From assembly GCA_000091205.1 (NCBI GenBank), contig AP006485.2: a stretch of 64,000 nucleotides of DNA; one strand, 5' to 3'. This document shows, in pieces, positions 1-64,000 of the stretch. Made by a program: the position numbers and the translations under genes. Position 1 is the first letter of the stretch. Each line of letters opens with the position of its first letter. This DNA is from Cyanidioschyzon merolae. Its lineage: Eukaryota. The notes below the pieces were generated by a model. It was not told where the DNA came from, searched no databases, and saw nothing but the letters and a program-made list of their open reading frames with translations.

Positions 1-911
1 TTGTCTGGTGTGTCTGGTGTAGGTGTTCGTGTCGCGCCCCGTTCGGGGTTCAGGTTGCTCTGGCCAACGGCTTGCTTCAGCGTATCCGGGAGTACAGTTG
101 CCGTCTCCCGACGACAAGTGATGAGTTTCAGTTCCACAATCAACGGATCCTCACTTATTTTTCGCAGTTCGTGTCGAATACCCGAACCAAAGAATCTATC
201 GATTCGATCCTCTACAGCTTGAAAGGCCTCAAACGGCGTCTCGCGGCATTCGAAAACGAGTGCAAGCCCGTATTCTTCACCCGGCTCGCGAGACTCTCGC
301 AGGCGAAGCAGCACTGGTGCCGGGTCGCCTCTCTTAATGACGCCCAGCACCCGAAGCGCGCCCGATAAATGCGCCTCGTCGCCATACCTATGGCGCGTGA
401 CATCACGAATGATCTGCTTGAGCGTCGTTGTCGCCTTTCGTTCCCGAAGGACTACCAGATCGTCCGTTGTCGAGATCGGCACAGGTTCGAGTTCTGCGTA
501 CCACAGTGCCAGACCGAGAAGCAAGATAGGCATCCCGTAAATGAGCGTCAGAGATGTTTCTGATGCCGAGCCTGCACTCTTGAAATACACATAGAGTGAA
601 TAGACGGTGAGCAGTGCACCGATCCCGGTCACGACCTTGGCTAGCGAGAAGCCGCGAAGCTCAAACGGGACCTGCGGCGGCGGCGTCGACGAGGGTTCCC
701 CTTGTGCACGCAGGTTTCGAATGCCTGCATGCTGGTGGCGCGTATGGCGACCCCCGACAACCGTCTGACGAAACAAAGGTGCATAATGCTTGCCCTGGCG
801 ACTACGGCATCGGAACCCGATCGCAAATCCTTCGCGTCTCACAGCCGAGCGCCTCGAGCTGCTACGCTGGTACGACGTTCCCTGGTGCGCAGGTACCACA
901 AAAAGCCACAT
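1..911 (-). CDS. Partial CDS whose 3' end runs off the window start. Predicted membrane protein: basic/Ser-rich N-terminus, two TM helices, conserved-looking soluble C-terminal domain. Function unknown.
   Basis: Hand translation of the minus strand from the ATG (rc of 909-911, in-frame TAA just upstream at rc 921-923) runs >300 codons to position 1 without a stop. It reads MWLFVVPAHQ...RHTRHQHAGIRNLRAQGEPSSTPPPQVPFELRGFSLAKVVTGIGALLTVYSLYVYF...LTLIYGMPILLLGLALWYAELEPVPISTTDD...ALRVLGVIKRGDPAPVLLRLRESREPGEEYGLALVFECRETPFEAFQAVEDRIDRFFGSGIRHELRK... It is absent from the ORF track because it has no stop inside the window. Frame traced by eye only. Confidence 0.45.
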   Translation of the reverse strand, partial: MWLFVVPAHQGTSYQRSSSRRSAVRREGFAIGFRCRSRQGKHYAPLFRQTVVGGRHTRHQHAGIRNLRAQGEPSSTPPPQVPFELRGFSLAKVVTGIGALLTVYSLYVYFKSAGSASETSLTLIYGMPILLLGLALWYAELEPVPISTTDDLVVLRERKATTTLKQIIRDVTRHRYGDEAHLSGALRVLGVIKRGDPAPVLLRLRESREPGEEYGLALVFECRETPFEAFQAVEDRIDRFFGSGIRHELRKISEDPLIVELKLITCRRETATVLPDTLKQAVGQSNLNPERGATRTPTPDTPD

Positions 912-1515
912 GCCAAGCGTTTAGAGGACTTTGCTTCTTTCGTTTTGAGTGCTACGAACCACGACCCCGTGACTTGGGTGTTTTTATTCAAGTGGTAAAG
1001 CGCACTGCTACACAAACTCGTGCTCCACACTGGAACTCGGTGTGTACAACGCTACACAAGTACGTGGGGTGTTCTGGCTGCTTTCCGGTAACAGAGCGGT
1101 GCGCGTCGTTTGCGCAACCAATTTTGTAGCGCAGAAAGTACTATCTGGAACACACGACACAAGTGCTCGGGTACACACACACCAAAGACGTACACGCAAC
1201 GAGCGCCAACGTGCTCGCAACACCACACAAACTGGTCGCTGGACTGCAGGCTCCGTGGCGTTCACAAGGTGCCTCGCGCCGCACCACACAAGGCACGCGC
1301 CGCATCGCTCGGGGTCGATCGCGAACACACCCGTGTGTCCCTTTTAGGTATGTTTATACCTACCAACTGCGCAGCGCCCACTGCAGCATGTCGCCTCGTC
1401 CATCGTTCCGTTCAGCGAAGCGTACGCAAATCCTGCTTGCTTTCGTCGTCAGCTGACCTCTTGACGTAATCTTGATTCTGGCCCGGCTATTCATTGGGTA
1501 CTGTCTTGTATTGGA

Positions 1516-4500
1516 ATGCGGACATATGTGAGGCGTTCGTTTGTGGCGGTGCAGCTTGCGCTTGGCTACTTTCTGACGACGCTGATGGTCGTGATCAACC
1601 CAACCCGGGTCTACATGGCGTGCTGGGCGCCAATTCAATTCGCACTATTGGCCGGTGTTGTCAGTGAGTTTGAATATGTGGGATCACTGCAGCAGGCGGC
1701 AAGCGCGGCTATCGTTGGTCCCTCGTTCGGGGCGACGCTGGCACTCATTATTCAGCTTGCTGCAGGGCACTTGCTTTGGCTTCGCATCATACTCAATGTG
1801 GTGTTTATGGCAATACTGGTGGCGCCTCGGCTCTGTCCTCCCGCCGTAGGCTCTGTGAGCCTTTCACTGATTGCGTTTGGCGTTGTGGAAAACTATTTGC
1901 AGCTGAGCCTGGACTCAGGACCCGGACACCACGCCTTCATGTACTCGCACTACATCCTTTCAACCTGCTTTGCAGCCTTTGTGGGATTTTTTGTTGCTTT
2001 GCTTGTGTTTCCTGTGTCCGTACGTAGCCTTTTTCATGACAGCGTCGAAAACGTGCTACGCGAGAGTGCTAAGCGCCTGAGTCGTTTGGCGTCGCTTCTC
2101 CTGGCTGATGTGTTCCAGGCGACTCAGATCGAGAATGAGTTGCAGGAGCGGCAGAAGGAACAGATCGCCAACACCTTCGATGGATACCATTCAGCCTCGC
2201 CACGAACCTCAGTGGAAATAATAATGGAGCAGCGCTTGTCTTCGTATGCTCGTATGGAGACGCTGGGCCGCAGTGAGTCGTCATTCAGTGCGGAGGCGAC
2301 GATTTTTGGCTTCGCGGAAGAGTCCGCGTTACTACAAGGAGGCTCGCTCTATCTCCATGGGAGCCTAGTGGCGTTGCAGCGATTGTTACCGCTAGGCGCC
2401 AACGAGCTCACGTACCCGGCACTCTTTTATCATGCGCCGATAACGGACTGGTCGAAAATCATCTACAAGTCACGAGACCTGGTCGCACGTATCGGCGGAC
2501 TCGAGAGCGTTATTCTGCATCGCCGTGGTACCGAGTACCGCGCGGTAGCGATGCACAGACTGTATCGAAGTGCCCTTGCAGATGTAACCAGATTATGGGC
2601 AAGGCTTGCGAGTGCATGCAATTTGCTCGGCTTGCTCGTTCGAGAGAAGGAGGTGCGTTGGTTCCACTGGCCGGAAAACTCACCCCATGCCCTTACGATA
2701 TTTCGCAACGAGAAGATTCGAAAGTACCTCGATGAGGTCATTGACGAGAAAGAAATCGAGGCGCTCTGGCGGCGCGTCACAGAGAGTGGCCTCAGTGGCT
2801 ATCAGGAGTTTTGGCGTGATATGGCGATTGCAACACACGTCGAGGACTTTAACCGCGAAGTCGATGTGACCAAGCTCGTCCGCGTCTCGGCGATTGTGCC
2901 CGTCGAGTCGGTACGTGTTGCCTGGTTCAGCACCGTGCTAGTGCATCGGGTTCTCGACTCTGTCTACGAGTTGCGCGAATCCGTGTATCAGTTATTGGAA
3001 CGACAGGCGCCGATGAGCCGGCAATCGTCGCCCTGGTGGCACTGGGCGCTGAACCGTCTCCGAGATGCCAGTTGGAATGTGTTTATGGCGGTCACGTTCT
3101 CGACTCGTGCGATGTATAGTTTCTGGAGCGACGTCCTCCGTAATGTGCTGCAGTACCGCGCTGCGGACTATCGACGGTTCTGGAAAAATAATCAATGGCA
3201 ACTCATATTTCTCATCAAGTACTATATTATCAGCACTGCTGCGATCATTACTGTGGTTTGTATTCCGGCGTCGTCGAATATTCGACAACAATGGGAGCCG
3301 ATTCTCGGGTACCTGTCGGTGGTGGTGTCCGCTCGACCGACAACGGAATCGGCTGTGAGTGTGGCGCTCTCCCGAGCAGCCGGGGGCATCGTTGGTGCGG
3401 CTCTCGGCTACCTGGTGCTGGTGAAACCCGCCCTAGCTGTGAACGCTTTTTTTGTGGATGGTATTACGGTTGCGATTGTTTTCGTCATGTTTTACTGCAA
3501 CCTTGTCGATTCCATGAAATGGCTACAGTACACAGCTGGCATTGCTATTTTCATCTTCACCGTGGTCTGCATGTGCCAGTACAGTGCGCCGGTCGATCAC
3601 GCTGTCTGGCAAGCCGCTGTAGGCGCAATGGTATGCACTGCGATAGGGGTTGGCGTGATCATCCTGTTCACAACGGCCCTGTCACCTCGTATGGCGAGTC
3701 GTGAATCACGCCGCACCCTTCTCCGCGGATTTGCTGCCAGCGTCGACGGTGCGATTGCATGCTGGGAGGAGAACCTCCGTCGCCACAACTGCGACGAGTT
3801 TCTGGATCGCTTTCATCAGGCGCTCCATAATATCGAGGCAGCGCCAGCCAATCCGGCCGTTGAAACGACCACCGAAGAACGAGACAAGGAGGCGGAGGAG
3901 GTGCAAAACGTGCGTGTACACGCACACCCGTGGCAAGAGACCATGGCTATCAACAAGCACATTGAGGCGCTGGCGACAAGTGTAGCGATATTGAGCAACG
4001 CCCTGTCACCGAGTTTCGGCGGCGTGAATCAGTTCGCCTTGTGGAAAAGAGGCTTCTTTCGACCACCACAGTTTATCGTTGACGGGAACGTTGCGCTTTG
4101 TGTTGTGCTGCTACGACTGGAGGTGCTCAATAGTATAGTGAACCGTCCACCCATTTACGGTGTGCGCTTCTCTGGGGCGATGTATCGCCTTTTCCTGCTG
4201 GCACTCGAGCCTGAATTCAGTGCAATTTTCCGCTCGTTGATTGAGCTCACAGACGCCCTGCGAGGATGCCTCGAATCTCGCGGTATTCTGGAGGATCTCT
4301 TCGGATCCGCCGAAGCGCTGCATAGTGATGCAATGCGCCGTTTCGAGAACCGGAAATGGCTTTTGCAGCTGTGCCTTTCGCGAAAACGAGCCGCTCAAAT
4401 GCAATCCAAGCTGAACGCTTACGAAGGGAATGGCGTCGAAGTTGCCGACGGAGGTCAGGGCTTCTGCATCATGGAGCCCAGTGTGGGTTTGGCACTGCTC

Positions 4501-5262
4501 AACTTTCGTCGACGACGCGCAGAGCTCTGGTTCCGAATGCGGCGTCGGGCGCTCCAGATTGTGCACTACATTCGTGATCGTTATCCCGAGCTCGAAAGTC
4601 GACTGGCAGCTCATATTGCAAAAATGGCGCTAGACGAGAGTAGCAGCGCATCGTTCGCTGAGATCTACGAACAACTCCTCGAAAACGAGGACTTGGACCG
4701 GGGTCCGCAGCTTGCCGCTGTGTTTCCGCTCCTTCGCCGCCTCATGCAGTTACGGAATCCGCACTATCACCGCCACGTGCGCACTCGGGAACCGAGGCTG
4801 TCGATTGCGAGGGAGGCACAATCCGCGAGTGAAGAGCTTTTACGGAGCTCGCTACAAGAGGATGACCGCCGCAGCACCTCGCCGCGAGGGAGCACGTCGC
4901 CATCCAGAGCGTCTTTCGCCCATGCAAGTGAATCCGTGGCAGCGGAGGAGGCACGCAGCTGCGCACCGGACGCAGAATTCGCGCAAACAGTGGACCATGA
5001 ACTGGAGAAAGAGTTGATCATTCTCAACTTTCGGCAGGTCGTCGAGACAAAACTGCTGCGCAGTGCGGATGCGTCCGCCAGCACTGCGACGCTGCCGATT
5101 GCGGGCGTCCCCATCGATGACTTTGTGCACTTCTCGACCTTCATGTACGGGCTGCGGGAACTTTTTGGGAGCATTGATTACGCTGCTCGAGCCATTGGGT
5201 CCTGGACCAGACCGCATCATGCAGAAAAGCTGTCGTTGAAACGTGGAAGGCCTTTTTATTGA
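1516..5262 (+). CDS. Large integral membrane protein with two 6-TM-like hydrophobic blocks (aa 1-180 and about 560-700) separated by and followed by long soluble regions. Resembles the FUSC/ArAE (YccS/YhfK/Bre4-like) transporter architecture.
   Basis: 1248-aa uninterrupted ORF. Hydrophobic helix clusters at the N-terminus and mid-protein, with long helical/charged regions between and after them. Assignment by architecture only. Confidence 0.5.
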   Translation: MRTYVRRSFVAVQLALGYFLTTLMVVINPTRVYMACWAPIQFALLAGVVSEFEYVGSLQQAASAAIVGPSFGATLALIIQLAAGHLLWLRIILNVVFMAILVAPRLCPPAVGSVSLSLIAFGVVENYLQLSLDSGPGHHAFMYSHYILSTCFAAFVGFFVALLVFPVSVRSLFHDSVENVLRESAKRLSRLASLLLADVFQATQIENELQERQKEQIANTFDGYHSASPRTSVEIIMEQRLSSYARMETLGRSESSFSAEATIFGFAEESALLQGGSLYLHGSLVALQRLLPLGANELTYPALFYHAPITDWSKIIYKSRDLVARIGGLESVILHRRGTEYRAVAMHRLYRSALADVTRLWARLASACNLLGLLVREKEVRWFHWPENSPHALTIFRNEKIRKYLDEVIDEKEIEALWRRVTESGLSGYQEFWRDMAIATHVEDFNREVDVTKLVRVSAIVPVESVRVAWFSTVLVHRVLDSVYELRESVYQLLERQAPMSRQSSPWWHWALNRLRDASWNVFMAVTFSTRAMYSFWSDVLRNVLQYRAADYRRFWKNNQWQLIFLIKYYIISTAAIITVVCIPASSNIRQQWEPILGYLSVVVSARPTTESAVSVALSRAAGGIVGAALGYLVLVKPALAVNAFFVDGITVAIVFVMFYCNLVDSMKWLQYTAGIAIFIFTVVCMCQYSAPVDHAVWQAAVGAMVCTAIGVGVIILFTTALSPRMASRESRRTLLRGFAASVDGAIACWEENLRRHNCDEFLDRFHQALHNIEAAPANPAVETTTEERDKEAEEVQNVRVHAHPWQETMAINKHIEALATSVAILSNALSPSFGGVNQFALWKRGFFRPPQFIVDGNVALCVVLLRLEVLNSIVNRPPIYGVRFSGAMYRLFLLALEPEFSAIFRSLIELTDALRGCLESRGILEDLFGSAEALHSDAMRRFENRKWLLQLCLSRKRAAQMQSKLNAYEGNGVEVADGGQGFCIMEPSVGLALLNFRRRRAELWFRMRRRALQIVHYIRDRYPELESRLAAHIAKMALDESSSASFAEIYEQLLENEDLDRGPQLAAVFPLLRRLMQLRNPHYHRHVRTREPRLSIAREAQSASEELLRSSLQEDDRRSTSPRGSTSPSRASFAHASESVAAEEARSCAPDAEFAQTVDHELEKELIILNFRQVVETKLLRSADASASTATLPIAGVPIDDFVHFSTFMYGLRELFGSIDYAARAIGSWTRPHHAEKLSLKRGRPFY

Positions 5263-6825
5263 GCGCATCGCGGCTGCGCATTTTGACGTGTCATCGTGGA
5301 TGAGACGTAGAAAGAGGCGGCGAGGGAGTCGCTTCTATTCCTTGCGCTATTCTCTGGTACAGAGAACTGCTTACTTGAACCTAAAAAGTACACGAAGATG
5401 ATGACGGAAGCATCGGTTTTGCAAAATATGGCTTGTACGCAGAGCAGTGCGTGCTCGAACACCCGTACCAGCACGCCGTTGTTGTTTCTAGTTGTTTTTC
5501 CCACTGGTATTCAACAGAACGAATATGGCCCATGGGTTGGGGAAACATCGAGGTAGGGGCTTTACCCTGTCCCTGATTTGTCATGAGCGAAACGCCAAGT
5601 TGGCCATTGTACGTTCAGCAAGTGGATGAACCGTCCTACACCTCGTCCTTGTGCTGAATATCATGCACTTGATCCAGAGCTTGTCGGGATTCATCTTCAA
5701 CATTGCCTTGTCGTGAATCCATGCAGCTCCACACGTTCTGGGGCAAAGCTCACAAAAAGACAGGGAATCTGTGGAATCTTCGCACCGCTCATATAAATCG
5801 TGATGGAGCGACGCGAATGGACAACAAGAAAAAAACGCCCCTACGGGAGAACGTCGAGTGTTTAACAGCATACTCCCGGTTGCGCACTCGAACGTAAACG
5901 CTCATTCCAGGATGCAAAGATATTCCTCTCAATAGATCAGACCGTATTCGGGAGTATTGGTCCACCCGGCTGTGGCTACTCAAACAGAGCTCATTTGCTG
6001 TTCGTAGATACTTGACAAGCTGGCATGCCGACAACACAAGCCCTAGCAGCAATACGATCGTGCCGTCGCCGGGATACCGCCAGGTGGACAGGGTAGGTTC
6101 GTACGGTATCCTTGAGAGAAACAAGTTGTGACTTCTCCTTCCCCCAAATTCTCTCGCATGCTGGTTGACTACGTCGCTTGCCATGAGGCAAGGGCGGTCC
6201 AGGAGTGTGCGGCTGAGACTGGCGGGATGCAAATCTTCGTGCGAAACTAGGCTCCCTGGTTCAGTCCAGTCGAAGGCGTCTGCTCAGTAGTCAGCCATGA
6301 AATATAGGCTCACGAATCTATATACGAATCGTGCTCGATCTTTACCGACGCTGGACTGCTCTGTCGCACCAGTCCTCGTGTGCCGTTGATTCCGAAAAGG
6401 CACACCTGGTTCATAGACACGCTCACAATCGTAGAGATAATGAGAATGCAGTAAAGGAATAGTGCATCCATAAATGCAGAGGGCGAGCTTCAGTCACAAG
6501 TAGTAACCAGTGCATAGGAGTCCCGCGGAGAAATCGAGAATGGAGTATAGTGACGACATATTTGCCAGCCCACGCTGGAAAGGTAAAGGCAGAGATGGCG
6601 CTTGTGGCGGTGAGAAGCTCCAAAGCATTTGAACAACGCGACGAGGAGCAATGGGGCACCTCATCCCAAGCCGCTGTTTTTCCGGGCGAGAGTGGATCAT
6701 CAGTTTCAGAATCAGTACAGATCGACGGCATACGCTTCTGCGTGCTTTTTGTGAAACCCAGACCTGCTTCGAGCAGCGACACTCATTTTCAAACATTCGC
6801 GCTAGATCAAGAGAAAGACTTGATG

Positions 6826-6855
6826 GTGTCTGTGTCTGTGTGTGTGTGTGTGTGT
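6826..6855. repeat. (GT)n microsatellite
   Basis: The sequence gtgtctgtgtctgtgtgtgtgtgtgtgtgt is read directly. Confidence 0.9.
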
Positions 6856-9003
6856 CGATCCCCGGTTGCCGGACGTCATGGATATCGCGACACCTGCAAA
6901 TCAAGCGGATGCAGCCATTGAGCGGTAAGGAAAGCGCGCGAAGCTGCTCAAGTTTTCCAGCACCCGTTATCACCGACATTCGGGTATATCAGACGCCAAC
7001 AGGCATGCCAGTGCGCTCAACGACAGCATCAGAATCCATGGCGGTGCACTGAGAACCGTATCGATGAGCCCAGGATACCTCGCAAAAGCTCGGTTTCAGC
7101 GAAAGCTCACGAGCGTCCCCCGGTCGCATGGAGTCAATCTTTGGCAAGAGTGCGTGGCAGACTTTTGTCGGAATCGCCAACGACCTCCGTTGTACGTAGG
7201 CAAGAATCGTTCCTGCGCTAACGCGTTCAATGAGTCTCAAAATGAACTGTGCAAAGCATCGTGTCGTTTGGGGATTCTCTCGGGCGATAGACGTGCTGGA
7301 GCGCGCACTAGCTGCACTCCTGCTTATTCAAACAGAGCTTTCCATGAAACAGGAATCGACTTTGTCTGACGCCCGTTGATGCTCTAAAGACAACATACAC
7401 CAAAGAGAAACGCGTTGTCCGCTGGAACTCGTAATGAAGAAGCGCGTGCACAAGACGGTGTGCAATATACACTTCGAGTGTCAGATATCGAGACAGTTCA
7501 AGGTCCGAAGCATTTCGTCGTGAGAGGCTACCAGCATCCATGAGAACGTGCACTTTCTGAACTGAACCATCAAAACCTCGCTCCAGGTCAGCAACGTTTG
7601 TCGTGCTTCCGCCGGGTCCAAGGCCTATGTTTCGAACGGAGATTCGAGGGAATTCTAGGCCAGTCAGCTTATGTATTGTGCTGCGACGCTGAGGATTTCG
7701 ATGAAGAAAAACCAGTAGCCAGGAGAGACGGCAGGGTATGCTCGCCCGCACCAAGGCACTGGTTTGATACAGTTCAGCAGTCCACAAAGCCTGGTGCACC
7801 ATGTTTAACCATTCAATGGGAGCGACTCCCCCGTTCGGCTATTCAGCAACGATCATGCAGTTCCATAACTCGATATGACTGAGTGTACGTGATAAGCGAC
7901 GTCAACGCTGTCACGGATGCTTCGTACTCCTAGCACCTCGATACCACTGCTGTTCAGCCCAAAACCCGAGCGTCCACGGATCCGCTGACTCGCCAGACAT
8001 CGAGTGAGCACAGTTCGGATTATAGTGAGTTGCCCTCAACGATTTCAGATCGCGCTTGTGTAACCTAGTGTGTCTCCCGGGGGCCCGTCCTGGCCCTATG
8101 CACCCCCAGCTGGTACACGAAGGCCTGCCACCAGCGTCGACCAAAGCGTTAGAGGAATCCGGCGTTGAGCGCGACCTCCGAACGCAGAGCGCTCCCGTCG
8201 CAGGTGAAGCCCCTTGATGCAGCTCCACGGAAAACTAGAAATGCTGGAGCGCTCCATGATCGGTGTACCTTAAGGACACCCTCATCCTATATCGACCAGC
8301 ACGTGGAGCCGGACGCGGTCATGCACCGCTGTAGGCTTTGACGCTGCGCGGTCGGTAACGCTGCTCGATGGGCGATGTGCTTGAGAGGCGCACCTCATGA
8401 CTGCTTGGTTGTGGCGACAACGACGATACAGCCTTGAGGTCATGCGACATTGACAGCTGCGCGCTGGTCAAACGAACAGGCATACATGTGTCGCTTGTTT
8501 GAGACGATTGTTCGTCCTAGTTGCGCACGATGTTCATAGAGCTGACGGATGCGTAGAACAACGAGAACGTCATCGAGCACTCGAATGCAACGAGGCATGG
8601 TTACCCTCTTCATCCAGTATCCAAGTGCTGGCAGGCGGCCCCAGGTGTCTGGTTTCTCAAGTGGTGTTCGCGCTCCTCGCATTGTCCAAAAAGATCCACA
8701 CGCGCCTCGTTGACGTTTCGATTTACCGCGATTTGGTTACTGGCTGACCATCCAGTCGATGCTCGTGAATTTATTGTCTGGGAAACTTGGCATTCATCAG
8801 GCGTAAAGAGCGAACACCTCGCGATGGAGTGAAGCACACGCGCGCGAAGCAAAGACTCGAAGATGCAAGCGCGTTGGAATGTAACGCTGCAAACCAGTCG
8901 AGCTTCCTCGCTCCGTCCGAGCACTGCTCTAGCTCGTTCCGCAAACAGGAAAATGCATGCACTCGTAGCGCTATCAGTGCCCATTTCCGTTCCAGAAAGA
9001 ACC

Positions 9004-10827
9004 TCACTTTCCGTCTGAGACTTTCTCCCGCATCGTTACGAGTTCCTCGGCGCTCGTCGGATGCACACCAATCACATTATCGAAATCTGCTTTGGTGGCG
9101 CCCATCTTGAGCGCAATCGCTACCGACTGGATGATTTCCGGAGCGGCGTCATCGACCAGGTGGCAGCCAAGCACGCGTTGCGTCCGACGATCAACCACAA
9201 GTTTCATGAGCGTCTGGCGATCTCGCTTCGTGAGCGTATGCTTCAACGGGCGGAACATCGATCGATAGATATCGATACCCGTGCCGCCTTGTTCAGCGTC
9301 CAGCTCCCGGGCGCGCGCTTCCGTCAGGCCTACCATTCCAATAGGGGGCACGCTGAACACCGCCGTCGGCACCATGTCGTAGCCCGGTGCCCGTGCTTTG
9401 CCGCCAAAAACCGTATCCGCAAAACAGTGACCTTCGGCGATGGCTACTGGCGTCAAGTTCATTCGATTCGTGACATCGCCGACCGCATAGATCGTCTCCA
9501 CATTGGTTCGAGAGTATTCATCCACGAGAATATGCCCCCGGTGTTGATCGGTTTTAATACCTGCTCGCTCCAATCCGAGGCCCTCGGTGTTCGGGTGCCG
9601 TCCAACAGCGAGCAGCACCTGGTCAACGATCAGTGTAGAGCCGTCTGTGAGATGCGCTTTCAAAACGCGCCCTTCAGGTGCGCTCGCATCCGGAATAGCC
9701 TCCACTGCTTTCAGGTTACACCCAAAGCGCAAATCGATACCGTCTTTGCGCATCTGCTCGGCGAGAAAGTGGCGAACATCATCATCAAACCCGCGCAAGA
9801 AAAGCTTCCCCCGGTGGACCTGCGTCACCTTAGATCCGTATCCATGGAATATGCATGCAAATTCTGTGCCGATGTAGCCTCCGCCCAGGACCAAGATAGA
9901 TCGAGGAAGATGTTTCAGGTAAAAGCAGTCATCGGAATGGATGCAGAGCGCAGCACCCGGCAGATCTGCTATGAGGTTGGAGCGGCCGCCCACGGCAACG
10001 AGGATGTACTTGGCGGAAAACGTTTCGCCACTCGCAAGGCGAATCTTGTGTGCGTCGACGAACTCGGCTCGTTCGTGAAAGATGCGCACATTTGCCTTTT
10101 CCAGGATGCGTTGATACACGCCATTCAATCGCTCTATTTCTGCGTCCTTGTTGTGAATGAGTCGCTCCCAGTCGACAGGATCTAGCTCGCTTTTGGTCGG
10201 AAGATCCCAGCCATACGCACGTGCGTCTTCAAACTCGTGCAAATAATGGGACCCGTACGAGAAAAGCTTCTTCGGAATGCAGCCTACGTTCACACAGGTG
10301 CCTCCCAGCCGACTGCTCTCAGCTAGTGCTACGCGAGCGCCGTGATTCGCGGAGACTCGCGCGGCGCGAACGCCCCCAGAACCCCCGCCGATCACAAACA
10401 GATCAAAGTCGAAGCTGGTATCCGGTTGATAATGCATCGCAAGCGCTCTCTTAACCTTCGACCCGAAGCCTAAGCGCAGGTCGTCTCCAACGTGGTTGCG
10501 AACGTTTCGATGAGCGCTGAACGAGCACAGCTGCGCACCGCAAAACTTTCCCCTGTGCTTGTAGGTTCGTCCGATCGCCTCCGACAGGTAAGCAGAACAA
10601 CTTGCTTTGAAGTAACTGATCGATGGAAGTGTCGCAAAGGAGACTTCCGCTGTTCTCACAAGCCGCTGAGACGAACGCATAACGACAAGCGTTCTTCGGG
10701 GAGTGCAGGCTGGCCACGAGCGGCCGCCACACACCCACTGGACCCCGACGAGCGCATACGCATGCAACGGCGGGCGGTGGCCCGTACGAGTCTCTGGAAC
10801 CCTGCCTTCGGCGGGGCGGTGTTCCAA
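9004..10827 (-). CDS. Glutathione reductase (pyridine nucleotide-disulfide oxidoreductase class I) with a 120-170 aa N-terminal extension. Likely organelle presequence and/or alternative start at Met50 (about 10680) or at MHYQPDTSFDFDLFVIGGG (about 10434).
   Basis: FAD site FDLFVIGGGSGG. Redox-active disulfide GGTCVNVGCIPKK. NADPH-binding GGGYIGTEFA. Interface domain ending ..IGVHPTSAEELVTMR (GR-type, not trypanothione-reductase-type). Confidence 0.85.
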   Translation of the reverse strand: MEHRPAEGRVPETRTGHRPPLHAYALVGVQWVCGGRSWPACTPRRTLVVMRSSQRLVRTAEVSFATLPSISYFKASCSAYLSEAIGRTYKHRGKFCGAQLCSFSAHRNVRNHVGDDLRLGFGSKVKRALAMHYQPDTSFDFDLFVIGGGSGGVRAARVSANHGARVALAESSRLGGTCVNVGCIPKKLFSYGSHYLHEFEDARAYGWDLPTKSELDPVDWERLIHNKDAEIERLNGVYQRILEKANVRIFHERAEFVDAHKIRLASGETFSAKYILVAVGGRSNLIADLPGAALCIHSDDCFYLKHLPRSILVLGGGYIGTEFACIFHGYGSKVTQVHRGKLFLRGFDDDVRHFLAEQMRKDGIDLRFGCNLKAVEAIPDASAPEGRVLKAHLTDGSTLIVDQVLLAVGRHPNTEGLGLERAGIKTDQHRGHILVDEYSRTNVETIYAVGDVTNRMNLTPVAIAEGHCFADTVFGGKARAPGYDMVPTAVFSVPPIGMVGLTEARARELDAEQGGTGIDIYRSMFRPLKHTLTKRDRQTLMKLVVDRRTQRVLGCHLVDDAAPEIIQSVAIALKMGATKADFDNVIGVHPTSAEELVTMREKVSDGK

Positions 10828-11062
10828 TCTGGAGCCTTTCTTGCAACACCGTGCGACCCGAGGAGTGGTTTACGATCGGGAAAAGCTGAGCTATGCGGTG
10901 CGAGCCGTCCGAAACAGCTCTTCTAGAACCAGGACCAGCATGTCCATACGTATGTTTAGGTAAGCGTCTAGAGCCATTTCGCGAACGCTACAACACAATA
11001 ATGTTTTGAACAGACGCACGTTCGATAACGGCATCGAAAACGAAATCGAGACGGGAATGCAA

Positions 11063-11377
11063 CTAGAAAGCAGGTCCACCTTTCGTCTTCTGGACGTCGC
11101 TGAGCTCAAAGTGCTTGCAGCGTTTCAGAACGCGCTGAACGATGCGTTTGCACTCGACGCACTGCATTTTCACAACAATCTTCTTCGTCGTCTTTGCCTT
11201 TTTGCGGAAAACAGGTTTTGTCTGCCCGCCGTAACCGCTCTGCTTTCGATCATACCGCCGTTTCCCCTGTGCGTACAATGAGTCCTTTCCCTTCTTGTAC
11301 TGGACCTGCTTGTGCAGGGTGTGCTTCTTACAAGCACCTGGACAGAAAGTCCGCCGCGACTTGGGACATATGACCAT
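11063..11377 (-). CDS. RPL36A: 60S ribosomal protein eL42 (L44e/L36A)
   Basis: [77 protein letters not shown]...KRCKHFEL is near-identical to eukaryotic eL42. Confidence 0.95.
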
Positions 11378-12094
<717 letters not shown>

Positions 12095-12333
12095 AGACAC
12101 TCAGTGTTCAAAAAATTCGTGTCGGTGGACGTGGGATGTGCGGTGTACCAGCCAGGACGCCGTGGAAAGCAGCCTCGTTGCGTGTATGTGCACAAGTGCC
12201 CGTGCGCCGAGTTGCCCGCGCGTGGGCACGAAGCGCGCACCTTGCTCTGCAGCTTGCTGACCATCGCTAGCTAGTTGGTGTAAAATGCTTCGTTTGGCCT
12301 CCATTTTTTGTACATCAAGTAGGAACCCTTCGT

Positions 12334-13743
12334 TTACGCGGGAAAGTGCACTTGCTTGCCATCGAGCAGGAAGCTCACGCGAGCTCGCGACTTTCCCGCG
12401 CGCTGCGTTATTGGTGCCGGGCACCGCCCAGTATTCTCATGGGCTTCCGAACGACGCCTGGATTCCAAACTACGCCGAGCAAGTGCCGTTTGCCATGCCA
12501 GCTTTTGCAGCTTCCTTGTTTTCCGCTCTTGCGCTTTTGCAGCCAACGCGGCGGCGTGCGCGAACTCCTTCTCGCGAGCATCGCTGATGCTCTGCTCGAG
12601 CATGCTCGCCACGCGATGTGCAACTGTTTGCTCGGTGTGCTTGTCGACCCATTTGCGATCAGCGCGCTGATGACTTTCATCTTTCACGACGCCACTCTTT
12701 GCTCGTTTGATCAGGGCAGCAAGCCGCTGTTTGCGTCTAATTTCTTGGCCCGTACCCTGCAGAACGACTGCGTGCATCATTTCCCGTAACAGTGTGCGAG
12801 CGTATGTAGCGTTGTTTCTCGCCGTCGCTATTCTACGCCAGAGAGCGCCGGGATCTGCTGTACGACTTAGATAGAGCCGACGCACTTGTCTGAGTGCCCG
12901 TAGGATTTGCGGGTGCGAAGCGTGTTCGAGAAAATCAGCGAGACCCGGAACCAGCTCGCTGGAACCGTGGCTGGCCACATCCGATGATGTGTCCCCGGAA
13001 GAGGCCAGTTCGGATGTGTTTTTCGTCAATGGTGGAAAGTTGGCTGCAAGTTCCGCAAAATCCTGTTGGTTGCTGGGCTCATGAGCCGGCGTTGCTGGCC
13101 ATGGGGATGCTGCGGACCCCGCCTGAGCACCCTCTACAGCTGGTTTCGGTGTCGAGGAACCTAAACGCGTTCGCTTCGGTTCCGGCACCTCGCAACTGGA
13201 GTGGCAAGTCTCGTCTTTGGTAGAACCGGCGGACTGCGACTCGGGTCCAGTGTCCTCTGCTGCGGTGTGCAACGTCACCAGTGACTCAGAAAGCGTCTTG
13301 GGGTTCGCTTTCCTCGACTCAGGCGTTTGCTCGACTGTGTTCGCTAAGCTTTGCTGACTCGCTGGTGCCGAGCGTTCACAGCGCCCGGCTGTTTCCTGAG
13401 AGGTCTCGTTCGGTGCCGCGCGCTTTGCCGGGCCCACCGACGCAGCACGGCGGAAGTGGAGCCACAAAGTTCCCGTGCGCGACTTGTAAAACACATCGGC
13501 ACTTTGCGGCTCGATGCGTACATGATTGGGTAAGATAATATCTGTCGGTGGACGATCCTTATTCCCAGCAACGCTGACGCTCACTCGCGTTCGTGTGGCC
13601 TGGATCTCGAGTCGTTGCTCGGGCGTTCGCCGAGGTACACTCACTCGAAGCCGAACCTGGTCCTCTTGGACTTGTAGTGACCAGGGGTTCCCGGCTGCCA
13701 TCGTCATCAGAGACAATGGAACAGGCAGCGCCCCGTAAAACAC
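12334..13743 (-). CDS. Hypothetical protein. Possible N-terminal CS/p23-like beta-sandwich, a central S/T/P-rich disordered region and a helical K/R/E-rich C-terminus.
   Basis: 469-aa ORF with coding-like composition. No confident family match. Confidence 0.4.
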   Translation of the reverse strand: MFYGALPVPLSLMTMAAGNPWSLQVQEDQVRLRVSVPRRTPEQRLEIQATRTRVSVSVAGNKDRPPTDIILPNHVRIEPQSADVFYKSRTGTLWLHFRRAASVGPAKRAAPNETSQETAGRCERSAPASQQSLANTVEQTPESRKANPKTLSESLVTLHTAAEDTGPESQSAGSTKDETCHSSCEVPEPKRTRLGSSTPKPAVEGAQAGSAASPWPATPAHEPSNQQDFAELAANFPPLTKNTSELASSGDTSSDVASHGSSELVPGLADFLEHASHPQILRALRQVRRLYLSRTADPGALWRRIATARNNATYARTLLREMMHAVVLQGTGQEIRRKQRLAALIKRAKSGVVKDESHQRADRKWVDKHTEQTVAHRVASMLEQSISDAREKEFAHAAALAAKAQERKTRKLQKLAWQTALARRSLESRRRSEAHENTGRCPAPITQRAGKSRARVSFLLDGKQVHFPA

Positions 13744-14585
13744 GCTCCTGCTTTAGCGAAACGTCTGCTTGCAGGCGGCACGGCACTCAAGGAGGTCGAA
13801 ACTCCGGAAGCAAAAGAGCACCAGGTTCTGTATTGGCCGCCACGCTCCTGCCTGTGGACGCTACTGAAATCGGCAGCGTGCGAGACTCGATTCAGTCCAA
13901 GTGTTGATTATGGATGAGATTTCATCATCTCTAGCAGCACAAATGGAGAGGTATCGCGCACATCAGGCGCAAGCGGGACTATACAGCGACCTTTGGCAGT
14001 GGTAAGATTCCAGGGCGCTCTCGGCGTCGTTCGTGGAACGCGTGTCCCTCCATTCGTTGTTTCTTTCTATGACTCTTTTACGATCGCCTTTTCTGGTAGA
14101 TTCACAGTCGGCTGGAATCTAGGCTCGGCTCGGCTCGGAGGGAGCGGTGTTGCCTGGAGGTCAACAACCGCAGCACATTGTCTGCTGCATGCCGAGAAGC
14201 GCGTAGGTGACGGCAACGGCACGGCGCTTGTGACTCACACATCCGGCCGGGAGTCAGACTGCGTAGCCTCGAAGCGTGACCCAATCTCGATACTTCTCGT
14301 TGACCTGGAATATCTTGATGGCTGCAAACCGAACCGCGAGGTATCGAGCATTGAGCAAGCAGCGCTGGGCTCTGCATTCTGAAGAATACGACCTCCTACG
14401 AAACGTTACACATCAGTCAGTTGAAACGGGGACGAACACGCAGTTGCTGCTCTCAGTCTCTCTCTCTCTACGGTAGCTGGCGCAGCAGCACGTGAAATAT
14501 GTGCATTGGGGGAAAAGATCAGTTTGTGCCAGCACGCTGGACGGACGGCATCCAGTCGTCTAGGCGAACGTGACCGTCTCTATGG

Positions 14586-14609
14586 AGCAGCAGCAGCAGC
14601 AGCAGCAGC
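14586..14609. repeat. (CAG)8 trinucleotide repeat
   Basis: The sequence agcagcagcagcagcagcagcagc is read directly. Confidence 0.9.
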
Positions 14610-15325
14610 GCCTTCATGCTGCGCGGGTTTGAGGAACGTTCGCTAAAAGCCACAAACATCGCCAAAGAGGTTTCTCCAGCCCGCGACGATCGATATCTCT
14701 AACCGGGGATGCTCTTACGCATATTCCAGGCTCCTGTAAACTATAGGTAAGGATTCACTCCACGTAGTACCGGGATGACTTCTCCGTAACGCTAACGCAT
14801 CATGTATCTGTCAAGACATGCATACTTGCGTGCTTGCATATGTGGATACGCTGGCCCGTGCTCGCCATGGCGATAACCGGCCGTGGTCCCGTTCCTCTCC
14901 TACAAATCGCGTAGCATCCAAAGCACAGAGACAGCGAGTATGTCGTTGGTGCAGCCGCTAATGAACTTGCTCGACCTCTACGTCGTGGCTTCAGTGCATC
15001 GCGGCTTTTGCGGTCGATGCCCCGGGGCTCGTGTCCGTTTTCGCGCACCAAAGCGTCCGAACAGAGCGGTTTGAAAAGCTTCGCTGCAAACGAGTCCGGT
15101 AATCAGTCACTTGTGGGTTTCGACGATCGATTCGGCAGCTTCTGCCAGGAAACCAAGACGATTCAGAACACGCTCTGATCTTCGTTCCATGCTGCGAGGG
15201 CGCGCCCATAGACCAGGGATGCACGCAATCCCAGCGAATTCAGGGATCCGATCATCATCAGCATCAATAATAATAATAACGGCAGCGGAAGGCGTCCTCG
15301 CTGAACCTCCCAGGTACGGCACCTC

Positions 15326-16342
15326 CTAGTCGACGCTGAATACGGACGCCGATGTCGAGGGAGAGGGACGTTCTCCGAGCTCGGCGCCAAGGTGGGTCGA
15401 TGGTGCTGTCGCCAAGTCGACCGAACGGAGCACATCCGCCCAGGCGATCAGCTGCTGGCACCTTGCACAATGCACCGACTCTGGGAGCAAGCGCTCTGCA
15501 CATGCATACTGTACAATGCACTGCAAATGAAACGATGCGGTACAGTGGAGGCAGTAGCCGGTCGCCTGCGGATACCGCTTACGACGGCCTTTTTCAACAA
15601 ACTGCTCACGAGTAAAGCAGACGCAACAAAGCGTTGACAAGTCTCGGCGGCGATGAAGACTGCCGATGCCGTCCGGCTGCTTCGCCACGGCCTCCACCAC
15701 GGACACATCGCGGAGGATCCGTACCGAAAGGGGCAGTGCAGCAAGCCACCGCTCACTCACGATACGTGGCTTTTGTTGATCACTCGTTCGGTGTCGGTCT
15801 GGCACCACGACACGCAAAGCGATGCAACACCACGGGCGCATGGCCAACAACCGCGCTAGCACCTGCAACCGGCCGGCTATACCATACGGCTGCTTGATGC
15901 TTGTTTCTGAACCAAGCCCAGCTTGGTGTTGTCGCTGCGTTCGACTGTTCCGAGGGTGCTGCCACTGCCACTCGAACTGCAGTGCCTGTACCTGCGAGCG
16001 GAAACCCTCGACGAAAATCAGTAATCGCCAGGGCCTAAACGCCCGAGTCCGATGCGCACCAGCCCCCTTCAGTTCTCCGTTGTGTTGACGTAAACGTCGC
16101 GACGGGTCGGTCGTGAAACCAATGTACGTCCTGTTACGCGCCCTTTTATCCGTTGACTCAGAAACAAGCAGGTAGCAGCAGTATCGCTCCGTGCTCGACG
16201 CCTCGACTTGCGTACCGCCCTCGCCTGAATCGTCGTCAGCAAACGTGCAACTGCTGAACTCGTCATGGAGACCGTAGTCCGCTTCTGTACCAGAAAATCG
16301 AGCAACAGGGTCTAGTATCATGGACCATGAGATCAATCTCAA
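15326..16342 (-). CDS. SLX1: Structure-specific endonuclease subunit SLX1 (GIY-YIG nuclease domain plus C-terminal RING/PHD-like zinc finger)
   Basis: GIY-YIG block RYCCYLLVSESTDKRARNRTYIGFTTDPSRRLRQHNGELKGAGAHRTRAFRPWRLLIFVEGFRSQVQALQFEWQWQHP. C-terminal CxxC...HLQCIVQY...CARCQQLIAW zinc-finger pattern. Confidence 0.8.
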   Translation of the reverse strand: MRLISWSMILDPVARFSGTEADYGLHDEFSSCTFADDDSGEGGTQVEASSTERYCCYLLVSESTDKRARNRTYIGFTTDPSRRLRQHNGELKGAGAHRTRAFRPWRLLIFVEGFRSQVQALQFEWQWQHPRNSRTQRQHQAGLGSETSIKQPYGIAGRLQVLARLLAMRPWCCIALRVVVPDRHRTSDQQKPRIVSERWLAALPLSVRILRDVSVVEAVAKQPDGIGSLHRRRDLSTLCCVCFTREQFVEKGRRKRYPQATGYCLHCTASFHLQCIVQYACAERLLPESVHCARCQQLIAWADVLRSVDLATAPSTHLGAELGERPSPSTSASVFSVD

Positions 16343-16495
16343 ACGTCCGTCACGTTCGATTCGTCAGTTTTCCCACGAAGATACCAGCGAGACGCCCCCG
16401 AGAGCGAACCCATTCCCCTCGTATCGATCGATCGATCCGTACCGCACATCCAGTGCGCAGATCGGCGCGAATCCGCAACGGCCGGAACACCGCCG

Positions 16496-16990
16496 GTGTC
16501 CTTGGCGCGAACGCACGCAACCACACGCGATGATGCACGCATCGCGTACGTTGCCTTGGATGCTGCTGCAGTCGTGCGTTTGCAGCGCGTGATGGAGCTC
16601 GACCTCGCCCAAGAGACGCTAGAGCGGAAGCGGGTGAGCACGCTCGTGCGCTGCGCTCTTCAACGACTGGAAGCAGAGCTGCGAGCTGGAACAGACACCG
16701 TCGCTGGAAGAGACGGACGATTCCCGAAGCTCACGCCGACTGCTTCGCGTGCTTTAACCTATTACGTTCGTTTGTTCACTTTAGAGTGCCTGCAGCGCTC
16801 TATTTTGGAAGCGGAGATAGAAGCTGGTGTCGGTGATCGAGCAGAGGAGTCGCTGGTGAACCTTGCAACAACCGAGACACCCGAGGACGTCGGCAGCAGG
16901 CACGTGTCGGCGGTGGAAAGCTCGAGGGTAGTCCGGGTTCAGCCCGAGCACGTGTTGCGCGTTATTCCCCAGCTACTGCTGGACTTTTAG
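16496..16990 (+). CDS. Hypothetical protein, divergent from SLX1
   Basis: 164-aa ORF about 150 bp upstream of the SLX1 start on the opposite strand. No recognisable domain. Confidence 0.25.
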   Translation: MSLARTHATTRDDARIAYVALDAAAVVRLQRVMELDLAQETLERKRVSTLVRCALQRLEAELRAGTDTVAGRDGRFPKLTPTASRALTYYVRLFTLECLQRSILEAEIEAGVGDRAEESLVNLATTETPEDVGSRHVSAVESSRVVRVQPEHVLRVIPQLLLDF

Positions 16991-17230
16991 TGTTGGAAGA
17001 ATTGCAACTTCAGGTGACAGAACTCGCAAAGTACCCCATGATACCAGATCCGCGAGCGTTCCAGCTACGCCACTGCCGAACACCGGTACGACTCGATGAT
17101 GCTGGCGCGATGCACGACGCTCTTTGTCTGCTAAAGCGTCCGATGACTGAATACTGCAGCGATCAACGATAGCGCCAATACCTGCACCTGGGTTGAAATT
17201 GATCTGCGCGTCCGCTGCACGTACACCCTG

Positions 17231-18358
17231 TCACTGGAGGTACTCGAAGATACTGCGTAGCCGCGTACGCGTCACCAATCCGGTCTCAGCCATCGAAGTG
17301 ACGTCCATGGTCAGATCTAAAGGCCGCCGCAGACCGCTCTCCGCTGAAAGGCCGGGCGTGATTCGCCCGGCTGCCCGATGACGGTACTCGCTCCATCGTG
17401 TCGATAAGAGACGCTGGGCGAGCGCAAAGCGATTCGTTGTTTCCGGGCACGCCAGATGAATGACGGTGGCTGTATCACCATCCATCGTGACGCGCTCGCA
17501 TCGAATAGCAGTGGCGACCTCGACAAGTGCCTCGGCCAAGTCATTCGACCATGACATATTTCGAATCTCATCGGTGAAGAGAACCAACGGCTTTTCGTGC
17601 GTTTCGATGAGAGCCGAGCGCAGAAACGCGATCGCTTTTCCATCTTCATGCGGTTGCATACCGAGCGTTAGAATAAGTGATGTACGGGCAATAACAAGAT
17701 CAGGGTGGTGTATGTTTTGCAAGGTATCCTCCATTTCTACTTTGTAGTGACCATACGGATTGAGCGGTCGGCGTGGGGCATCCGTGGTATACGGCGGGTG
17801 CGGCGGCACGCCATCGAACACCTGGTCCGTCGATATCGCGACAAAGCGGCACGAACTGCGCTCCGCACCCTCTACCATGCCTGCGAGCTTGGTTGCCTCT
17901 GCTGCGTAGAGAACATGGTCAACGATTCCAGAGCGAATGTCGTCTCCGCCTGGGCCTGCGGCACCACCGTGTTTCGGAACAGCGCAAAAAACCACCGTGA
18001 GCAACGGTCCGATTTCCGTGCTTGCTCGCTGAATCAGGTCTGAAGTAGCACGTCTATCAGCGGTGTCTAGGTAAAACCATCGTACGGAAGGAGCTTTTGA
18101 TCCAACCGGTGTGCACACTGACGGTCTTCGAGTGCGGTAGGTCGCCCAGACGGCACGAACGCCACTTACAGTTGGCGTTTCCGCAGCTTCGGCTGCCGCC
18201 CGCACAAGAGCGGAGCCGAGTTCACCGCTACCGCCGATCACGAGCAGACCACGCTGGCTCTCAGCGCTGCCATCATATGGGCGATAAACAGCACGAGCTC
18301 GCGAACCGTTCATACCAGAAACCGCAAGCGTGCTGCTGCTGCTGCTGCTGCGGGTCAA
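17231..18358 (-). CDS. NAD(P)-dependent reductase of the RmlD substrate-binding (dTDP-4-dehydrorhamnose reductase / MAT2B-like) family
   Basis: N-terminal Rossmann motif VIGGSGELG. Motifs ISTDQVFDG and PLNPYGHYK match the RmlD/MAT2B Y-x3-K catalytic region. Confidence 0.55.
   Translation of the reverse strand: MTRSSSSSSTLAVSGMNGSRARAVYRPYDGSAESQRGLLVIGGSGELGSALVRAAAEAAETPTVSGVRAVWATYRTRRPSVCTPVGSKAPSVRWFYLDTADRRATSDLIQRASTEIGPLLTVVFCAVPKHGGAAGPGGDDIRSGIVDHVLYAAEATKLAGMVEGAERSSCRFVAISTDQVFDGVPPHPPYTTDAPRRPLNPYGHYKVEMEDTLQNIHHPDLVIARTSLILTLGMQPHEDGKAIAFLRSALIETHEKPLVLFTDEIRNMSWSNDLAEALVEVATAIRCERVTMDGDTATVIHLACPETTNRFALAQRLLSTRWSEYRHRAAGRITPGLSAESGLRRPLDLTMDVTSMAETGLVTRTRLRSIFEYLQ
18331..18350. 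repeat. (CTG)6 trinucleotide repeat
   Basis: Read directly. Confidence 0.9.
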
Positions 18359-20216
18359 TGGGGCTTCGCTTGTGCGTTGCTGTTCGCGAGCGCTCGCATC
18401 AACGACGAGTGCTGTGCCAGGTGTCGCTAGTAATCGTGCTACCGGTGTTTTCTGGTGCGTGTAAACGCTCCTCAGCCTCCAGAAGGACTATACGTTGGTA
18501 TCTGCTCCACAGGCGCGCGACAGCTCCACCGCAGCCTCGCGATATCGTATGCGGTATCGACGGCAGCGATCGTGTCGGTGCCCAGGCGGCAACGCTCCGT
18601 AAACCTGCAGTACGCGCTCGACTGCACCGTGGTGTATTCGTCTTTGGCAATATTCTCTAACGACGAGGCATGTATCGATGTGGTGCAGGTGCCGTCAACC
18701 AGCGGGACACCTAACTCGCTGGGCAGCTCAACCAGTGCGTTCTCCATGCTCGCGACTCACCGATGCCCAGTGAGCCGACGCAGTTCGCAGACATCCCTCG
18801 GGTCCGGTCGTGCGTTTCAAACAAAAGTCACCGAACGATGCGCTGCTGTGCGTCGCGGGCGGTCAAGCGTAACGACGCGATGCCATGTGATGCGAAAGCA
18901 GTCGGAGGACGAGCTAGAGCCGGGTTGCGCTCGCCATGAAGATCCTCCGATATGCGAGGAATGTTTCCCAGGTCGTTGTAACGCACCGGATGCCTGTCTT
19001 CAATAGGAGAGTATTGGCCATGAGCAAATCCGTGCGACGGTCACGAAGAAACCGGCTCGATGTTTTGAGCTGGGCTCGAATCGATGCACATCGAGGGTTG
19101 CTCATGGTCTCGCATCAATGACGCCGAACTGACTTTCGGAAAGTGGCACTGACGTCCAACAGCGTCGCAAACTTTGCCCCCAGTGTAGCATGCGTAACAT
19201 CGAAAAGGTTTCTCCGCAAGCACGAATCACTCCCAGGGGCATTTCAACCGATTTTCCTGGAGTATCGCGAATGCCTTTCAAAAGTTGAAAGCAGTCGCCA
19301 GCAGTTTACAGAAGTGGCGAGTGACCCGCCCTGGACAGAACGTCTCCACCTGACGTGCAGGCGCCATCCAGATCATTTGGACCGGCTATCCACTACTGGT
19401 TTCAAATTCTCTTGTACAAATCCACTGTAAAAGGTTGCCGCACAAAAATCTGTCTCGTCAACTCCGAAAGTCTCTTCTCCATCACCGCGCATCTCGTTAT
19501 GTTGATTGCTGCGTTCAAGTCCTGGTTCACGAATTCCACACGTTTCTTGTCGTTGGTTTTACTTACTAATGCAAGTAGCCCGAACTTTCGCCCTTCTTTC
19601 TATTTGCTCTTCCGTCAGCGCTCCATACTTTGCTGTATCCTCAGGGCTCCGATGGCACTTTTGTATCTCGACCCTCTGGAGTCTACACACCGGTTCTTGG
19701 TGAATGTATGACGCTCGGAACTCATATATCGATATTGTGACAAAACGCCGTGCGCACGCCGTGTACGTTCTCGTCGTTGGAGCTGGCGTATATCCTTTTC
19801 TGGGTCATCCAGCGCCCTGCTCCGTACGCCATTATGAGTATTTGACTCTCGTCCTCCTGCAAGGCGCTCAACTGATTGAAAAGTTGGCGAATGCACGCTG
19901 CTTCCCACATTCCAAGTTCGAACGCAGACGAGCCCACTGGGGCTTTGTATACTCTTTCCACAGCGCGCCTCCCAATGAGCAGCGCGAAATTTCGTGAATT
20001 TCAGAACAGCTTGAAAGTCCGCCCCGCGGGTAGTCACCTGGCTGATCGCTTTCAGTTGCTCTCTCACTCCTGCATTCCATTTCTCAGTTTTCTTCCTCGC
20101 ATTCATTTTTCCCGATTCTCGGTTCTATCTAGCACTTGAGAGCGTTAACAGACGCACGTTTTTCTGACGAAAGTTAGCGTCAATGCCATCTTCCGCACGC
20201 TTGGGTACTGCAATGG

Positions 20217-21145
20217 TTATGATATTCGTGTTCCAAGGGTCCGCGCCAACGACCAAATCGTTCTCATGCACTCTCTGCGTCGCAAGGTCCGCCTCCTTCT
20301 TTTCTTCATGCTTCGCCACGCCAACGACAAGGTCGTTATCCTCCACTTACTTCGTCGCTGGATCCGCCTCCTTCTTTTCTTCAACCGCCGATAGTGTAGA
20401 CACAAGGTTACTCCATCAGTTTCGATCATCCCAGTGAATACCTTTTGTTTGCTCACTTTGAGACGTTTGAAATTGAAGATATTCTTCTTACTGTACGTCT
20501 CCCGGTTCTCACGGGTGAAGTCCTCCCTGCTAACATTGAACTCCGGACTGATCTCCCTCATGATGCCGTAAAGGACACCGGAGTCGATAGTCCCAAAATG
20601 TGACTTGATGTTGCACAACGGGACGACCTTGAAGCGCTTTCCCATCAGGGCAGCCTTCCGTCTCACCCATTCTTCATTTTCCCGCTGCTCAGCTCCTTTT
20701 CGGCCTTGCGTTCGAGCTCTCGGTCCAAAAACACGAAATATTGCAGGATGAGGCGATAGCACCTATCGTTATCTTTTTTCATGTCTGATACCTTTTCTTT
20801 TGTGTTGACGAGCCCCAAGACTGAACGATGCTCTTTCATAGTCGCATGGATTACAGAAGCTTCATTCGTTCGCTTTCGTGACGTCTTCTCGTCGACGAAT
20901 TCGATATCTTCTTCATTCTTACGATCGTTCCTGACGCCATTGATGATGGCCCATATTCCCTGGCGGACGAAGTCCGGGTAGGGTGCAATGATGGAGTGTT
21001 TCATGAAGCTTTTGAGGTTCGTAGTCATGAGGTTCTTCATGTTCGTGAGGTACATTCTCGCCTCGTATTCGTAAATATACCCATCATCATTGTACCGAGT
21101 ACCTTCGAAGCGGTATTCGTCGTGATTTTCGTGGACGGCATGCAC
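20217..21145 (-). pseudogene. Frameshift-split ORF inside an AT-rich island. N-terminal part at 20663-21145, C-terminal part at 20217-20762 in another frame. K/R-rich. Candidate decayed mobile-element or lineage-specific gene.
   Basis: Two overlapping minus-strand ORFs of 160 and 181 aa in different frames within a region of clearly lower GC than the flanks. Contains RRLKKRRRRIQRR basic stretches and a [17 protein letters not shown] motif. No family assignment possible. Confidence 0.3.
20241..20425. repeat. About 70-bp tandem duplication, roughly 2.5 copies, ending in ..tccgcctccttcttttcttca
   Basis: Units at 20241-20307 and 20313-20382 align with a few substitutions. A partial third copy follows. 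Confidence 0.8.
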
Positions 21146-22660
21146 TCACTCATTTTTCGTCGACGTTTTGCCCTGTACCAAGCATCAGGTGGCGAATGAA
21201 TGTCATAATGAAAAATTCCTTCATACCTCGACTGTTCCCGTGTGCGTCACTTCGTCGTACACCTCCTCCACCGAATGCATTAGCCCAGACGAGGCCTCTA
21301 TAATACTCATGGAGCACGAATCGACACGGTTTCTGATGGCCTCTTGGAACTTTTGGTTCTACGGATCCTTGATATATCCAAGAAGGCAGGCTTTCACTAC
21401 CATGTCGTCGTAGTGCAGTCTTTCATGCGGGAATTGACGTTGCGACTCCCCCGTTGTTTCTTCGTCTTTTCCAATTCTTCTTTTCTCAGTACTGTTTTTC
21501 GGTTTTCTCCATCAGCCGGCGACATCAGGCTTCCGGGTTCCTTTACTTCCACTTCCATGACTTTCCTTTTTTTGAAAACGAACACACTTTAAACGTTTCT
21601 GGTATAAACCGCGAAAAATAACTTGAATATACAAACGTGAAATTTGAAAAGTAATTGAAATGAAAAACTGTATTTTTAGACGTCTTCTGCGCCAGTACAA
21701 CTTGTAGGTTAGAGCAACAAGTCAACGAATGGCCAGGCTCGCGCTTCCCTTCATTGGCGAGATACACGTCGAGTCTCATGCCTGCCAGACAAGGCGGTGC
21801 CAGTTTTCGACCGTACTATATAGAAAACAGACCAGAGACTATCCACGAACTAGCAACGAGATAAGAATTTCTTTCGCCCTCTACGATTAACGTTACAAGA
21901 GGCAAAACTTGTTCCGCATTGCCAAAAATGTACCTTATGGGAGCAACGTCCCGTTATCCAAACGAGTCCTCCAGGCTCGAGCTCTCTGCGCTCCCAGTGA
22001 CGGGTGCTCTGGTGAGAGGCCTGAGCAACTCGTCCACAACGCAGTTTACGCTGGAACTAGGAGCAGGATGCTGCGTCAGGGCATCGTCCTGGTCGCAGTG
22101 GACTACTAGTAGATCCCTTCGCGCTTTCGCAAACAGTACGCCTGTCTGCGCAGCTTGCTGGCTCCCAGAACGATAACTAGCCGTGTTCGCGTATCAGATG
22201 TAGCGTTCCTCAAGCCGATGCCTTCAGTGGGACTGCCAACACAGTTCTGTCTTCGTGATGCATCTGAACCAACGGTAAAGGCGCAATCGCGGACGATCAT
22301 GCCGTGCGCACGACCCACGATAGAACGTACAATTCAACCAGTATGCCCGGGTCTACGTATGGGTAATGGAACTGAAAAGTAGGGCGTGGATCGATGGATG
22401 CTTTACTGCGCGCTGAAAACAACCAAAAAAGAAACGAGAAGAAAGTAGAGAAAAAGCGGACAGCCGAAGAGCGCCGGCCTATGTGAGATCGATTTGTCTA
22501 TTTAAGAAAAATCGACAGCCAGCAGCGACACATCGAGAGGCGTTGGACACGCGCGCCTTGCGAACCTCCGCAGACCTGCGCAGATACCGCACACAGACGC
22601 TTTCGCACGCGTATATGGATACGTTGCTGTGACCTGCGCTGTGCGCGACCTCGGGACCCG

Positions 22661-25174
22661 TTGACAGGCCACATAATGCGGACAGTTAGGGTACCGAAAA
22701 AGTCGACAGAGCGTATTCCAGTACTTGAATCGGTTGTTTTGAGATCGCTGTTCGAGTTTCGAGGAGCTGTAACGCCAGCTCGGCGCGAGGGGGTCACGCA
22801 GCGCTACGAGCACGCGTGCAAGCACCTGAAAGCGTTGCGCGAACGAGTGTCGGTCATCAGCTCTGCTCCGGACGTTGAACGAGCTGGTGATGCCGTCCAA
22901 GTCATTCGAGACTACTACCGGGCGTTGCGTTTTCTGGAGACGCGCTTTGTTTTCAGGCGTGCGGTTGCACCTGCGTCAGTGCGGCGAGGTCTACTACAGC
23001 GCCAGAACGGTACGAGTACGGGGCAACAGAAGACGGGCGCAGGACACGTAGACGCTCCTAATGTAACGCTAACTTTCACTTGGATGGATGCGTTTCAAAC
23101 TAGACAGCGCTGTTCGAGCTCTAGCACACAGCTGGAGAAAGCCGGTCTGCTATTCAATCTGGCGGTGTGCTATTGCACGCGGGCCCATGACCTGGTACTG
23201 CCGGAGCCGCTGACCGAGGCCGCACTCAGAGAAGCGTTACAAGGTTTTCAGTGTGCTGCTGGTCTTTTCGCACTCATTCAGCACATGTCGCTGGACAGTA
23301 TTGGAGCGGACCTCACTCAGGATCTGCACCAAACGTCGCTGGATACGCTGAAACTAGTCATGCTTGGCAATGCACAACTTTGCACCGTCGATTTCGCGAT
23401 TGCCGAGAATCGATCGAGTTCGACGGTGAGCTGCCTGGCAGGTGGTGCTGTCGAGCTGTACGGGCGGGCAGTAGCGAATGCCGGGACTCGTTACTTCCCC
23501 GCCGACTTTATCGTTGAATTAGAGCTGCTCCGAGATTACGCTGAGGCGGTTGCCATGCAGTACGCTGCAATGGAACTTGATGCAGACGGCACCGGGGATA
23601 TCCAACGGCTCATGGCGATGCAGGAGGAGGATTTAGTAGAAAGAGCGCGGCGGTATTCCGAAGCGGTCGTCATCGCGGAAAGGCTACTCAAGAGTGAGCT
23701 CGTCCGGCGCGATACACCGTTGCAACGACGCATCGAAGCTCTTCGCGATCGATGTCGTTCCGCCCGCGAGCGCTGTGAACGTGAAAATGCGGTTGTTTTT
23801 CAAGTCGATTTCAGCAAAAGACGCGCGGATGACAGAAATCGTCACTCAGCGCCGTCGCAACTGCGTAGACGCATCCTGGCAACGACACCTGATCTACGAG
23901 AACTGGCGGCGTCGCTGGGCGATGGCCAGGCAGCGGAACGCATGGCCGCCCTGAGTCCCGCTGCGTTTCTTCCGCCGAGTTCACCGCTCTTGGCCCTACA
24001 GAATCTGGTGCCACTCGAATTCATCCCAATGCGAAATGATTACGACAAACGGGTCCGCGCTCTGGTCGAGCGAGCAGTAGAGCGGCTGCGGGAAGCGAAT
24101 CGCGTTTCAGGCAGCCTGCGAAGAGAGCTGAATCTCGAAGCGATCCTCGCGAGTATTCCGAGAAAATTCTCTGACCTGCGCGAGACCGAGACACCGGAAG
24201 AACTTAACCGTGGAACGGTTGTGCGATTCAAGGAGTTGCACGCAGATCTCAACGCGGAAGAAGGTTCCGACCGACTCGCTTCAGAGCTGATCCGCCAAGC
24301 CAAGGAGAAAGTGCGGCGGGCGGAAATCCTTCTGAGCGCAGAGGCAGCGGAAGACGCGGAGTGGCGCGCTAAACTCCGAGGCCGTGCGCATCGGCCGGAA
24401 TCCGCGGAAGCCCAACAGTCATACCACGCCGAACTGCATCTTATCCAAATTGAGCTGCAAGCTTGCACAGCCGCGAGGCGCAGTGTGAGCACGCGAGCCC
24501 AACATTGTCAGGAGTCGAGTGTTCGCGACGCCTTGTCCATTTTGGAACAAAACGGATCCAACGGGGAGACCACCAGTGCCGCCACTAGTACTGCAACCAT
24601 CACCACCAGTGCCCCGGCTCAGTGTGGGTCCATTTTCGACCATCGGTCGCGGGTAATCACCACTGAGCACCCAGTGGCTGTGCAGTTGCACCATGCTGCA
24701 GCGCGACTGGTTGACATGGAGACACGCAGGGACGCGGTCGCGCGCGAACTAGAACAGCAGCGCTTTTCGGACGACTTTGGGTGCACCCTGCTCGAAGATC
24801 CGCTGCCGGATGATGATTTCCACGCAAGCGCAACCGAAATTATCGAGCGAATCATCGAACGGCGTTATGGGGCCCTCATTCGACGCGCGGAAGATCTCCT
24901 AGGGAGCGTGGCTTCCAGTGCGCGCCACGAACTCATCAAGGCGGTCGAAGATCTCAAAAGTCTGCGGGCGGAGAGGGATCGCGAGCTGGCCGCAGCTGCA
25001 GATTTGGCCGGGCGGGTGCATCGAGCCATTGAGGATATGCAGGCGCTCATTCAGGAAAGAAACCGCGTGCGAGAGCGCTGTTCCCGTCTTCTCGAACGAT
25101 CCGAAGCATTACTCGGGAGCGTCGAGGGGTTCTGTGAAGCGCGTCGACTTGAAGTTTCGCTAGGGTCGTCATGA
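22661..25174 (+). CDS. BRO1 domain protein (ALIX/PDCD6IP/Bro1-like, ESCRT-associated) with a long coiled-coil V-domain-like C-terminus
   Basis: Matches Bro1-domain blocks: VTLTFTWMDAF, LFNLAVCYCTRA, ALQGFQCAAGLFALIQ and TLKLVMLGNAQLCTVDFAIAE. Followed by about 450 aa of heptad-rich helical sequence. Confidence 0.75.
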   Translation: MTGHIMRTVRVPKKSTERIPVLESVVLRSLFEFRGAVTPARREGVTQRYEHACKHLKALRERVSVISSAPDVERAGDAVQVIRDYYRALRFLETRFVFRRAVAPASVRRGLLQRQNGTSTGQQKTGAGHVDAPNVTLTFTWMDAFQTRQRCSSSSTQLEKAGLLFNLAVCYCTRAHDLVLPEPLTEAALREALQGFQCAAGLFALIQHMSLDSIGADLTQDLHQTSLDTLKLVMLGNAQLCTVDFAIAENRSSSTVSCLAGGAVELYGRAVANAGTRYFPADFIVELELLRDYAEAVAMQYAAMELDADGTGDIQRLMAMQEEDLVERARRYSEAVVIAERLLKSELVRRDTPLQRRIEALRDRCRSARERCERENAVVFQVDFSKRRADDRNRHSAPSQLRRRILATTPDLRELAASLGDGQAAERMAALSPAAFLPPSSPLLALQNLVPLEFIPMRNDYDKRVRALVERAVERLREANRVSGSLRRELNLEAILASIPRKFSDLRETETPEELNRGTVVRFKELHADLNAEEGSDRLASELIRQAKEKVRRAEILLSAEAAEDAEWRAKLRGRAHRPESAEAQQSYHAELHLIQIELQACTAARRSVSTRAQHCQESSVRDALSILEQNGSNGETTSAATSTATITTSAPAQCGSIFDHRSRVITTEHPVAVQLHHAAARLVDMETRRDAVARELEQQRFSDDFGCTLLEDPLPDDDFHASATEIIERIIERRYGALIRRAEDLLGSVASSARHELIKAVEDLKSLRAERDRELAAAADLAGRVHRAIEDMQALIQERNRVRERCSRLLERSEALLGSVEGFCEARRLEVSLGSS

Positions 25175-25857
25175 GGCCGTCGTTGTCGCTCGCGTGCCCA
25201 TCATCCGCTAGGCCCGCTTCACGAGCCGGCCAATGTCTATACTCGATACGCATCGGGCAATACGCAGCTTGCCGACTCGCAGTCGAGTGTAGGCGCTCTA
25301 TTGCTTCTTGGTCACATTGACCTGCATTTCGCATGCATTGTCTATGGGTGCTTTTTGGATCAGGGCCTGGCGCTGACCTACTGTATGGACGCGTCCATGA
25401 GCGGTTCCATATTCGCAGGTCGAAATGCTCCGCACGTTTGGTAGTTGTCCTTGCGTGTGGTGTTCATTTCTTGGTTCCGTAACCACTGCACGATTGTGTT
25501 GAGGTCAAGCGTAGCGCTCGTCATTGCAGCACAGTGAACTGAGCAGTCTTCTGTACGCTTATTGCAAACAAAACGAGAAGATGTCATTGTTTCTGAAGCC
25601 ATATTCGTGCCAAAAGACATTTGCGCTTTGATTCGGTACAAAACTCGTCTTCGTCCGAGTCGTGAAGCGATCATCACCAGCACCGCGAGCGTCGGCTCTG
25701 ACGTCGGGCGCACCACAAAGCGCGAGCCGCGAGTGCTCGTCCTTAGCGCGTGCGCTGACAGTCACCAGAAGACAACAGAGTCACGCCGAGCACAAGTACG
25801 TCAAATCTCTTCCCCAAAAAACCCTTGTTATATATACATAAAGAGCGTTCGCAGTCT

Positions 25858-26403
25858 CTAGGAGACAGCTGCCTCCGAGGCGCTAGCGTCGGCGGTGGGT
25901 ACCGGCTGCGAGTCATCCGGGGAAGCGTCGAGCTCGAGGACGTTTGCCCAGTCGCAGCAACGCTTCATACCTCTTTTGACGACGTGAACTTCCGGATCTT
26001 CACCCTCTAACATCAAGAGAAGCGAAAATAGCGCCTGCATGACGTAAGCGGCAGCGAGACGCTGACCAGCAGCCTGCCGCAACCGCCGAACCGAATCGCC
26101 ATCGTTTCGTTGCTGCAACCGCTTTTGCCAAGCAGCCAGCTTCCGCAATCTTCTTTCCATCAAGCGAACACGTAGCTCGGCATCGGCTAAGAACTGATCC
26201 AGTTCAGACGCACCAAAACTTGTAGAGGTCATGTTGCGACTGCTGCACGCTGTTACCAGCGGCGGCAGCGCGACATGCATGTCGCGTTTGTTGCGGCTGC
26301 ATGCATGGGCGCCCAGCCTCAGCGTCAGCCTCAGCGCCCAGCCTCTGCAGTGGAAAAGGGGCGCTGCAGCAGCGGTCGATACGCTTGCATATCTTTGACA
26401 CAT
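25858..26403 (-). CDS. Hypothetical protein
   Basis: 181-aa ORF between BRO1 and RPL35. Unclassified. Confidence 0.25.
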   Translation of the reverse strand: MCQRYASVSTAAAAPLFHCRGWALRLTLRLGAHACSRNKRDMHVALPPLVTACSSRNMTSTSFGASELDQFLADAELRVRLMERRLRKLAAWQKRLQQRNDGDSVRRLRQAAGQRLAAAYVMQALFSLLLMLEGEDPEVHVVKRGMKRCCDWANVLELDASPDDSQPVPTADASASEAAVS

Positions 26404-26627
26404 TATAGTACATCCTAGTACATAGTATTATATCAGAGGACAGATCTTCGGATGCTGCGCCTGGTGGTGTCACACGTGACATGCAATCGTCGCCGATACC
26501 ATGGACGCGGCCGCGAACCACGCTCCACAAACTGGAACGCTGCCTCGTTCTCTTAGGCTATCGTGTGTGCTATACGGCCGTGGTGTGAAGCGCAGCGCAG
26601 CAAGTATTCACGAGCAGCACCATAAAT

Positions 26628-27195
26628 ATGGTTTTGAAAGCACATGAACTTCGAGGAAAGTCCAGACAAGAGTTGGAGCAGCAGTTACAAGCGCTGAAGA
26701 CGGAACTTCAGCAGCTGCGTGTGCTGCAGGTAAGCGGTGGCGGCGCTGGCAAGCTCGGGAAGATGTAAGTTGTTGTTCGCCTGCTGTGCGTGTGTTTATG
26801 TAGATGTTCGTGATGAACACTAGAGCTTTGATAGGGACATTTGAGGGTGCAGCAAGGGATTCTTGCGGGCGCTCTTTGAAACTTGCTCTTTCTGATGGGG
26901 CGCGGCTCGGGAACCAGAACTAACCACTTGTAGTAAGGAGGTGCGCAAGTCTATTGCTAGGGTATTGACGGTTATGTCTCAGGCGAGGAGAAAAGCGTTG
27001 CGAGAAGAATACATGAATAAGAAGTTTAAGCCGTTGGATCTGCGGCCGAAGCTTACGCGAGCGATGCGGCGGAAGTTGTCGAAGACGGACGCCGCACGCA
27101 AGACCCTCCGTCAACAGAAGCGCGAGCAGAACTTTCCAAAACGGCGTTTTGCGATCTTGCCCGTACCGCGTGATTCTCTCATGCAATCAGAATAA
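26628..27195 (+). CDS. RPL35: 60S ribosomal protein uL29 (L35). Two exons: exon 1 at 26628-26764, GT-AG intron at 26765-26933, exon 2 at 26934-27195.
   Basis: Exon 1 reads [45 protein letters not shown]. Donor is GTAAGT at 26765 and acceptor is ccacttgtAG at 26933. Splicing restores ..[39 protein letters not shown].., collinear with eukaryotic L35. The unspliced frame hits a stop at 26766. Confidence 0.85.
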
Positions 27196-27268
27196 GTGGT
27201 CTACGGAACCAGTGAAAACGGCGTTTTGCGATCTTGCCGGTACTGCGTGATCCTCGCATGTTCTCAGA
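27138..27268. repeat. Tandem duplication (period about 77 bp) of the last about 54 bp of the RPL35 coding sequence including its stop codon
   Basis: Copy 1 at 27138-27195 encodes [18 protein letters not shown]. Copy 2 at 27215-27271 encodes [18 protein letters not shown] in its own frame. Confidence 0.8.
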
Positions 27269-27350
27269 CTAGTTCGTCCACTGACCTGACCGCATCGATA
27301 CGTGACGAGGTGCGAGCGCGTTACCGTCCACAACGATGCCTGCCTGCATG

Positions 27351-27387
27351 TCTCTCTCTCTCTGTATGTGTGTGTGTGTGTGTGTGT
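27351..27387. repeat. (CT)n(GT)n compound microsatellite
   Basis: Read directly. Confidence 0.9.
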
Positions 27388-27900
27388 CGAGAACGTGCTC
27401 TTTTACCAACCGCACGCAACGTCTGGTGAACAGCCTTGCTAAAGGTACACGCGCTACACCTGCACGACCATGGAGGCGGCAACCGAAGCGCCGTACACAC
27501 CGCATTCGCTCCATTATGGTGTGCCACTGCCAAGTCGTGCAAACGCGACCAACGATGATCTCGCTTCGCTCGACTTGCGCGATGAGCACTCAAACATCGA
27601 GGCCGGCAACCGGGCATCATCTCTAGCTGCGGCAAAAGCACAGGACACGTCACTTCGCGTCCAGCATGAAATCACCCTCACCGGTACCACGCGATATCGC
27701 CTGCAAGGCAACGCGTCCTTGCTCCTCGAACGAACCCATCTCCGAGCTGGACACTAACCAGACCATTAAAGCATTTGCATAACGCCATCGCTTTACGCCA
27801 GTTTGCCAGTTCCGCGCATTGTCCTGGCGAGTTCCCCGTTTCCACCACCACAAGCCTAGGATGCATCGTCAACGTTGCCAGCATCAGACGCTGATCGGTT

Positions 27901-30900
27901 CTAGAACCAACCCTGTAATTGTTCCATATCGAGGACACTGGCTGGTATGCGGGCGATGCGAGCACACAAGTTCAGACGATTCCGTCGAAGCGCTGGCTCA
28001 TCCACCATGACCATGACGCCGTCCAGAAACGCATCTACGCTCGGTCGAAGCGTACGTAACGCCTGTACCATGCCCAGCACGTCGTCGTTGGTGAACGGTG
28101 GCTGATCGGCATCGAAGCCGCCCCGACGAAGCGCCTCCCACAACGCTACTTCCACTTGATCCTGGAAAAGCGCGGGATCGACGCTACCGTCCAGGTCCGG
28201 TTGGCCTCGAACCAGGCGCGCGGGTCGCAGGTAGCAGGTAACTGCATCACGAAAGCGCTCTTCTGCCATGAGTGGATAGAGTTGCTGCAGGACACGATAC
28301 GCTCGAGCGGGTCTCCGTCGATGGCACTGAAGCACAGCACGCACAGCGCTCACATGGAGACCTGTCGCCGACGCCTGGGACTGGTCCGCGCCCCGAGCAA
28401 CATCGAGTGCAGGTAGACTGGAATCCGGATCCAGGAGCCACTGTTCAAAGCGCTTGTCCATAAAGTCAAGCAAATCGGCGAGCGTTTCCTCGCGAATCGA
28501 CATGTGCTGCTTGGCATACACCGCGGCCGCTGCCTCAGCGAGCGCACTGAGCTCAACGCCGTCAAAGGCGCCACGGCAGAGGATTTGGACGACGCCAAGC
28601 GCCGCTCGACGGAGCCCAAAAGGATCCGAGTTGGCCTTGGGTGCGAGACCAATACCAAAAAGGCCCACCAGCGAGTCCATGCGATCACTCAGGGCGAGCG
28701 CGACCCCGGCTGGGGTGCGCGGTACCTGGTCACCCGCACTGCGGGGTAGCACAATCTCAAAGAGTGCCCGCGCGACATCGTCGCGATAGCCCTGCTTCCG
28801 TGCGTAGTGCTCACCCATGATGCCCGCCAGTGAGGTAAACTCCACAACAAGCTGGGTTGCTAGATCGGCTTTGCAGAGCGCAGCGGCTTCTGTAGCAACC
28901 TGGCGTACCTGCTCCCAGTCTGGCGTTGGACTTTGTGCGCGCATCCGCGGTGAAGCAGTGTCCACTGGAGAATCGCATGGCGAAGGTACCGGTGCCGGTA
29001 CGCCTGCGTCCTCGTGATGCCTGTAGTGCCGCTGTGCAAGCGCATCCACGACGAACGGTACCAGCGCTTCGATGCGTCTCGTCTTGTCCAGCATGGAGCC
29101 GAGGCGCTCCTCGAAGATCAATCCCTCGAGCTTGGGCACAAAGGAAGCTAACGGCCGTTTCAGATCCGCTTCGTAGAAGAACTTGGCATCCGCGAAACGT
29201 GCCTGGATCACGGCTTCGTTCCCGCGACGCACTAGGTCAGCGTTTCGTAAGCGTCCATTGGCAACAATCACAAACGCATTCCGTAGTCGCAAATCATTCG
29301 AGTCTTGCTCGGTCGATGTCGACATCGAGCCAGACGCCTCAATGGGGAAGTAACGCTGGTGCTTCTGCATCACCGTGATCAGTACTGGAGATGGAAGCGC
29401 CAGGTACGCCTCATCAAACGATCCAAGAAGCACTTGCGGAGACTCAATGAGCCGCGCGACCTCATGGAGCATTGTCCGTTCTGGGTCGTAGATGACACCG
29501 TCTTGTTGGAGCGCCAGCGCGTTTGCCTGCCGCAGGATGGACTGCTCGCGAGCCGACACCTCAGCGACAATGTTCGCTCGCTCCAGGACCCGGTCGTAGA
29601 GCTGCGCATGCGATACAGGCAGCTGGGGTGCAATCCCGGATGCCCGCAATCCCCAGGTCACCGGGGCCGACACCACACCACCAAAGGCCACTGGAATCAC
29701 TTGGTCATCGAGCATGGCCAGCAACCAGCGCACCGGACGTGAATACAAGACACCCGACTCGTTCCAGCGCATACTCCGACGGAACTGAATCTTTGCTAGA
29801 ACCGAGTCGACCAGGCGCTCATGGAGCAGAGGTAAGGCACGCTGGCCTTGAATGGTGCGATTCAGAAAGATATACTCACCCTGTTTGGTCGCTTTTCGTT
29901 CAGTCTCAGCCTCCCAGTTCCGGATTTGATGACGCTGGGCGAAGGCCTGACCCACAGCCGTCAGTTTCCCGGTCTGAGCATCTATCGCAACTCGAGACGG
30001 TGGGCCACGGATCTGGGTCCACTGGTCTGGCTGCTTGTGAGCAACACCCTCGACGAGAATCGCATGGCGTCGTGGTGTCGCTCGCACGTGCACTTTCACT
30101 CGACCAGCGTCTGGGAGCAAGCGACTTGAGTGTAGAAGTTGCAACAGGTGTTCACGTAGCTGCTCCACGGCAGCATCAAGATCTGCTGGCGGCAATTCCT
30201 CGGTCCCTATCTCGATTAGCAACGTGGCGCCCTCACCGGATGTCTGTCGTCCTGGAGCGGCGACGGTATCCGCAGCATCGCGCTGCACCTGCTCAGTGTG
30301 CACAGCTTCATTGGCGTGGCTCGTGGGTGCAGCGCTAGCCGCAACAATCGCTGGCTGCTGTCCGAGTGGAAAGCACAGCTCCGCTCGGCGTTCCAGCCAC
30401 AAGGCGGCTACCTCGCGCGCCAGCGAACGCATACGACGAAAGTAGGCCGCACGCTCGGCAACACCAACGGCGCCACGAGCATCCAGGATGTTAAAGGTGT
30501 GACTTGTTCGCAAAACGTAATGATACGCTGGAATCGGTAATCGCTTTTGGAGCAGCTCACGTGCTTCGGCCTCAGAGAGGTCGAACAGGTGGCGCTGTCG
30601 CTCGACATCAGCCTCTTCGAGATTGTAGCGACTCATTTCGATTTCGTTCTGGAGGAACACCTCGCCGTAGGTAATGCCCGGCGCATACAGAATATCCTTG
30701 AAGTGGCTCTTTCCTTGAACGGTCATCAAGATACGCTCCATCCCATAGGTAATCTCCAGTGCAATGGGATCCAGGGAGAAGCCGCCAACCTGTTGAAAGT
30801 ACGTGTACTGGGTGATCTCGCAGCCGTCCATCCACACCTCGTAGCCGAGCCCCCAGGCGCCGAGTGCTGGTGATTCCCAGTTATCTTCCACGAAACGAAT

Positions 30901-31653
30901 ATCATGGGCGTCAATGTCGATGCCCAAGGCAGCGTACGAGCCAAGCAGTAGCTCCTGACTATTCGGTGGCGCTGGTTTCAGGATAACTTGGAACTGCGTA
31001 TGTTGCTGGATACGGTTCGGGTTCTCGCCATAGCGCGAGTCGTCAGGGCGCACCGAGGGTTCCTCGTAGGCCACGTTCCAGGGCTCTGGTCCCAGCGCAC
31101 GGAGGAACGTTGCTGGATTCATGGTGCCGGCCCCAACTTCGGCGTTATAGGGTCGCCAGAGTAAGCAGCCACGTTCGGCCCAGTAGATCTGAAGTCGCAG
31201 AATAGCCTCTTGAAAAGTCAGTGCCCCGGTGCCGTTTGCTCCAACAGCTCCACGCGGACGCGTCTCTACGTTTGTCTTTGCAGTGGTGCGCGTACCGGTG
31301 CCCGCAGGCGCTGCTGACTCTGCGGCCATACCGTCGCTCGCGCGAACGTTCTCTGTTGAACCGGGCGCCCTGAGCGTTTCTCCGGACGAAGGCGGCGTTG
31401 CACTCGCCGAATGTGTGCAAAGAGGGCCTGAATGGCGACGTCGTGGAACCGACCAGCTCAGCCGCTGACTGGCAACACGCCCGCAAGGCGACCAGCGCAC
31501 GCCGTGTCCCGTGCCTCGCCAAACAGTGCGCACACACGCCCGAACCTGAAGCGCAGCTGCGCTGAACAACATGGTCGGTGTACCTGATCGATGCTCATGT
31601 GCCAACCTCTTCACCATCGAACGCACACCGATGAAACAATTGAGCGTCCTCAC
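27901..31653 (-). CDS. Bacterial-type glycyl-tRNA synthetase with alpha (GlyQ) and beta (GlyS) subunits fused in one polypeptide, plus an N-terminal presequence-like extension. Organellar (plastid and/or mitochondrial) GlyRS.
   Basis: GlyQ core [19 protein letters not shown]...[54 protein letters not shown]...[25 protein letters not shown] is followed by about 800 aa GlyS-like sequence. Single 1250-aa ORF. Confidence 0.9.
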
Positions 31654-32156
31654 TGATATCGGCTAGCTAGTCGCCCTGCTACGCAGCTAGCAAAGTACCA
31701 AGCCTACCGAGCAGACTGCGTTGACCAGTGCACCCGCAGCCAAGCCTCTGTCGCAACGGAGACACACACGTTCGGTGACGGCAACACAGTGCCGACGACA
31801 CCGCTTCCTACACGCCTGTACCTGTCGAGTTGGTATCGAACTGTATGAACCTGAACTAAATAATATTAAATGGTATTAGAATGGAAGAAACGCACTAGCC
31901 TCGAAATGATCCATGCGCGCAGCGCTGCGCACGGTGCCTGCACCGTCCGCGATGCACCCCCGTGGTGCTGGTGCATGCCGCACGCCCTGCGTGCAACGGC
32001 GACTGCAGCCGTCGGGTTTTGCGCCAGCGCGCCTCGATCGCTTCGAGAATCGCGCGTGCGTGCGCGATCCGTTTCACGATTCGGGGGGGTATGCTGGCGA
32101 GCTCCGGACCGCAAGCATCGTTGTACGTTGGTTGGTGTGTGTTTCGCAGTACCTTC

Positions 32157-33092
32157 ATGGACGTTATCGGAGCCGTGGGTCGACTGAATACACTCTCAGA
32201 GGACGTGCTTGTGCGCTGGGTGGACGCGCTTCTGCAGGGTCAGTTCGGAGTGGTCAGCAGGAGCGCGCAGCCGGTGTCGATGCCGCTCTACCGGCGCTTG
32301 TTGGCGACGTGGGTCTTCCTTTACCTTGGATCTCTTGTACTTTATTACCTATTTGCGAGTATTGACTACTTTTTGGTGTTCGTGGCGTTTCGTAAGGCTA
32401 CCGTAGGCACGAAATACCGTGCAAACTGGCGAGAAATCTGGAGAGAGGTGCGCATGTCGACCTGGTCACTCGCTGTGATGTCGCTTCTCACAACACCAAT
32501 AGAGCTTCTGGTGCAGCTGGGGTATACCCGCGTCTATGACGATCCAAGGAAGCACGGGATCTTGTACTTTATTCTCTCCCCCGTGCTATTCTTGGTGTTT
32601 AGCGATACCTTGATCTATTTTATTCACCGGGGCCTGCACCACCGCCGCGTGTATCGATTCCTCCACAAACCGCATCATTCATTCATTGATACGACGCCGT
32701 TCTCGGCGTTTGCATTCCATCCCCTCGACGGTTTCGCCCAGGGCTTTCCGTATCAGTTATTCGTGTTGATTTTCCCGTTTCACAGTCTCCTACATCTGAT
32801 ATCCCTCGCTGTGGTCGGGCTCTGGACGATCAATATTCACGATCGGGTGAGTCTCAGCATCCCCGGGGTGAATGGCGCTGCCCATCATCGCATCCACCAT
32901 ACAACGTTTCGTTCCAACTATGGACAGTACTTTACATTCTGGGATCGTGTCTTCGGGACACACAAAGATCCCAAGCAGTGGCATGCGATTCGGTTTCGGG
33001 AGGAGGATGTGTACGGAGCCGCGGCCGGCAAGGGATATCTCCAATCCAAGTGCGTCGTTGCCAACGAGGTCTCGGTCGAAGCTGCGAAATGA
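32157..33092 (+). CDS. ERG3: C-5 sterol desaturase (ERG3 / SC5D, fatty-acid-hydroxylase superfamily). The ORF opens at 31962, but homology begins at MDVIGAVG (ATG at 32157).
   Basis: Histidine boxes HRGLHHRRVY, FLHKPHHSF and HHRIHHTTF. Blocks FHPLDGFAQGFPYQLF, WTINIHD and YGQYFTFWDRVFGT are collinear with ERG3/SC5D. Confidence 0.85.
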   Translation: MDVIGAVGRLNTLSEDVLVRWVDALLQGQFGVVSRSAQPVSMPLYRRLLATWVFLYLGSLVLYYLFASIDYFLVFVAFRKATVGTKYRANWREIWREVRMSTWSLAVMSLLTTPIELLVQLGYTRVYDDPRKHGILYFILSPVLFLVFSDTLIYFIHRGLHHRRVYRFLHKPHHSFIDTTPFSAFAFHPLDGFAQGFPYQLFVLIFPFHSLLHLISLAVVGLWTINIHDRVSLSIPGVNGAAHHRIHHTTFRSNYGQYFTFWDRVFGTHKDPKQWHAIRFREEDVYGAAAGKGYLQSKCVVANEVSVEAAK

Positions 33093-33767
33093 CCCCTCGT
33101 CTACGGAGGGCGCGATCGTGACAGAATCGACGATGCCCACTGACGGTCTTTTCGTGCCGCAACATTCGTAAAAGTCCGTGACGTGTTTGTAGTGTACCTG
33201 GGAGTGCACCCGAGCCGACTGCGTACCACGTATGTATCGGAGGCGCGTTTCCAGCACACGGAGCAGAGGCTCTAGTTCTGGCCCCGTTTGCGTACCCGCT
33301 TTCCTCCCTGCAGCGGCAATGAGACGAGCGGTTTGCGCTCTGCGCAGGGCAGTGCGTCCCCGCCGACACTCGCTGGCACTCGAAAAAGAGTGCCCGACAT
33401 TAGCGCGTGGTATTCCCTGCACCGGTGCTGACGCTCAGTCGCTGTCGCGGTGTGCAATACGATGCAACCCTGGAGCCGGCCGCTGGGTACGCCACGACCG
33501 AACAGAGGCGACTTGAACTTTTGCGAGCGAGCTGGAAGCGTGCGTCACCGGCCAGTTTCACCCGCTCGGTGGCAAAACATTGAAGCGGCAACTGCTGGCT
33601 ACCGACCTTGTCCACTTGTCGTTAAGCTGCTGTGGAGGCTTTTTGCTGGAAAGCAAGTCGGAGGCGCCAGGCCCTCGAAGCCGCCCCGTCGTGCTTTCAA
33701 TTTCGACCACTGTAAAAACGGTTTTCATTAGCCTGAACGCACACACATACACATACACAGGTATCTT

Positions 33768-35057
33768 GTGGGCGTATCAGAAATGATCCTCTTTAAAACA
33801 CGCTTCTTCTGGCACAACTTACATGTTACTCGGCGTCTACACAGAGCGGCTGGACTCCTCGTCTCTGCGCGCCAGCTACATCTCCGCATCGACATGTCAG
33901 CGTTGAGGGTGCGGGCTCTAGCGGTACATCCTCTTTGCACTATGTTCGTATTGGCGTACGCAATTTTACCCGGCATTGCTGACGTTCTAGCCAGAAGGAA
34001 ATATGATGCAGTGGTCCTTGATCAGTTTGGTGTGCTGCACGACGGAAAACGTGCCTACCCATTTGCCATAGACTGTGTGCGGGAGCTGCACCGCCGCCAC
34101 GTGCCCTGCGTGGTTGCATCGAACTCTTCTCGTCTCCGTGAGGACTGCCTAGAACAGCTGGAGTCGCTCGGTTTCCGTCGTGAGTGGTTTGCAGGTGCCG
34201 TGACCTCAGGTCAACTGACACAAGACGCTTTGCTGGAGTTGCGACAAGCGCTCCGGAACCGCCAGCGCGAAGAGCCGCCAGCTACCCGAGTCTTCCACAC
34301 GAACTGGACGGATCGCGGCCGCGCAACTTTGCCCTCCCGAAAGCCGGATAATCTTACATACGACTACAAACCAGTCGGTATGCGGGTGGAGGACGCGGAG
34401 CTGGTGGTGACCCACGGGACCGAGGGCGTTACGCAAGAAGACGGCCAGACAGTTGCACCGCTGCCCTATGCGACACTGGTTAGCCTCCTCCGCGAGTGCG
34501 CAAGGCGCCAGCTCCCGCTGTGGTGTAGTAATCCGGACCTCGTAACCGTGGTTGGAGGCGTGAACTACGTGATGCCTGGATCACTGGCCCAGGCGTATGA
34601 GAAAATGCTCGCTGATGAAGACGTCGACGCTGAGACCATTCGGCAGCTCGTCCTTCGATTCGGGAAACCCGAGCTGCCAGTCTATGAGACAGTGCATCGT
34701 ATTCTCGGACTGGAGCCAGTCTGGCGCAAACCGCCAACCATGGTTCACCAATCCACTGCGACAAGAGCGAAAAGCGTGACGGAGGACAAGACCGGAGCTA
34801 GTACACGACTCTTGGCGATAGGAGATTCGCTCTTGCACGACATCTTGGGCGGACACAACGCTGGCATGGACACGGTACTGGTTGCCGGTGGTATCTATGC
34901 GCGAGAGTTCTTCGGCATACCTGCGGACGCCGAAAGCGCTGCATCGATTGTGCTGCAGAACAAATGCGAGATCAAAGCCGCTGCTGTGGAGTACCTGTTG
35001 CATCATTTCGATTCGCCTGTCACGCCAAGTTTTGTTACGGCGTACTTTCGATGGTAA
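33768..35057 (+). CDS. HAD-superfamily subfamily IIA hydrolase (NagD/PGP-like phosphatase). Likely true start at the internal Met at 33894, with an N-terminal presequence.
   Basis: Motif I VVLDQFGVLHDG. Motif II CVVASNSS. C-terminal LAIGDSLLHDILGGHNAGMDTVLVAGG. Confidence 0.65.
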   Translation: MGVSEMILFKTRFFWHNLHVTRRLHRAAGLLVSARQLHLRIDMSALRVRALAVHPLCTMFVLAYAILPGIADVLARRKYDAVVLDQFGVLHDGKRAYPFAIDCVRELHRRHVPCVVASNSSRLREDCLEQLESLGFRREWFAGAVTSGQLTQDALLELRQALRNRQREEPPATRVFHTNWTDRGRATLPSRKPDNLTYDYKPVGMRVEDAELVVTHGTEGVTQEDGQTVAPLPYATLVSLLRECARRQLPLWCSNPDLVTVVGGVNYVMPGSLAQAYEKMLADEDVDAETIRQLVLRFGKPELPVYETVHRILGLEPVWRKPPTMVHQSTATRAKSVTEDKTGASTRLLAIGDSLLHDILGGHNAGMDTVLVAGGIYAREFFGIPADAESAASIVLQNKCEIKAAAVEYLLHHFDSPVTPSFVTAYFRW

Positions 35058-35882
35058 ACGAAGTCGCTGAGAGCACGTATGCTGTACTTGAATCAATTTT
35101 GTGCTGCAATCTTGAGAGCCGTAGAAAAGAGATCAATCCAGCGCTTCCGCTAGCGTGCATCGAAAGGCGATCTACTCTGGATTCCCGGGAGCAACGGGAT
35201 ATAGACCTCGAGCAGACGCCTGCTACAGTGTGACCAAGTTGGCTTTTATGCGTCCGGTGTCGGCAACAGGGTGCATACAACATCGCAATAATGGTTTATG
35301 GTAGGCTTGCCACATGGAGGATCGCTTCAGCGAGCCTGTTGCCCAAAGCGCAAGTCCGGTTATCTGGTCGTGGCGCTGAAGCGTTTGGACCGGAGCAGAG
35401 TGGCAGCCATTGCCTTGCGTGCGGGTTTCATTACAACTGCGTATGCGAAGAACCCCGGTTAGACTTTTCGAGTGTATACCATAGAAAAATGGATCACTGT
35501 TGTGAGGTCATTGTAGTTGACGCGTGAACGCGTTCGTGCAACGCTCGGTGCGACTCCACCAGTATCTGCGTCCGTCTATGTGTGTTCGTGTGTATCAGGG
35601 CATATGTTTTTCAACAAGTTCTGCGCACTGCTTTACGACGCACATCAACGCCTGCGAAAAGCGTACACCATACCGTCGATACCGGGACAACGCGCTCAAC
35701 CGCTGCGTCCGTCACTGACACTAGACGTTGAGCCGCGCTCTCAGCTCTCCAGGCATTCATCTGCCGTATTCATGTTGCTGAGACTCCAAGAACTGTAGAC
35801 CTAGCATGACAGTAAATGTTCACGTGCAGAGAGATGAGAAACTGCAGAGAAATACGAACCTTTCATATGTAGATATTAGGGA

Positions 35883-38150
35883 TTGTGTAGCCTGCACAGC
35901 ATATCAAGCTTGTACTGCTCATCTCTACACATCCCATACAAAGCAAAACGAGACCCGGCTCCAGTCTTATATGCCAAATACCTCCTTTCCCGCACCTGCA
36001 ATACCTTGTCAGTTCCATGCGAGTCTCCCATTCAAGAACGTCAAGACGAGAGCCTTGTTGCTACGAAGGTGCCGCGAACACTGCGGCGTCGACCGCATCC
36101 AGAACAATCAGGTTTTCCGTTTAGTTGTTGCCCGAGCGACTGGATGTTTTGGACGCACAAGTTCGTTTCTGATAGGTACACGCGTCTTCCATCTTTGCCG
36201 ATGCTGCGACATGACTCTAACCAAAGCGCTGCAGGCTCATCGTCTTTTGTTTGTAGTGGTGACGGTGTGAGGCTGGTGGCACCCCTGCGCTTTGAACGCT
36301 TTTCGCGCAAGCCCAGAGGCTCTCCACAAGCACGCCATCACTATGGCGTCGCCTCGCTGCGTCTGGAACCCGACGGGGTTCCTTCCAGAGTTGCAACCGC
36401 GCGTCTGAAGGCTAGCAGCACACACAAGGAGTCAAACTTGCCTTCCAGTCGACAAGAGCTTGTGCCGAAAAGCTCTGACGATCCGGCGGCTGCCTCTGCA
36501 CTGAGGAACGATGCACAAGCCACCTCACCTGAGACGGATACGGAACCTTCCAGTGATGCTGGTCTCTCCGAAAATCGGACTGCCTCTGACGGTGTTACTG
36601 AGGACTTGTCGATTCGAGGCGAGGCTGTTACAAGCGCAGAAACTGGCCTTCGTGATGAAACGAGCCCTGCAGCTGCCGAGCGCTCCGCAGCAACCTCTGG
36701 AGTTTACCGAAAAAGCTCTTTACCGCTGGTTGCTGTCATTGGACGCCCAAACGTAGGCAAGTCTATGCTCGTGAACCGCATCAGCGGTACCTTTCGCACT
36801 GGTGCTGTCGTAGAGGATACACCGGGTGTTACCCGAGACCGCACGTACCAGTTAGCGAACTGGAGCGGAAGACACTTTCGTGTCGTCGATACCGGCGGTC
36901 TCGTTTTCGAAGACACTCCTGGAGACGTTTTTATTCCGCAAATTCGCCAGCAAGCGCTCATAGCTCTACGTGAGGCGGATGTTGTCGTTCTTGTCGTCGA
37001 CGGCCAGCAGGGCGTTACCACCCTCGACCAGGATATCGCTGTTTTCCTTCGCAAGACTTGCGATGCGCGGGGCATCCTTGGTCGACGTATTCCAATCGTT
37101 GTTGCGGTCAATAAGTGTGAGAGCCAAACGATGGGCGAGGCCCAAGCTGCTGAGTTTTGGGAGCTGGGACTGGGCCAGCCGCTGGCTATCAGCAGTATTC
37201 ACGGCAGCGGTGTCGCAGAATTGCTCGATGAAGTCTGTTACTATTTACCCAATCATGGCGATGATCAGGAGGAGGCGCTATTGTCACAAGAGTCTGGTAT
37301 GCGGCGTGTCGCCATCATTGGTCGACCAAACGTCGGGAAATCGAGTCTGCTCAACGCGCTCCTCGGGGAAGAGCGGGTCATTGTGAGCGCCGTACCCGGC
37401 ACCACGCGAGACGCGATCGATGAGCTCCTCATCCAACGCGACCCTCGCACCGGAAGAGAGACCTGCTACCTGCTCATCGATACGGCAGGCATTCGACGGA
37501 AGAAGAACGTGGAGTACGGCACGGAGTTTTTTATGATCAATCGAGCATTCAAAGCGATTCGTCGTGCAGACGTGGTTCTTTTGGTCCTTGATATGGAAGA
37601 GGGTATCACGGATCAGGACGCGGAGCTGGCGGAGCGTATCGTAGACGAGGGCAAGGCCTGCGTCATCGTTGGGAACAAGTGGGACGCTCTCGGTCGCAAG
37701 GATAATCGTCTCCATAACGAGGCACAACTGCGGGTGCGGGAGCGATTGCCAGTGATCCACTGGGCGGATATGATTTTCGTGAGCGCAAAGACCGGACAAC
37801 GTATTCCACGTATCTTGGCTCTGGTGGACGCTGCAGCGGCACAGCACGCGCGACGCGTGTCAACGGCGGTGCTCAACGAGGTTCTCTTGGAAGCGGTGCA
37901 ATGGCAAGCACCGCCGACGAATCGTCGAGGCCAGGGTGGCAAAATATACTACTGCACACAGGTTGCGGTGCAGCCACCGACCCTGGCCCTCTTTGTGAAC
38001 GATCCTGAACTCTTCCCGGACACTTACAAGCGATATCTAGAGCGCAAGTTCCGTGAAGCGCTTGGATTTACCGGTACACCGATTCGACTGCTGTGGCGAG
38101 CGCGGAAGCGCCGTTCCAAGGCGGCATCCTCGCGAGCGACGCGTAAATGA
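35883..38150 (+). CDS. der: GTPase Der/EngA (tandem GTP-binding domains plus KH-like C-terminus), bacterial type, with an about 280-aa Ser-rich N-terminal extension (probable start at Met 36201). Organelle ribosome-assembly GTPase.
   Basis: GD1: [20 protein letters not shown]...VVDTGG...NKCES. GD2: [35 protein letters not shown]...IDTAGIRRK...GNKWDAL. C-terminal KH-like domain with GTPIRL. Confidence 0.85.
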
Positions 38151-38363
38151 GACGCATTTTCCTCGTAGATGAGGACTTGCGATGAACCTGGCCCGCTGTA
38201 CTAAGGCCTGGCGGTCATTTCTGGAGCCGAAATGCGTGCCAGACCCGTGGACGAAATAGCACTTGGCTTCGATGACTTTTATGGCGCGTCTGCTTGGGCA
38301 AACGTGATTCAAAATGACGGCGCCTTTGACTGTATTCGTATGAGCGGTGGGTATGAATCCACC

Positions 38364-38393
38364 ACACACACACACAGACAGATAGAGAGAGAA
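38364..38393. repeat. (CA)n followed by a (GA)-rich microsatellite
   Basis: Read directly. Confidence 0.85.
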
Positions 38394-39835
38394 ACTGAGA
38401 TACCAGGCAAACCTGTGATATGACGTAGGTGCTCTGTCTCGGGCGTGCACCTCAATGTTTGGGACGCGTACCATTGTGCTCGATACCTGCCTTTGGGGTT
38501 TGTTCTGCGATCGCGTCCTTTGCCTATCTCTTATGCTCTGCCTTACGTATGCCGATGCCGCCTATACTCCCAGCTCTGTTGTCGGCAATCGGCAGTTACT
38601 GATGACAGCGATAGAGTCCTGGTTTGGGCGCTTTCGGAAGTAATCGACGCATTCCATGCTCAGGCGGAAGTTGCGATCTATGATTCGCTTGCCATGTTCC
38701 TGTTCTTTGCGTACTGCCTCGGTACACGCCTGGCAGCTGTGCCTCTTGGCTCTGCACAGCGGTTCGCGTATGTCGAGCGCACCCGTCTCCCCGAATGCTG
38801 GCCTGTGGCGCGTCAACGCTTGCACGATTGCTCGGTACATGTTCTCGACGGTACACACAAGTCGCCCAGCGATGCGTTGTGCGGTTTTCGCGCCCAGTCT
38901 CGGGCGCCACGATCAACAGCTTCTTCTCTGCGATCAGGCTGGCGAGCACTCTACTCAATAAACGTGCAAGCGTACGCTGTTCGATGGGATCGTGTATCGG
39001 TGGAATGCAGAGCGTCCCATGATGAATCAAGCACTTGAAGCGAAATCCAGGTTGGAGAACGAGTCGGGAGCTTCTGATGCGTCTACGCTCCCTTTGTACC
39101 AAGCTGTGACGCACGCCCTACTGCGAGCGATCACTTGTATGAAGGAAGGTCGCGTGCAATACCCTTCTCCATGCAAAAAAAATAAGAGACGGGAGCCTTC
39201 GCGAGCATATCCCATGTGAGTTATCATGCTGCTGTCGAGTGTTGCTCCGTCGATAGTCAGAGAGGGCGTAGGATTGAAATTTCGATCGGAATCGAGTGTT
39301 CGATTGCGTGAGAAGATCCGTGACCTTCGGTTTGGGCTCGTGAAAAAGTCGTCAACCGACGACGTCGAGTACGTTTGCTCGTCAATCCACTTGGACGATT
39401 TGCAGTGCCCACGAGTAACCCTGAAGTAGAAAGATCGAAATCTTGAAGAATGAATGCATTCAGCGAACGATGCACAAGAAAGGATAAGAATATCGGCTTG
39501 TACGTATGAACTGGTTCATGATATCGGTTATTTTACGGTACTGGAGTCTTGGGTGTCGCAAACAACTCGAACAGCAAAGCGCCGAACAAGCCATTCCGAA
39601 TGAACCACTGATGATCCTAGAACTACTTATGAATCCTGAATCCCCTATGACTGCACTTTGAATGTCGATGCGGTACATCTCAAAGTAGCACGAGAAAAAT
39701 CTAAAGCCAGAAACAGAGGCCTCTAGTTTCCTGTTCTATGCAAATCTACCATGCGTGTCGACGATACTTGTTCTCTCCTCTCGAACATCGGAAGGTTTTT
39801 CTGCGGACAAGTGAAAAGCTTCGGTTGCCGAATCA

Positions 39836-40840
39836 GTGTTCGCTGAAAAGGTTTCGAACAGACGAACGGACGGACGACGTCGTACCGTTTGCATGGTTTC
39901 GCCGGTGGAACCGGGGTTCACTGGCGTTCTGGTTACCACAGCAACGGGACGCGTTTCCAGGGCTTGTCGTGAAGCACTCGAGAGCTTTGCTGAACTCTGC
40001 TCTGAGAACACTGTATGTGAATTTGCTGGTGCTCAGGGCGTTCACGACGATAGCCGACTGCTGGGCGTCCAGACTGCGAACGACAGCGGCACCGCTGACA
40101 CCGCATCGACTCTGAGTCCCAAGCAAGCGACGCCGCAGGCTGCATCGTGGGTCAAAGTCCACGACACCGGCGTGCGGAATACGTTTTTTGTACGCATAGA
40201 GTTGGAGCAGGCACCCAGACCAGTGGAACTGGTGAAACTGCTCTTTGAACAAACGCGAAAGCAGGGTTATGTAGCTGTACCGTCCTGTGAGAGCTTTTTC
40301 CCCATAGATGTTGTTTGCAAAGCCTATACTCGTCACGCGGCACTCGCTTTGGCGGATCATGTAAGCGCATGGTTGCAGGCACCGATGAGCGGTACGCATA
40401 CGAAGCCGTGTCGCTTTGCGGTACGCTTCAGGTCCAGGAATAATGATCGAGTGCAAGCGCACGACTTTATCGACGTTATCTGCCGTCATGCGGTGCCACT
40501 GATTGAGCGGGGCCTCGCTCGAGTGGATCTCACCGAACCGGATGTCATTATTTACGTGCATATTCTGGGAAAGCTGTGCTGCTGCGGTGCAGTGCCTCGG
40601 GAGCTGCACCATCTCTCGTCGCCGCGCCTCAACATTCACGCGTGTATCCCGCGCCTCGCAGTCCAGGAGAAACGGGCCTTCGGGGAGCCACGAATTCATG
40701 CAGAGCCCGTGGCTGATCACTCAGCATCAGGGAAACGTCGGCGAGTAACAGACTCGCAAGCAGAACGAGATGGAAAGAGCACCGGCATTTCATCCTGTGA
40801 TGGTGTTCAAGCTGAGTCGAACGGCGTGCCGCCGCCGTGA
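39836..40840 (+). CDS. THUMPD1: THUMP domain protein (THUMPD1/Tan1 family, tRNA acetylation adaptor)
   Basis: Blocks NTFFVRIELEQ, CESFFPIDVVCKAY, PCRFAVRFRSRNNDRVQAHDFIDVI and VDLTEPDVIIYVHILGKLCCCGAV are collinear with THUMPD1. Confidence 0.7.
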   Translation: MFAEKVSNRRTDGRRRTVCMVSPVEPGFTGVLVTTATGRVSRACREALESFAELCSENTVCEFAGAQGVHDDSRLLGVQTANDSGTADTASTLSPKQATPQAASWVKVHDTGVRNTFFVRIELEQAPRPVELVKLLFEQTRKQGYVAVPSCESFFPIDVVCKAYTRHAALALADHVSAWLQAPMSGTHTKPCRFAVRFRSRNNDRVQAHDFIDVICRHAVPLIERGLARVDLTEPDVIIYVHILGKLCCCGAVPRELHHLSSPRLNIHACIPRLAVQEKRAFGEPRIHAEPVADHSASGKRRRVTDSQAERDGKSTGISSCDGVQAESNGVPPP

Positions 40841-40879
40841 CGGAACCCCAGCGTCTGGATGCCAGACGGGCGAGTGCTG

Positions 40880-41090
40880 TCGATACTCGAAGTGTACCCG
40901 ACTCTGATGCATCTACGGATGAATCGTTCTCTCGCAGCACCGGCATTGTATGGAGCGGGGAACAGAAAACCAGCACTGTACGCGACTCCGATGCATCTAC
41001 GGATGAATCGTTCTCTCGCAGCACCGGCATTGTATGGAGCGAGGAACAGAAAACCAGCACTGTACGCGACTCCGTCGTCTCGTACATGGC
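40880..41090. repeat. 84-bp tandem repeat, about 2.3 copies, immediately 3' of the THUMPD1 stop
   Basis: Units start at 40899 and 40983, with a partial third at 41067, and are >90% identical. An overlapping +strand ORF (40837-41118) would encode the 28-aa repeat DSDASTDESFSRSTGIVWSGEQKTSTVR twice. Confidence 0.85.
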
Positions 41091-44000
41091 GCCGTCTTTC
41101 CCCGCATCATACTTGTAGAGCTCTTAGTGGAGACGAATATTGCGCTGTGCATGCGAATGCACGAATCCTCGGACAGTGAATCGCTCTCGGTACATCGCGT
41201 TCGTGCCTGATGATGCCTTGCATTCTGCGAAGGGCGTTCCAAGCGCAACGTTCACGATGCCGCGGCGTTTCACCAGCTGCACTGGAGGATGCTCTCGTGC
41301 AGCACTTGCTCGCACCTGCTTAACGACTAGAGACGCGTAAGCGCGAAGAACATATCGGGGGCGTCACGTTTTCCTCTGGAGCATGGAGATGGATTTCCTC
41401 CTTTTCGAATTCGGGTCAATACAACGTGTGCATGCACTGGAACCCATTGGATGATTGGATGTTGAAGGCACAGCATCCAGGAATGGAACGATCCCCAAGA
41501 TGCTCATCGTCATCTCTGAATCGAATTCGAAGCGGATGTACTCAGGGTTTCAGGGGCACGTACGGCTCGTGACGGCTGCGGTAACTTGGGCAACCCAAAA
41601 TGGTTTGGATAGTGACGTCCTCGTCATACGTCCTCGATAGAGTGCACGCTCGGAAGCGTCGGATGCATCTCGATAGCACTGGGGTTCGATGAAGCAAACC
41701 TCAGCTGATCCTTTCTGAGACTCGCCGTCCTGGATCCGCTGCGTTTCTTGTACGAAGTATCAGACTGAGACCCGGGCGTTTTGATCTCCAGAATATCGAT
41801 TCTGCAGCGTTGCAATGGCACATCAACTTTACCTCGATGCTGGTGCATCCGTTTGCGCTGCTGACATCCGCGACGTCCGACTCTGACGATTGCCAAGGCC
41901 AGCGTGCGGAGATACGATCGCTGTCGACCTGGCGGATGCTTAGGGAATGCATCTGATGTATGGATATTTTGGAGCAGCCTTGATCGCTTGGATCACGGCA
42001 ATAGACTCTGAAATATTGAATCGTGGAGCACTAGTATCGTCTACGCTTTTCGAAGGGAAATCGTTCGCGGTGTGCATAGAGAATCCGTTCCAGCCCTGCT
42101 GGATGGCTGAAACACCCCATGCGAGCGCCTCGCTCCTGGCGAGGATCCCATGTCCCGTTCCATGGGAACTGATGGTTTTGCATCCGTATTATGCCGTGCT
42201 TCAGCGAAATAGCCACACTGAGTATGAAACGATTCCTTCGAAAGTTCACTTGATTCAAAGACGACGTACGCACGGGAAGCTCGAGACATTTTTCCCGACG
42301 CTGATAGGGGCATTCGAGTCTCGCTTGAGAGAGCGCTTGGGCGTATGGTTGCTGGTTGAGCTTCACCAAACCAAGTGTCTCAGATTCGATGACCTAATCA
42401 TGTGATGTTCGATCAGCGCACCGTACTTGACCTTGTGTATACGACTCTGTTTCACACTGTTCTTCTCGATTGGTTTCGTCGTCCAGCTATGCGTATGATA
42501 CGTACCTGCCGTCCTGAGTGCATTGATGGGAATCGTGCAGAATCGATTCCTGCTTGCGTTGTCCGCGCTCGTCGACGAGGCAAGACCGCAGCCCTGACGC
42601 GCCATGAAACGCTCAGCATCGTGGGGTACTCGCGAACGACGAGACTGGTCAGGTGTTTGTTCTTGAAAATCCTTGAACAAGTTGGCGAATGCAGGCATCC
42701 CGTCTTTATACAAACGAAACCGTCGGTGATCCCAGCGCGGTCTCGAGTACTCGTAATCGAGATTGTTTGCTCGATCCATTAGGACGTTTGTGTACTCTCT
42801 ACATGAAGCGTAGAAAGCATCCTCTTCAGTGGATTGGGTACTCCGAGTGCAGAGAAGCGCGCGGACGCCACCATTCTAAACGTTTGCATGCATCCTGGCG
42901 TCCAGCATGCCCGACTCTCGATCATACCGATGCCTAGAAAACGTGGGTACCTCCATCCGCTTTCCATTAAGGCCGTCGGCTCCGCCCTCTTAATTTAGAA
43001 GCGCACTGACGGCGGTGATGTGTTTGAATACGGAAACCACGCACACTAGATCGTCTAGCTCTTCACCTATCTTGAGCGATCGACCGTGAGCTTCGTTACT
43101 CGACTCGCGCCAGGTTTCCGTGGAGTGCTTCCACACGGATGTTCACTCGGTCGCTATCGACGCTGTGAATTTCTTTCGTTTTCATCCTTACAGACGAGAG
43201 ACGTTGGGCGAGCTCCGTCGATTCTCTACTCCGCGACGTTGGAGTGAAGTAGGACTGCTAGTAGAGACAAGTCGAAGCGTTCTGAGAAGGCTATCCAGCA
43301 CAATACCCATGTGCCTACGGCGACATCGTGAGCTTTCAGCTCAGTTTTGTTTCGCCCCTGATGCGATGTATAGCAGGAGATCGAAATCTCGATGCAATGC
43401 GCTGTATAGATCGTCGACGAATTGCCTGTAGGATACGTCTTGTCCTGGACAGTGCGAGGTGGACTGCAATCCTCCTTCACTTCAGTCATAATGAAGTACT
43501 CTGATGGTTGCGGAACATCAAAAGGAACAAGTAGATGTGTTCCGTGCCAAAAACAGGTATATTCAAAGAGTGGTTGCGGTCAACAGTAGAGAATGACCGG
43601 TTGATCACCCTAGGGAAAGCAAAACCGTCAAATGTAGTCGCCACGGACGTCCCTGTTCCTCAACAGCATGTTCGTGTGGTCGTGAAGACACCGGGATACA
43701 GTCGCGAAAAAGTCCTAGATTATGCATGGCCATCTTGCACCGAAATCGCAACGACAGCCTTCCTGGAGCGTCGCTATAGGTATGAAGCACAGTGACTTTG
43801 ATTTGTTTTTTTTTCTGTGGGTGAGACTTCCTTTCGAAGATATGGTCGGAGCGTATGCCGGCATTCGCGGAACAGGGCGCCCATTGTATGTAAATTCGAT
43901 TTAGATGAGAACGAGGATATCACGATCAGTTCGAGTTGCAGTGGATTCACTCTGCGGCCTCAGATTCGCTCGAGGAGAAAGCTCGTACAACGACACGAAC

Positions 44001-47000
44001 AGCTTTGTCGAATTCTTGAAGACTTTTCCGGACGTTCGATGACGTCCTTCTATGTTACAACCTGGCGTTTGACCATTCTTCTTGCGTTCACGCTTTTGCC
44101 GATTCAAACGGGAATAGAGCAGCTTTTCATTCCACTGTACGCTCCGTAATCCAGGCCCAGTGAAAGAGCGTTCTCCATCTTGATACGGTATGATCGCTTC
44201 ATTGGGCGAATCGCTGGAGTGTTCAGCACGCGGTGACACACCAGGCCATATGCCGTTGTTCTTCCGCGAGTCCATCCACCGCAGAGAGCGTCCTCACCTG
44301 GGTGCAGAGACAGGTGCATTCATTTTCAAAAAATATAAGGGATGAACTGAGATGTACACGTCCGGAGGCCGATATAGAGGGAAGGCAGCGGACCGCTTCG
44401 GCGATCGAAAATCACGGAGAGCCAACAGAGCACCAAATGGTACAGAAGGCGCGAGTTCCTGGAATCCTTGCATTGGCGAATCCAACCAGCGGCAAGAAAT
44501 GCAAAGAGCTTTCCATCCGAGACATGAACGCTACTTTCAATATTAGGAGATCTGCGACGCTGAAGACGATACCCGAGGTGCTTACGCAATGTAATTTTGC
44601 AGGGCAGCATCTCAGGCTCGAAGTGTACAAGGAGACGCTGAAGCTGATAGCAGGCGGCCGGATATAAATACACTGGGAGGCGTCTGCGGGCGGAGATTAA
44701 TTTACCAAATAATCGAAAAATTTTTTGTTTTCTTTACATGCACGTCCATGGGCATTTATCTAGTATACAGGACGCAAATCGAATAATCGTTTGGAGAGGC
44801 TAGCGCGCTCGCACACGAGCAGGGAATCCGCTTTAGCAGTGGCGTGCTCTGTTCAGCACAATACGTCGCTGAAAAAGGTGCAAGGCAGGCAGGCATCGTA
44901 TTCCAACTATCCTCCTGGAAACGCGTCCGCCAGTGCGAGGCTCAGAGCAACGACATGAGCCTGGGCGATCCGGAGCGACGCTCGCACGCGTTGCTAACCC
45001 GCTTCCGAACTCGCCACCAAGCGGTTTCTTTTCTGCTGCTAGGAGCTCATGAATTGGCTGCATTGACTCGCGAAGAATCCCATCCGTCACTCGTATTTTT
45101 TTTCTGAGCCAGAACAGTGAGGCTTTTTTTTTGGCGTATAACGTCCCTGAGGGTACCTCTCGTGAAGCGCTCGAGATTAACGTGTGTATGGTTTCTGATT
45201 TTGGTTTGAAGTTTCCTTAACGTATGCGCTGTAGAGCCCAGGTCGCCGAGATGCCACTGCGACTCGTCACAGGATTCTAACACATGCGTGTGCAAATGAC
45301 AGGTGCAACGATACGGAAGTATTGCATCTTCTGTACCGTGTATCCGTTGTGTGGTTGCATATGGGTTTCGTCGACAAATTCCGGAGCAATGTGGACAGCT
45401 GGCTGCCCTGTCGCCAGCATTCCTGCTTAAACTTGCTTGACGAGGTGCGTCATAGAGAGAGAGAGAGGCGAAACCAGGATCCCTCTAATAAGAAGCTACG
45501 TGATCCACCACGGTATTCTGTACGTTTCGGTACCGCGGATGCGAGCGACTCTGCTATTGAACCGTGATCGCAGTGAAAACGTTTCACAACAGAAATGACG
45601 ACTTCGACTGGATTGCACCGGACAGAACAGAACGGCACGAAGAGAAGCTCCGCGCTAGTCACAGCTGCGTTCTCCTCGACGGTTTTTGAGTGGTGGAAAA
45701 CGGCGGTGTCTAAACACAGGACATGTTTGTTTGGAAATGAGGAGCCACGAAGAGTGTTTCGACGGAGGTTAGGGTGCTTAACGCACTCGTCGCTTTGGCG
45801 GCGTTCAGGCGACCACGCAACGGACTCGTCGTCTGGGCAGGTACTGTTGCGATATTTGTTTGTCTCGTCTTTCCGAACAGCATTTTTGCCCTCTATGAGT
45901 TCCTATACGCAGGTCTGTTATTTGTCCCGAAACAAGTCTCACCGTTTGAGACTACGACCCGTTCAAACTGTAACAGTGTTCGCATTTCAATACAATATAG
46001 AGAGTAAGTGGGTCTGCGCGCGATAGTCTCACATTGAAGCATACCGGTTTCTTTGTCCATCGGTGTCCGGTTATCACCTTTCGTATCAGCGGGGCGGACA
46101 ATTCAGATCCTATGGTTCCTTTGGTAGGATTTCTCAGAGGTCGCTTGTAGTGAAATGAATAGACAAGAGGAAACAGTCCCGTAGAAAGAGTTCAATGAAC
46201 TCTGTTTCGGATGCACGATGAGAAGGATATGGACGACGAGAAATATGGTCGATCCGCGTGATGAAAGCAGACTTACGGACATCTACAAGTAGGGACGTTT
46301 TTTACACGCTCATAGTGACAGTGTAACATGTTTCCACCACCTTTCTCCAATCTGCAGGATACATTCCTGCTGTCGAACAACTAAGAGAAAAACAATCATA
46401 AACAAAAGGGCATGCAAATATATGTGCTCCAAAAATCGCTGCTCCTATAATAGGGCGTCTCGTGTGGACGCCAGCAAGTGCCTTCTCTCGATCGCTGTTC
46501 TTGAGCAACAGCGTATCGATGTAGCGAACTAGATTCTCCCAGATGCACAGCCTCTGGTGATGACCAGGAAGTAGACCTCGGGCATTAGCCCAGGATGCAG
46601 GACCCGACCAACCCCAGTGCAGCGTACCCGGATCAAGTCGGCGCTCGATCAATGCTCCAGTGCCCGGTACACCAGCTCGTGATCGCGCTTGAAACTTTGG
46701 AACGCAGATTCCATCCTGGGATCCGCGGAATGATTTTACCCGATCTGGTGTCCATGGGTGATACTAGCTACATCCAGGTACGTGCACGAACAATCGCCGC
46801 GACTCCAGATGCAGATATCGAAAGGCAAATCCTTCGTTATAGCAGACGCACCCTTGCAAGCACATGTACGAGTATATCTATATGCGCAGGCGCGCTCATT
46901 CGTCCGAGCATAAACATGCACGCCTGAATATACGCACGTACGTCCATGTATACATCCATAGACTTTCAAAGGAGGCAGAGGGCATGAACAGTGGTCTTTT

Positions 47001-47104
47001 TGTGAAATAACATCTCTGCATACCTGCAAGGCAGGCGGTAGTGATCCCCCACCCCGCCCCCGCCCCCCAACCCCGAGAAACATTAACATGCCCTGCCGCA
47101 GCGC

Positions 47105-47884
47105 TTACCCGGCCTCGACACCGATACGGAAAATCGTTCGCGATGGATAAACCCACGTCTGACTCGCCTGCTCCTCCAGCGATGAGAATCGCTGGAGGAG
47201 CTCCTCGGGTGCTGTTTCCAGTGCCATGCGCACCGTCTTGGCAACGTGCTCGACGGAGACTGCGAGTATGCCCCCCATGGACAAACGAAGTGTTTTCACA
47301 AGCTGCTGGGCAGCGCGTTCTGCTGGTCTGCTCGCACCGCTCGTTCGAGGCGGCGTCAGCAGCATGCCAGGCCTAAGGATATGCAGGGCCGCTCCGTATT
47401 CTGCACACAGCGCATGGACATGTTTCTCCGTCTCGCCTTTGACCCGCATGTAGAAGAAGAGAGATCGCTCTGAAGCACCAGATGCGGATATTAGTGCAAT
47501 TTTCCGAGCTCCGCAAGCTAAAGCTGTTCTTACGAAACCACAAATATAGTCGTGATCGACCCGTTGGAAAACCTCTTTTGACCCCCCAGCGTCTTTCATT
47601 GTGGTTCCCAGCGCACACACGGCAGCGCCAACGCCGGAAAGACTCCATAGCGGACAGTCCTTCGAGCGCCGTTCCGCAGGCGTTAATGTTAGTTCCCCAA
47701 AGTCCTCCAGAACGATCACGCGCACTTTACCAGCGTCTGCGAACGGGAGGCGAACATTTGCGCGACGGCAAAGGGCAATGACTTCTTCGCACCGCGGAGT
47801 TGCCACCAGCTCACGAACGATAGCTTGGCCACAGGCTCCAGTGGCACCAGCAACGAGAACCTTGTACGAGGCTGCGGCACTCAT
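47105..47884 (-). CDS. HTATIP2/TIP30-like NAD(P)-binding Rossmann-fold oxidoreductase (atypical SDR)
   Basis: N-terminal KVLVAGATGACGQAIVREL. Collinear with the HTATIP2 family through ..CALGTT..VDHDY...ISASGA..FFYMRVKGE. Confidence 0.6.
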   Translation of the reverse strand: MSAAASYKVLVAGATGACGQAIVRELVATPRCEEVIALCRRANVRLPFADAGKVRVIVLEDFGELTLTPAERRSKDCPLWSLSGVGAAVCALGTTMKDAGGSKEVFQRVDHDYICGFVRTALACGARKIALISASGASERSLFFYMRVKGETEKHVHALCAEYGAALHILRPGMLLTPPRTSGASRPAERAAQQLVKTLRLSMGGILAVSVEHVAKTVRMALETAPEELLQRFSSLEEQASQTWVYPSRTIFRIGVEAG

Positions 47885-49309
47885 GACGTGCCCGATAGCC
47901 CAGGGGTCGCTTTGTGGCGTTCAGCCGCAGCACCAGAAGCGCCAGTACCAGTACCGGGGTGTCGAGCGGAGTCGAACTGCAGGAGCAGTGTCAGTAGAAG
48001 CCACTGTAACAATAGACTCGCAGATTGGCAGTGCAGAAGCAGTACCCGAAGCAGCAACAGGTTTGCGAGAAGCAGCCGACGCTGCAAATCGGCTGCTCCT
48101 CGCAGGCCTTCCATGCAGATCAGTCGATGACACAACTTGGGGATCGTGAAACTGTAGAATGAAATTGTTTGCGAATGCAAAAGTCCCAATTGGTCATTGA
48201 AATTTACTTCGGGACACGCAGATGCAACTGACTGACACAATCAGGATTGCTGGAGTACAGCCAATAGCTCGGGTTCTGCGACGGAACCGTCGCACGAGAC
48301 CCATGGAAGCCACCAAAACAGTCGTCTAGCACTCTAATGCGACTTTCTAAAGCAGAAAAGTTAACGCTATCAACTACGAGCGGAGCAGGTGCTCATCACA
48401 TCTCATACGCCTGAGGATTCTGTTTCACGGCATGCGGTGCCATTGTCGTAGCGACGACAATCTCATTGACAAGATCACCTGCTTTGCTTCGAGCATATCG
48501 TCAAGAAGATAACGCAGAGCCGTTCTGTCTCCTTGTGGTGATCGTGCATGTTGGCTCGGCATTGTGGCAAGCGTCCGCACTAGGTAAAACACCAGCACCG
48601 TTTCAGATCGATCAGCCATCTAAGCTTCACGGGAACATGCACTCGAGGTCCATGGAACCTAGAAGCGTCAACAATCGTCATGCGGTGCGGTGTCCGGCTT
48701 GTTGCATTACTCGAGCATCCAACGGCATCTGCGTAGATTCCCTGACTTTGTCCCTAGGATGAAGCTGCTTCGCGTCTGATCCCTAATAAGTCTGAGACTG
48801 CTTCGGCGACCGCGCAACCCGCATGCCGAAAACACCGTGGAGGAACTCGGCAGTGTTGCTACGTCTATTGAATCCGCGCAAATGTATGCCAGTGATGCTT
48901 CATGTAATGTAAAGCGCACGGACGCTAACGGCAATCCTGTCCAGTCTGGTGACCAGGTCGGCCTGTTTCGCGAGTCACGCCGCGCACGACTTTTTCAGTA
49001 ATTGCAGGCAACACTAGAGGCAGCCTTTCAACGAACCAGCAGCACCGGATGGGCGTCTCATTCGTGGATGGTAGCATGCGAGATCCGCGGGCGAAGCAGA
49101 GCTCGCTCCCCTGAATACCGATACCCGTCGTGCATCCGGGATGCCCGATACAATGGATTGATCCGGCACCATGCAACATGTGAGCCGCGGTTGCTAGCGC
49201 AGGCGCGAGCACTGCTCAGTGAACCGCCAAGACGCCGCGTTTCCACCGGGCAGCCCGCAGCAAGGCCCGGCGCTCGAGCACCCACAAGACCGTGCAACGG
49301 TCGTAGGGA

Positions 49310-50014
49310 TCAGAGGATTCCGTACCTTCCTTCAAACGCATGGCAAACGCGACTGCAAATGGTTGCGGCAGAACATGCATATGCGCTAATGGCCATGTGC
49401 TCCTCGGTCCAGTCGGGAGCAATATCCCCGTGGCTGATCGCACCAATAGCAAAAGCCACATCCTCATCATTGGCTATATCATGAACAGCAAGTTCACGAA
49501 TATCTCGAAGTTTTTCGCTCGTATCCGTGAGGAGGATTTTACGGCATCCCACGGGGAGATGTTTCGCAATGGGATTCGGCACCACTCTCATCAGTATTTC
49601 ATTTGAGTTCGTCGCCAAAATTCGACGTTTCTCTAGCAGCTGCGCAACAAGTCCACTAAAGCGACGAAACGTGCGCGGTAACCGCACTCTAGGGTGCACT
49701 TCGATGAGAACGTTCTTTTCCGTGTGTATGAACACACGCAACCGACCCGCTTTGTTCAGAGGAGAGTCCAGCAGATTCAGCAGACAATGATGTGTGATGT
49801 CTGGGCGATATTTCGCGGGATCGCTCCCCAATGATCGGGTAATGAAGGTGGCGTGCTCCTCGCCCGAGAGCAGCACAAGCGGCTCCGCGGCACCTTGGCG
49901 CCGCTTTCCTTTATCGACCCGAGCGGCTTCAAGACAGGCCCCTTCAAGCACTACGTAGACTTTCCCACTGCCTATGTAGTCCTCAGTGGATACCTCTGTT
50001 CGTCGACGCTTCAT
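49310..50014 (-). CDS. EMG1: Ribosomal RNA small subunit methyltransferase NEP1/EMG1. The ORF extends to 50197, but homology starts near Met at 50014.
   Basis: Blocks VYVVLEGACLEAARV, RPDITHHCLLNLLDSPLNKAGRLRVFIHTEKNVLIEVHPRVRLPRTFRRFSGLVAQLL and VFAIGAISHGD are collinear with EMG1/Nep1. Confidence 0.85.
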   Translation of the reverse strand: MKRRRTEVSTEDYIGSGKVYVVLEGACLEAARVDKGKRRQGAAEPLVLLSGEEHATFITRSLGSDPAKYRPDITHHCLLNLLDSPLNKAGRLRVFIHTEKNVLIEVHPRVRLPRTFRRFSGLVAQLLEKRRILATNSNEILMRVVPNPIAKHLPVGCRKILLTDTSEKLRDIRELAVHDIANDEDVAFAIGAISHGDIAPDWTEEHMAISAYACSAATICSRVCHAFEGRYGIL

Positions 50015-50329
50015 TACACCCGTAAGTTCTACAACACCGAGAATATACTCGAACACCTGACACCGCCGTCCGATGTTTGACGGTACGGCGGGCAGGCCGG
50101 ACGCCCGCCGCGACGCTGCGGAACACACACCCCAGCGACGGCTGTGGAGAAGTGTCGACGAGCTATTGGAGTTGTTGCAAACTGACGTTGCTTGCACACC
50201 AGTGTTACGGGGTATTCAGCGCTTGTGCTGGCGAAACACTAGGGAAGACATATCCGCAACAGATCCTTTGGGGGTTGTACGTGCGGCTGGTGTACGATTA
50301 ACAAGGAAAGCGGTTACCGCTTGTGAAGC

Positions 50330-51325
50330 TTGCCACGTGCTATGCGGCCGCTGCTTTTGAAAGGGCATGAGCGCCCGCTGACCCAGCTCAAGTTCAATCC
50401 TGAAGGGGACCTGCTCTTTACAACCGCGAAAGATACGCGCCCAACGGTATGGTGGGCCTCCACCGGCGAGCGTCTCGGCACGTACGACGGCCACACGGGT
50501 GCTGTTTGGTCGTGCGACGTTTTCTGGGACTCGACGCGTCTTCTAACCGGCTCTGCCGATAACACTGCGCGCCTCTGGGACGTCCAGACGGGACGAGAGC
50601 TTTTTCGTTGGTCGCTACGATCTTCGGTGAGATCGGTGGGTGTGGCGCCCGGCTGCCGTTTGATGCACCTCGCGAACTCCAAGCTCCTGGGCCAGGAGTC
50701 CTGCATCCACCTCTTTCGTCTAAAGTCAGACGGTAACTGGCAGGAACAAGAGACGGAACCGTTCCTGGTGCTTCGTGGGCATACGGCGACCATAACTGGA
50801 GTCGTTTGGTACAACACGGCCGAGTATATGCTCTCGGTCTCGGAGGACGGCACAGTCCGCAAATGGGATGTCGAAACCGGCAAGGAAGTCGATCGTGCCA
50901 AGCGTCACAAGAAAGCAATCACCGATATCAAGTTCAGCAAGGATCATCAGATGTTTTTGACGGGATCTGCAGACGGGACAGCGGTTCTCTGGGATACCCA
51001 CGCCATGCAGGAGATCAGGTCATTCGTTCTGGACCGGCCGCTCAATGCGGTGGACTTGTCGCCGCTCATGCCCCACGCAGTCGTCGGCGGTGGCCAGGAA
51101 GCGAGCCAAGTAACGACTACTGCTGGCAAAGCTGGCAAATTTGCAGCAACGTTCCTTCATTTGATTTATGGGGAAGAGATTTTCTCGGTGAAGGGCCACT
51201 TTGGCCCCATCAATTGTCTCTCTTTTACACCGGATGGACGTGGCTTTGCCTCCGGTGGTGAAGATGGATACGTCCGTTTGCATCACTTTGATGAAGAATA
51301 TTACCGGCGAAGTAGTGAAATATAA
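50330..51325 (+). CDS. EIF3I: Eukaryotic translation initiation factor 3 subunit I (eIF3i, WD40)
   Basis: MRPLLLKGHERPLTQLKFNPEGDLLFTTAKD...YDGHTGAVWSCDV...GGGQEASQVTTTAGKAGKFAATFLHLIYGEEIFSVKGHFGPINCLSFTPDGRGFASGGEDGYVRLHHFDEEY aligns end-to-end with eIF3i. Confidence 0.92.
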   Translation: MPRAMRPLLLKGHERPLTQLKFNPEGDLLFTTAKDTRPTVWWASTGERLGTYDGHTGAVWSCDVFWDSTRLLTGSADNTARLWDVQTGRELFRWSLRSSVRSVGVAPGCRLMHLANSKLLGQESCIHLFRLKSDGNWQEQETEPFLVLRGHTATITGVVWYNTAEYMLSVSEDGTVRKWDVETGKEVDRAKRHKKAITDIKFSKDHQMFLTGSADGTAVLWDTHAMQEIRSFVLDRPLNAVDLSPLMPHAVVGGGQEASQVTTTAGKAGKFAATFLHLIYGEEIFSVKGHFGPINCLSFTPDGRGFASGGEDGYVRLHHFDEEYYRRSSEI

Positions 51326-52181
51326 AAGAGTTTTGTTGCACGACGTTTGGACTCGGGCAGGGCACGGGGCAGTTTCCGTCGCGTTCCCCAGCAGGCAGGC
51401 TTCCGCGATAGCGATGTCATGTAGTTGCCCTACAATAGGTCTGTGTCCGGAGTTGCTCTGGAAACAGGCTACGAAACGCGCTGTGGAGCACGCGATGCTT
51501 CGTTAGCTGGGCTGTGTAGCTCTAGAGGCACCGTGCATGGCATGCGCGCCCATACGGGGCTTGTTCACAGAAGCATAGGCGCGGTCGTTCATCGAAAGCG
51601 CTATGCCACGGTGCCTGCATCGAATGTGGTGAGTAATCGGCGACAGAGACCCGATATCTCCATTGCGAAACGAGTGTCACCAGACGTCTGTCAGACCCAA
51701 TCCGTCCATGCAACGCCTATGGTTGCTTCTCGGGAGCCAGCGCTCCACTGTTTGGCACGCGACCGTCAAGGAAGCCACCGCTATCCGTCGGTGGCGTTCG
51801 GATATCAGCAGACAAGGCTTTTTCGAAGAGGTCATGCACGATGAATCGAACAGATTTGATGTTTGCGGTCGGAACGAAAGACAGCACCCCCAAAGATGCT
51901 CGCACCGGCTCCTCGATTCTATATGCTTGAGTTTTCACGCAGATTCTCTCCATGCGAAACCTGATTTCGCTGATCGCACCGGTTCATCGAGCCGCACTCC
52001 AACGTCCGAGCATCATCGTTCCGTGCACCTTGACGTCCAATAAGTCCATAGATTTCGCATTTGCATGCGTGTCTGGGCAATGCGCGCAACAAATCGATCA
52101 TAGAACGCGCTGCGACGCGGCCGCGCGGCTTACGCGTGCGTTGGCGCGACGCACGCATCCGATGGCGGGAATTCGGCACGC

Positions 52182-53444
52182 ATGCGTCACGTCGCATGCA
52201 ACTGTTTTCTGTTCAACTTGCAGCTTGAACGTTTGCGGGCAGGAATGAAGGTTTTTTCAAATGCAGCGCTTCCTTTGTTCCTACGGAAGGATGCCGGGTC
52301 TATGGTGAAAAACAGGACGCGCTCTTTCCGTTCAAGGCCTTGTGCTGTTGTCACTTCGGCGCTGACTCTTGTGCTTTTTGGCGTCTTGATGTGGTTGCAG
52401 CGTGGCGCTAGGTTCGCGTCACCGGCTGCAAGCCGCCAGGAGTCGCAAGCCCGAGGCGTAGATGCCTCTGATGCTTTTGAACAACCTCAGGACAGCGTTT
52501 CGCAGACGGGCAACGGCCTGTCCATGCGCTCATCTTGCGCTGGTGAAGTCGTCTTCTTTATTCGCAGTCGGAGCAGCGATTTTCCCGAGCGCGTGCAGAG
52601 CGTCCTCAGCACCTGGGGCCAGCTCTTCCCACCGGAAGATCTCTTCTTTGTGTCTGGGGATCCTGTTCGAGACAAGTTCGGGGCGCAGGTGATTGTCGAA
52701 CCGCGTATTGGAGCGGACCCGCTCTATGGACGTTTCCCCGTCCATGACCCGTTGGTGCTGGGTCTCGCATGGAATGTGCTGCAGCAGAGGCAGCAAGTCC
52801 GTTTTATCATGATTATTGACCCTGACACATTCGTTTTGCCCGATAATCTGTGCTCGTATGCGATCCCAGAGGTTTCCAGTGGTAGATCGCCCTACAATGA
52901 CTACGTCTACAGTGGGTTCGGAGTTTATATGGGCCCGCCCTGGGGTGCGAATAACGCCGGCACCTCCTGCCTCGAAAAGGGCAGAGCACCGCGCGAGCTT
53001 CCGAACCAAGGCCCTGCGGGAATTTTCGCTTCTGGACCGGTCGGCGTCCTTCTCAGTCGGGCGTTGGTCCGCGACCTCGCGCCATACGCAGAGGCGATCT
53101 GGAATGAGACCCAGTGCATCGATACCGGTGATATGCGCCTCTGGATGGGCATGTACTTTCATGAGAATGATGCGCTGCAAGGGAAAACGGTCCGTGATGC
53201 GATGTTGTGCTCCTCATTGACAGCATCGGGAAATCTGATGTCTGTATACGAGACCTTGCCGCCGAACCATGCCGTTGTCGAGCGAGACTTCGAGACCTTC
53301 TATGCCACACTGCCGCAAACAAGTCCAGATCATGCAAGAATTCTCATGGAGATGTTTCGCAGGCATCAAATGAGCGCGCTAAGCGCCGCCGATATCATGC
53401 TCGAGTTCCAGCGTCTGCGGAAATGGCGAGAAAACGTACGTTAA
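52182..53444 (+). CDS. Type-II membrane glycosyltransferase, Fringe-like / DUF604 (GT31-related). Signal-anchor TM near the N-terminus; start could be 52245 or 52304.
   Basis: Hydrophobic anchor CAVVTSALTLVLFGVLMWL. Possible DxD-like IIDPDTFV. ASGPVGVLLSRALVRDL resembles the Fringe/DUF604 C-terminal region. Confidence 0.5.
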   Translation: MRHVACNCFLFNLQLERLRAGMKVFSNAALPLFLRKDAGSMVKNRTRSFRSRPCAVVTSALTLVLFGVLMWLQRGARFASPAASRQESQARGVDASDAFEQPQDSVSQTGNGLSMRSSCAGEVVFFIRSRSSDFPERVQSVLSTWGQLFPPEDLFFVSGDPVRDKFGAQVIVEPRIGADPLYGRFPVHDPLVLGLAWNVLQQRQQVRFIMIIDPDTFVLPDNLCSYAIPEVSSGRSPYNDYVYSGFGVYMGPPWGANNAGTSCLEKGRAPRELPNQGPAGIFASGPVGVLLSRALVRDLAPYAEAIWNETQCIDTGDMRLWMGMYFHENDALQGKTVRDAMLCSSLTASGNLMSVYETLPPNHAVVERDFETFYATLPQTSPDHARILMEMFRRHQMSALSAADIMLEFQRLRKWRENVR

Positions 53445-53688
53445 GGGCGTGTTCAGAGACCCGCGATGTTCCACGAGACCCTGCGCCGCCATCTGATGTT
53501 TTCGCACATTGCATATCTGCGTTTGAGGTGCTTGATGACGATTCTTTAGGACATCTCAACGGTGCTGTTGCCTGCTGTGCACCGCGGACAACAAATGAAG
53601 CGATTCGGCTCTCCGATAAAGCTCTTTGAATCGGATGCCACGCGAGGAACGCGGAAAAGCGCGATGCAAACCTTTTTCAACGCAGGCG

Positions 53689-53870
53689 CTGGATTCACGT
53701 TCACAGGGTTGCCTCGTTCACCGGATCCTCCATGTGCAACAAAGACCTGCGCGATGAGAGACTGCATTGGTCCAAGAACTGGATTCGCCTTGACGGAGTT
53801 ACCCCGTGCACCGGATGCTCCATGCGCAACACAGGTACGCGAGCTGACAGGCTGCTCCGGCACACGCAAC
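53689..53870. repeat. About 90-bp imperfect tandem duplication (2 copies)
   Basis: ctggattcacgttcacagggttgcctcgttcaccggatcctccatgtgcaac.. aligns with ctggattcgccttgacggagttaccccgtgcaccggatgctccatgcgcaac.. at about 75% identity. Confidence 0.7.
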
Positions 53871-54490
53871 GAGACAGCTTTGAAATATGTATCGTATTCT
53901 GGCAGATTTCAATATCTCGGTATATTATTCATCAGAAACCCGAAGCCTGGTACCATAAAACGAACACGTCGTATCCGTCCTCTGGACATGCGTCCGCGAA
54001 AGCAGAGTTCGTCAGCGACCAGTAGGGAGGCAAACGAGGCATCTGTGGTTCGCAGATGAGCGCGACAACATCGGCTCAAGCCTCGTGCACCGCTTCATAC
54101 AGGCGCTGCATGTAGAGAAACGCGGTTGTCAATCCGCACCGCAATTAAGACTCGATTGCAGCAGAGAAAAGGGCAGTCAACGGAAGCGTGCCCCCTGGGT
54201 ACGTGCACGAAAACAAAATGTGCAGCCTCGTCCGCATGAGGCGATCGCGTGCATCCTATCATACGCTTCGCCAGAGACCTGGCGGATACAGCGTCGTATG
54301 ATCGGACCATGCTGCGCAGAGCCGAATCCGTTCATGTACGATGTTGCATGCTCTAATAGAATCCCCGTAAACGACCAGAGAGCAGTTTAGAATGTCAGGG
54401 TGCGACACACCCTATGGTGCCCCGGATGTACCCGAACGACATCAGATGAAGGGAGACCAGATGTGGTGTTCCCCGTGCAGCGACTCAGTT

Positions 54491-56317
54491 TCATTGCTTA
54501 AACCCAAAACCGCTCTTCTTGGATGACGAGGCATCACTCTTCTTCTTATTAAGTTTTCGACGAGCAGCTCGGTTCCCGATATTGCTTGCCAGATCCCCAG
54601 ATGCCAGGTTCGTCGCCAAGTCTCCCGGATTCTGTGACGCATTCGAAGGAACCGGTCCAGCGCCACTGCCACCGCCCATCATCCTTCTCGACATCTGGGC
54701 CATCACGTTCCTCATGTTCACGAAATCGCGCATGAGGCTCTCCACTTGCTCCAGCGATCGACCCGATCCCCGGGCAATCCGTCGCATGCGACTCGCCGCC
54801 GTTTTATCAACGGTGAGTAGATCGGGATTCGCGCGCTCCCGCGGCGTCATCGAATTAATGACAGACTCAGCTAGGCGCAGACGCTTTTCGCCAGCGCGCA
54901 ACTGGTCCTCCTTCAGCATACCGGAGACGCCAGGCAACAACTTTAGAACGCCGGCGAAGGAACCCATCGAACGCACGAACCGAGTCTGGCGTAAAAAGTC
55001 ATTGAAATCAAAGCGCGCCTCCAGCATCTTGCGAGCCAGCTGTTCAGCCTCCTTTTCGTCGACCGCCTCCTGCGCACGCTCAACCAGCGTGATGATATCA
55101 CCCATGCCGAGGATGCGTGACGCCATTCGATCTGGATAGAATTTCTCCAGTTTGTCCAGTTTCTCACCAACCCCGATGAATTTAATCGGCGCCCCCGAGA
55201 TCTGCTTGATCGACAACGCTGCGCCGCCGCGCGTGTCGCCATCCATTTTCGTGAGGATCGCACCCGTGATCCCAATCCGCTCATGGAATGCTCGCGTGAT
55301 ATTGGCTGCCTCCTGACCGATCATCCCATCGACAACGAGCAGGATTTCCGCTGGAGAGAGCACCCGCTTGATCTGTTGAAGCTCCTCCATGAGTCGCTCA
55401 TCGATGACTTGGCGGCCGGCTGTGTCCACGATCATAAAATCGAACGCTTTCTGTTTGGCGTAGTCGAGGGCTCTGGTGGCCACCTCCAGTGCGGTAACGG
55501 AGCCGGTCCCAACCATAGCTGGGATGAAAACTTCCGTTTCAATTTGTTGACCTAGCGTTTGGAGTTGCTCGACTGCGGCTGGTCGCTGCACATCAGCCGC
55601 AACGAGCAGAACCTTTTTCCGCGATCGCTTTTCGGTTTGGAGTAAACGTGCAAGTTTCGCTGATTGTGTCGTCTTGCCAGCGCCCTGCAGGCCGGCCATG
55701 AGAATCACGGTAGGTTTCGTGGGACTCTCTGCTAGTGCCGGCAGAGGAGATGCACCCGCCTTGCTGGAACTGGTCGCCGGGTCACCGCCTAGCAGGCGAA
55801 TCAGCTCGTCGTAGACGATTTTCACGAACTGCTGGCCTGGTGTTACGCCTTTCACAACCTTCATGTTCAGCGCTTGCTCTTTAATCGCGGCAAGGAGGAT
55901 GTCGACCACTTTGACGTTTACATCAGCGTCAATCAAGGCGCGCCTCACTTCTTTAAGGGTCGGCTCGATATTGGTCTCCGTGATTTTGTCCAGACCTCGC
56001 AGTGCGGCCAATGAGCGTTGAAAGTTTTCGGTAAGGGCTTCAAAAAGCATTCGGGTACCTGCAAAGCCATGAGGAGAACCCCGCAGAGCGTGAAACCTGC
56101 GGAAAGCAACCTGCTCCCTCTCCAGGTGCAGCACTCTTGCTGTTGCAATACCCGCCCTGTCGTAGCTTCCTAGCCACGCTGACTTGTGACGGAAAGAGCA
56201 TCCCGTGCTCGCCTGGGGCCCGAACCCGCGGCTGTTTCTTCCGGGGCAAACAGCTCGCAGCTGCCTATTGCGGGAGGTTCTTGACCAACAAACGTGAACC
56301 TGAAAGGCTGTTTGCAT
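54491..56317 (-). CDS. ffh: Signal recognition particle 54-kDa GTPase of bacterial Ffh type (cpSRP54-like) with an about 90-aa N-terminal presequence
   Basis: NG domain VILMAGLQGAGKTT...DTAGR...DGDTRGGAALS...KFIGVGEK...PDRMASRILGMGD. M-domain with LLPGVSGM and a basic C-terminal tail. Collinear with Ffh along its whole length. Confidence 0.9.
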   Translation of the reverse strand: MQTAFQVHVCWSRTSRNRQLRAVCPGRNSRGFGPQASTGCSFRHKSAWLGSYDRAGIATARVLHLEREQVAFRRFHALRGSPHGFAGTRMLFEALTENFQRSLAALRGLDKITETNIEPTLKEVRRALIDADVNVKVVDILLAAIKEQALNMKVVKGVTPGQQFVKIVYDELIRLLGGDPATSSSKAGASPLPALAESPTKPTVILMAGLQGAGKTTQSAKLARLLQTEKRSRKKVLLVAADVQRPAAVEQLQTLGQQIETEVFIPAMVGTGSVTALEVATRALDYAKQKAFDFMIVDTAGRQVIDERLMEELQQIKRVLSPAEILLVVDGMIGQEAANITRAFHERIGITGAILTKMDGDTRGGAALSIKQISGAPIKFIGVGEKLDKLEKFYPDRMASRILGMGDIITLVERAQEAVDEKEAEQLARKMLEARFDFNDFLRQTRFVRSMGSFAGVLKLLPGVSGMLKEDQLRAGEKRLRLAESVINSMTPRERANPDLLTVDKTAASRMRRIARGSGRSLEQVESLMRDFVNMRNVMAQMSRRMMGGGSGAGPVPSNASQNPGDLATNLASGDLASNIGNRAARRKLNKKKSDASSSKKSGFGFKQ

Positions 56318-58012
56318 CTCCAGTCGCTCGAAGCGTCCGAACTGTGCACCCGCTCAGCTGCAAGTACCTGAACTTGCCGGCTGTTAGGAATCAAGCGTCC
56401 CCTCGCGAAGGCGACGGGCACGCGCCAGCGTGCGGCCTCGCGCCCACGTACGCCGGGAGGCCGCCCGCCGCCGCCGCATCACCGGGGCGGGATCGCCATC
56501 GCACCCGGACCTGTCGAAGCATTTGCGGGTACGCTCGTGCCGATGAACATGGAACACTGCACTGCATGCTGTTTCCCTGATTTTCAGTATTTGCGAGGTT
56601 TTTATTCGATGTCCAGTTTTGGTGTATGAAGTGCAGCAGTAAGCGTGCGCAGACACACAAGTCGTTGTATGAATCTCGGACGCAATTTTGATGTGGAATC
56701 CTCGCCGCGTTGCAGATGCAGTTTGCTCTGTTACCGGATTCAGGATAATTTGCAATGCGCTCGAACAAGGACTTGTAAATGAATCGAGTACCTCTTCCAA
56801 AGCATATGTGTGAACATCGATTATTTACTTGTTGTTAGGTGTAGCATGCTTAAATCCCCCATGCTTTAAGTTTTTCCAAGCATTTTGTCGCTAGGCAACT
56901 CGTCGACGTCCGTGATGACATGTCAACAAGCTGATGCCGAATTTTCACAGAGCTTATCGTGTTCAATAATCGATTCTGTTCGTAAGACAAATCCACTTTT
57001 CTTTGTTGCCATTGATGAAATGGCATACCTCTGCATAATGATACCTTTCATGGAATATGCTCCCAGACGCCCCGATGTCTTATGTTCGCATGGAAAGGAG
57101 CCTTCGGATTGGATTTCATTTGTGGCAGTGATTGCTTCCAGTGGAGTTCGCATCACCGCTTTGCAGGAATGGAGCGCAAACAGATCGAAATGTCTCGACG
57201 TGTTCTCAAGGCTGGATTTGTCTTTTGGTGCTTGTTTCATCATGGACAACATCGCGTTCCACGTATGCTCCATCTATTGGGGAAGTGTGCGCTTGCATGC
57301 GCAGCGGACGGCGTAATCGCCGCAAAAAGACGCAATGATGAAGCCACTGATGGCGGAGTGCAGCACCGGACGCGGAAACGGAGGAGTGCATCGAGGCGAG
57401 CCCCTGCAACTGTCAAGGGCGTTTATCGAATGGTGGTGCAAGCGTTCGCAGGCCAGAGAACGGCGCTAAGAGCAGAATGAGGTGTGATTCAGGTTTGAGA
57501 ACTCCTGACGACTGCCAAATGTAACCCTTGCCAGGGGTGCACAGAGGCTTGATCTAAATTGGATGAAGATAGTACGTGAAACGTAAATTCCTATTTCCGC
57601 CTGTGCATAAATTGGGTGAACAACATCTGGAAGCAGCGAAATTTTGCCTTTGACGCTGCCTTGATTATCCTTCGACCGCTGGTGACGGAACTGTAAAGAA
57701 GCGAGAGACCGGCGTCGTTCAAGTCTGTGATCAGAGGACGGATAAGGGAGCAGTCGCAGAATGTCTCGCATATGCTGGTATAGATGGTATTGGAAAGAAA
57801 AGGGAAACCTCAGCGTATAGGGGCCAATCAGTGGATCTGCTCTATTTCATACCGACATGGATGTAGTAGGGCGATGCAAGAATTGCCACGAGTGCTGGCC
57901 TTGCAAAAGAAAATAGGAATAGAAGCCGCGGTGTCCAAGTCTATTCCGCCATAACATACCATTCGACAGACGCTATGTACTCGTGAATACGGGCGCTCTC
58001 TGTATTCCACAT

Positions 58013-58036
58013 CTCGCTCGCTCGCTCGCTCGCTCG
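58013..58036. repeat. (CTCG)6 tetranucleotide repeat
   Basis: Read directly. Confidence 0.9.
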
Positions 58037-58777
58037 ACGCTTCGAAATACTATGCGTTGATTGGTGCACTCTACCGGAAATGTCTCGTTTTATGGAAGAT
58101 GTTTTGCACCATCACTTGTCCACATCTGTTTGTGGTACAGTGGAAGAGGGCGGTCCTTCAGTATGCCTCGCTACCTAGCTCGATAAATGTGGTCGAGAGA
58201 GACGCCACGTTTCGATGCAGTTCAGCGGGTATCGTTTCCTGGAAACGCTGGCCGTTGGAATAGCAACATGCTTTCATCGCCAATTGCAGTCGTCACAATG
58301 GTAAATAAAAAGCCCCTGTGGTTTTTACAATGCATTGGGAACGTTGCAGCGCGCCGCTCGGCGGCCAGGTTCCTCGAGCACCTGTGCGCTCTGATCTACT
58401 CGGGCGATATTCCGGTACGTGCGCGAAAAGTGATAAAATCCTGGCGCTAGACTCATCGATCATGAACCATCAAAAAGAAGGTCAGCACCAAAAACCTCCG
58501 AACATCAAAGCCCGCCGATCCAACGAAAGGCCATTCAGTTTCTAGACGAATCGTGCCGCAGCGCCCGGCCCCAGTTGCCACTGCTCCTCCAGGAACGCTG
58601 GTCTGATCTAGCGTCTATTCCCCAAACAGAAACATTTCGAGACTTGCTGATGCATAGAGACATCTGTTATGGTTCGGTGGTTTCACGCGCCGTTATTTGC
58701 TGCCATCACGCGTCCAGACGGGTTTGGCTCGACCCATAGATCTTGTTCCAAAAAATCCCTGCAGTGCCTGCAAAAGG

Positions 58778-59443
58778 TTACTCGAAAGCCAGGAGGATAA
58801 CCCATGCCAGACCGCAGAACAATAGCGCGATGGGAAACTGCGCAAGAGGTTTCCGACCAGCTTGGACGCCCACATCCGCTAGCAGTGTCGAGCTCGCGAA
58901 CACGGACCATCCCAGCGCGACGAGGATCGTCACAACGCGCAGCAAACTCTCGATAACCTGACTAGCGACGGCTGCGTGCCATATCAGACAAAGCACTGCT
59001 CCAACGAATAAAGGCGTCACTGCATACCCGAGCAAGCAGATGCTCTGAAATAGCGGTAGCTTGCACCCTAACAGCGAAGCGTTCAGCGTTACGATGGCGC
59101 CTCCAACCCAGATTATCACAAACACCAGACTGAACACTGTCGACGGAGCGCTCTTTGAAACAGCGGACAGCGTCACCGACAGTGCCAGACAGACAAGCAG
59201 TGGGCCCCACAGGTCCCAGTCGTGCAACTCTGTCTGTAACTCGGCTGCACGACGTCGAGCTTCGGGAAGCGATAGGCCCCGGTCACTCGCACAACGACAC
59301 GGTAGCGCGACCAAGCGTGCGCGTTTAAGAACGACCCGCAAGTCTCGAAGAATAGAGTCCAGTAAGCTTTCGTCCAGCGTGCTCGGAGACACCATCCACT
59401 TGCAGGTAGAGGCCAGTGAATAGTGGAGAAGCACACGCGGCAA
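58778..59443 (-). CDS. YIPF6: Yip1-domain protein, YIPF6-like (Golgi membrane trafficking). The N-terminus may lie in an upstream exon.
   Basis: LDESLLDSILRDLRVVLKRA....DWDLWGPLLVCLALSV...FSLVFVIIWVGGAIVTLNASLLGCKLPLFQSICLLGYAVTPLF....WSVFASSTLLAD....FPIALLFCGLAWVILLAF is collinear with the YIPF6 TM core. Confidence 0.75.
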   Translation of the reverse strand: MPRVLLHYSLASTCKWMVSPSTLDESLLDSILRDLRVVLKRARLVALPCRCASDRGLSLPEARRRAAELQTELHDWDLWGPLLVCLALSVTLSAVSKSAPSTVFSLVFVIIWVGGAIVTLNASLLGCKLPLFQSICLLGYAVTPLFVGAVLCLIWHAAVASQVIESLLRVVTILVALGWSVFASSTLLADVGVQAGRKPLAQFPIALLFCGLAWVILLAFE

Positions 59444-61229
59444 TGGCCTGGAAAGAGACGCTTGCCAGTGGACACGTGTCTCGTTGCTGCCCAGGTACGC
59501 GAATCGCCCGCGGGATTTGCGCGAAAGCTACGGCGGACCTGCTTCTGGTGTAACGTCGACATCTCGCTTTCTTTTGACAAAGCGTTTACACGGACGTGTG
59601 ATTCCCTCATGTGCGGTTGATAGCAGCAGTCGCGAAAAGTTCTATCGATTGATTTACCTACATCTAAATTGCACGATGCATAATTTTCCTCGGAGGTACC
59701 AGTTCTTTCGTACGTTCGAAAGTGTACCGAGCCTGTTGTGAGCGTCAGCGATAGCACTTGGAGCGCAGTTGCTGACGCATGACGAAAACGGAACAGCTTT
59801 GCCGTACCACGGAGCGTGTCAGCTCCCGGGCCGGTATCATCGATGCACGGCACGCGTGCGCGACACGATACTGGCCTGGTTGCATGATTCTCGCGACGGT
59901 AACGCCATGACTGTAGGCGAGGTGCAGGCACGCGCGTCGTGGGGCTTCTTCTACGCATCATAGGGACGCATTCCGCCGAATCAAATGTTATGGATGGAGA
60001 TTGCCTGATACCGGAGAAACAACCAAGTGGACCCTCGGTTACGTTTCACTGGTGATGATGCGCGATTCCGTGGACGAGCGCGTCCATGTTGCTCTGCGTC
60101 CAGGGCGGGTCAAGGAGCCTGTTCTGCTGTCGCCATGAGCTCATCGCGTTTGGTGTGTCGGGCCGACGATTGCTAGCTGCTAAGTTGAAGTGCTTGGTGT
60201 GGCGGAGTTAGGTTATGCGTGTGCACGTGCCGCAGGTGAATACCGCTGTCTCTTTTTTCGACTGAGCGTCGCGCGGTCAAGCCCCGGCAGGATGCATCCC
60301 GCTCTGCTTTCTATGCTTGAGCACGCTGGACGCTGCTCCATAGCATGATGCGAGCATCGCGTTGGCGTTCACTGTCGTGCCGTGCTCCTCCGTCAGCCGT
60401 TCCTTCCAGACTCATCGAGTGCACGCCTCATTCGTGGAAGTGGAGCGTATTATAGAGTTTTGCCCTGAGTGCCGCCCGGCAGACGACCAAACATGGCATC
60501 GAAGCATCGTTCAGGGAAGTCAGCTCGACTGGACTCGGCAATCAGAGACTCGGGTTTTCCTCGAACTCTAGGTTTAGCATCAGCAGTGCAGCACCGAACG
60601 AAATCCAACGTACGAGCACGCGGATCGTACCTCGAATATGGACTCCTGGGTCTAGAGCAGCGGGGAACCGTCGCGTTCCCAGGGATTCATGATGAGCGCA
60701 TCACAACTGCCCGCTCGGATGCTTGTCTAGCTGGGCGTTCAACCACAGCGAGTGAGTTTGAATTCATGCTGGCACGGATACCGACCAAGGAATACCGTCT
60801 TGCGGTGTGCGACCGCGCACGCATTGGACATCGTCTCTGCACAGCATCAATGCTGTACAAGATGCATGCATCCGCTCATGTTGTGCACCAAACGGCCGGA
60901 GTTGCGCACTTACGACCCGCTTGTCCCCCAAAGCATGTGCAGCCTACGCCAAGATCTTTCTCTGTGGAGAATCGATGTTGTTGGAGATATCCAGCGCTGC
61001 TTGCATGAGCAAAACAACAGACAAAATGCCTAACGCGCCGCGCTGGCAGGACGCGAGATATTTTTCGCAGCTGCGTGACACGGCCGGCGGAGGCGGCGGC
61101 TGGCATTTCTCGCGCCTAATCTGAAATTCGAGCAAGATTTGAGGTTGAACGGCTGGACGTGTAACGCTACGCAGGCACACGGTACAAGACTTTGGAGCAA
61201 CTTGAGTTTTCCAGGAACACTGGAAGTGT

Positions 61230-62183
61230 GTGTGCGAAATGGTTGGTGAAAAGGTATCCACCTCAAGGCGTGGTAGTGCGCAGGACGTCTCAAAGAACAC
61301 ACCCGAGGCAGACGCAACCGCAGGAGCCTATGGGTCGCCTGCGCTGCACGGTGCCTCCTGGGGCGGCACCTCGCTGCGACAACGTCAGCGGAACGCACTG
61401 GGCTTGCCAAGATCAAGTCCGGATCAAGATGAATCGCGGCAAAGGTCACCGACTCCTGGACGGAGCTGTCCAGCGTCACCACCTGCTACCCGATTACAGG
61501 GAAAGGCCGAGGAAGGCCGTCGTCACAGCACGGAACAACGTCGTAGTCTGGGCGACTTTGAAAGTTTATCTTCTCGTTCGAGCCAAAGCAGTGGACCTAT
61601 GTCGCCGACACTCTCGGGGTTACAGACTGAGCTCATTCCGGAGCACGCACCTCTAGACCCGGGTTTGCCGTCGAGCCTTTTTGGCCTGGGGCCGACCTGC
61701 AAGGAACACGACTCGTTCTCGGTGCCAGGTCAGAAGGGCGCACGCCCGCCACATCGACGAACACATGAGTATAGCCACGAACACGCGGCAGGGGCCGACA
61801 TGGGGCCCTCCACGCGTATCGGTAGCCTGGAAGTTATACCACGCTTGGTCAGCGACGAGGGCATCCACGCGCAGTTGATGGATACACCGCGACTGGGCTC
61901 TTTTGACGCATCCGGAGGCAGTATCGCACGGTCGCTAGACTCTTGGCGCCCTTGCTTGCCAAGCGACGAAATTTTTTGCGACATTGATGGGTCACAGGTC
62001 CAGAAACTGGAGAAACTCGTGGGTGCGCTGCGCGCTTTGGTCCCGAGTGATGAGGAACGCTGCACAATTCTGGGGAACGAACTGCGGAACGCGCTCGAGC
62101 ACCGCGGACTGAGTGTTCAGATCCACACGGTCATGCGGATGCTCGAAGACGCTGATCAAATAGAGTTGACGAAGGGACATTGA
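61230..62183 (+). CDS. Hypothetical protein: long Ser/Pro/Arg-rich disordered N-terminal two-thirds and a compact helical C-terminal about 70 aa
   Basis: 317-aa ORF. Unclassified. Confidence 0.3.
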   Translation: MCEMVGEKVSTSRRGSAQDVSKNTPEADATAGAYGSPALHGASWGGTSLRQRQRNALGLPRSSPDQDESRQRSPTPGRSCPASPPATRLQGKAEEGRRHSTEQRRSLGDFESLSSRSSQSSGPMSPTLSGLQTELIPEHAPLDPGLPSSLFGLGPTCKEHDSFSVPGQKGARPPHRRTHEYSHEHAAGADMGPSTRIGSLEVIPRLVSDEGIHAQLMDTPRLGSFDASGGSIARSLDSWRPCLPSDEIFCDIDGSQVQKLEKLVGALRALVPSDEERCTILGNELRNALEHRGLSVQIHTVMRMLEDADQIELTKGH

Positions 62184-64000
62184 TGTTTTGGGTCCATCGA
62201 CGTAGGCGAGCGCATGTCGCAAAAAGCGCTCGCCTTTGTTTCCTAACGTGAGCGATTAACACGTACCGATAGATGGCAGCGTCCCTATAAACGCTGCTCG
62301 TGGGGTCGGTGTAAAGGTAACCAGTGCTGTCGCCTGGCAACTGGGTGGTAAACGAAATCAGGCGCTGCTGCATCGAGCGGCAGGGCCTTGGCGTAGGTCC
62401 CACATCTACACTCGTGACAGATTAAAACGGGAGACTGAGGTGCTCCCTCACTTTTTACCTTTCGATGTTTCCGAAATTTTCAGATATACTGCCTCGATAT
62501 TCGAAGCGCAACAGGAAAGGCTTCTGGATGCATATGTCGTCTAGGAATGCTCGCTCGTGTTTTCCGAGGGCCACGTTGACGCGTTGCACCTGGAATTCGA
62601 TATGTCACCGGAATCAAGATGATTCGCGACGCGCTCGAAGACGGTTTTTGCAAAATCATCGAGATTGTGGTCCAGTTCAGACGGACAGATCTCCGCGCTT
62701 CGCCCTTTTCTGACGCTTACCGTGATGAATGCGCGAATTGTTCAAGTTTTTGATCTTTCTGTCTCGAGGCAGCTCGTGAGCGCTGCGATTCGCGCCACTC
62801 TGGATTGACGAGTGTGAATTCTCGACGCCATTTCCTGTCGAATTCTTCAGAGACTCCTGCCGACGTGTCATTGAACTGGTTACGTGGGTGAAGCATTGAG
62901 TTCGTTCCAAATAAAGATCGGCCTCGCTGTATAGTGGTCGGCGCAAGAGCATTCGACAACAGCATGATGCCCCGTACCCGATATGCTCGCAGTTGCTCTC
63001 GGTTCCTCGCGTTGCATGGAAAGGCGTTATAGACTCGGACTTGGCCATCGACGCTATCGCTTCCAGTCGAGAATGCGTCAGCGCATGCAGCTTAAGGACC
63101 GTGAACGGGCCGAAGTTTCTCGACTTGGTCTCGATCGTAGATGCTGCTTCCAGTGCTTGTTTCATCATGGACAACATCGCGTTCCACATATCCTCCATCA
63201 AATGGAGTAGCATCTGCTTGCTGGTGCAGCGGAAGGAGTCCTCGGCAAAGCTATCGCCCACAAGAGGCCTGTGATCGTAGACTACGTCGTCGGACGCAGA
63301 AACGAATCCGGGTATTGAAGCGAGCCTTTTGCGTCGATAGAGGGGAATGCAATCTGTGATGGAACCTGCAGGTCCGTACAATTTATTTTATGATTGCGTA
63401 TCATGAGGAGCAGGACACTCGCTACATTCCTGCACGATTAAGAACCGGAACCAATTCAGGATAGAAGAGCTTCAACCGGGTATTGTTTTTATTCCAAGCA
63501 ATCTCCTCGAAATGCTGTTTGCCTTCCCTGTCTTTGTGACGCGAACGTCGAGCACGACGCCCTCGCATCCAAATGGCGAGCATTAGGAGACTACCTGGAG
63601 ACGCTGGTGTGGGCCCGCTTAGCAAATACTCTCCACAGCAACGAGACTCCAGTTGGCGATTCCTGATAGCGCCTTGAAGCTACTTGTTGCCGAGCGCTGA
63701 AACAGCTTGTCGATGCGTCCAGTTTCTACAGCGAACACCATGCTGTGGAGCACAGGGCGCTCAGCGGGCGTCCAGCGCGCTCCACAACTTCGCGACAGAG
63801 CTATATGCATAGCTTTAAATGATGGAATGCAGAAGGCAGCACAACCTTTTTGGTTTTTCTCGAAGATATTTAAAATACAGAATTGGAACATTTTGATTCG
63901 AGAACGATCATGGTAGGGTTTTATGTGTTCATGGCTCGCTTGAGACATAAAAGCCTCATACAAGTCAGCCATTCGACGGTTAGCGGGTGGATAAACCACC

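Follow-up and report, generated by a model that had tools for sequence, protein, structure and literature searches.

The window analysed here, a stretch of 64,000 nt, carries on its minus strand an element of about 3.24 kb (19268..22511) with one broken gene, a Fanzor1 (CMe-1) pseudogene at 19332..21558 whose ATG lies at 21558. The gene is preceded by a non-coding 5' region (21559..22511, minus strand) and followed by a conserved 3' terminal block of ~135 nt (19268..19400, minus strand) that overlaps the final codons of the consensus ORF, is in part coding in the consensus frame and extends to the element end. The neighbouring genes, one for an RmlD-like epimerase and one of the BRO1/ALIX type, are divergent, and the element sits in the intergenic region between them; the surrounding genome has the style of an intron-poor eukaryote, with ~55% GC and organelle-type genes. 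Copies of the element are flanked by a T-run preceded by (C/T)GAT on the 5' side and by an A-poor (GTN)n stretch on the 3' side.

The extent of the element was established by blastn, by end alignments of its copies and by alignment to a published consensus. In a blastn comparison with 82 related loci, matches were confined to the element interval and the flanks had none, the homology of 71–78% running from 19267 through ~22400–22460. End alignments of the copies showed homology breaking off abruptly at both termini, with an uncertainty of ~5 nt at the 3' end (19268) and, at the 5' end (22511), of ~5 nt upstream and up to ~15 nt downstream. An earlier note on this DNA had placed a candidate decayed mobile element at 19400–21850; there is a real repeat at that place, but those bounds fall ~130 bp and ~660 bp short of its ends. 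The suggestion of a decayed mobile element is itself well borne out by the sharp ends of homology and by a scan of metagenome contigs that found 269 relatives (80 loci were fetched). As for the other genomic copies that the note had proposed to look for, indirect signs of them are these relatives in metagenome contigs and, within the 64-kb window itself, four further Fanzor-like or CMe-1A-like relics.

The Repbase family CMe-1A was reported in 2013 by Bao & Jurka (PMC3627910) from the red alga Cyanidioschyzon merolae, with ~150 genomic copies, each ~80% identical to a ~3-kb consensus and lacking terminal inverted repeats; its table entry gives 3169 bp and a 734-aa protein, CMe-1, which is a consensus reconstruction and is classed as Fanzor1 (PMC3627910). 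Using the consensus sequence from the supplement of that paper, we found that its nt 64–3168 (of 3169) align with window positions 22404–19273 at 80.4% identity, and that a global alignment of the whole element gives 81.1%, a colinear similarity at the ~80% usual for members of a TE family. This divergence equals the published copy-to-consensus identity. We assign the window copy to CMe-1A, and the interval ~19268–22511 (minus strand) is almost certainly an old, inactivated copy of this ~3.2-kb interspersed repeat of C. merolae or a very close relative, the attribution to C. merolae being drawn from the consensus match and the style of the genome. The 5' region corresponds to consensus nt 1–905, has no ORFs but short ones, none of them matching Pfam, and includes an AT-rich leader (~21560–21800); the first ~635 nt of the CMe-1A 5' module also exist alone, as TE-N2_CMe (PMC3627910). 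The long A/T run that the note had remarked on at 21590–21700 is present and turns out to be part of the element's own leader, just upstream of the ATG at 21558, which the consensus has too.

Two minus-strand ORFs, 20663–21145 and 20217–20762, exist exactly as the note gave them, and its view of them as one gene broken by a frameshift holds as far as the breakage goes. At the same time, a single frameshift falls well short of the damage: three-frame translation and codon-aware comparison revealed 11 or more frameshifting indels along with 4 in-frame stops, and the window copy cannot make the protein. Comparison of the repaired frame with known repeats, another step the note had recommended, leads to the CMe-1A family, with 70% amino acid identity to the 734-aa consensus protein CMe-1; in tblastn, residues 1–734 of CMe-1 are all covered by the window element, and the stitched window protein (643 aa) has 65 protein matches with E-values down to 5e-218. 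The pseudogene differs from the consensus by 210 nonsynonymous and 93 synonymous changes, which look close to neutral. The window copy is a fossil. Most related copies are broken as well, and intact ORFs are few in related genomes; those found in metagenome contigs are L001/L004 (752 aa, protein P0001) and L025.

As read from its sequence, the single gene of CMe-1A encodes a Fanzor1, the eukaryotic counterpart of bacterial TnpB/Cas12-type nucleases, whose RuvC domain is split. Pfam searches with eight raw ORF fragments and with the stitched 643-aa protein gave nothing usable, and the single stitched sequence had no match among PDB sequences in phmmer, but a profile of the whole family had one, its sole match in the PDB, to SpuFz1 (8gkh, E = 4.9e-12). 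A distant relative, P0065, passes the threshold for Pfam PF07282 (Cas12f1-like_TNB) with 37.4 bits against a cut-off of 26.3, while P0064 (13.7 bits), P0001 (12.1 bits) and consensus CMe-1 (11 bits) score under it. In the family alignment the RuvC triad D484, E656 and D725 is nearly invariant and its motifs follow in the order RuvC-I, II, III; in the profile alignment these residues fall on three motifs of SpuFz1, DPN, DEY and NRD, which contain its catalytic D383, E541 and D606 (PMC10432273). All three are still present in the window pseudogene (minus strand): the Asp of RuvC-I in GADPWNTN (20224..20247; family GADPGNTN), aligned to IDPN of SpuFz1 (D383/N385), the Glu of RuvC-II in YEFRAS (19709..19726; family DEFRTS), aligned to LDEYKTS (E541), and the Asp of RuvC-III in FVNQDLNAAINI (19498..19533; family FVNRDFNAAINI), aligned to NRDM (D606). 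The zinc-ribbon segment between RuvC-II and RuvC-III reads His-His...Cys...Cys in the CMe-1 family, not two CxxC pairs. An AlphaFold2 model of the intact relative P0001, made from a 12-sequence alignment, reached a pLDDT of 38.3 and a pTM of 0.24, too poor to be used for fold search or comparison.

The 3' terminal block was delineated by conservation and by tests of structure. Among 42 distinct copies it has 78% mean column identity, and the family model gives the window block 128.6 bits (E = 6e-38). A hand-drawn structure has 82.6% of its cells paired, compared with 41–60% when the partner columns are slid, and the covariation is modest, with 12 pairs changed on both sides versus 7.8 in shuffles (10 of 500 shuffles reach 12). 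RNAalifold returned only one 5-bp helix. The copies form subfamilies with terminal hairpins that are out of register in the alignment, and we relied in its place on the hand-drawn structure and on folds of single sequences. For the window block the folding energy is -50.2 kcal/mol (z = -2.4); its terminal hairpin, GCTTTCAACTTTTGAAAGGC (19273..19292, minus strand), stops 5 nt short of the element's 3' end. Per-copy folds place a hairpin of at least 7 bp within the last 36 nt in 41 of the 42 copies (median z = -2.4), with at least three different stem sequences among them. The block matched no Rfam family. A conserved 3' block ending in a hairpin fits an omega-RNA scaffold, and we consider it a candidate for one: in SpuFz1, the 3' end of the element gives rise to the omega-RNA, with the adjoining flank as guide (PMC10432273).

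In characterised Fanzors, the protein binds an omega-RNA whose template is the 3' end of the element that encodes it, and the sequence just outside that end guides the cutting of matching DNA beside a short target-adjacent motif. By analogy, in intact CMe-1A members the hairpin-ended block would serve as the RNA scaffold and the flank past ~19268 as the guide. Whether the intact relatives (P0001 of L001/L004, and L025) are active Fanzor1 nucleases that use the ~135-nt block as their omega-RNA is a tentative proposal, one that we think possible and rather less probable than its opposite. If it were true, the conserved flanks of the copies would mark a target-adjacent motif along with a target preference, red algae would offer a Fanzor1 system whose guide scaffold is defined, and the window copy, though dead, could still give a guide RNA. 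This last idea can be carried further, to a locus whose protein gene is dead but which functions as an RNA gene, its 3' block being an omega-RNA loaded by a Fanzor1 that an intact copy elsewhere provides in trans and the flank past 19268 (CGATACTCCAGG...) the guide. Such a role would suit the state of the window block, which is the best-preserved non-coding part of the copy and still has its predicted helices and terminal hairpin, and it would suit the presence of a few intact ORFs in related genomes. On the other hand, the block has diverged from the consensus like the remainder of the element, its folding z-score is only -2.4 and the CMe-1 protein of PMC3627910 is reconstructed, and we regard a functional RNA gene at this locus as improbable, the inactivated CMe-1A copy remaining our reading of it.

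The note had also pointed to transposase or integrase, and a decayed classical DNA transposon with a DDE transposase or integrase ORF has some features on its side, namely a product that is basic in places and an element present in many copies. RuvC nucleases and DDE transposases, moreover, have the RNase H-like fold in common. A 17-residue peptide that the note compared with a transposase or integrase catalytic strand is present at 20391..20441 (minus strand), and it is conserved in the family, with F352, T353, T358, D359, G360 and H366 invariant or nearly so, but it lies upstream of the catalytic aspartate of RuvC-I (GADPGNTN). It aligns to FEGSITTDGASVSV of SpuFz1 and, instead of a catalytic strand, is probably a strand pair of the WED domain, judging by its position next to SpuFz1 Y345. 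The Lys/Arg-rich character ascribed to the product likewise dissolves on inspection, as the stretch in question (RRLKKRRRRIQRRSKWR...) is an out-of-frame reading of a 75-bp repeat for which the family frame gives EEKKEADPATK.VEDNDLVVG. The tandem duplication reported by the note does exist, though not as a 70-bp unit reaching to 20425: TRF and self-blastn show two coding copies of a 75-bp (25-aa) unit, KHEEKKEADxATQxVxxNDLVVG, at 20241..20383 on the minus strand (TRF: period 75, 1.9 copies, 81% identity, 20241/20244–20383), in the linker just before RuvC-I. Across the family the unit occurs once in consensus CMe-1, twice in P0002–P0004 and four times in P0001.

Several further observations speak against a DDE transposase or integrase. 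No transposase or integrase family came up in Pfam scans, whether of the ORF fragments and the stitched protein or of intact relatives and the consensus protein, and the sole solved relative is a Fanzor1. The other ORFs of the element are all shorter than 90 aa, without a Pfam family match and with no TnpA among them. The terminal inverted repeats and target-site duplication that the note had suggested seeking near the element ends are absent: at the refined ends, end-to-end local alignment scores 7 compared with 7.1 ± 1.3 in shuffles, and no clear target-site duplication is seen, the shared 4-nt TCGC being at chance level; PMC3627910 likewise reports neither. A classical DNA transposon is thus very unlikely here. 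CMe-1A encodes no transposase, and in characterised relatives the Fanzor1/TnpB-like protein is an RNA-guided endonuclease and not the enzyme of transposition.

The AT-rich island described by the note is real, with GC at 0.44–0.52 between ~19.2 and 22.0 kb compared with 0.55–0.61 in the flanks (48.8% for the whole element, 56–57% for the flanks). This deviation of ~8 points, together with the occurrence of Fanzors in large DNA viruses (PMC3627910), might be explained by a horizontally acquired segment or an integrated giant virus, but the block measures just 3.2 kb and has one gene, it is a high-copy interspersed repeat with different host genes flanking each locus, and its low GC is part family property (consensus 52%) and part decay (copy 49%), which leaves a viral or horizontal origin hardly credible. 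A lineage-specific single-copy gene broken only by a sequencing or assembly frameshift, which would make the two noted ORFs overlap as they do, can be dismissed almost outright in view of the damage spread over 2.2 kb, the hundreds of related copies elsewhere that are mostly broken too, and the 19% divergence of this copy from the family consensus. A prophage or viral island, a sequencing-error frameshift and a trypanosomatid origin, to which the strand-switch layout had first pointed, were also considered as candidates and rejected on composition and gene content.

For annotation, the practical meaning of the CMe-1A assignment is that 19268–22511 should be masked as a CMe-1A/Fanzor1 relic instead of being called as one or two hypothetical genes, and that at least four other relics in the 64-kb window should be treated likewise. 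The decayed mobile element at the AT-rich island belongs to an already catalogued family and adds little scientifically: the 2013 paper (PMC3627910) already described CMe-1A together with its number of copies, the absence of terminal repeats and the Fanzor1 gene, and Fanzors have been known as RNA-guided nucleases since 2023 (PMC10432273). Two modest by-products are the delineation of the hairpin-ended 3' block as a candidate guide-RNA scaffold of the family, and of a 25-aa repeat of variable copy number in the linker ahead of RuvC-I.

Compared with the CMe-1A consensus, the window copy is colinear over its full length (3.24 kb here, 3.17 kb in the consensus) and has the same single ORF, with 70% amino acid identity after frame correction, and both are without terminal inverted repeats. 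It differs in being a pseudogene, in having a second 25-aa repeat unit besides the one of the consensus, in missing ~16 codons directly before these units, and in its first ~100 nt, which represent a 5' sub-variant with an extra T/C-rich insertion common to L004, L064 and L066. The consensus is possibly short, as the copies suggest that the element may reach ~10–15 nt past both of its ends.

Among bacterial elements, the nearest comparison is with the IS200/IS605 and IS607 elements that carry TnpB, the accessory nuclease homologous to that of CMe-1A (P0065 matches PF07282). CMe-1A resembles them in lacking terminal inverted repeats and a target-site duplication and in having a hairpin at its end. 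Unlike them, it is without TnpA, of either the Y1 HUH type or the serine recombinase type, and it has a eukaryotic host, a length of ~3.2 kb and a 950-nt non-coding 5' module.

The closest characterised system is SpuFz1, the Fanzor1 of Spizellomyces punctatus (PDB 8gkh; Saito et al. 2023, PMC10432273), of which the family profile matches the WED-RuvC half. The alignment includes all three catalytic motifs of RuvC. Overall the sequences are only distantly similar, and hardly any of the N-terminal half can be aligned. The CMe-1 family is set apart by the variable repeat ahead of RuvC-I, and by having only two cysteines and two histidines where relatives carry a CxxC-type zinc ribbon, its score falling below the PF07282 threshold. 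RNA-guided, TAM-dependent DNA cleavage has been demonstrated for SpuFz1, GtFz1, NlovFz2 and MmeFz2 (PMC10432273), whereas RNA binding, a target-adjacent motif and cleavage are putative for the CMe-1 family; its conserved, probably structured 3' terminal block is a candidate counterpart of the omega-RNA region of the SpuFz1 element.

The low-GC island that an earlier note read as a decayed mobile element at 19400-21850 is, judging from alignments, an interspersed repeat with sharp ends. When window 15-27 kb was compared with all metagenome loci by blastn, homology (71-78%) was confined to ~19267 through ~22400-22460, and the flanks of the element had no match at all. End alignments place the 3' boundary at ~19268 (...CTTTTGAAAGGCATTCG / CGATACTCC) and the 5' boundary at ~22511 (TGCTGGCTGTCGA / TTTTTCTTAAATAGACAAATCG), giving a length of ~3.24 kb, so the boundaries first proposed were too short by ~130 bp on one side and ~660 bp on the other. 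The drop in GC itself was seen again in a sliding-window profile (0.44-0.52 across ~19.2-22.0 kb vs 0.55-0.61 on both sides). With GC at 48.8% in this copy, 52.3% in the consensus of the CMe-1A family and 56-57% in the flanks, the island is partly family-intrinsic and partly due to decay. An RmlD-like epimerase ORF (17231-18358, minus) and a BRO1/ALIX ORF (22661-25174, plus) flank the element, which occupies the intergenic space from which they diverge. The window has ~55% GC and intron-poor eukaryotic gene content with organelle-type genes (fused GlyRS alpha-beta, EngA); combined with the match to the CMe-1A consensus, this indicates Cyanidioschyzon merolae or a very close relative as the host. 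A (TGC)7 microsatellite at 18331-18351 gives the RmlD-like ORF, on the minus strand, a poly-Ser run close to its N-terminus.

Three-frame translation showed a minus-strand protein continuous from an ATG at 21558 to ~19332, across many frame changes and stops, and so well past the limits of the two ORFs in the earlier note. On its own, the stitched 643-aa protein had no Pfam or PDB match; against JGI metagenome proteins it gave 65 matches (E down to 5e-218, 51-60% identity), and the intact relatives among these carry three motifs, GADPGNTN, DEFRTS and FVNRDFNAAINI. P0065, a more distant relative, passed the Pfam cut-off for the TnpB zinc-ribbon domain, Cas12f1-like_TNB (PF07282). A 12-member family profile found a single match among solved structures, SpuFz1, the Fanzor1 of Spizellomyces punctatus (8gkh; E = 4.9e-12), whose DPN, DEY and NRD motifs line up with the D, E and D conserved in the family; the catalytic residues of SpuFz1 are D383, E541 and D606 (PMC10432273). 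The profile match and this alignment identify the window gene as a Fanzor1, a predicted TnpB-like RuvC nuclease that is now a pseudogene, and on the same grounds a transposase or integrase, as suggested before, is rejected. The 17-aa motif once read as a transposase or integrase strand is present. An 11-letter stretch of it is conserved across the family, pairs with FEGSITTDGAS of SpuFz1 and by position falls just ahead of RuvC-I, probably within the WED domain, a placement that we infer.

Fanzor1 elements occur in many eukaryotes (Bao & Jurka 2013, PMC3627910). The one known as CMe-1A, from the red alga Cyanidioschyzon merolae, has ~150 copies, each ~80% identical to a 3169-bp consensus encoding a 734-aa protein (PMC3627910). 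We aligned the consensus as printed in the supplement of PMC3627910: its nt 64-3168 match window 22404-19273 at 80.4% identity (81.1% in a global alignment), bearing out the reading as a decayed mobile element. Scanning metagenomes with the family alignment yielded 269 relatives, of which 80 loci were retrieved.

Instead of the single frameshift first supposed, the coding region differs from the consensus by at least 11 frame-shifting indels and, after frame correction, is interrupted by four in-frame stops (consensus codons 67, 138, 469 and 721). The two minus-strand ORFs reported earlier are found exactly at 20663-21145 and 20217-20762, the latter holding the 17-aa motif. The frame-corrected protein is 70% identical to the consensus protein CMe-1, and the codons that differ comprise 210 nonsynonymous and 93 synonymous changes; taken with the indels and stops, this marks a pseudogene that died long ago. 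All three RuvC residues are still present (GADPWNTN, YEFRAS, FVNQDLNAAINI).

The tandem duplication reported at 20241-20425 is real, but its unit measures 75 bp, not 70 bp, and the array stops at 20383 (Tandem Repeats Finder: 1.9 copies, 81% matches, 20244-20383; self-BLAST: 20241-20308 vs 20316-20383, 81%). The encoded 25-aa unit, KHEEKKEADPATQEVQENDFVVG, lies in the linker immediately before RuvC-I and is a feature of the family, occurring once in the consensus, twice in the window copy and in the relatives P0002-P0004, and four times in P0001. The supposedly Lys/Arg-rich tail (RRLKKRRRRIQRRSKWR...) proved to be this repeat in the wrong frame, the correct one reading EEKKEADPATK.VEDNDLVVG.

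Stop-free stretches of at least 640 aa were found in only 3 of 82 related loci; the great majority of the family is therefore fossil, and very few copies may be active. The loci with a full-length stop-free Fanzor1 ORF, L001 (10001-12259), L004 (3261-5516) and L025, are candidates for still-active copies, L001 and L004 probably being one locus from different samples. The 752-aa P0001 turns up again, 99% identical, on contigs of several samples. At L045:3500-3700 two CMe-1A-type copies stand head to tail with ~45 bp between them, the 3' terminus of the first facing the 5' terminus of the second; L036 and L082 show the same.

Within the window, three additional Fanzor1-like relics of greater divergence (42297-43022, minus; 44200-44687, plus; 6857-7378, plus) share 32-38% amino-acid identity with parts of CMe-1, and could represent either a second Fanzor family or CMe-1A copies of greater age; 44342-44687 matches consensus nt 2737-3084 at 68.6% nucleotide identity. 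A separate short interspersed repeat (57131-57326 vs 63056-63249, 72.6% identity; also 38962-39241 and 62584-62639) matches non-Fanzor parts of loci L001 and L002 as well. Tandem duplications of 84 bp (40893-41074, 97% identity) and 77 bp (27138-27284, 81%) were also seen.

At the element ends, the terminal inverted repeats that had been proposed as a check were not found (local score 7 vs 7.1 +/- 1.3 in shuffles), nor was a convincing target-site duplication; CMe-1A is described as having no terminal inverted repeats (PMC3627910). The last ~135 nt are conserved, with 78% mean column identity among 42 distinct copies; this 3' block covers the consensus ORF's last codons and a further ~65 nt beyond the stop. 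It matched no Rfam family. RNAalifold gave almost no consensus structure for it, partly owing to subfamilies that are not in register. Folding each sequence by itself showed a recurring architecture, and a hand-drawn six-helix structure has 82.6% of cells paired, falling to 41-60% after the 3' partners are shifted by 1-3 columns. Pairs with changes on both sides numbered 12 vs 7.8 in shuffles (12 was reached in 10 of 500). A terminal hairpin of at least 7 bp is present in 41 of 42 copies (median z-score -2.4), built from at least three different stem sequences, e.g. AACGUUUUUC/GAAAGACGUU and GGCGUCGUUCGA/UCGAACGGCGUU, and the block of the window copy folds at -50.2 kcal/mol (z = -2.4). In Fanzor omega-RNAs, the guide RNAs of these nucleases, the scaffold is the element 3' end and the guide is the flank (PMC10432273). 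By analogy, we infer that the 3' block could be an omega-RNA scaffold with its guide in the flank; a DNA-level end hairpin for transposition is equally compatible with the evidence.

Independent CMe-1A-type copies have biased flanks (L001-L082; e.g. L049:2957-2996 and L018:3647-3686): on the 5' side there is a T-run, which often follows (C/T)GAT, and on the 3' side a stretch rich in G/T and poor in A, ~(GTN)n over ~13 nt. In the window copy the 5' T-run is present (22512-22530) and the 3' (GTN)n pattern is absent (19240-19267). This would mean that the element extends 10-15 nt past the Repbase consensus on each side, or else that it has a target-site preference, which, if real, would possibly be a target-adjacent motif.

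A stretch at 59575-59825 (plus) resembles the opening ~250 nt of CMe-1A (67% identity) and is not followed by a Fanzor gene; this fits the non-autonomous TE-N2_CMe, a shorter element that has the first 635 bp of CMe-1A in common (PMC3627910). The main element is a member of a family catalogued in 2013, and is therefore already known; what is mildly new concerns the family, not the dead locus, namely the delineation of the conserved 3' block with its terminal hairpin, the variable 25-aa repeat and the biased flanks.
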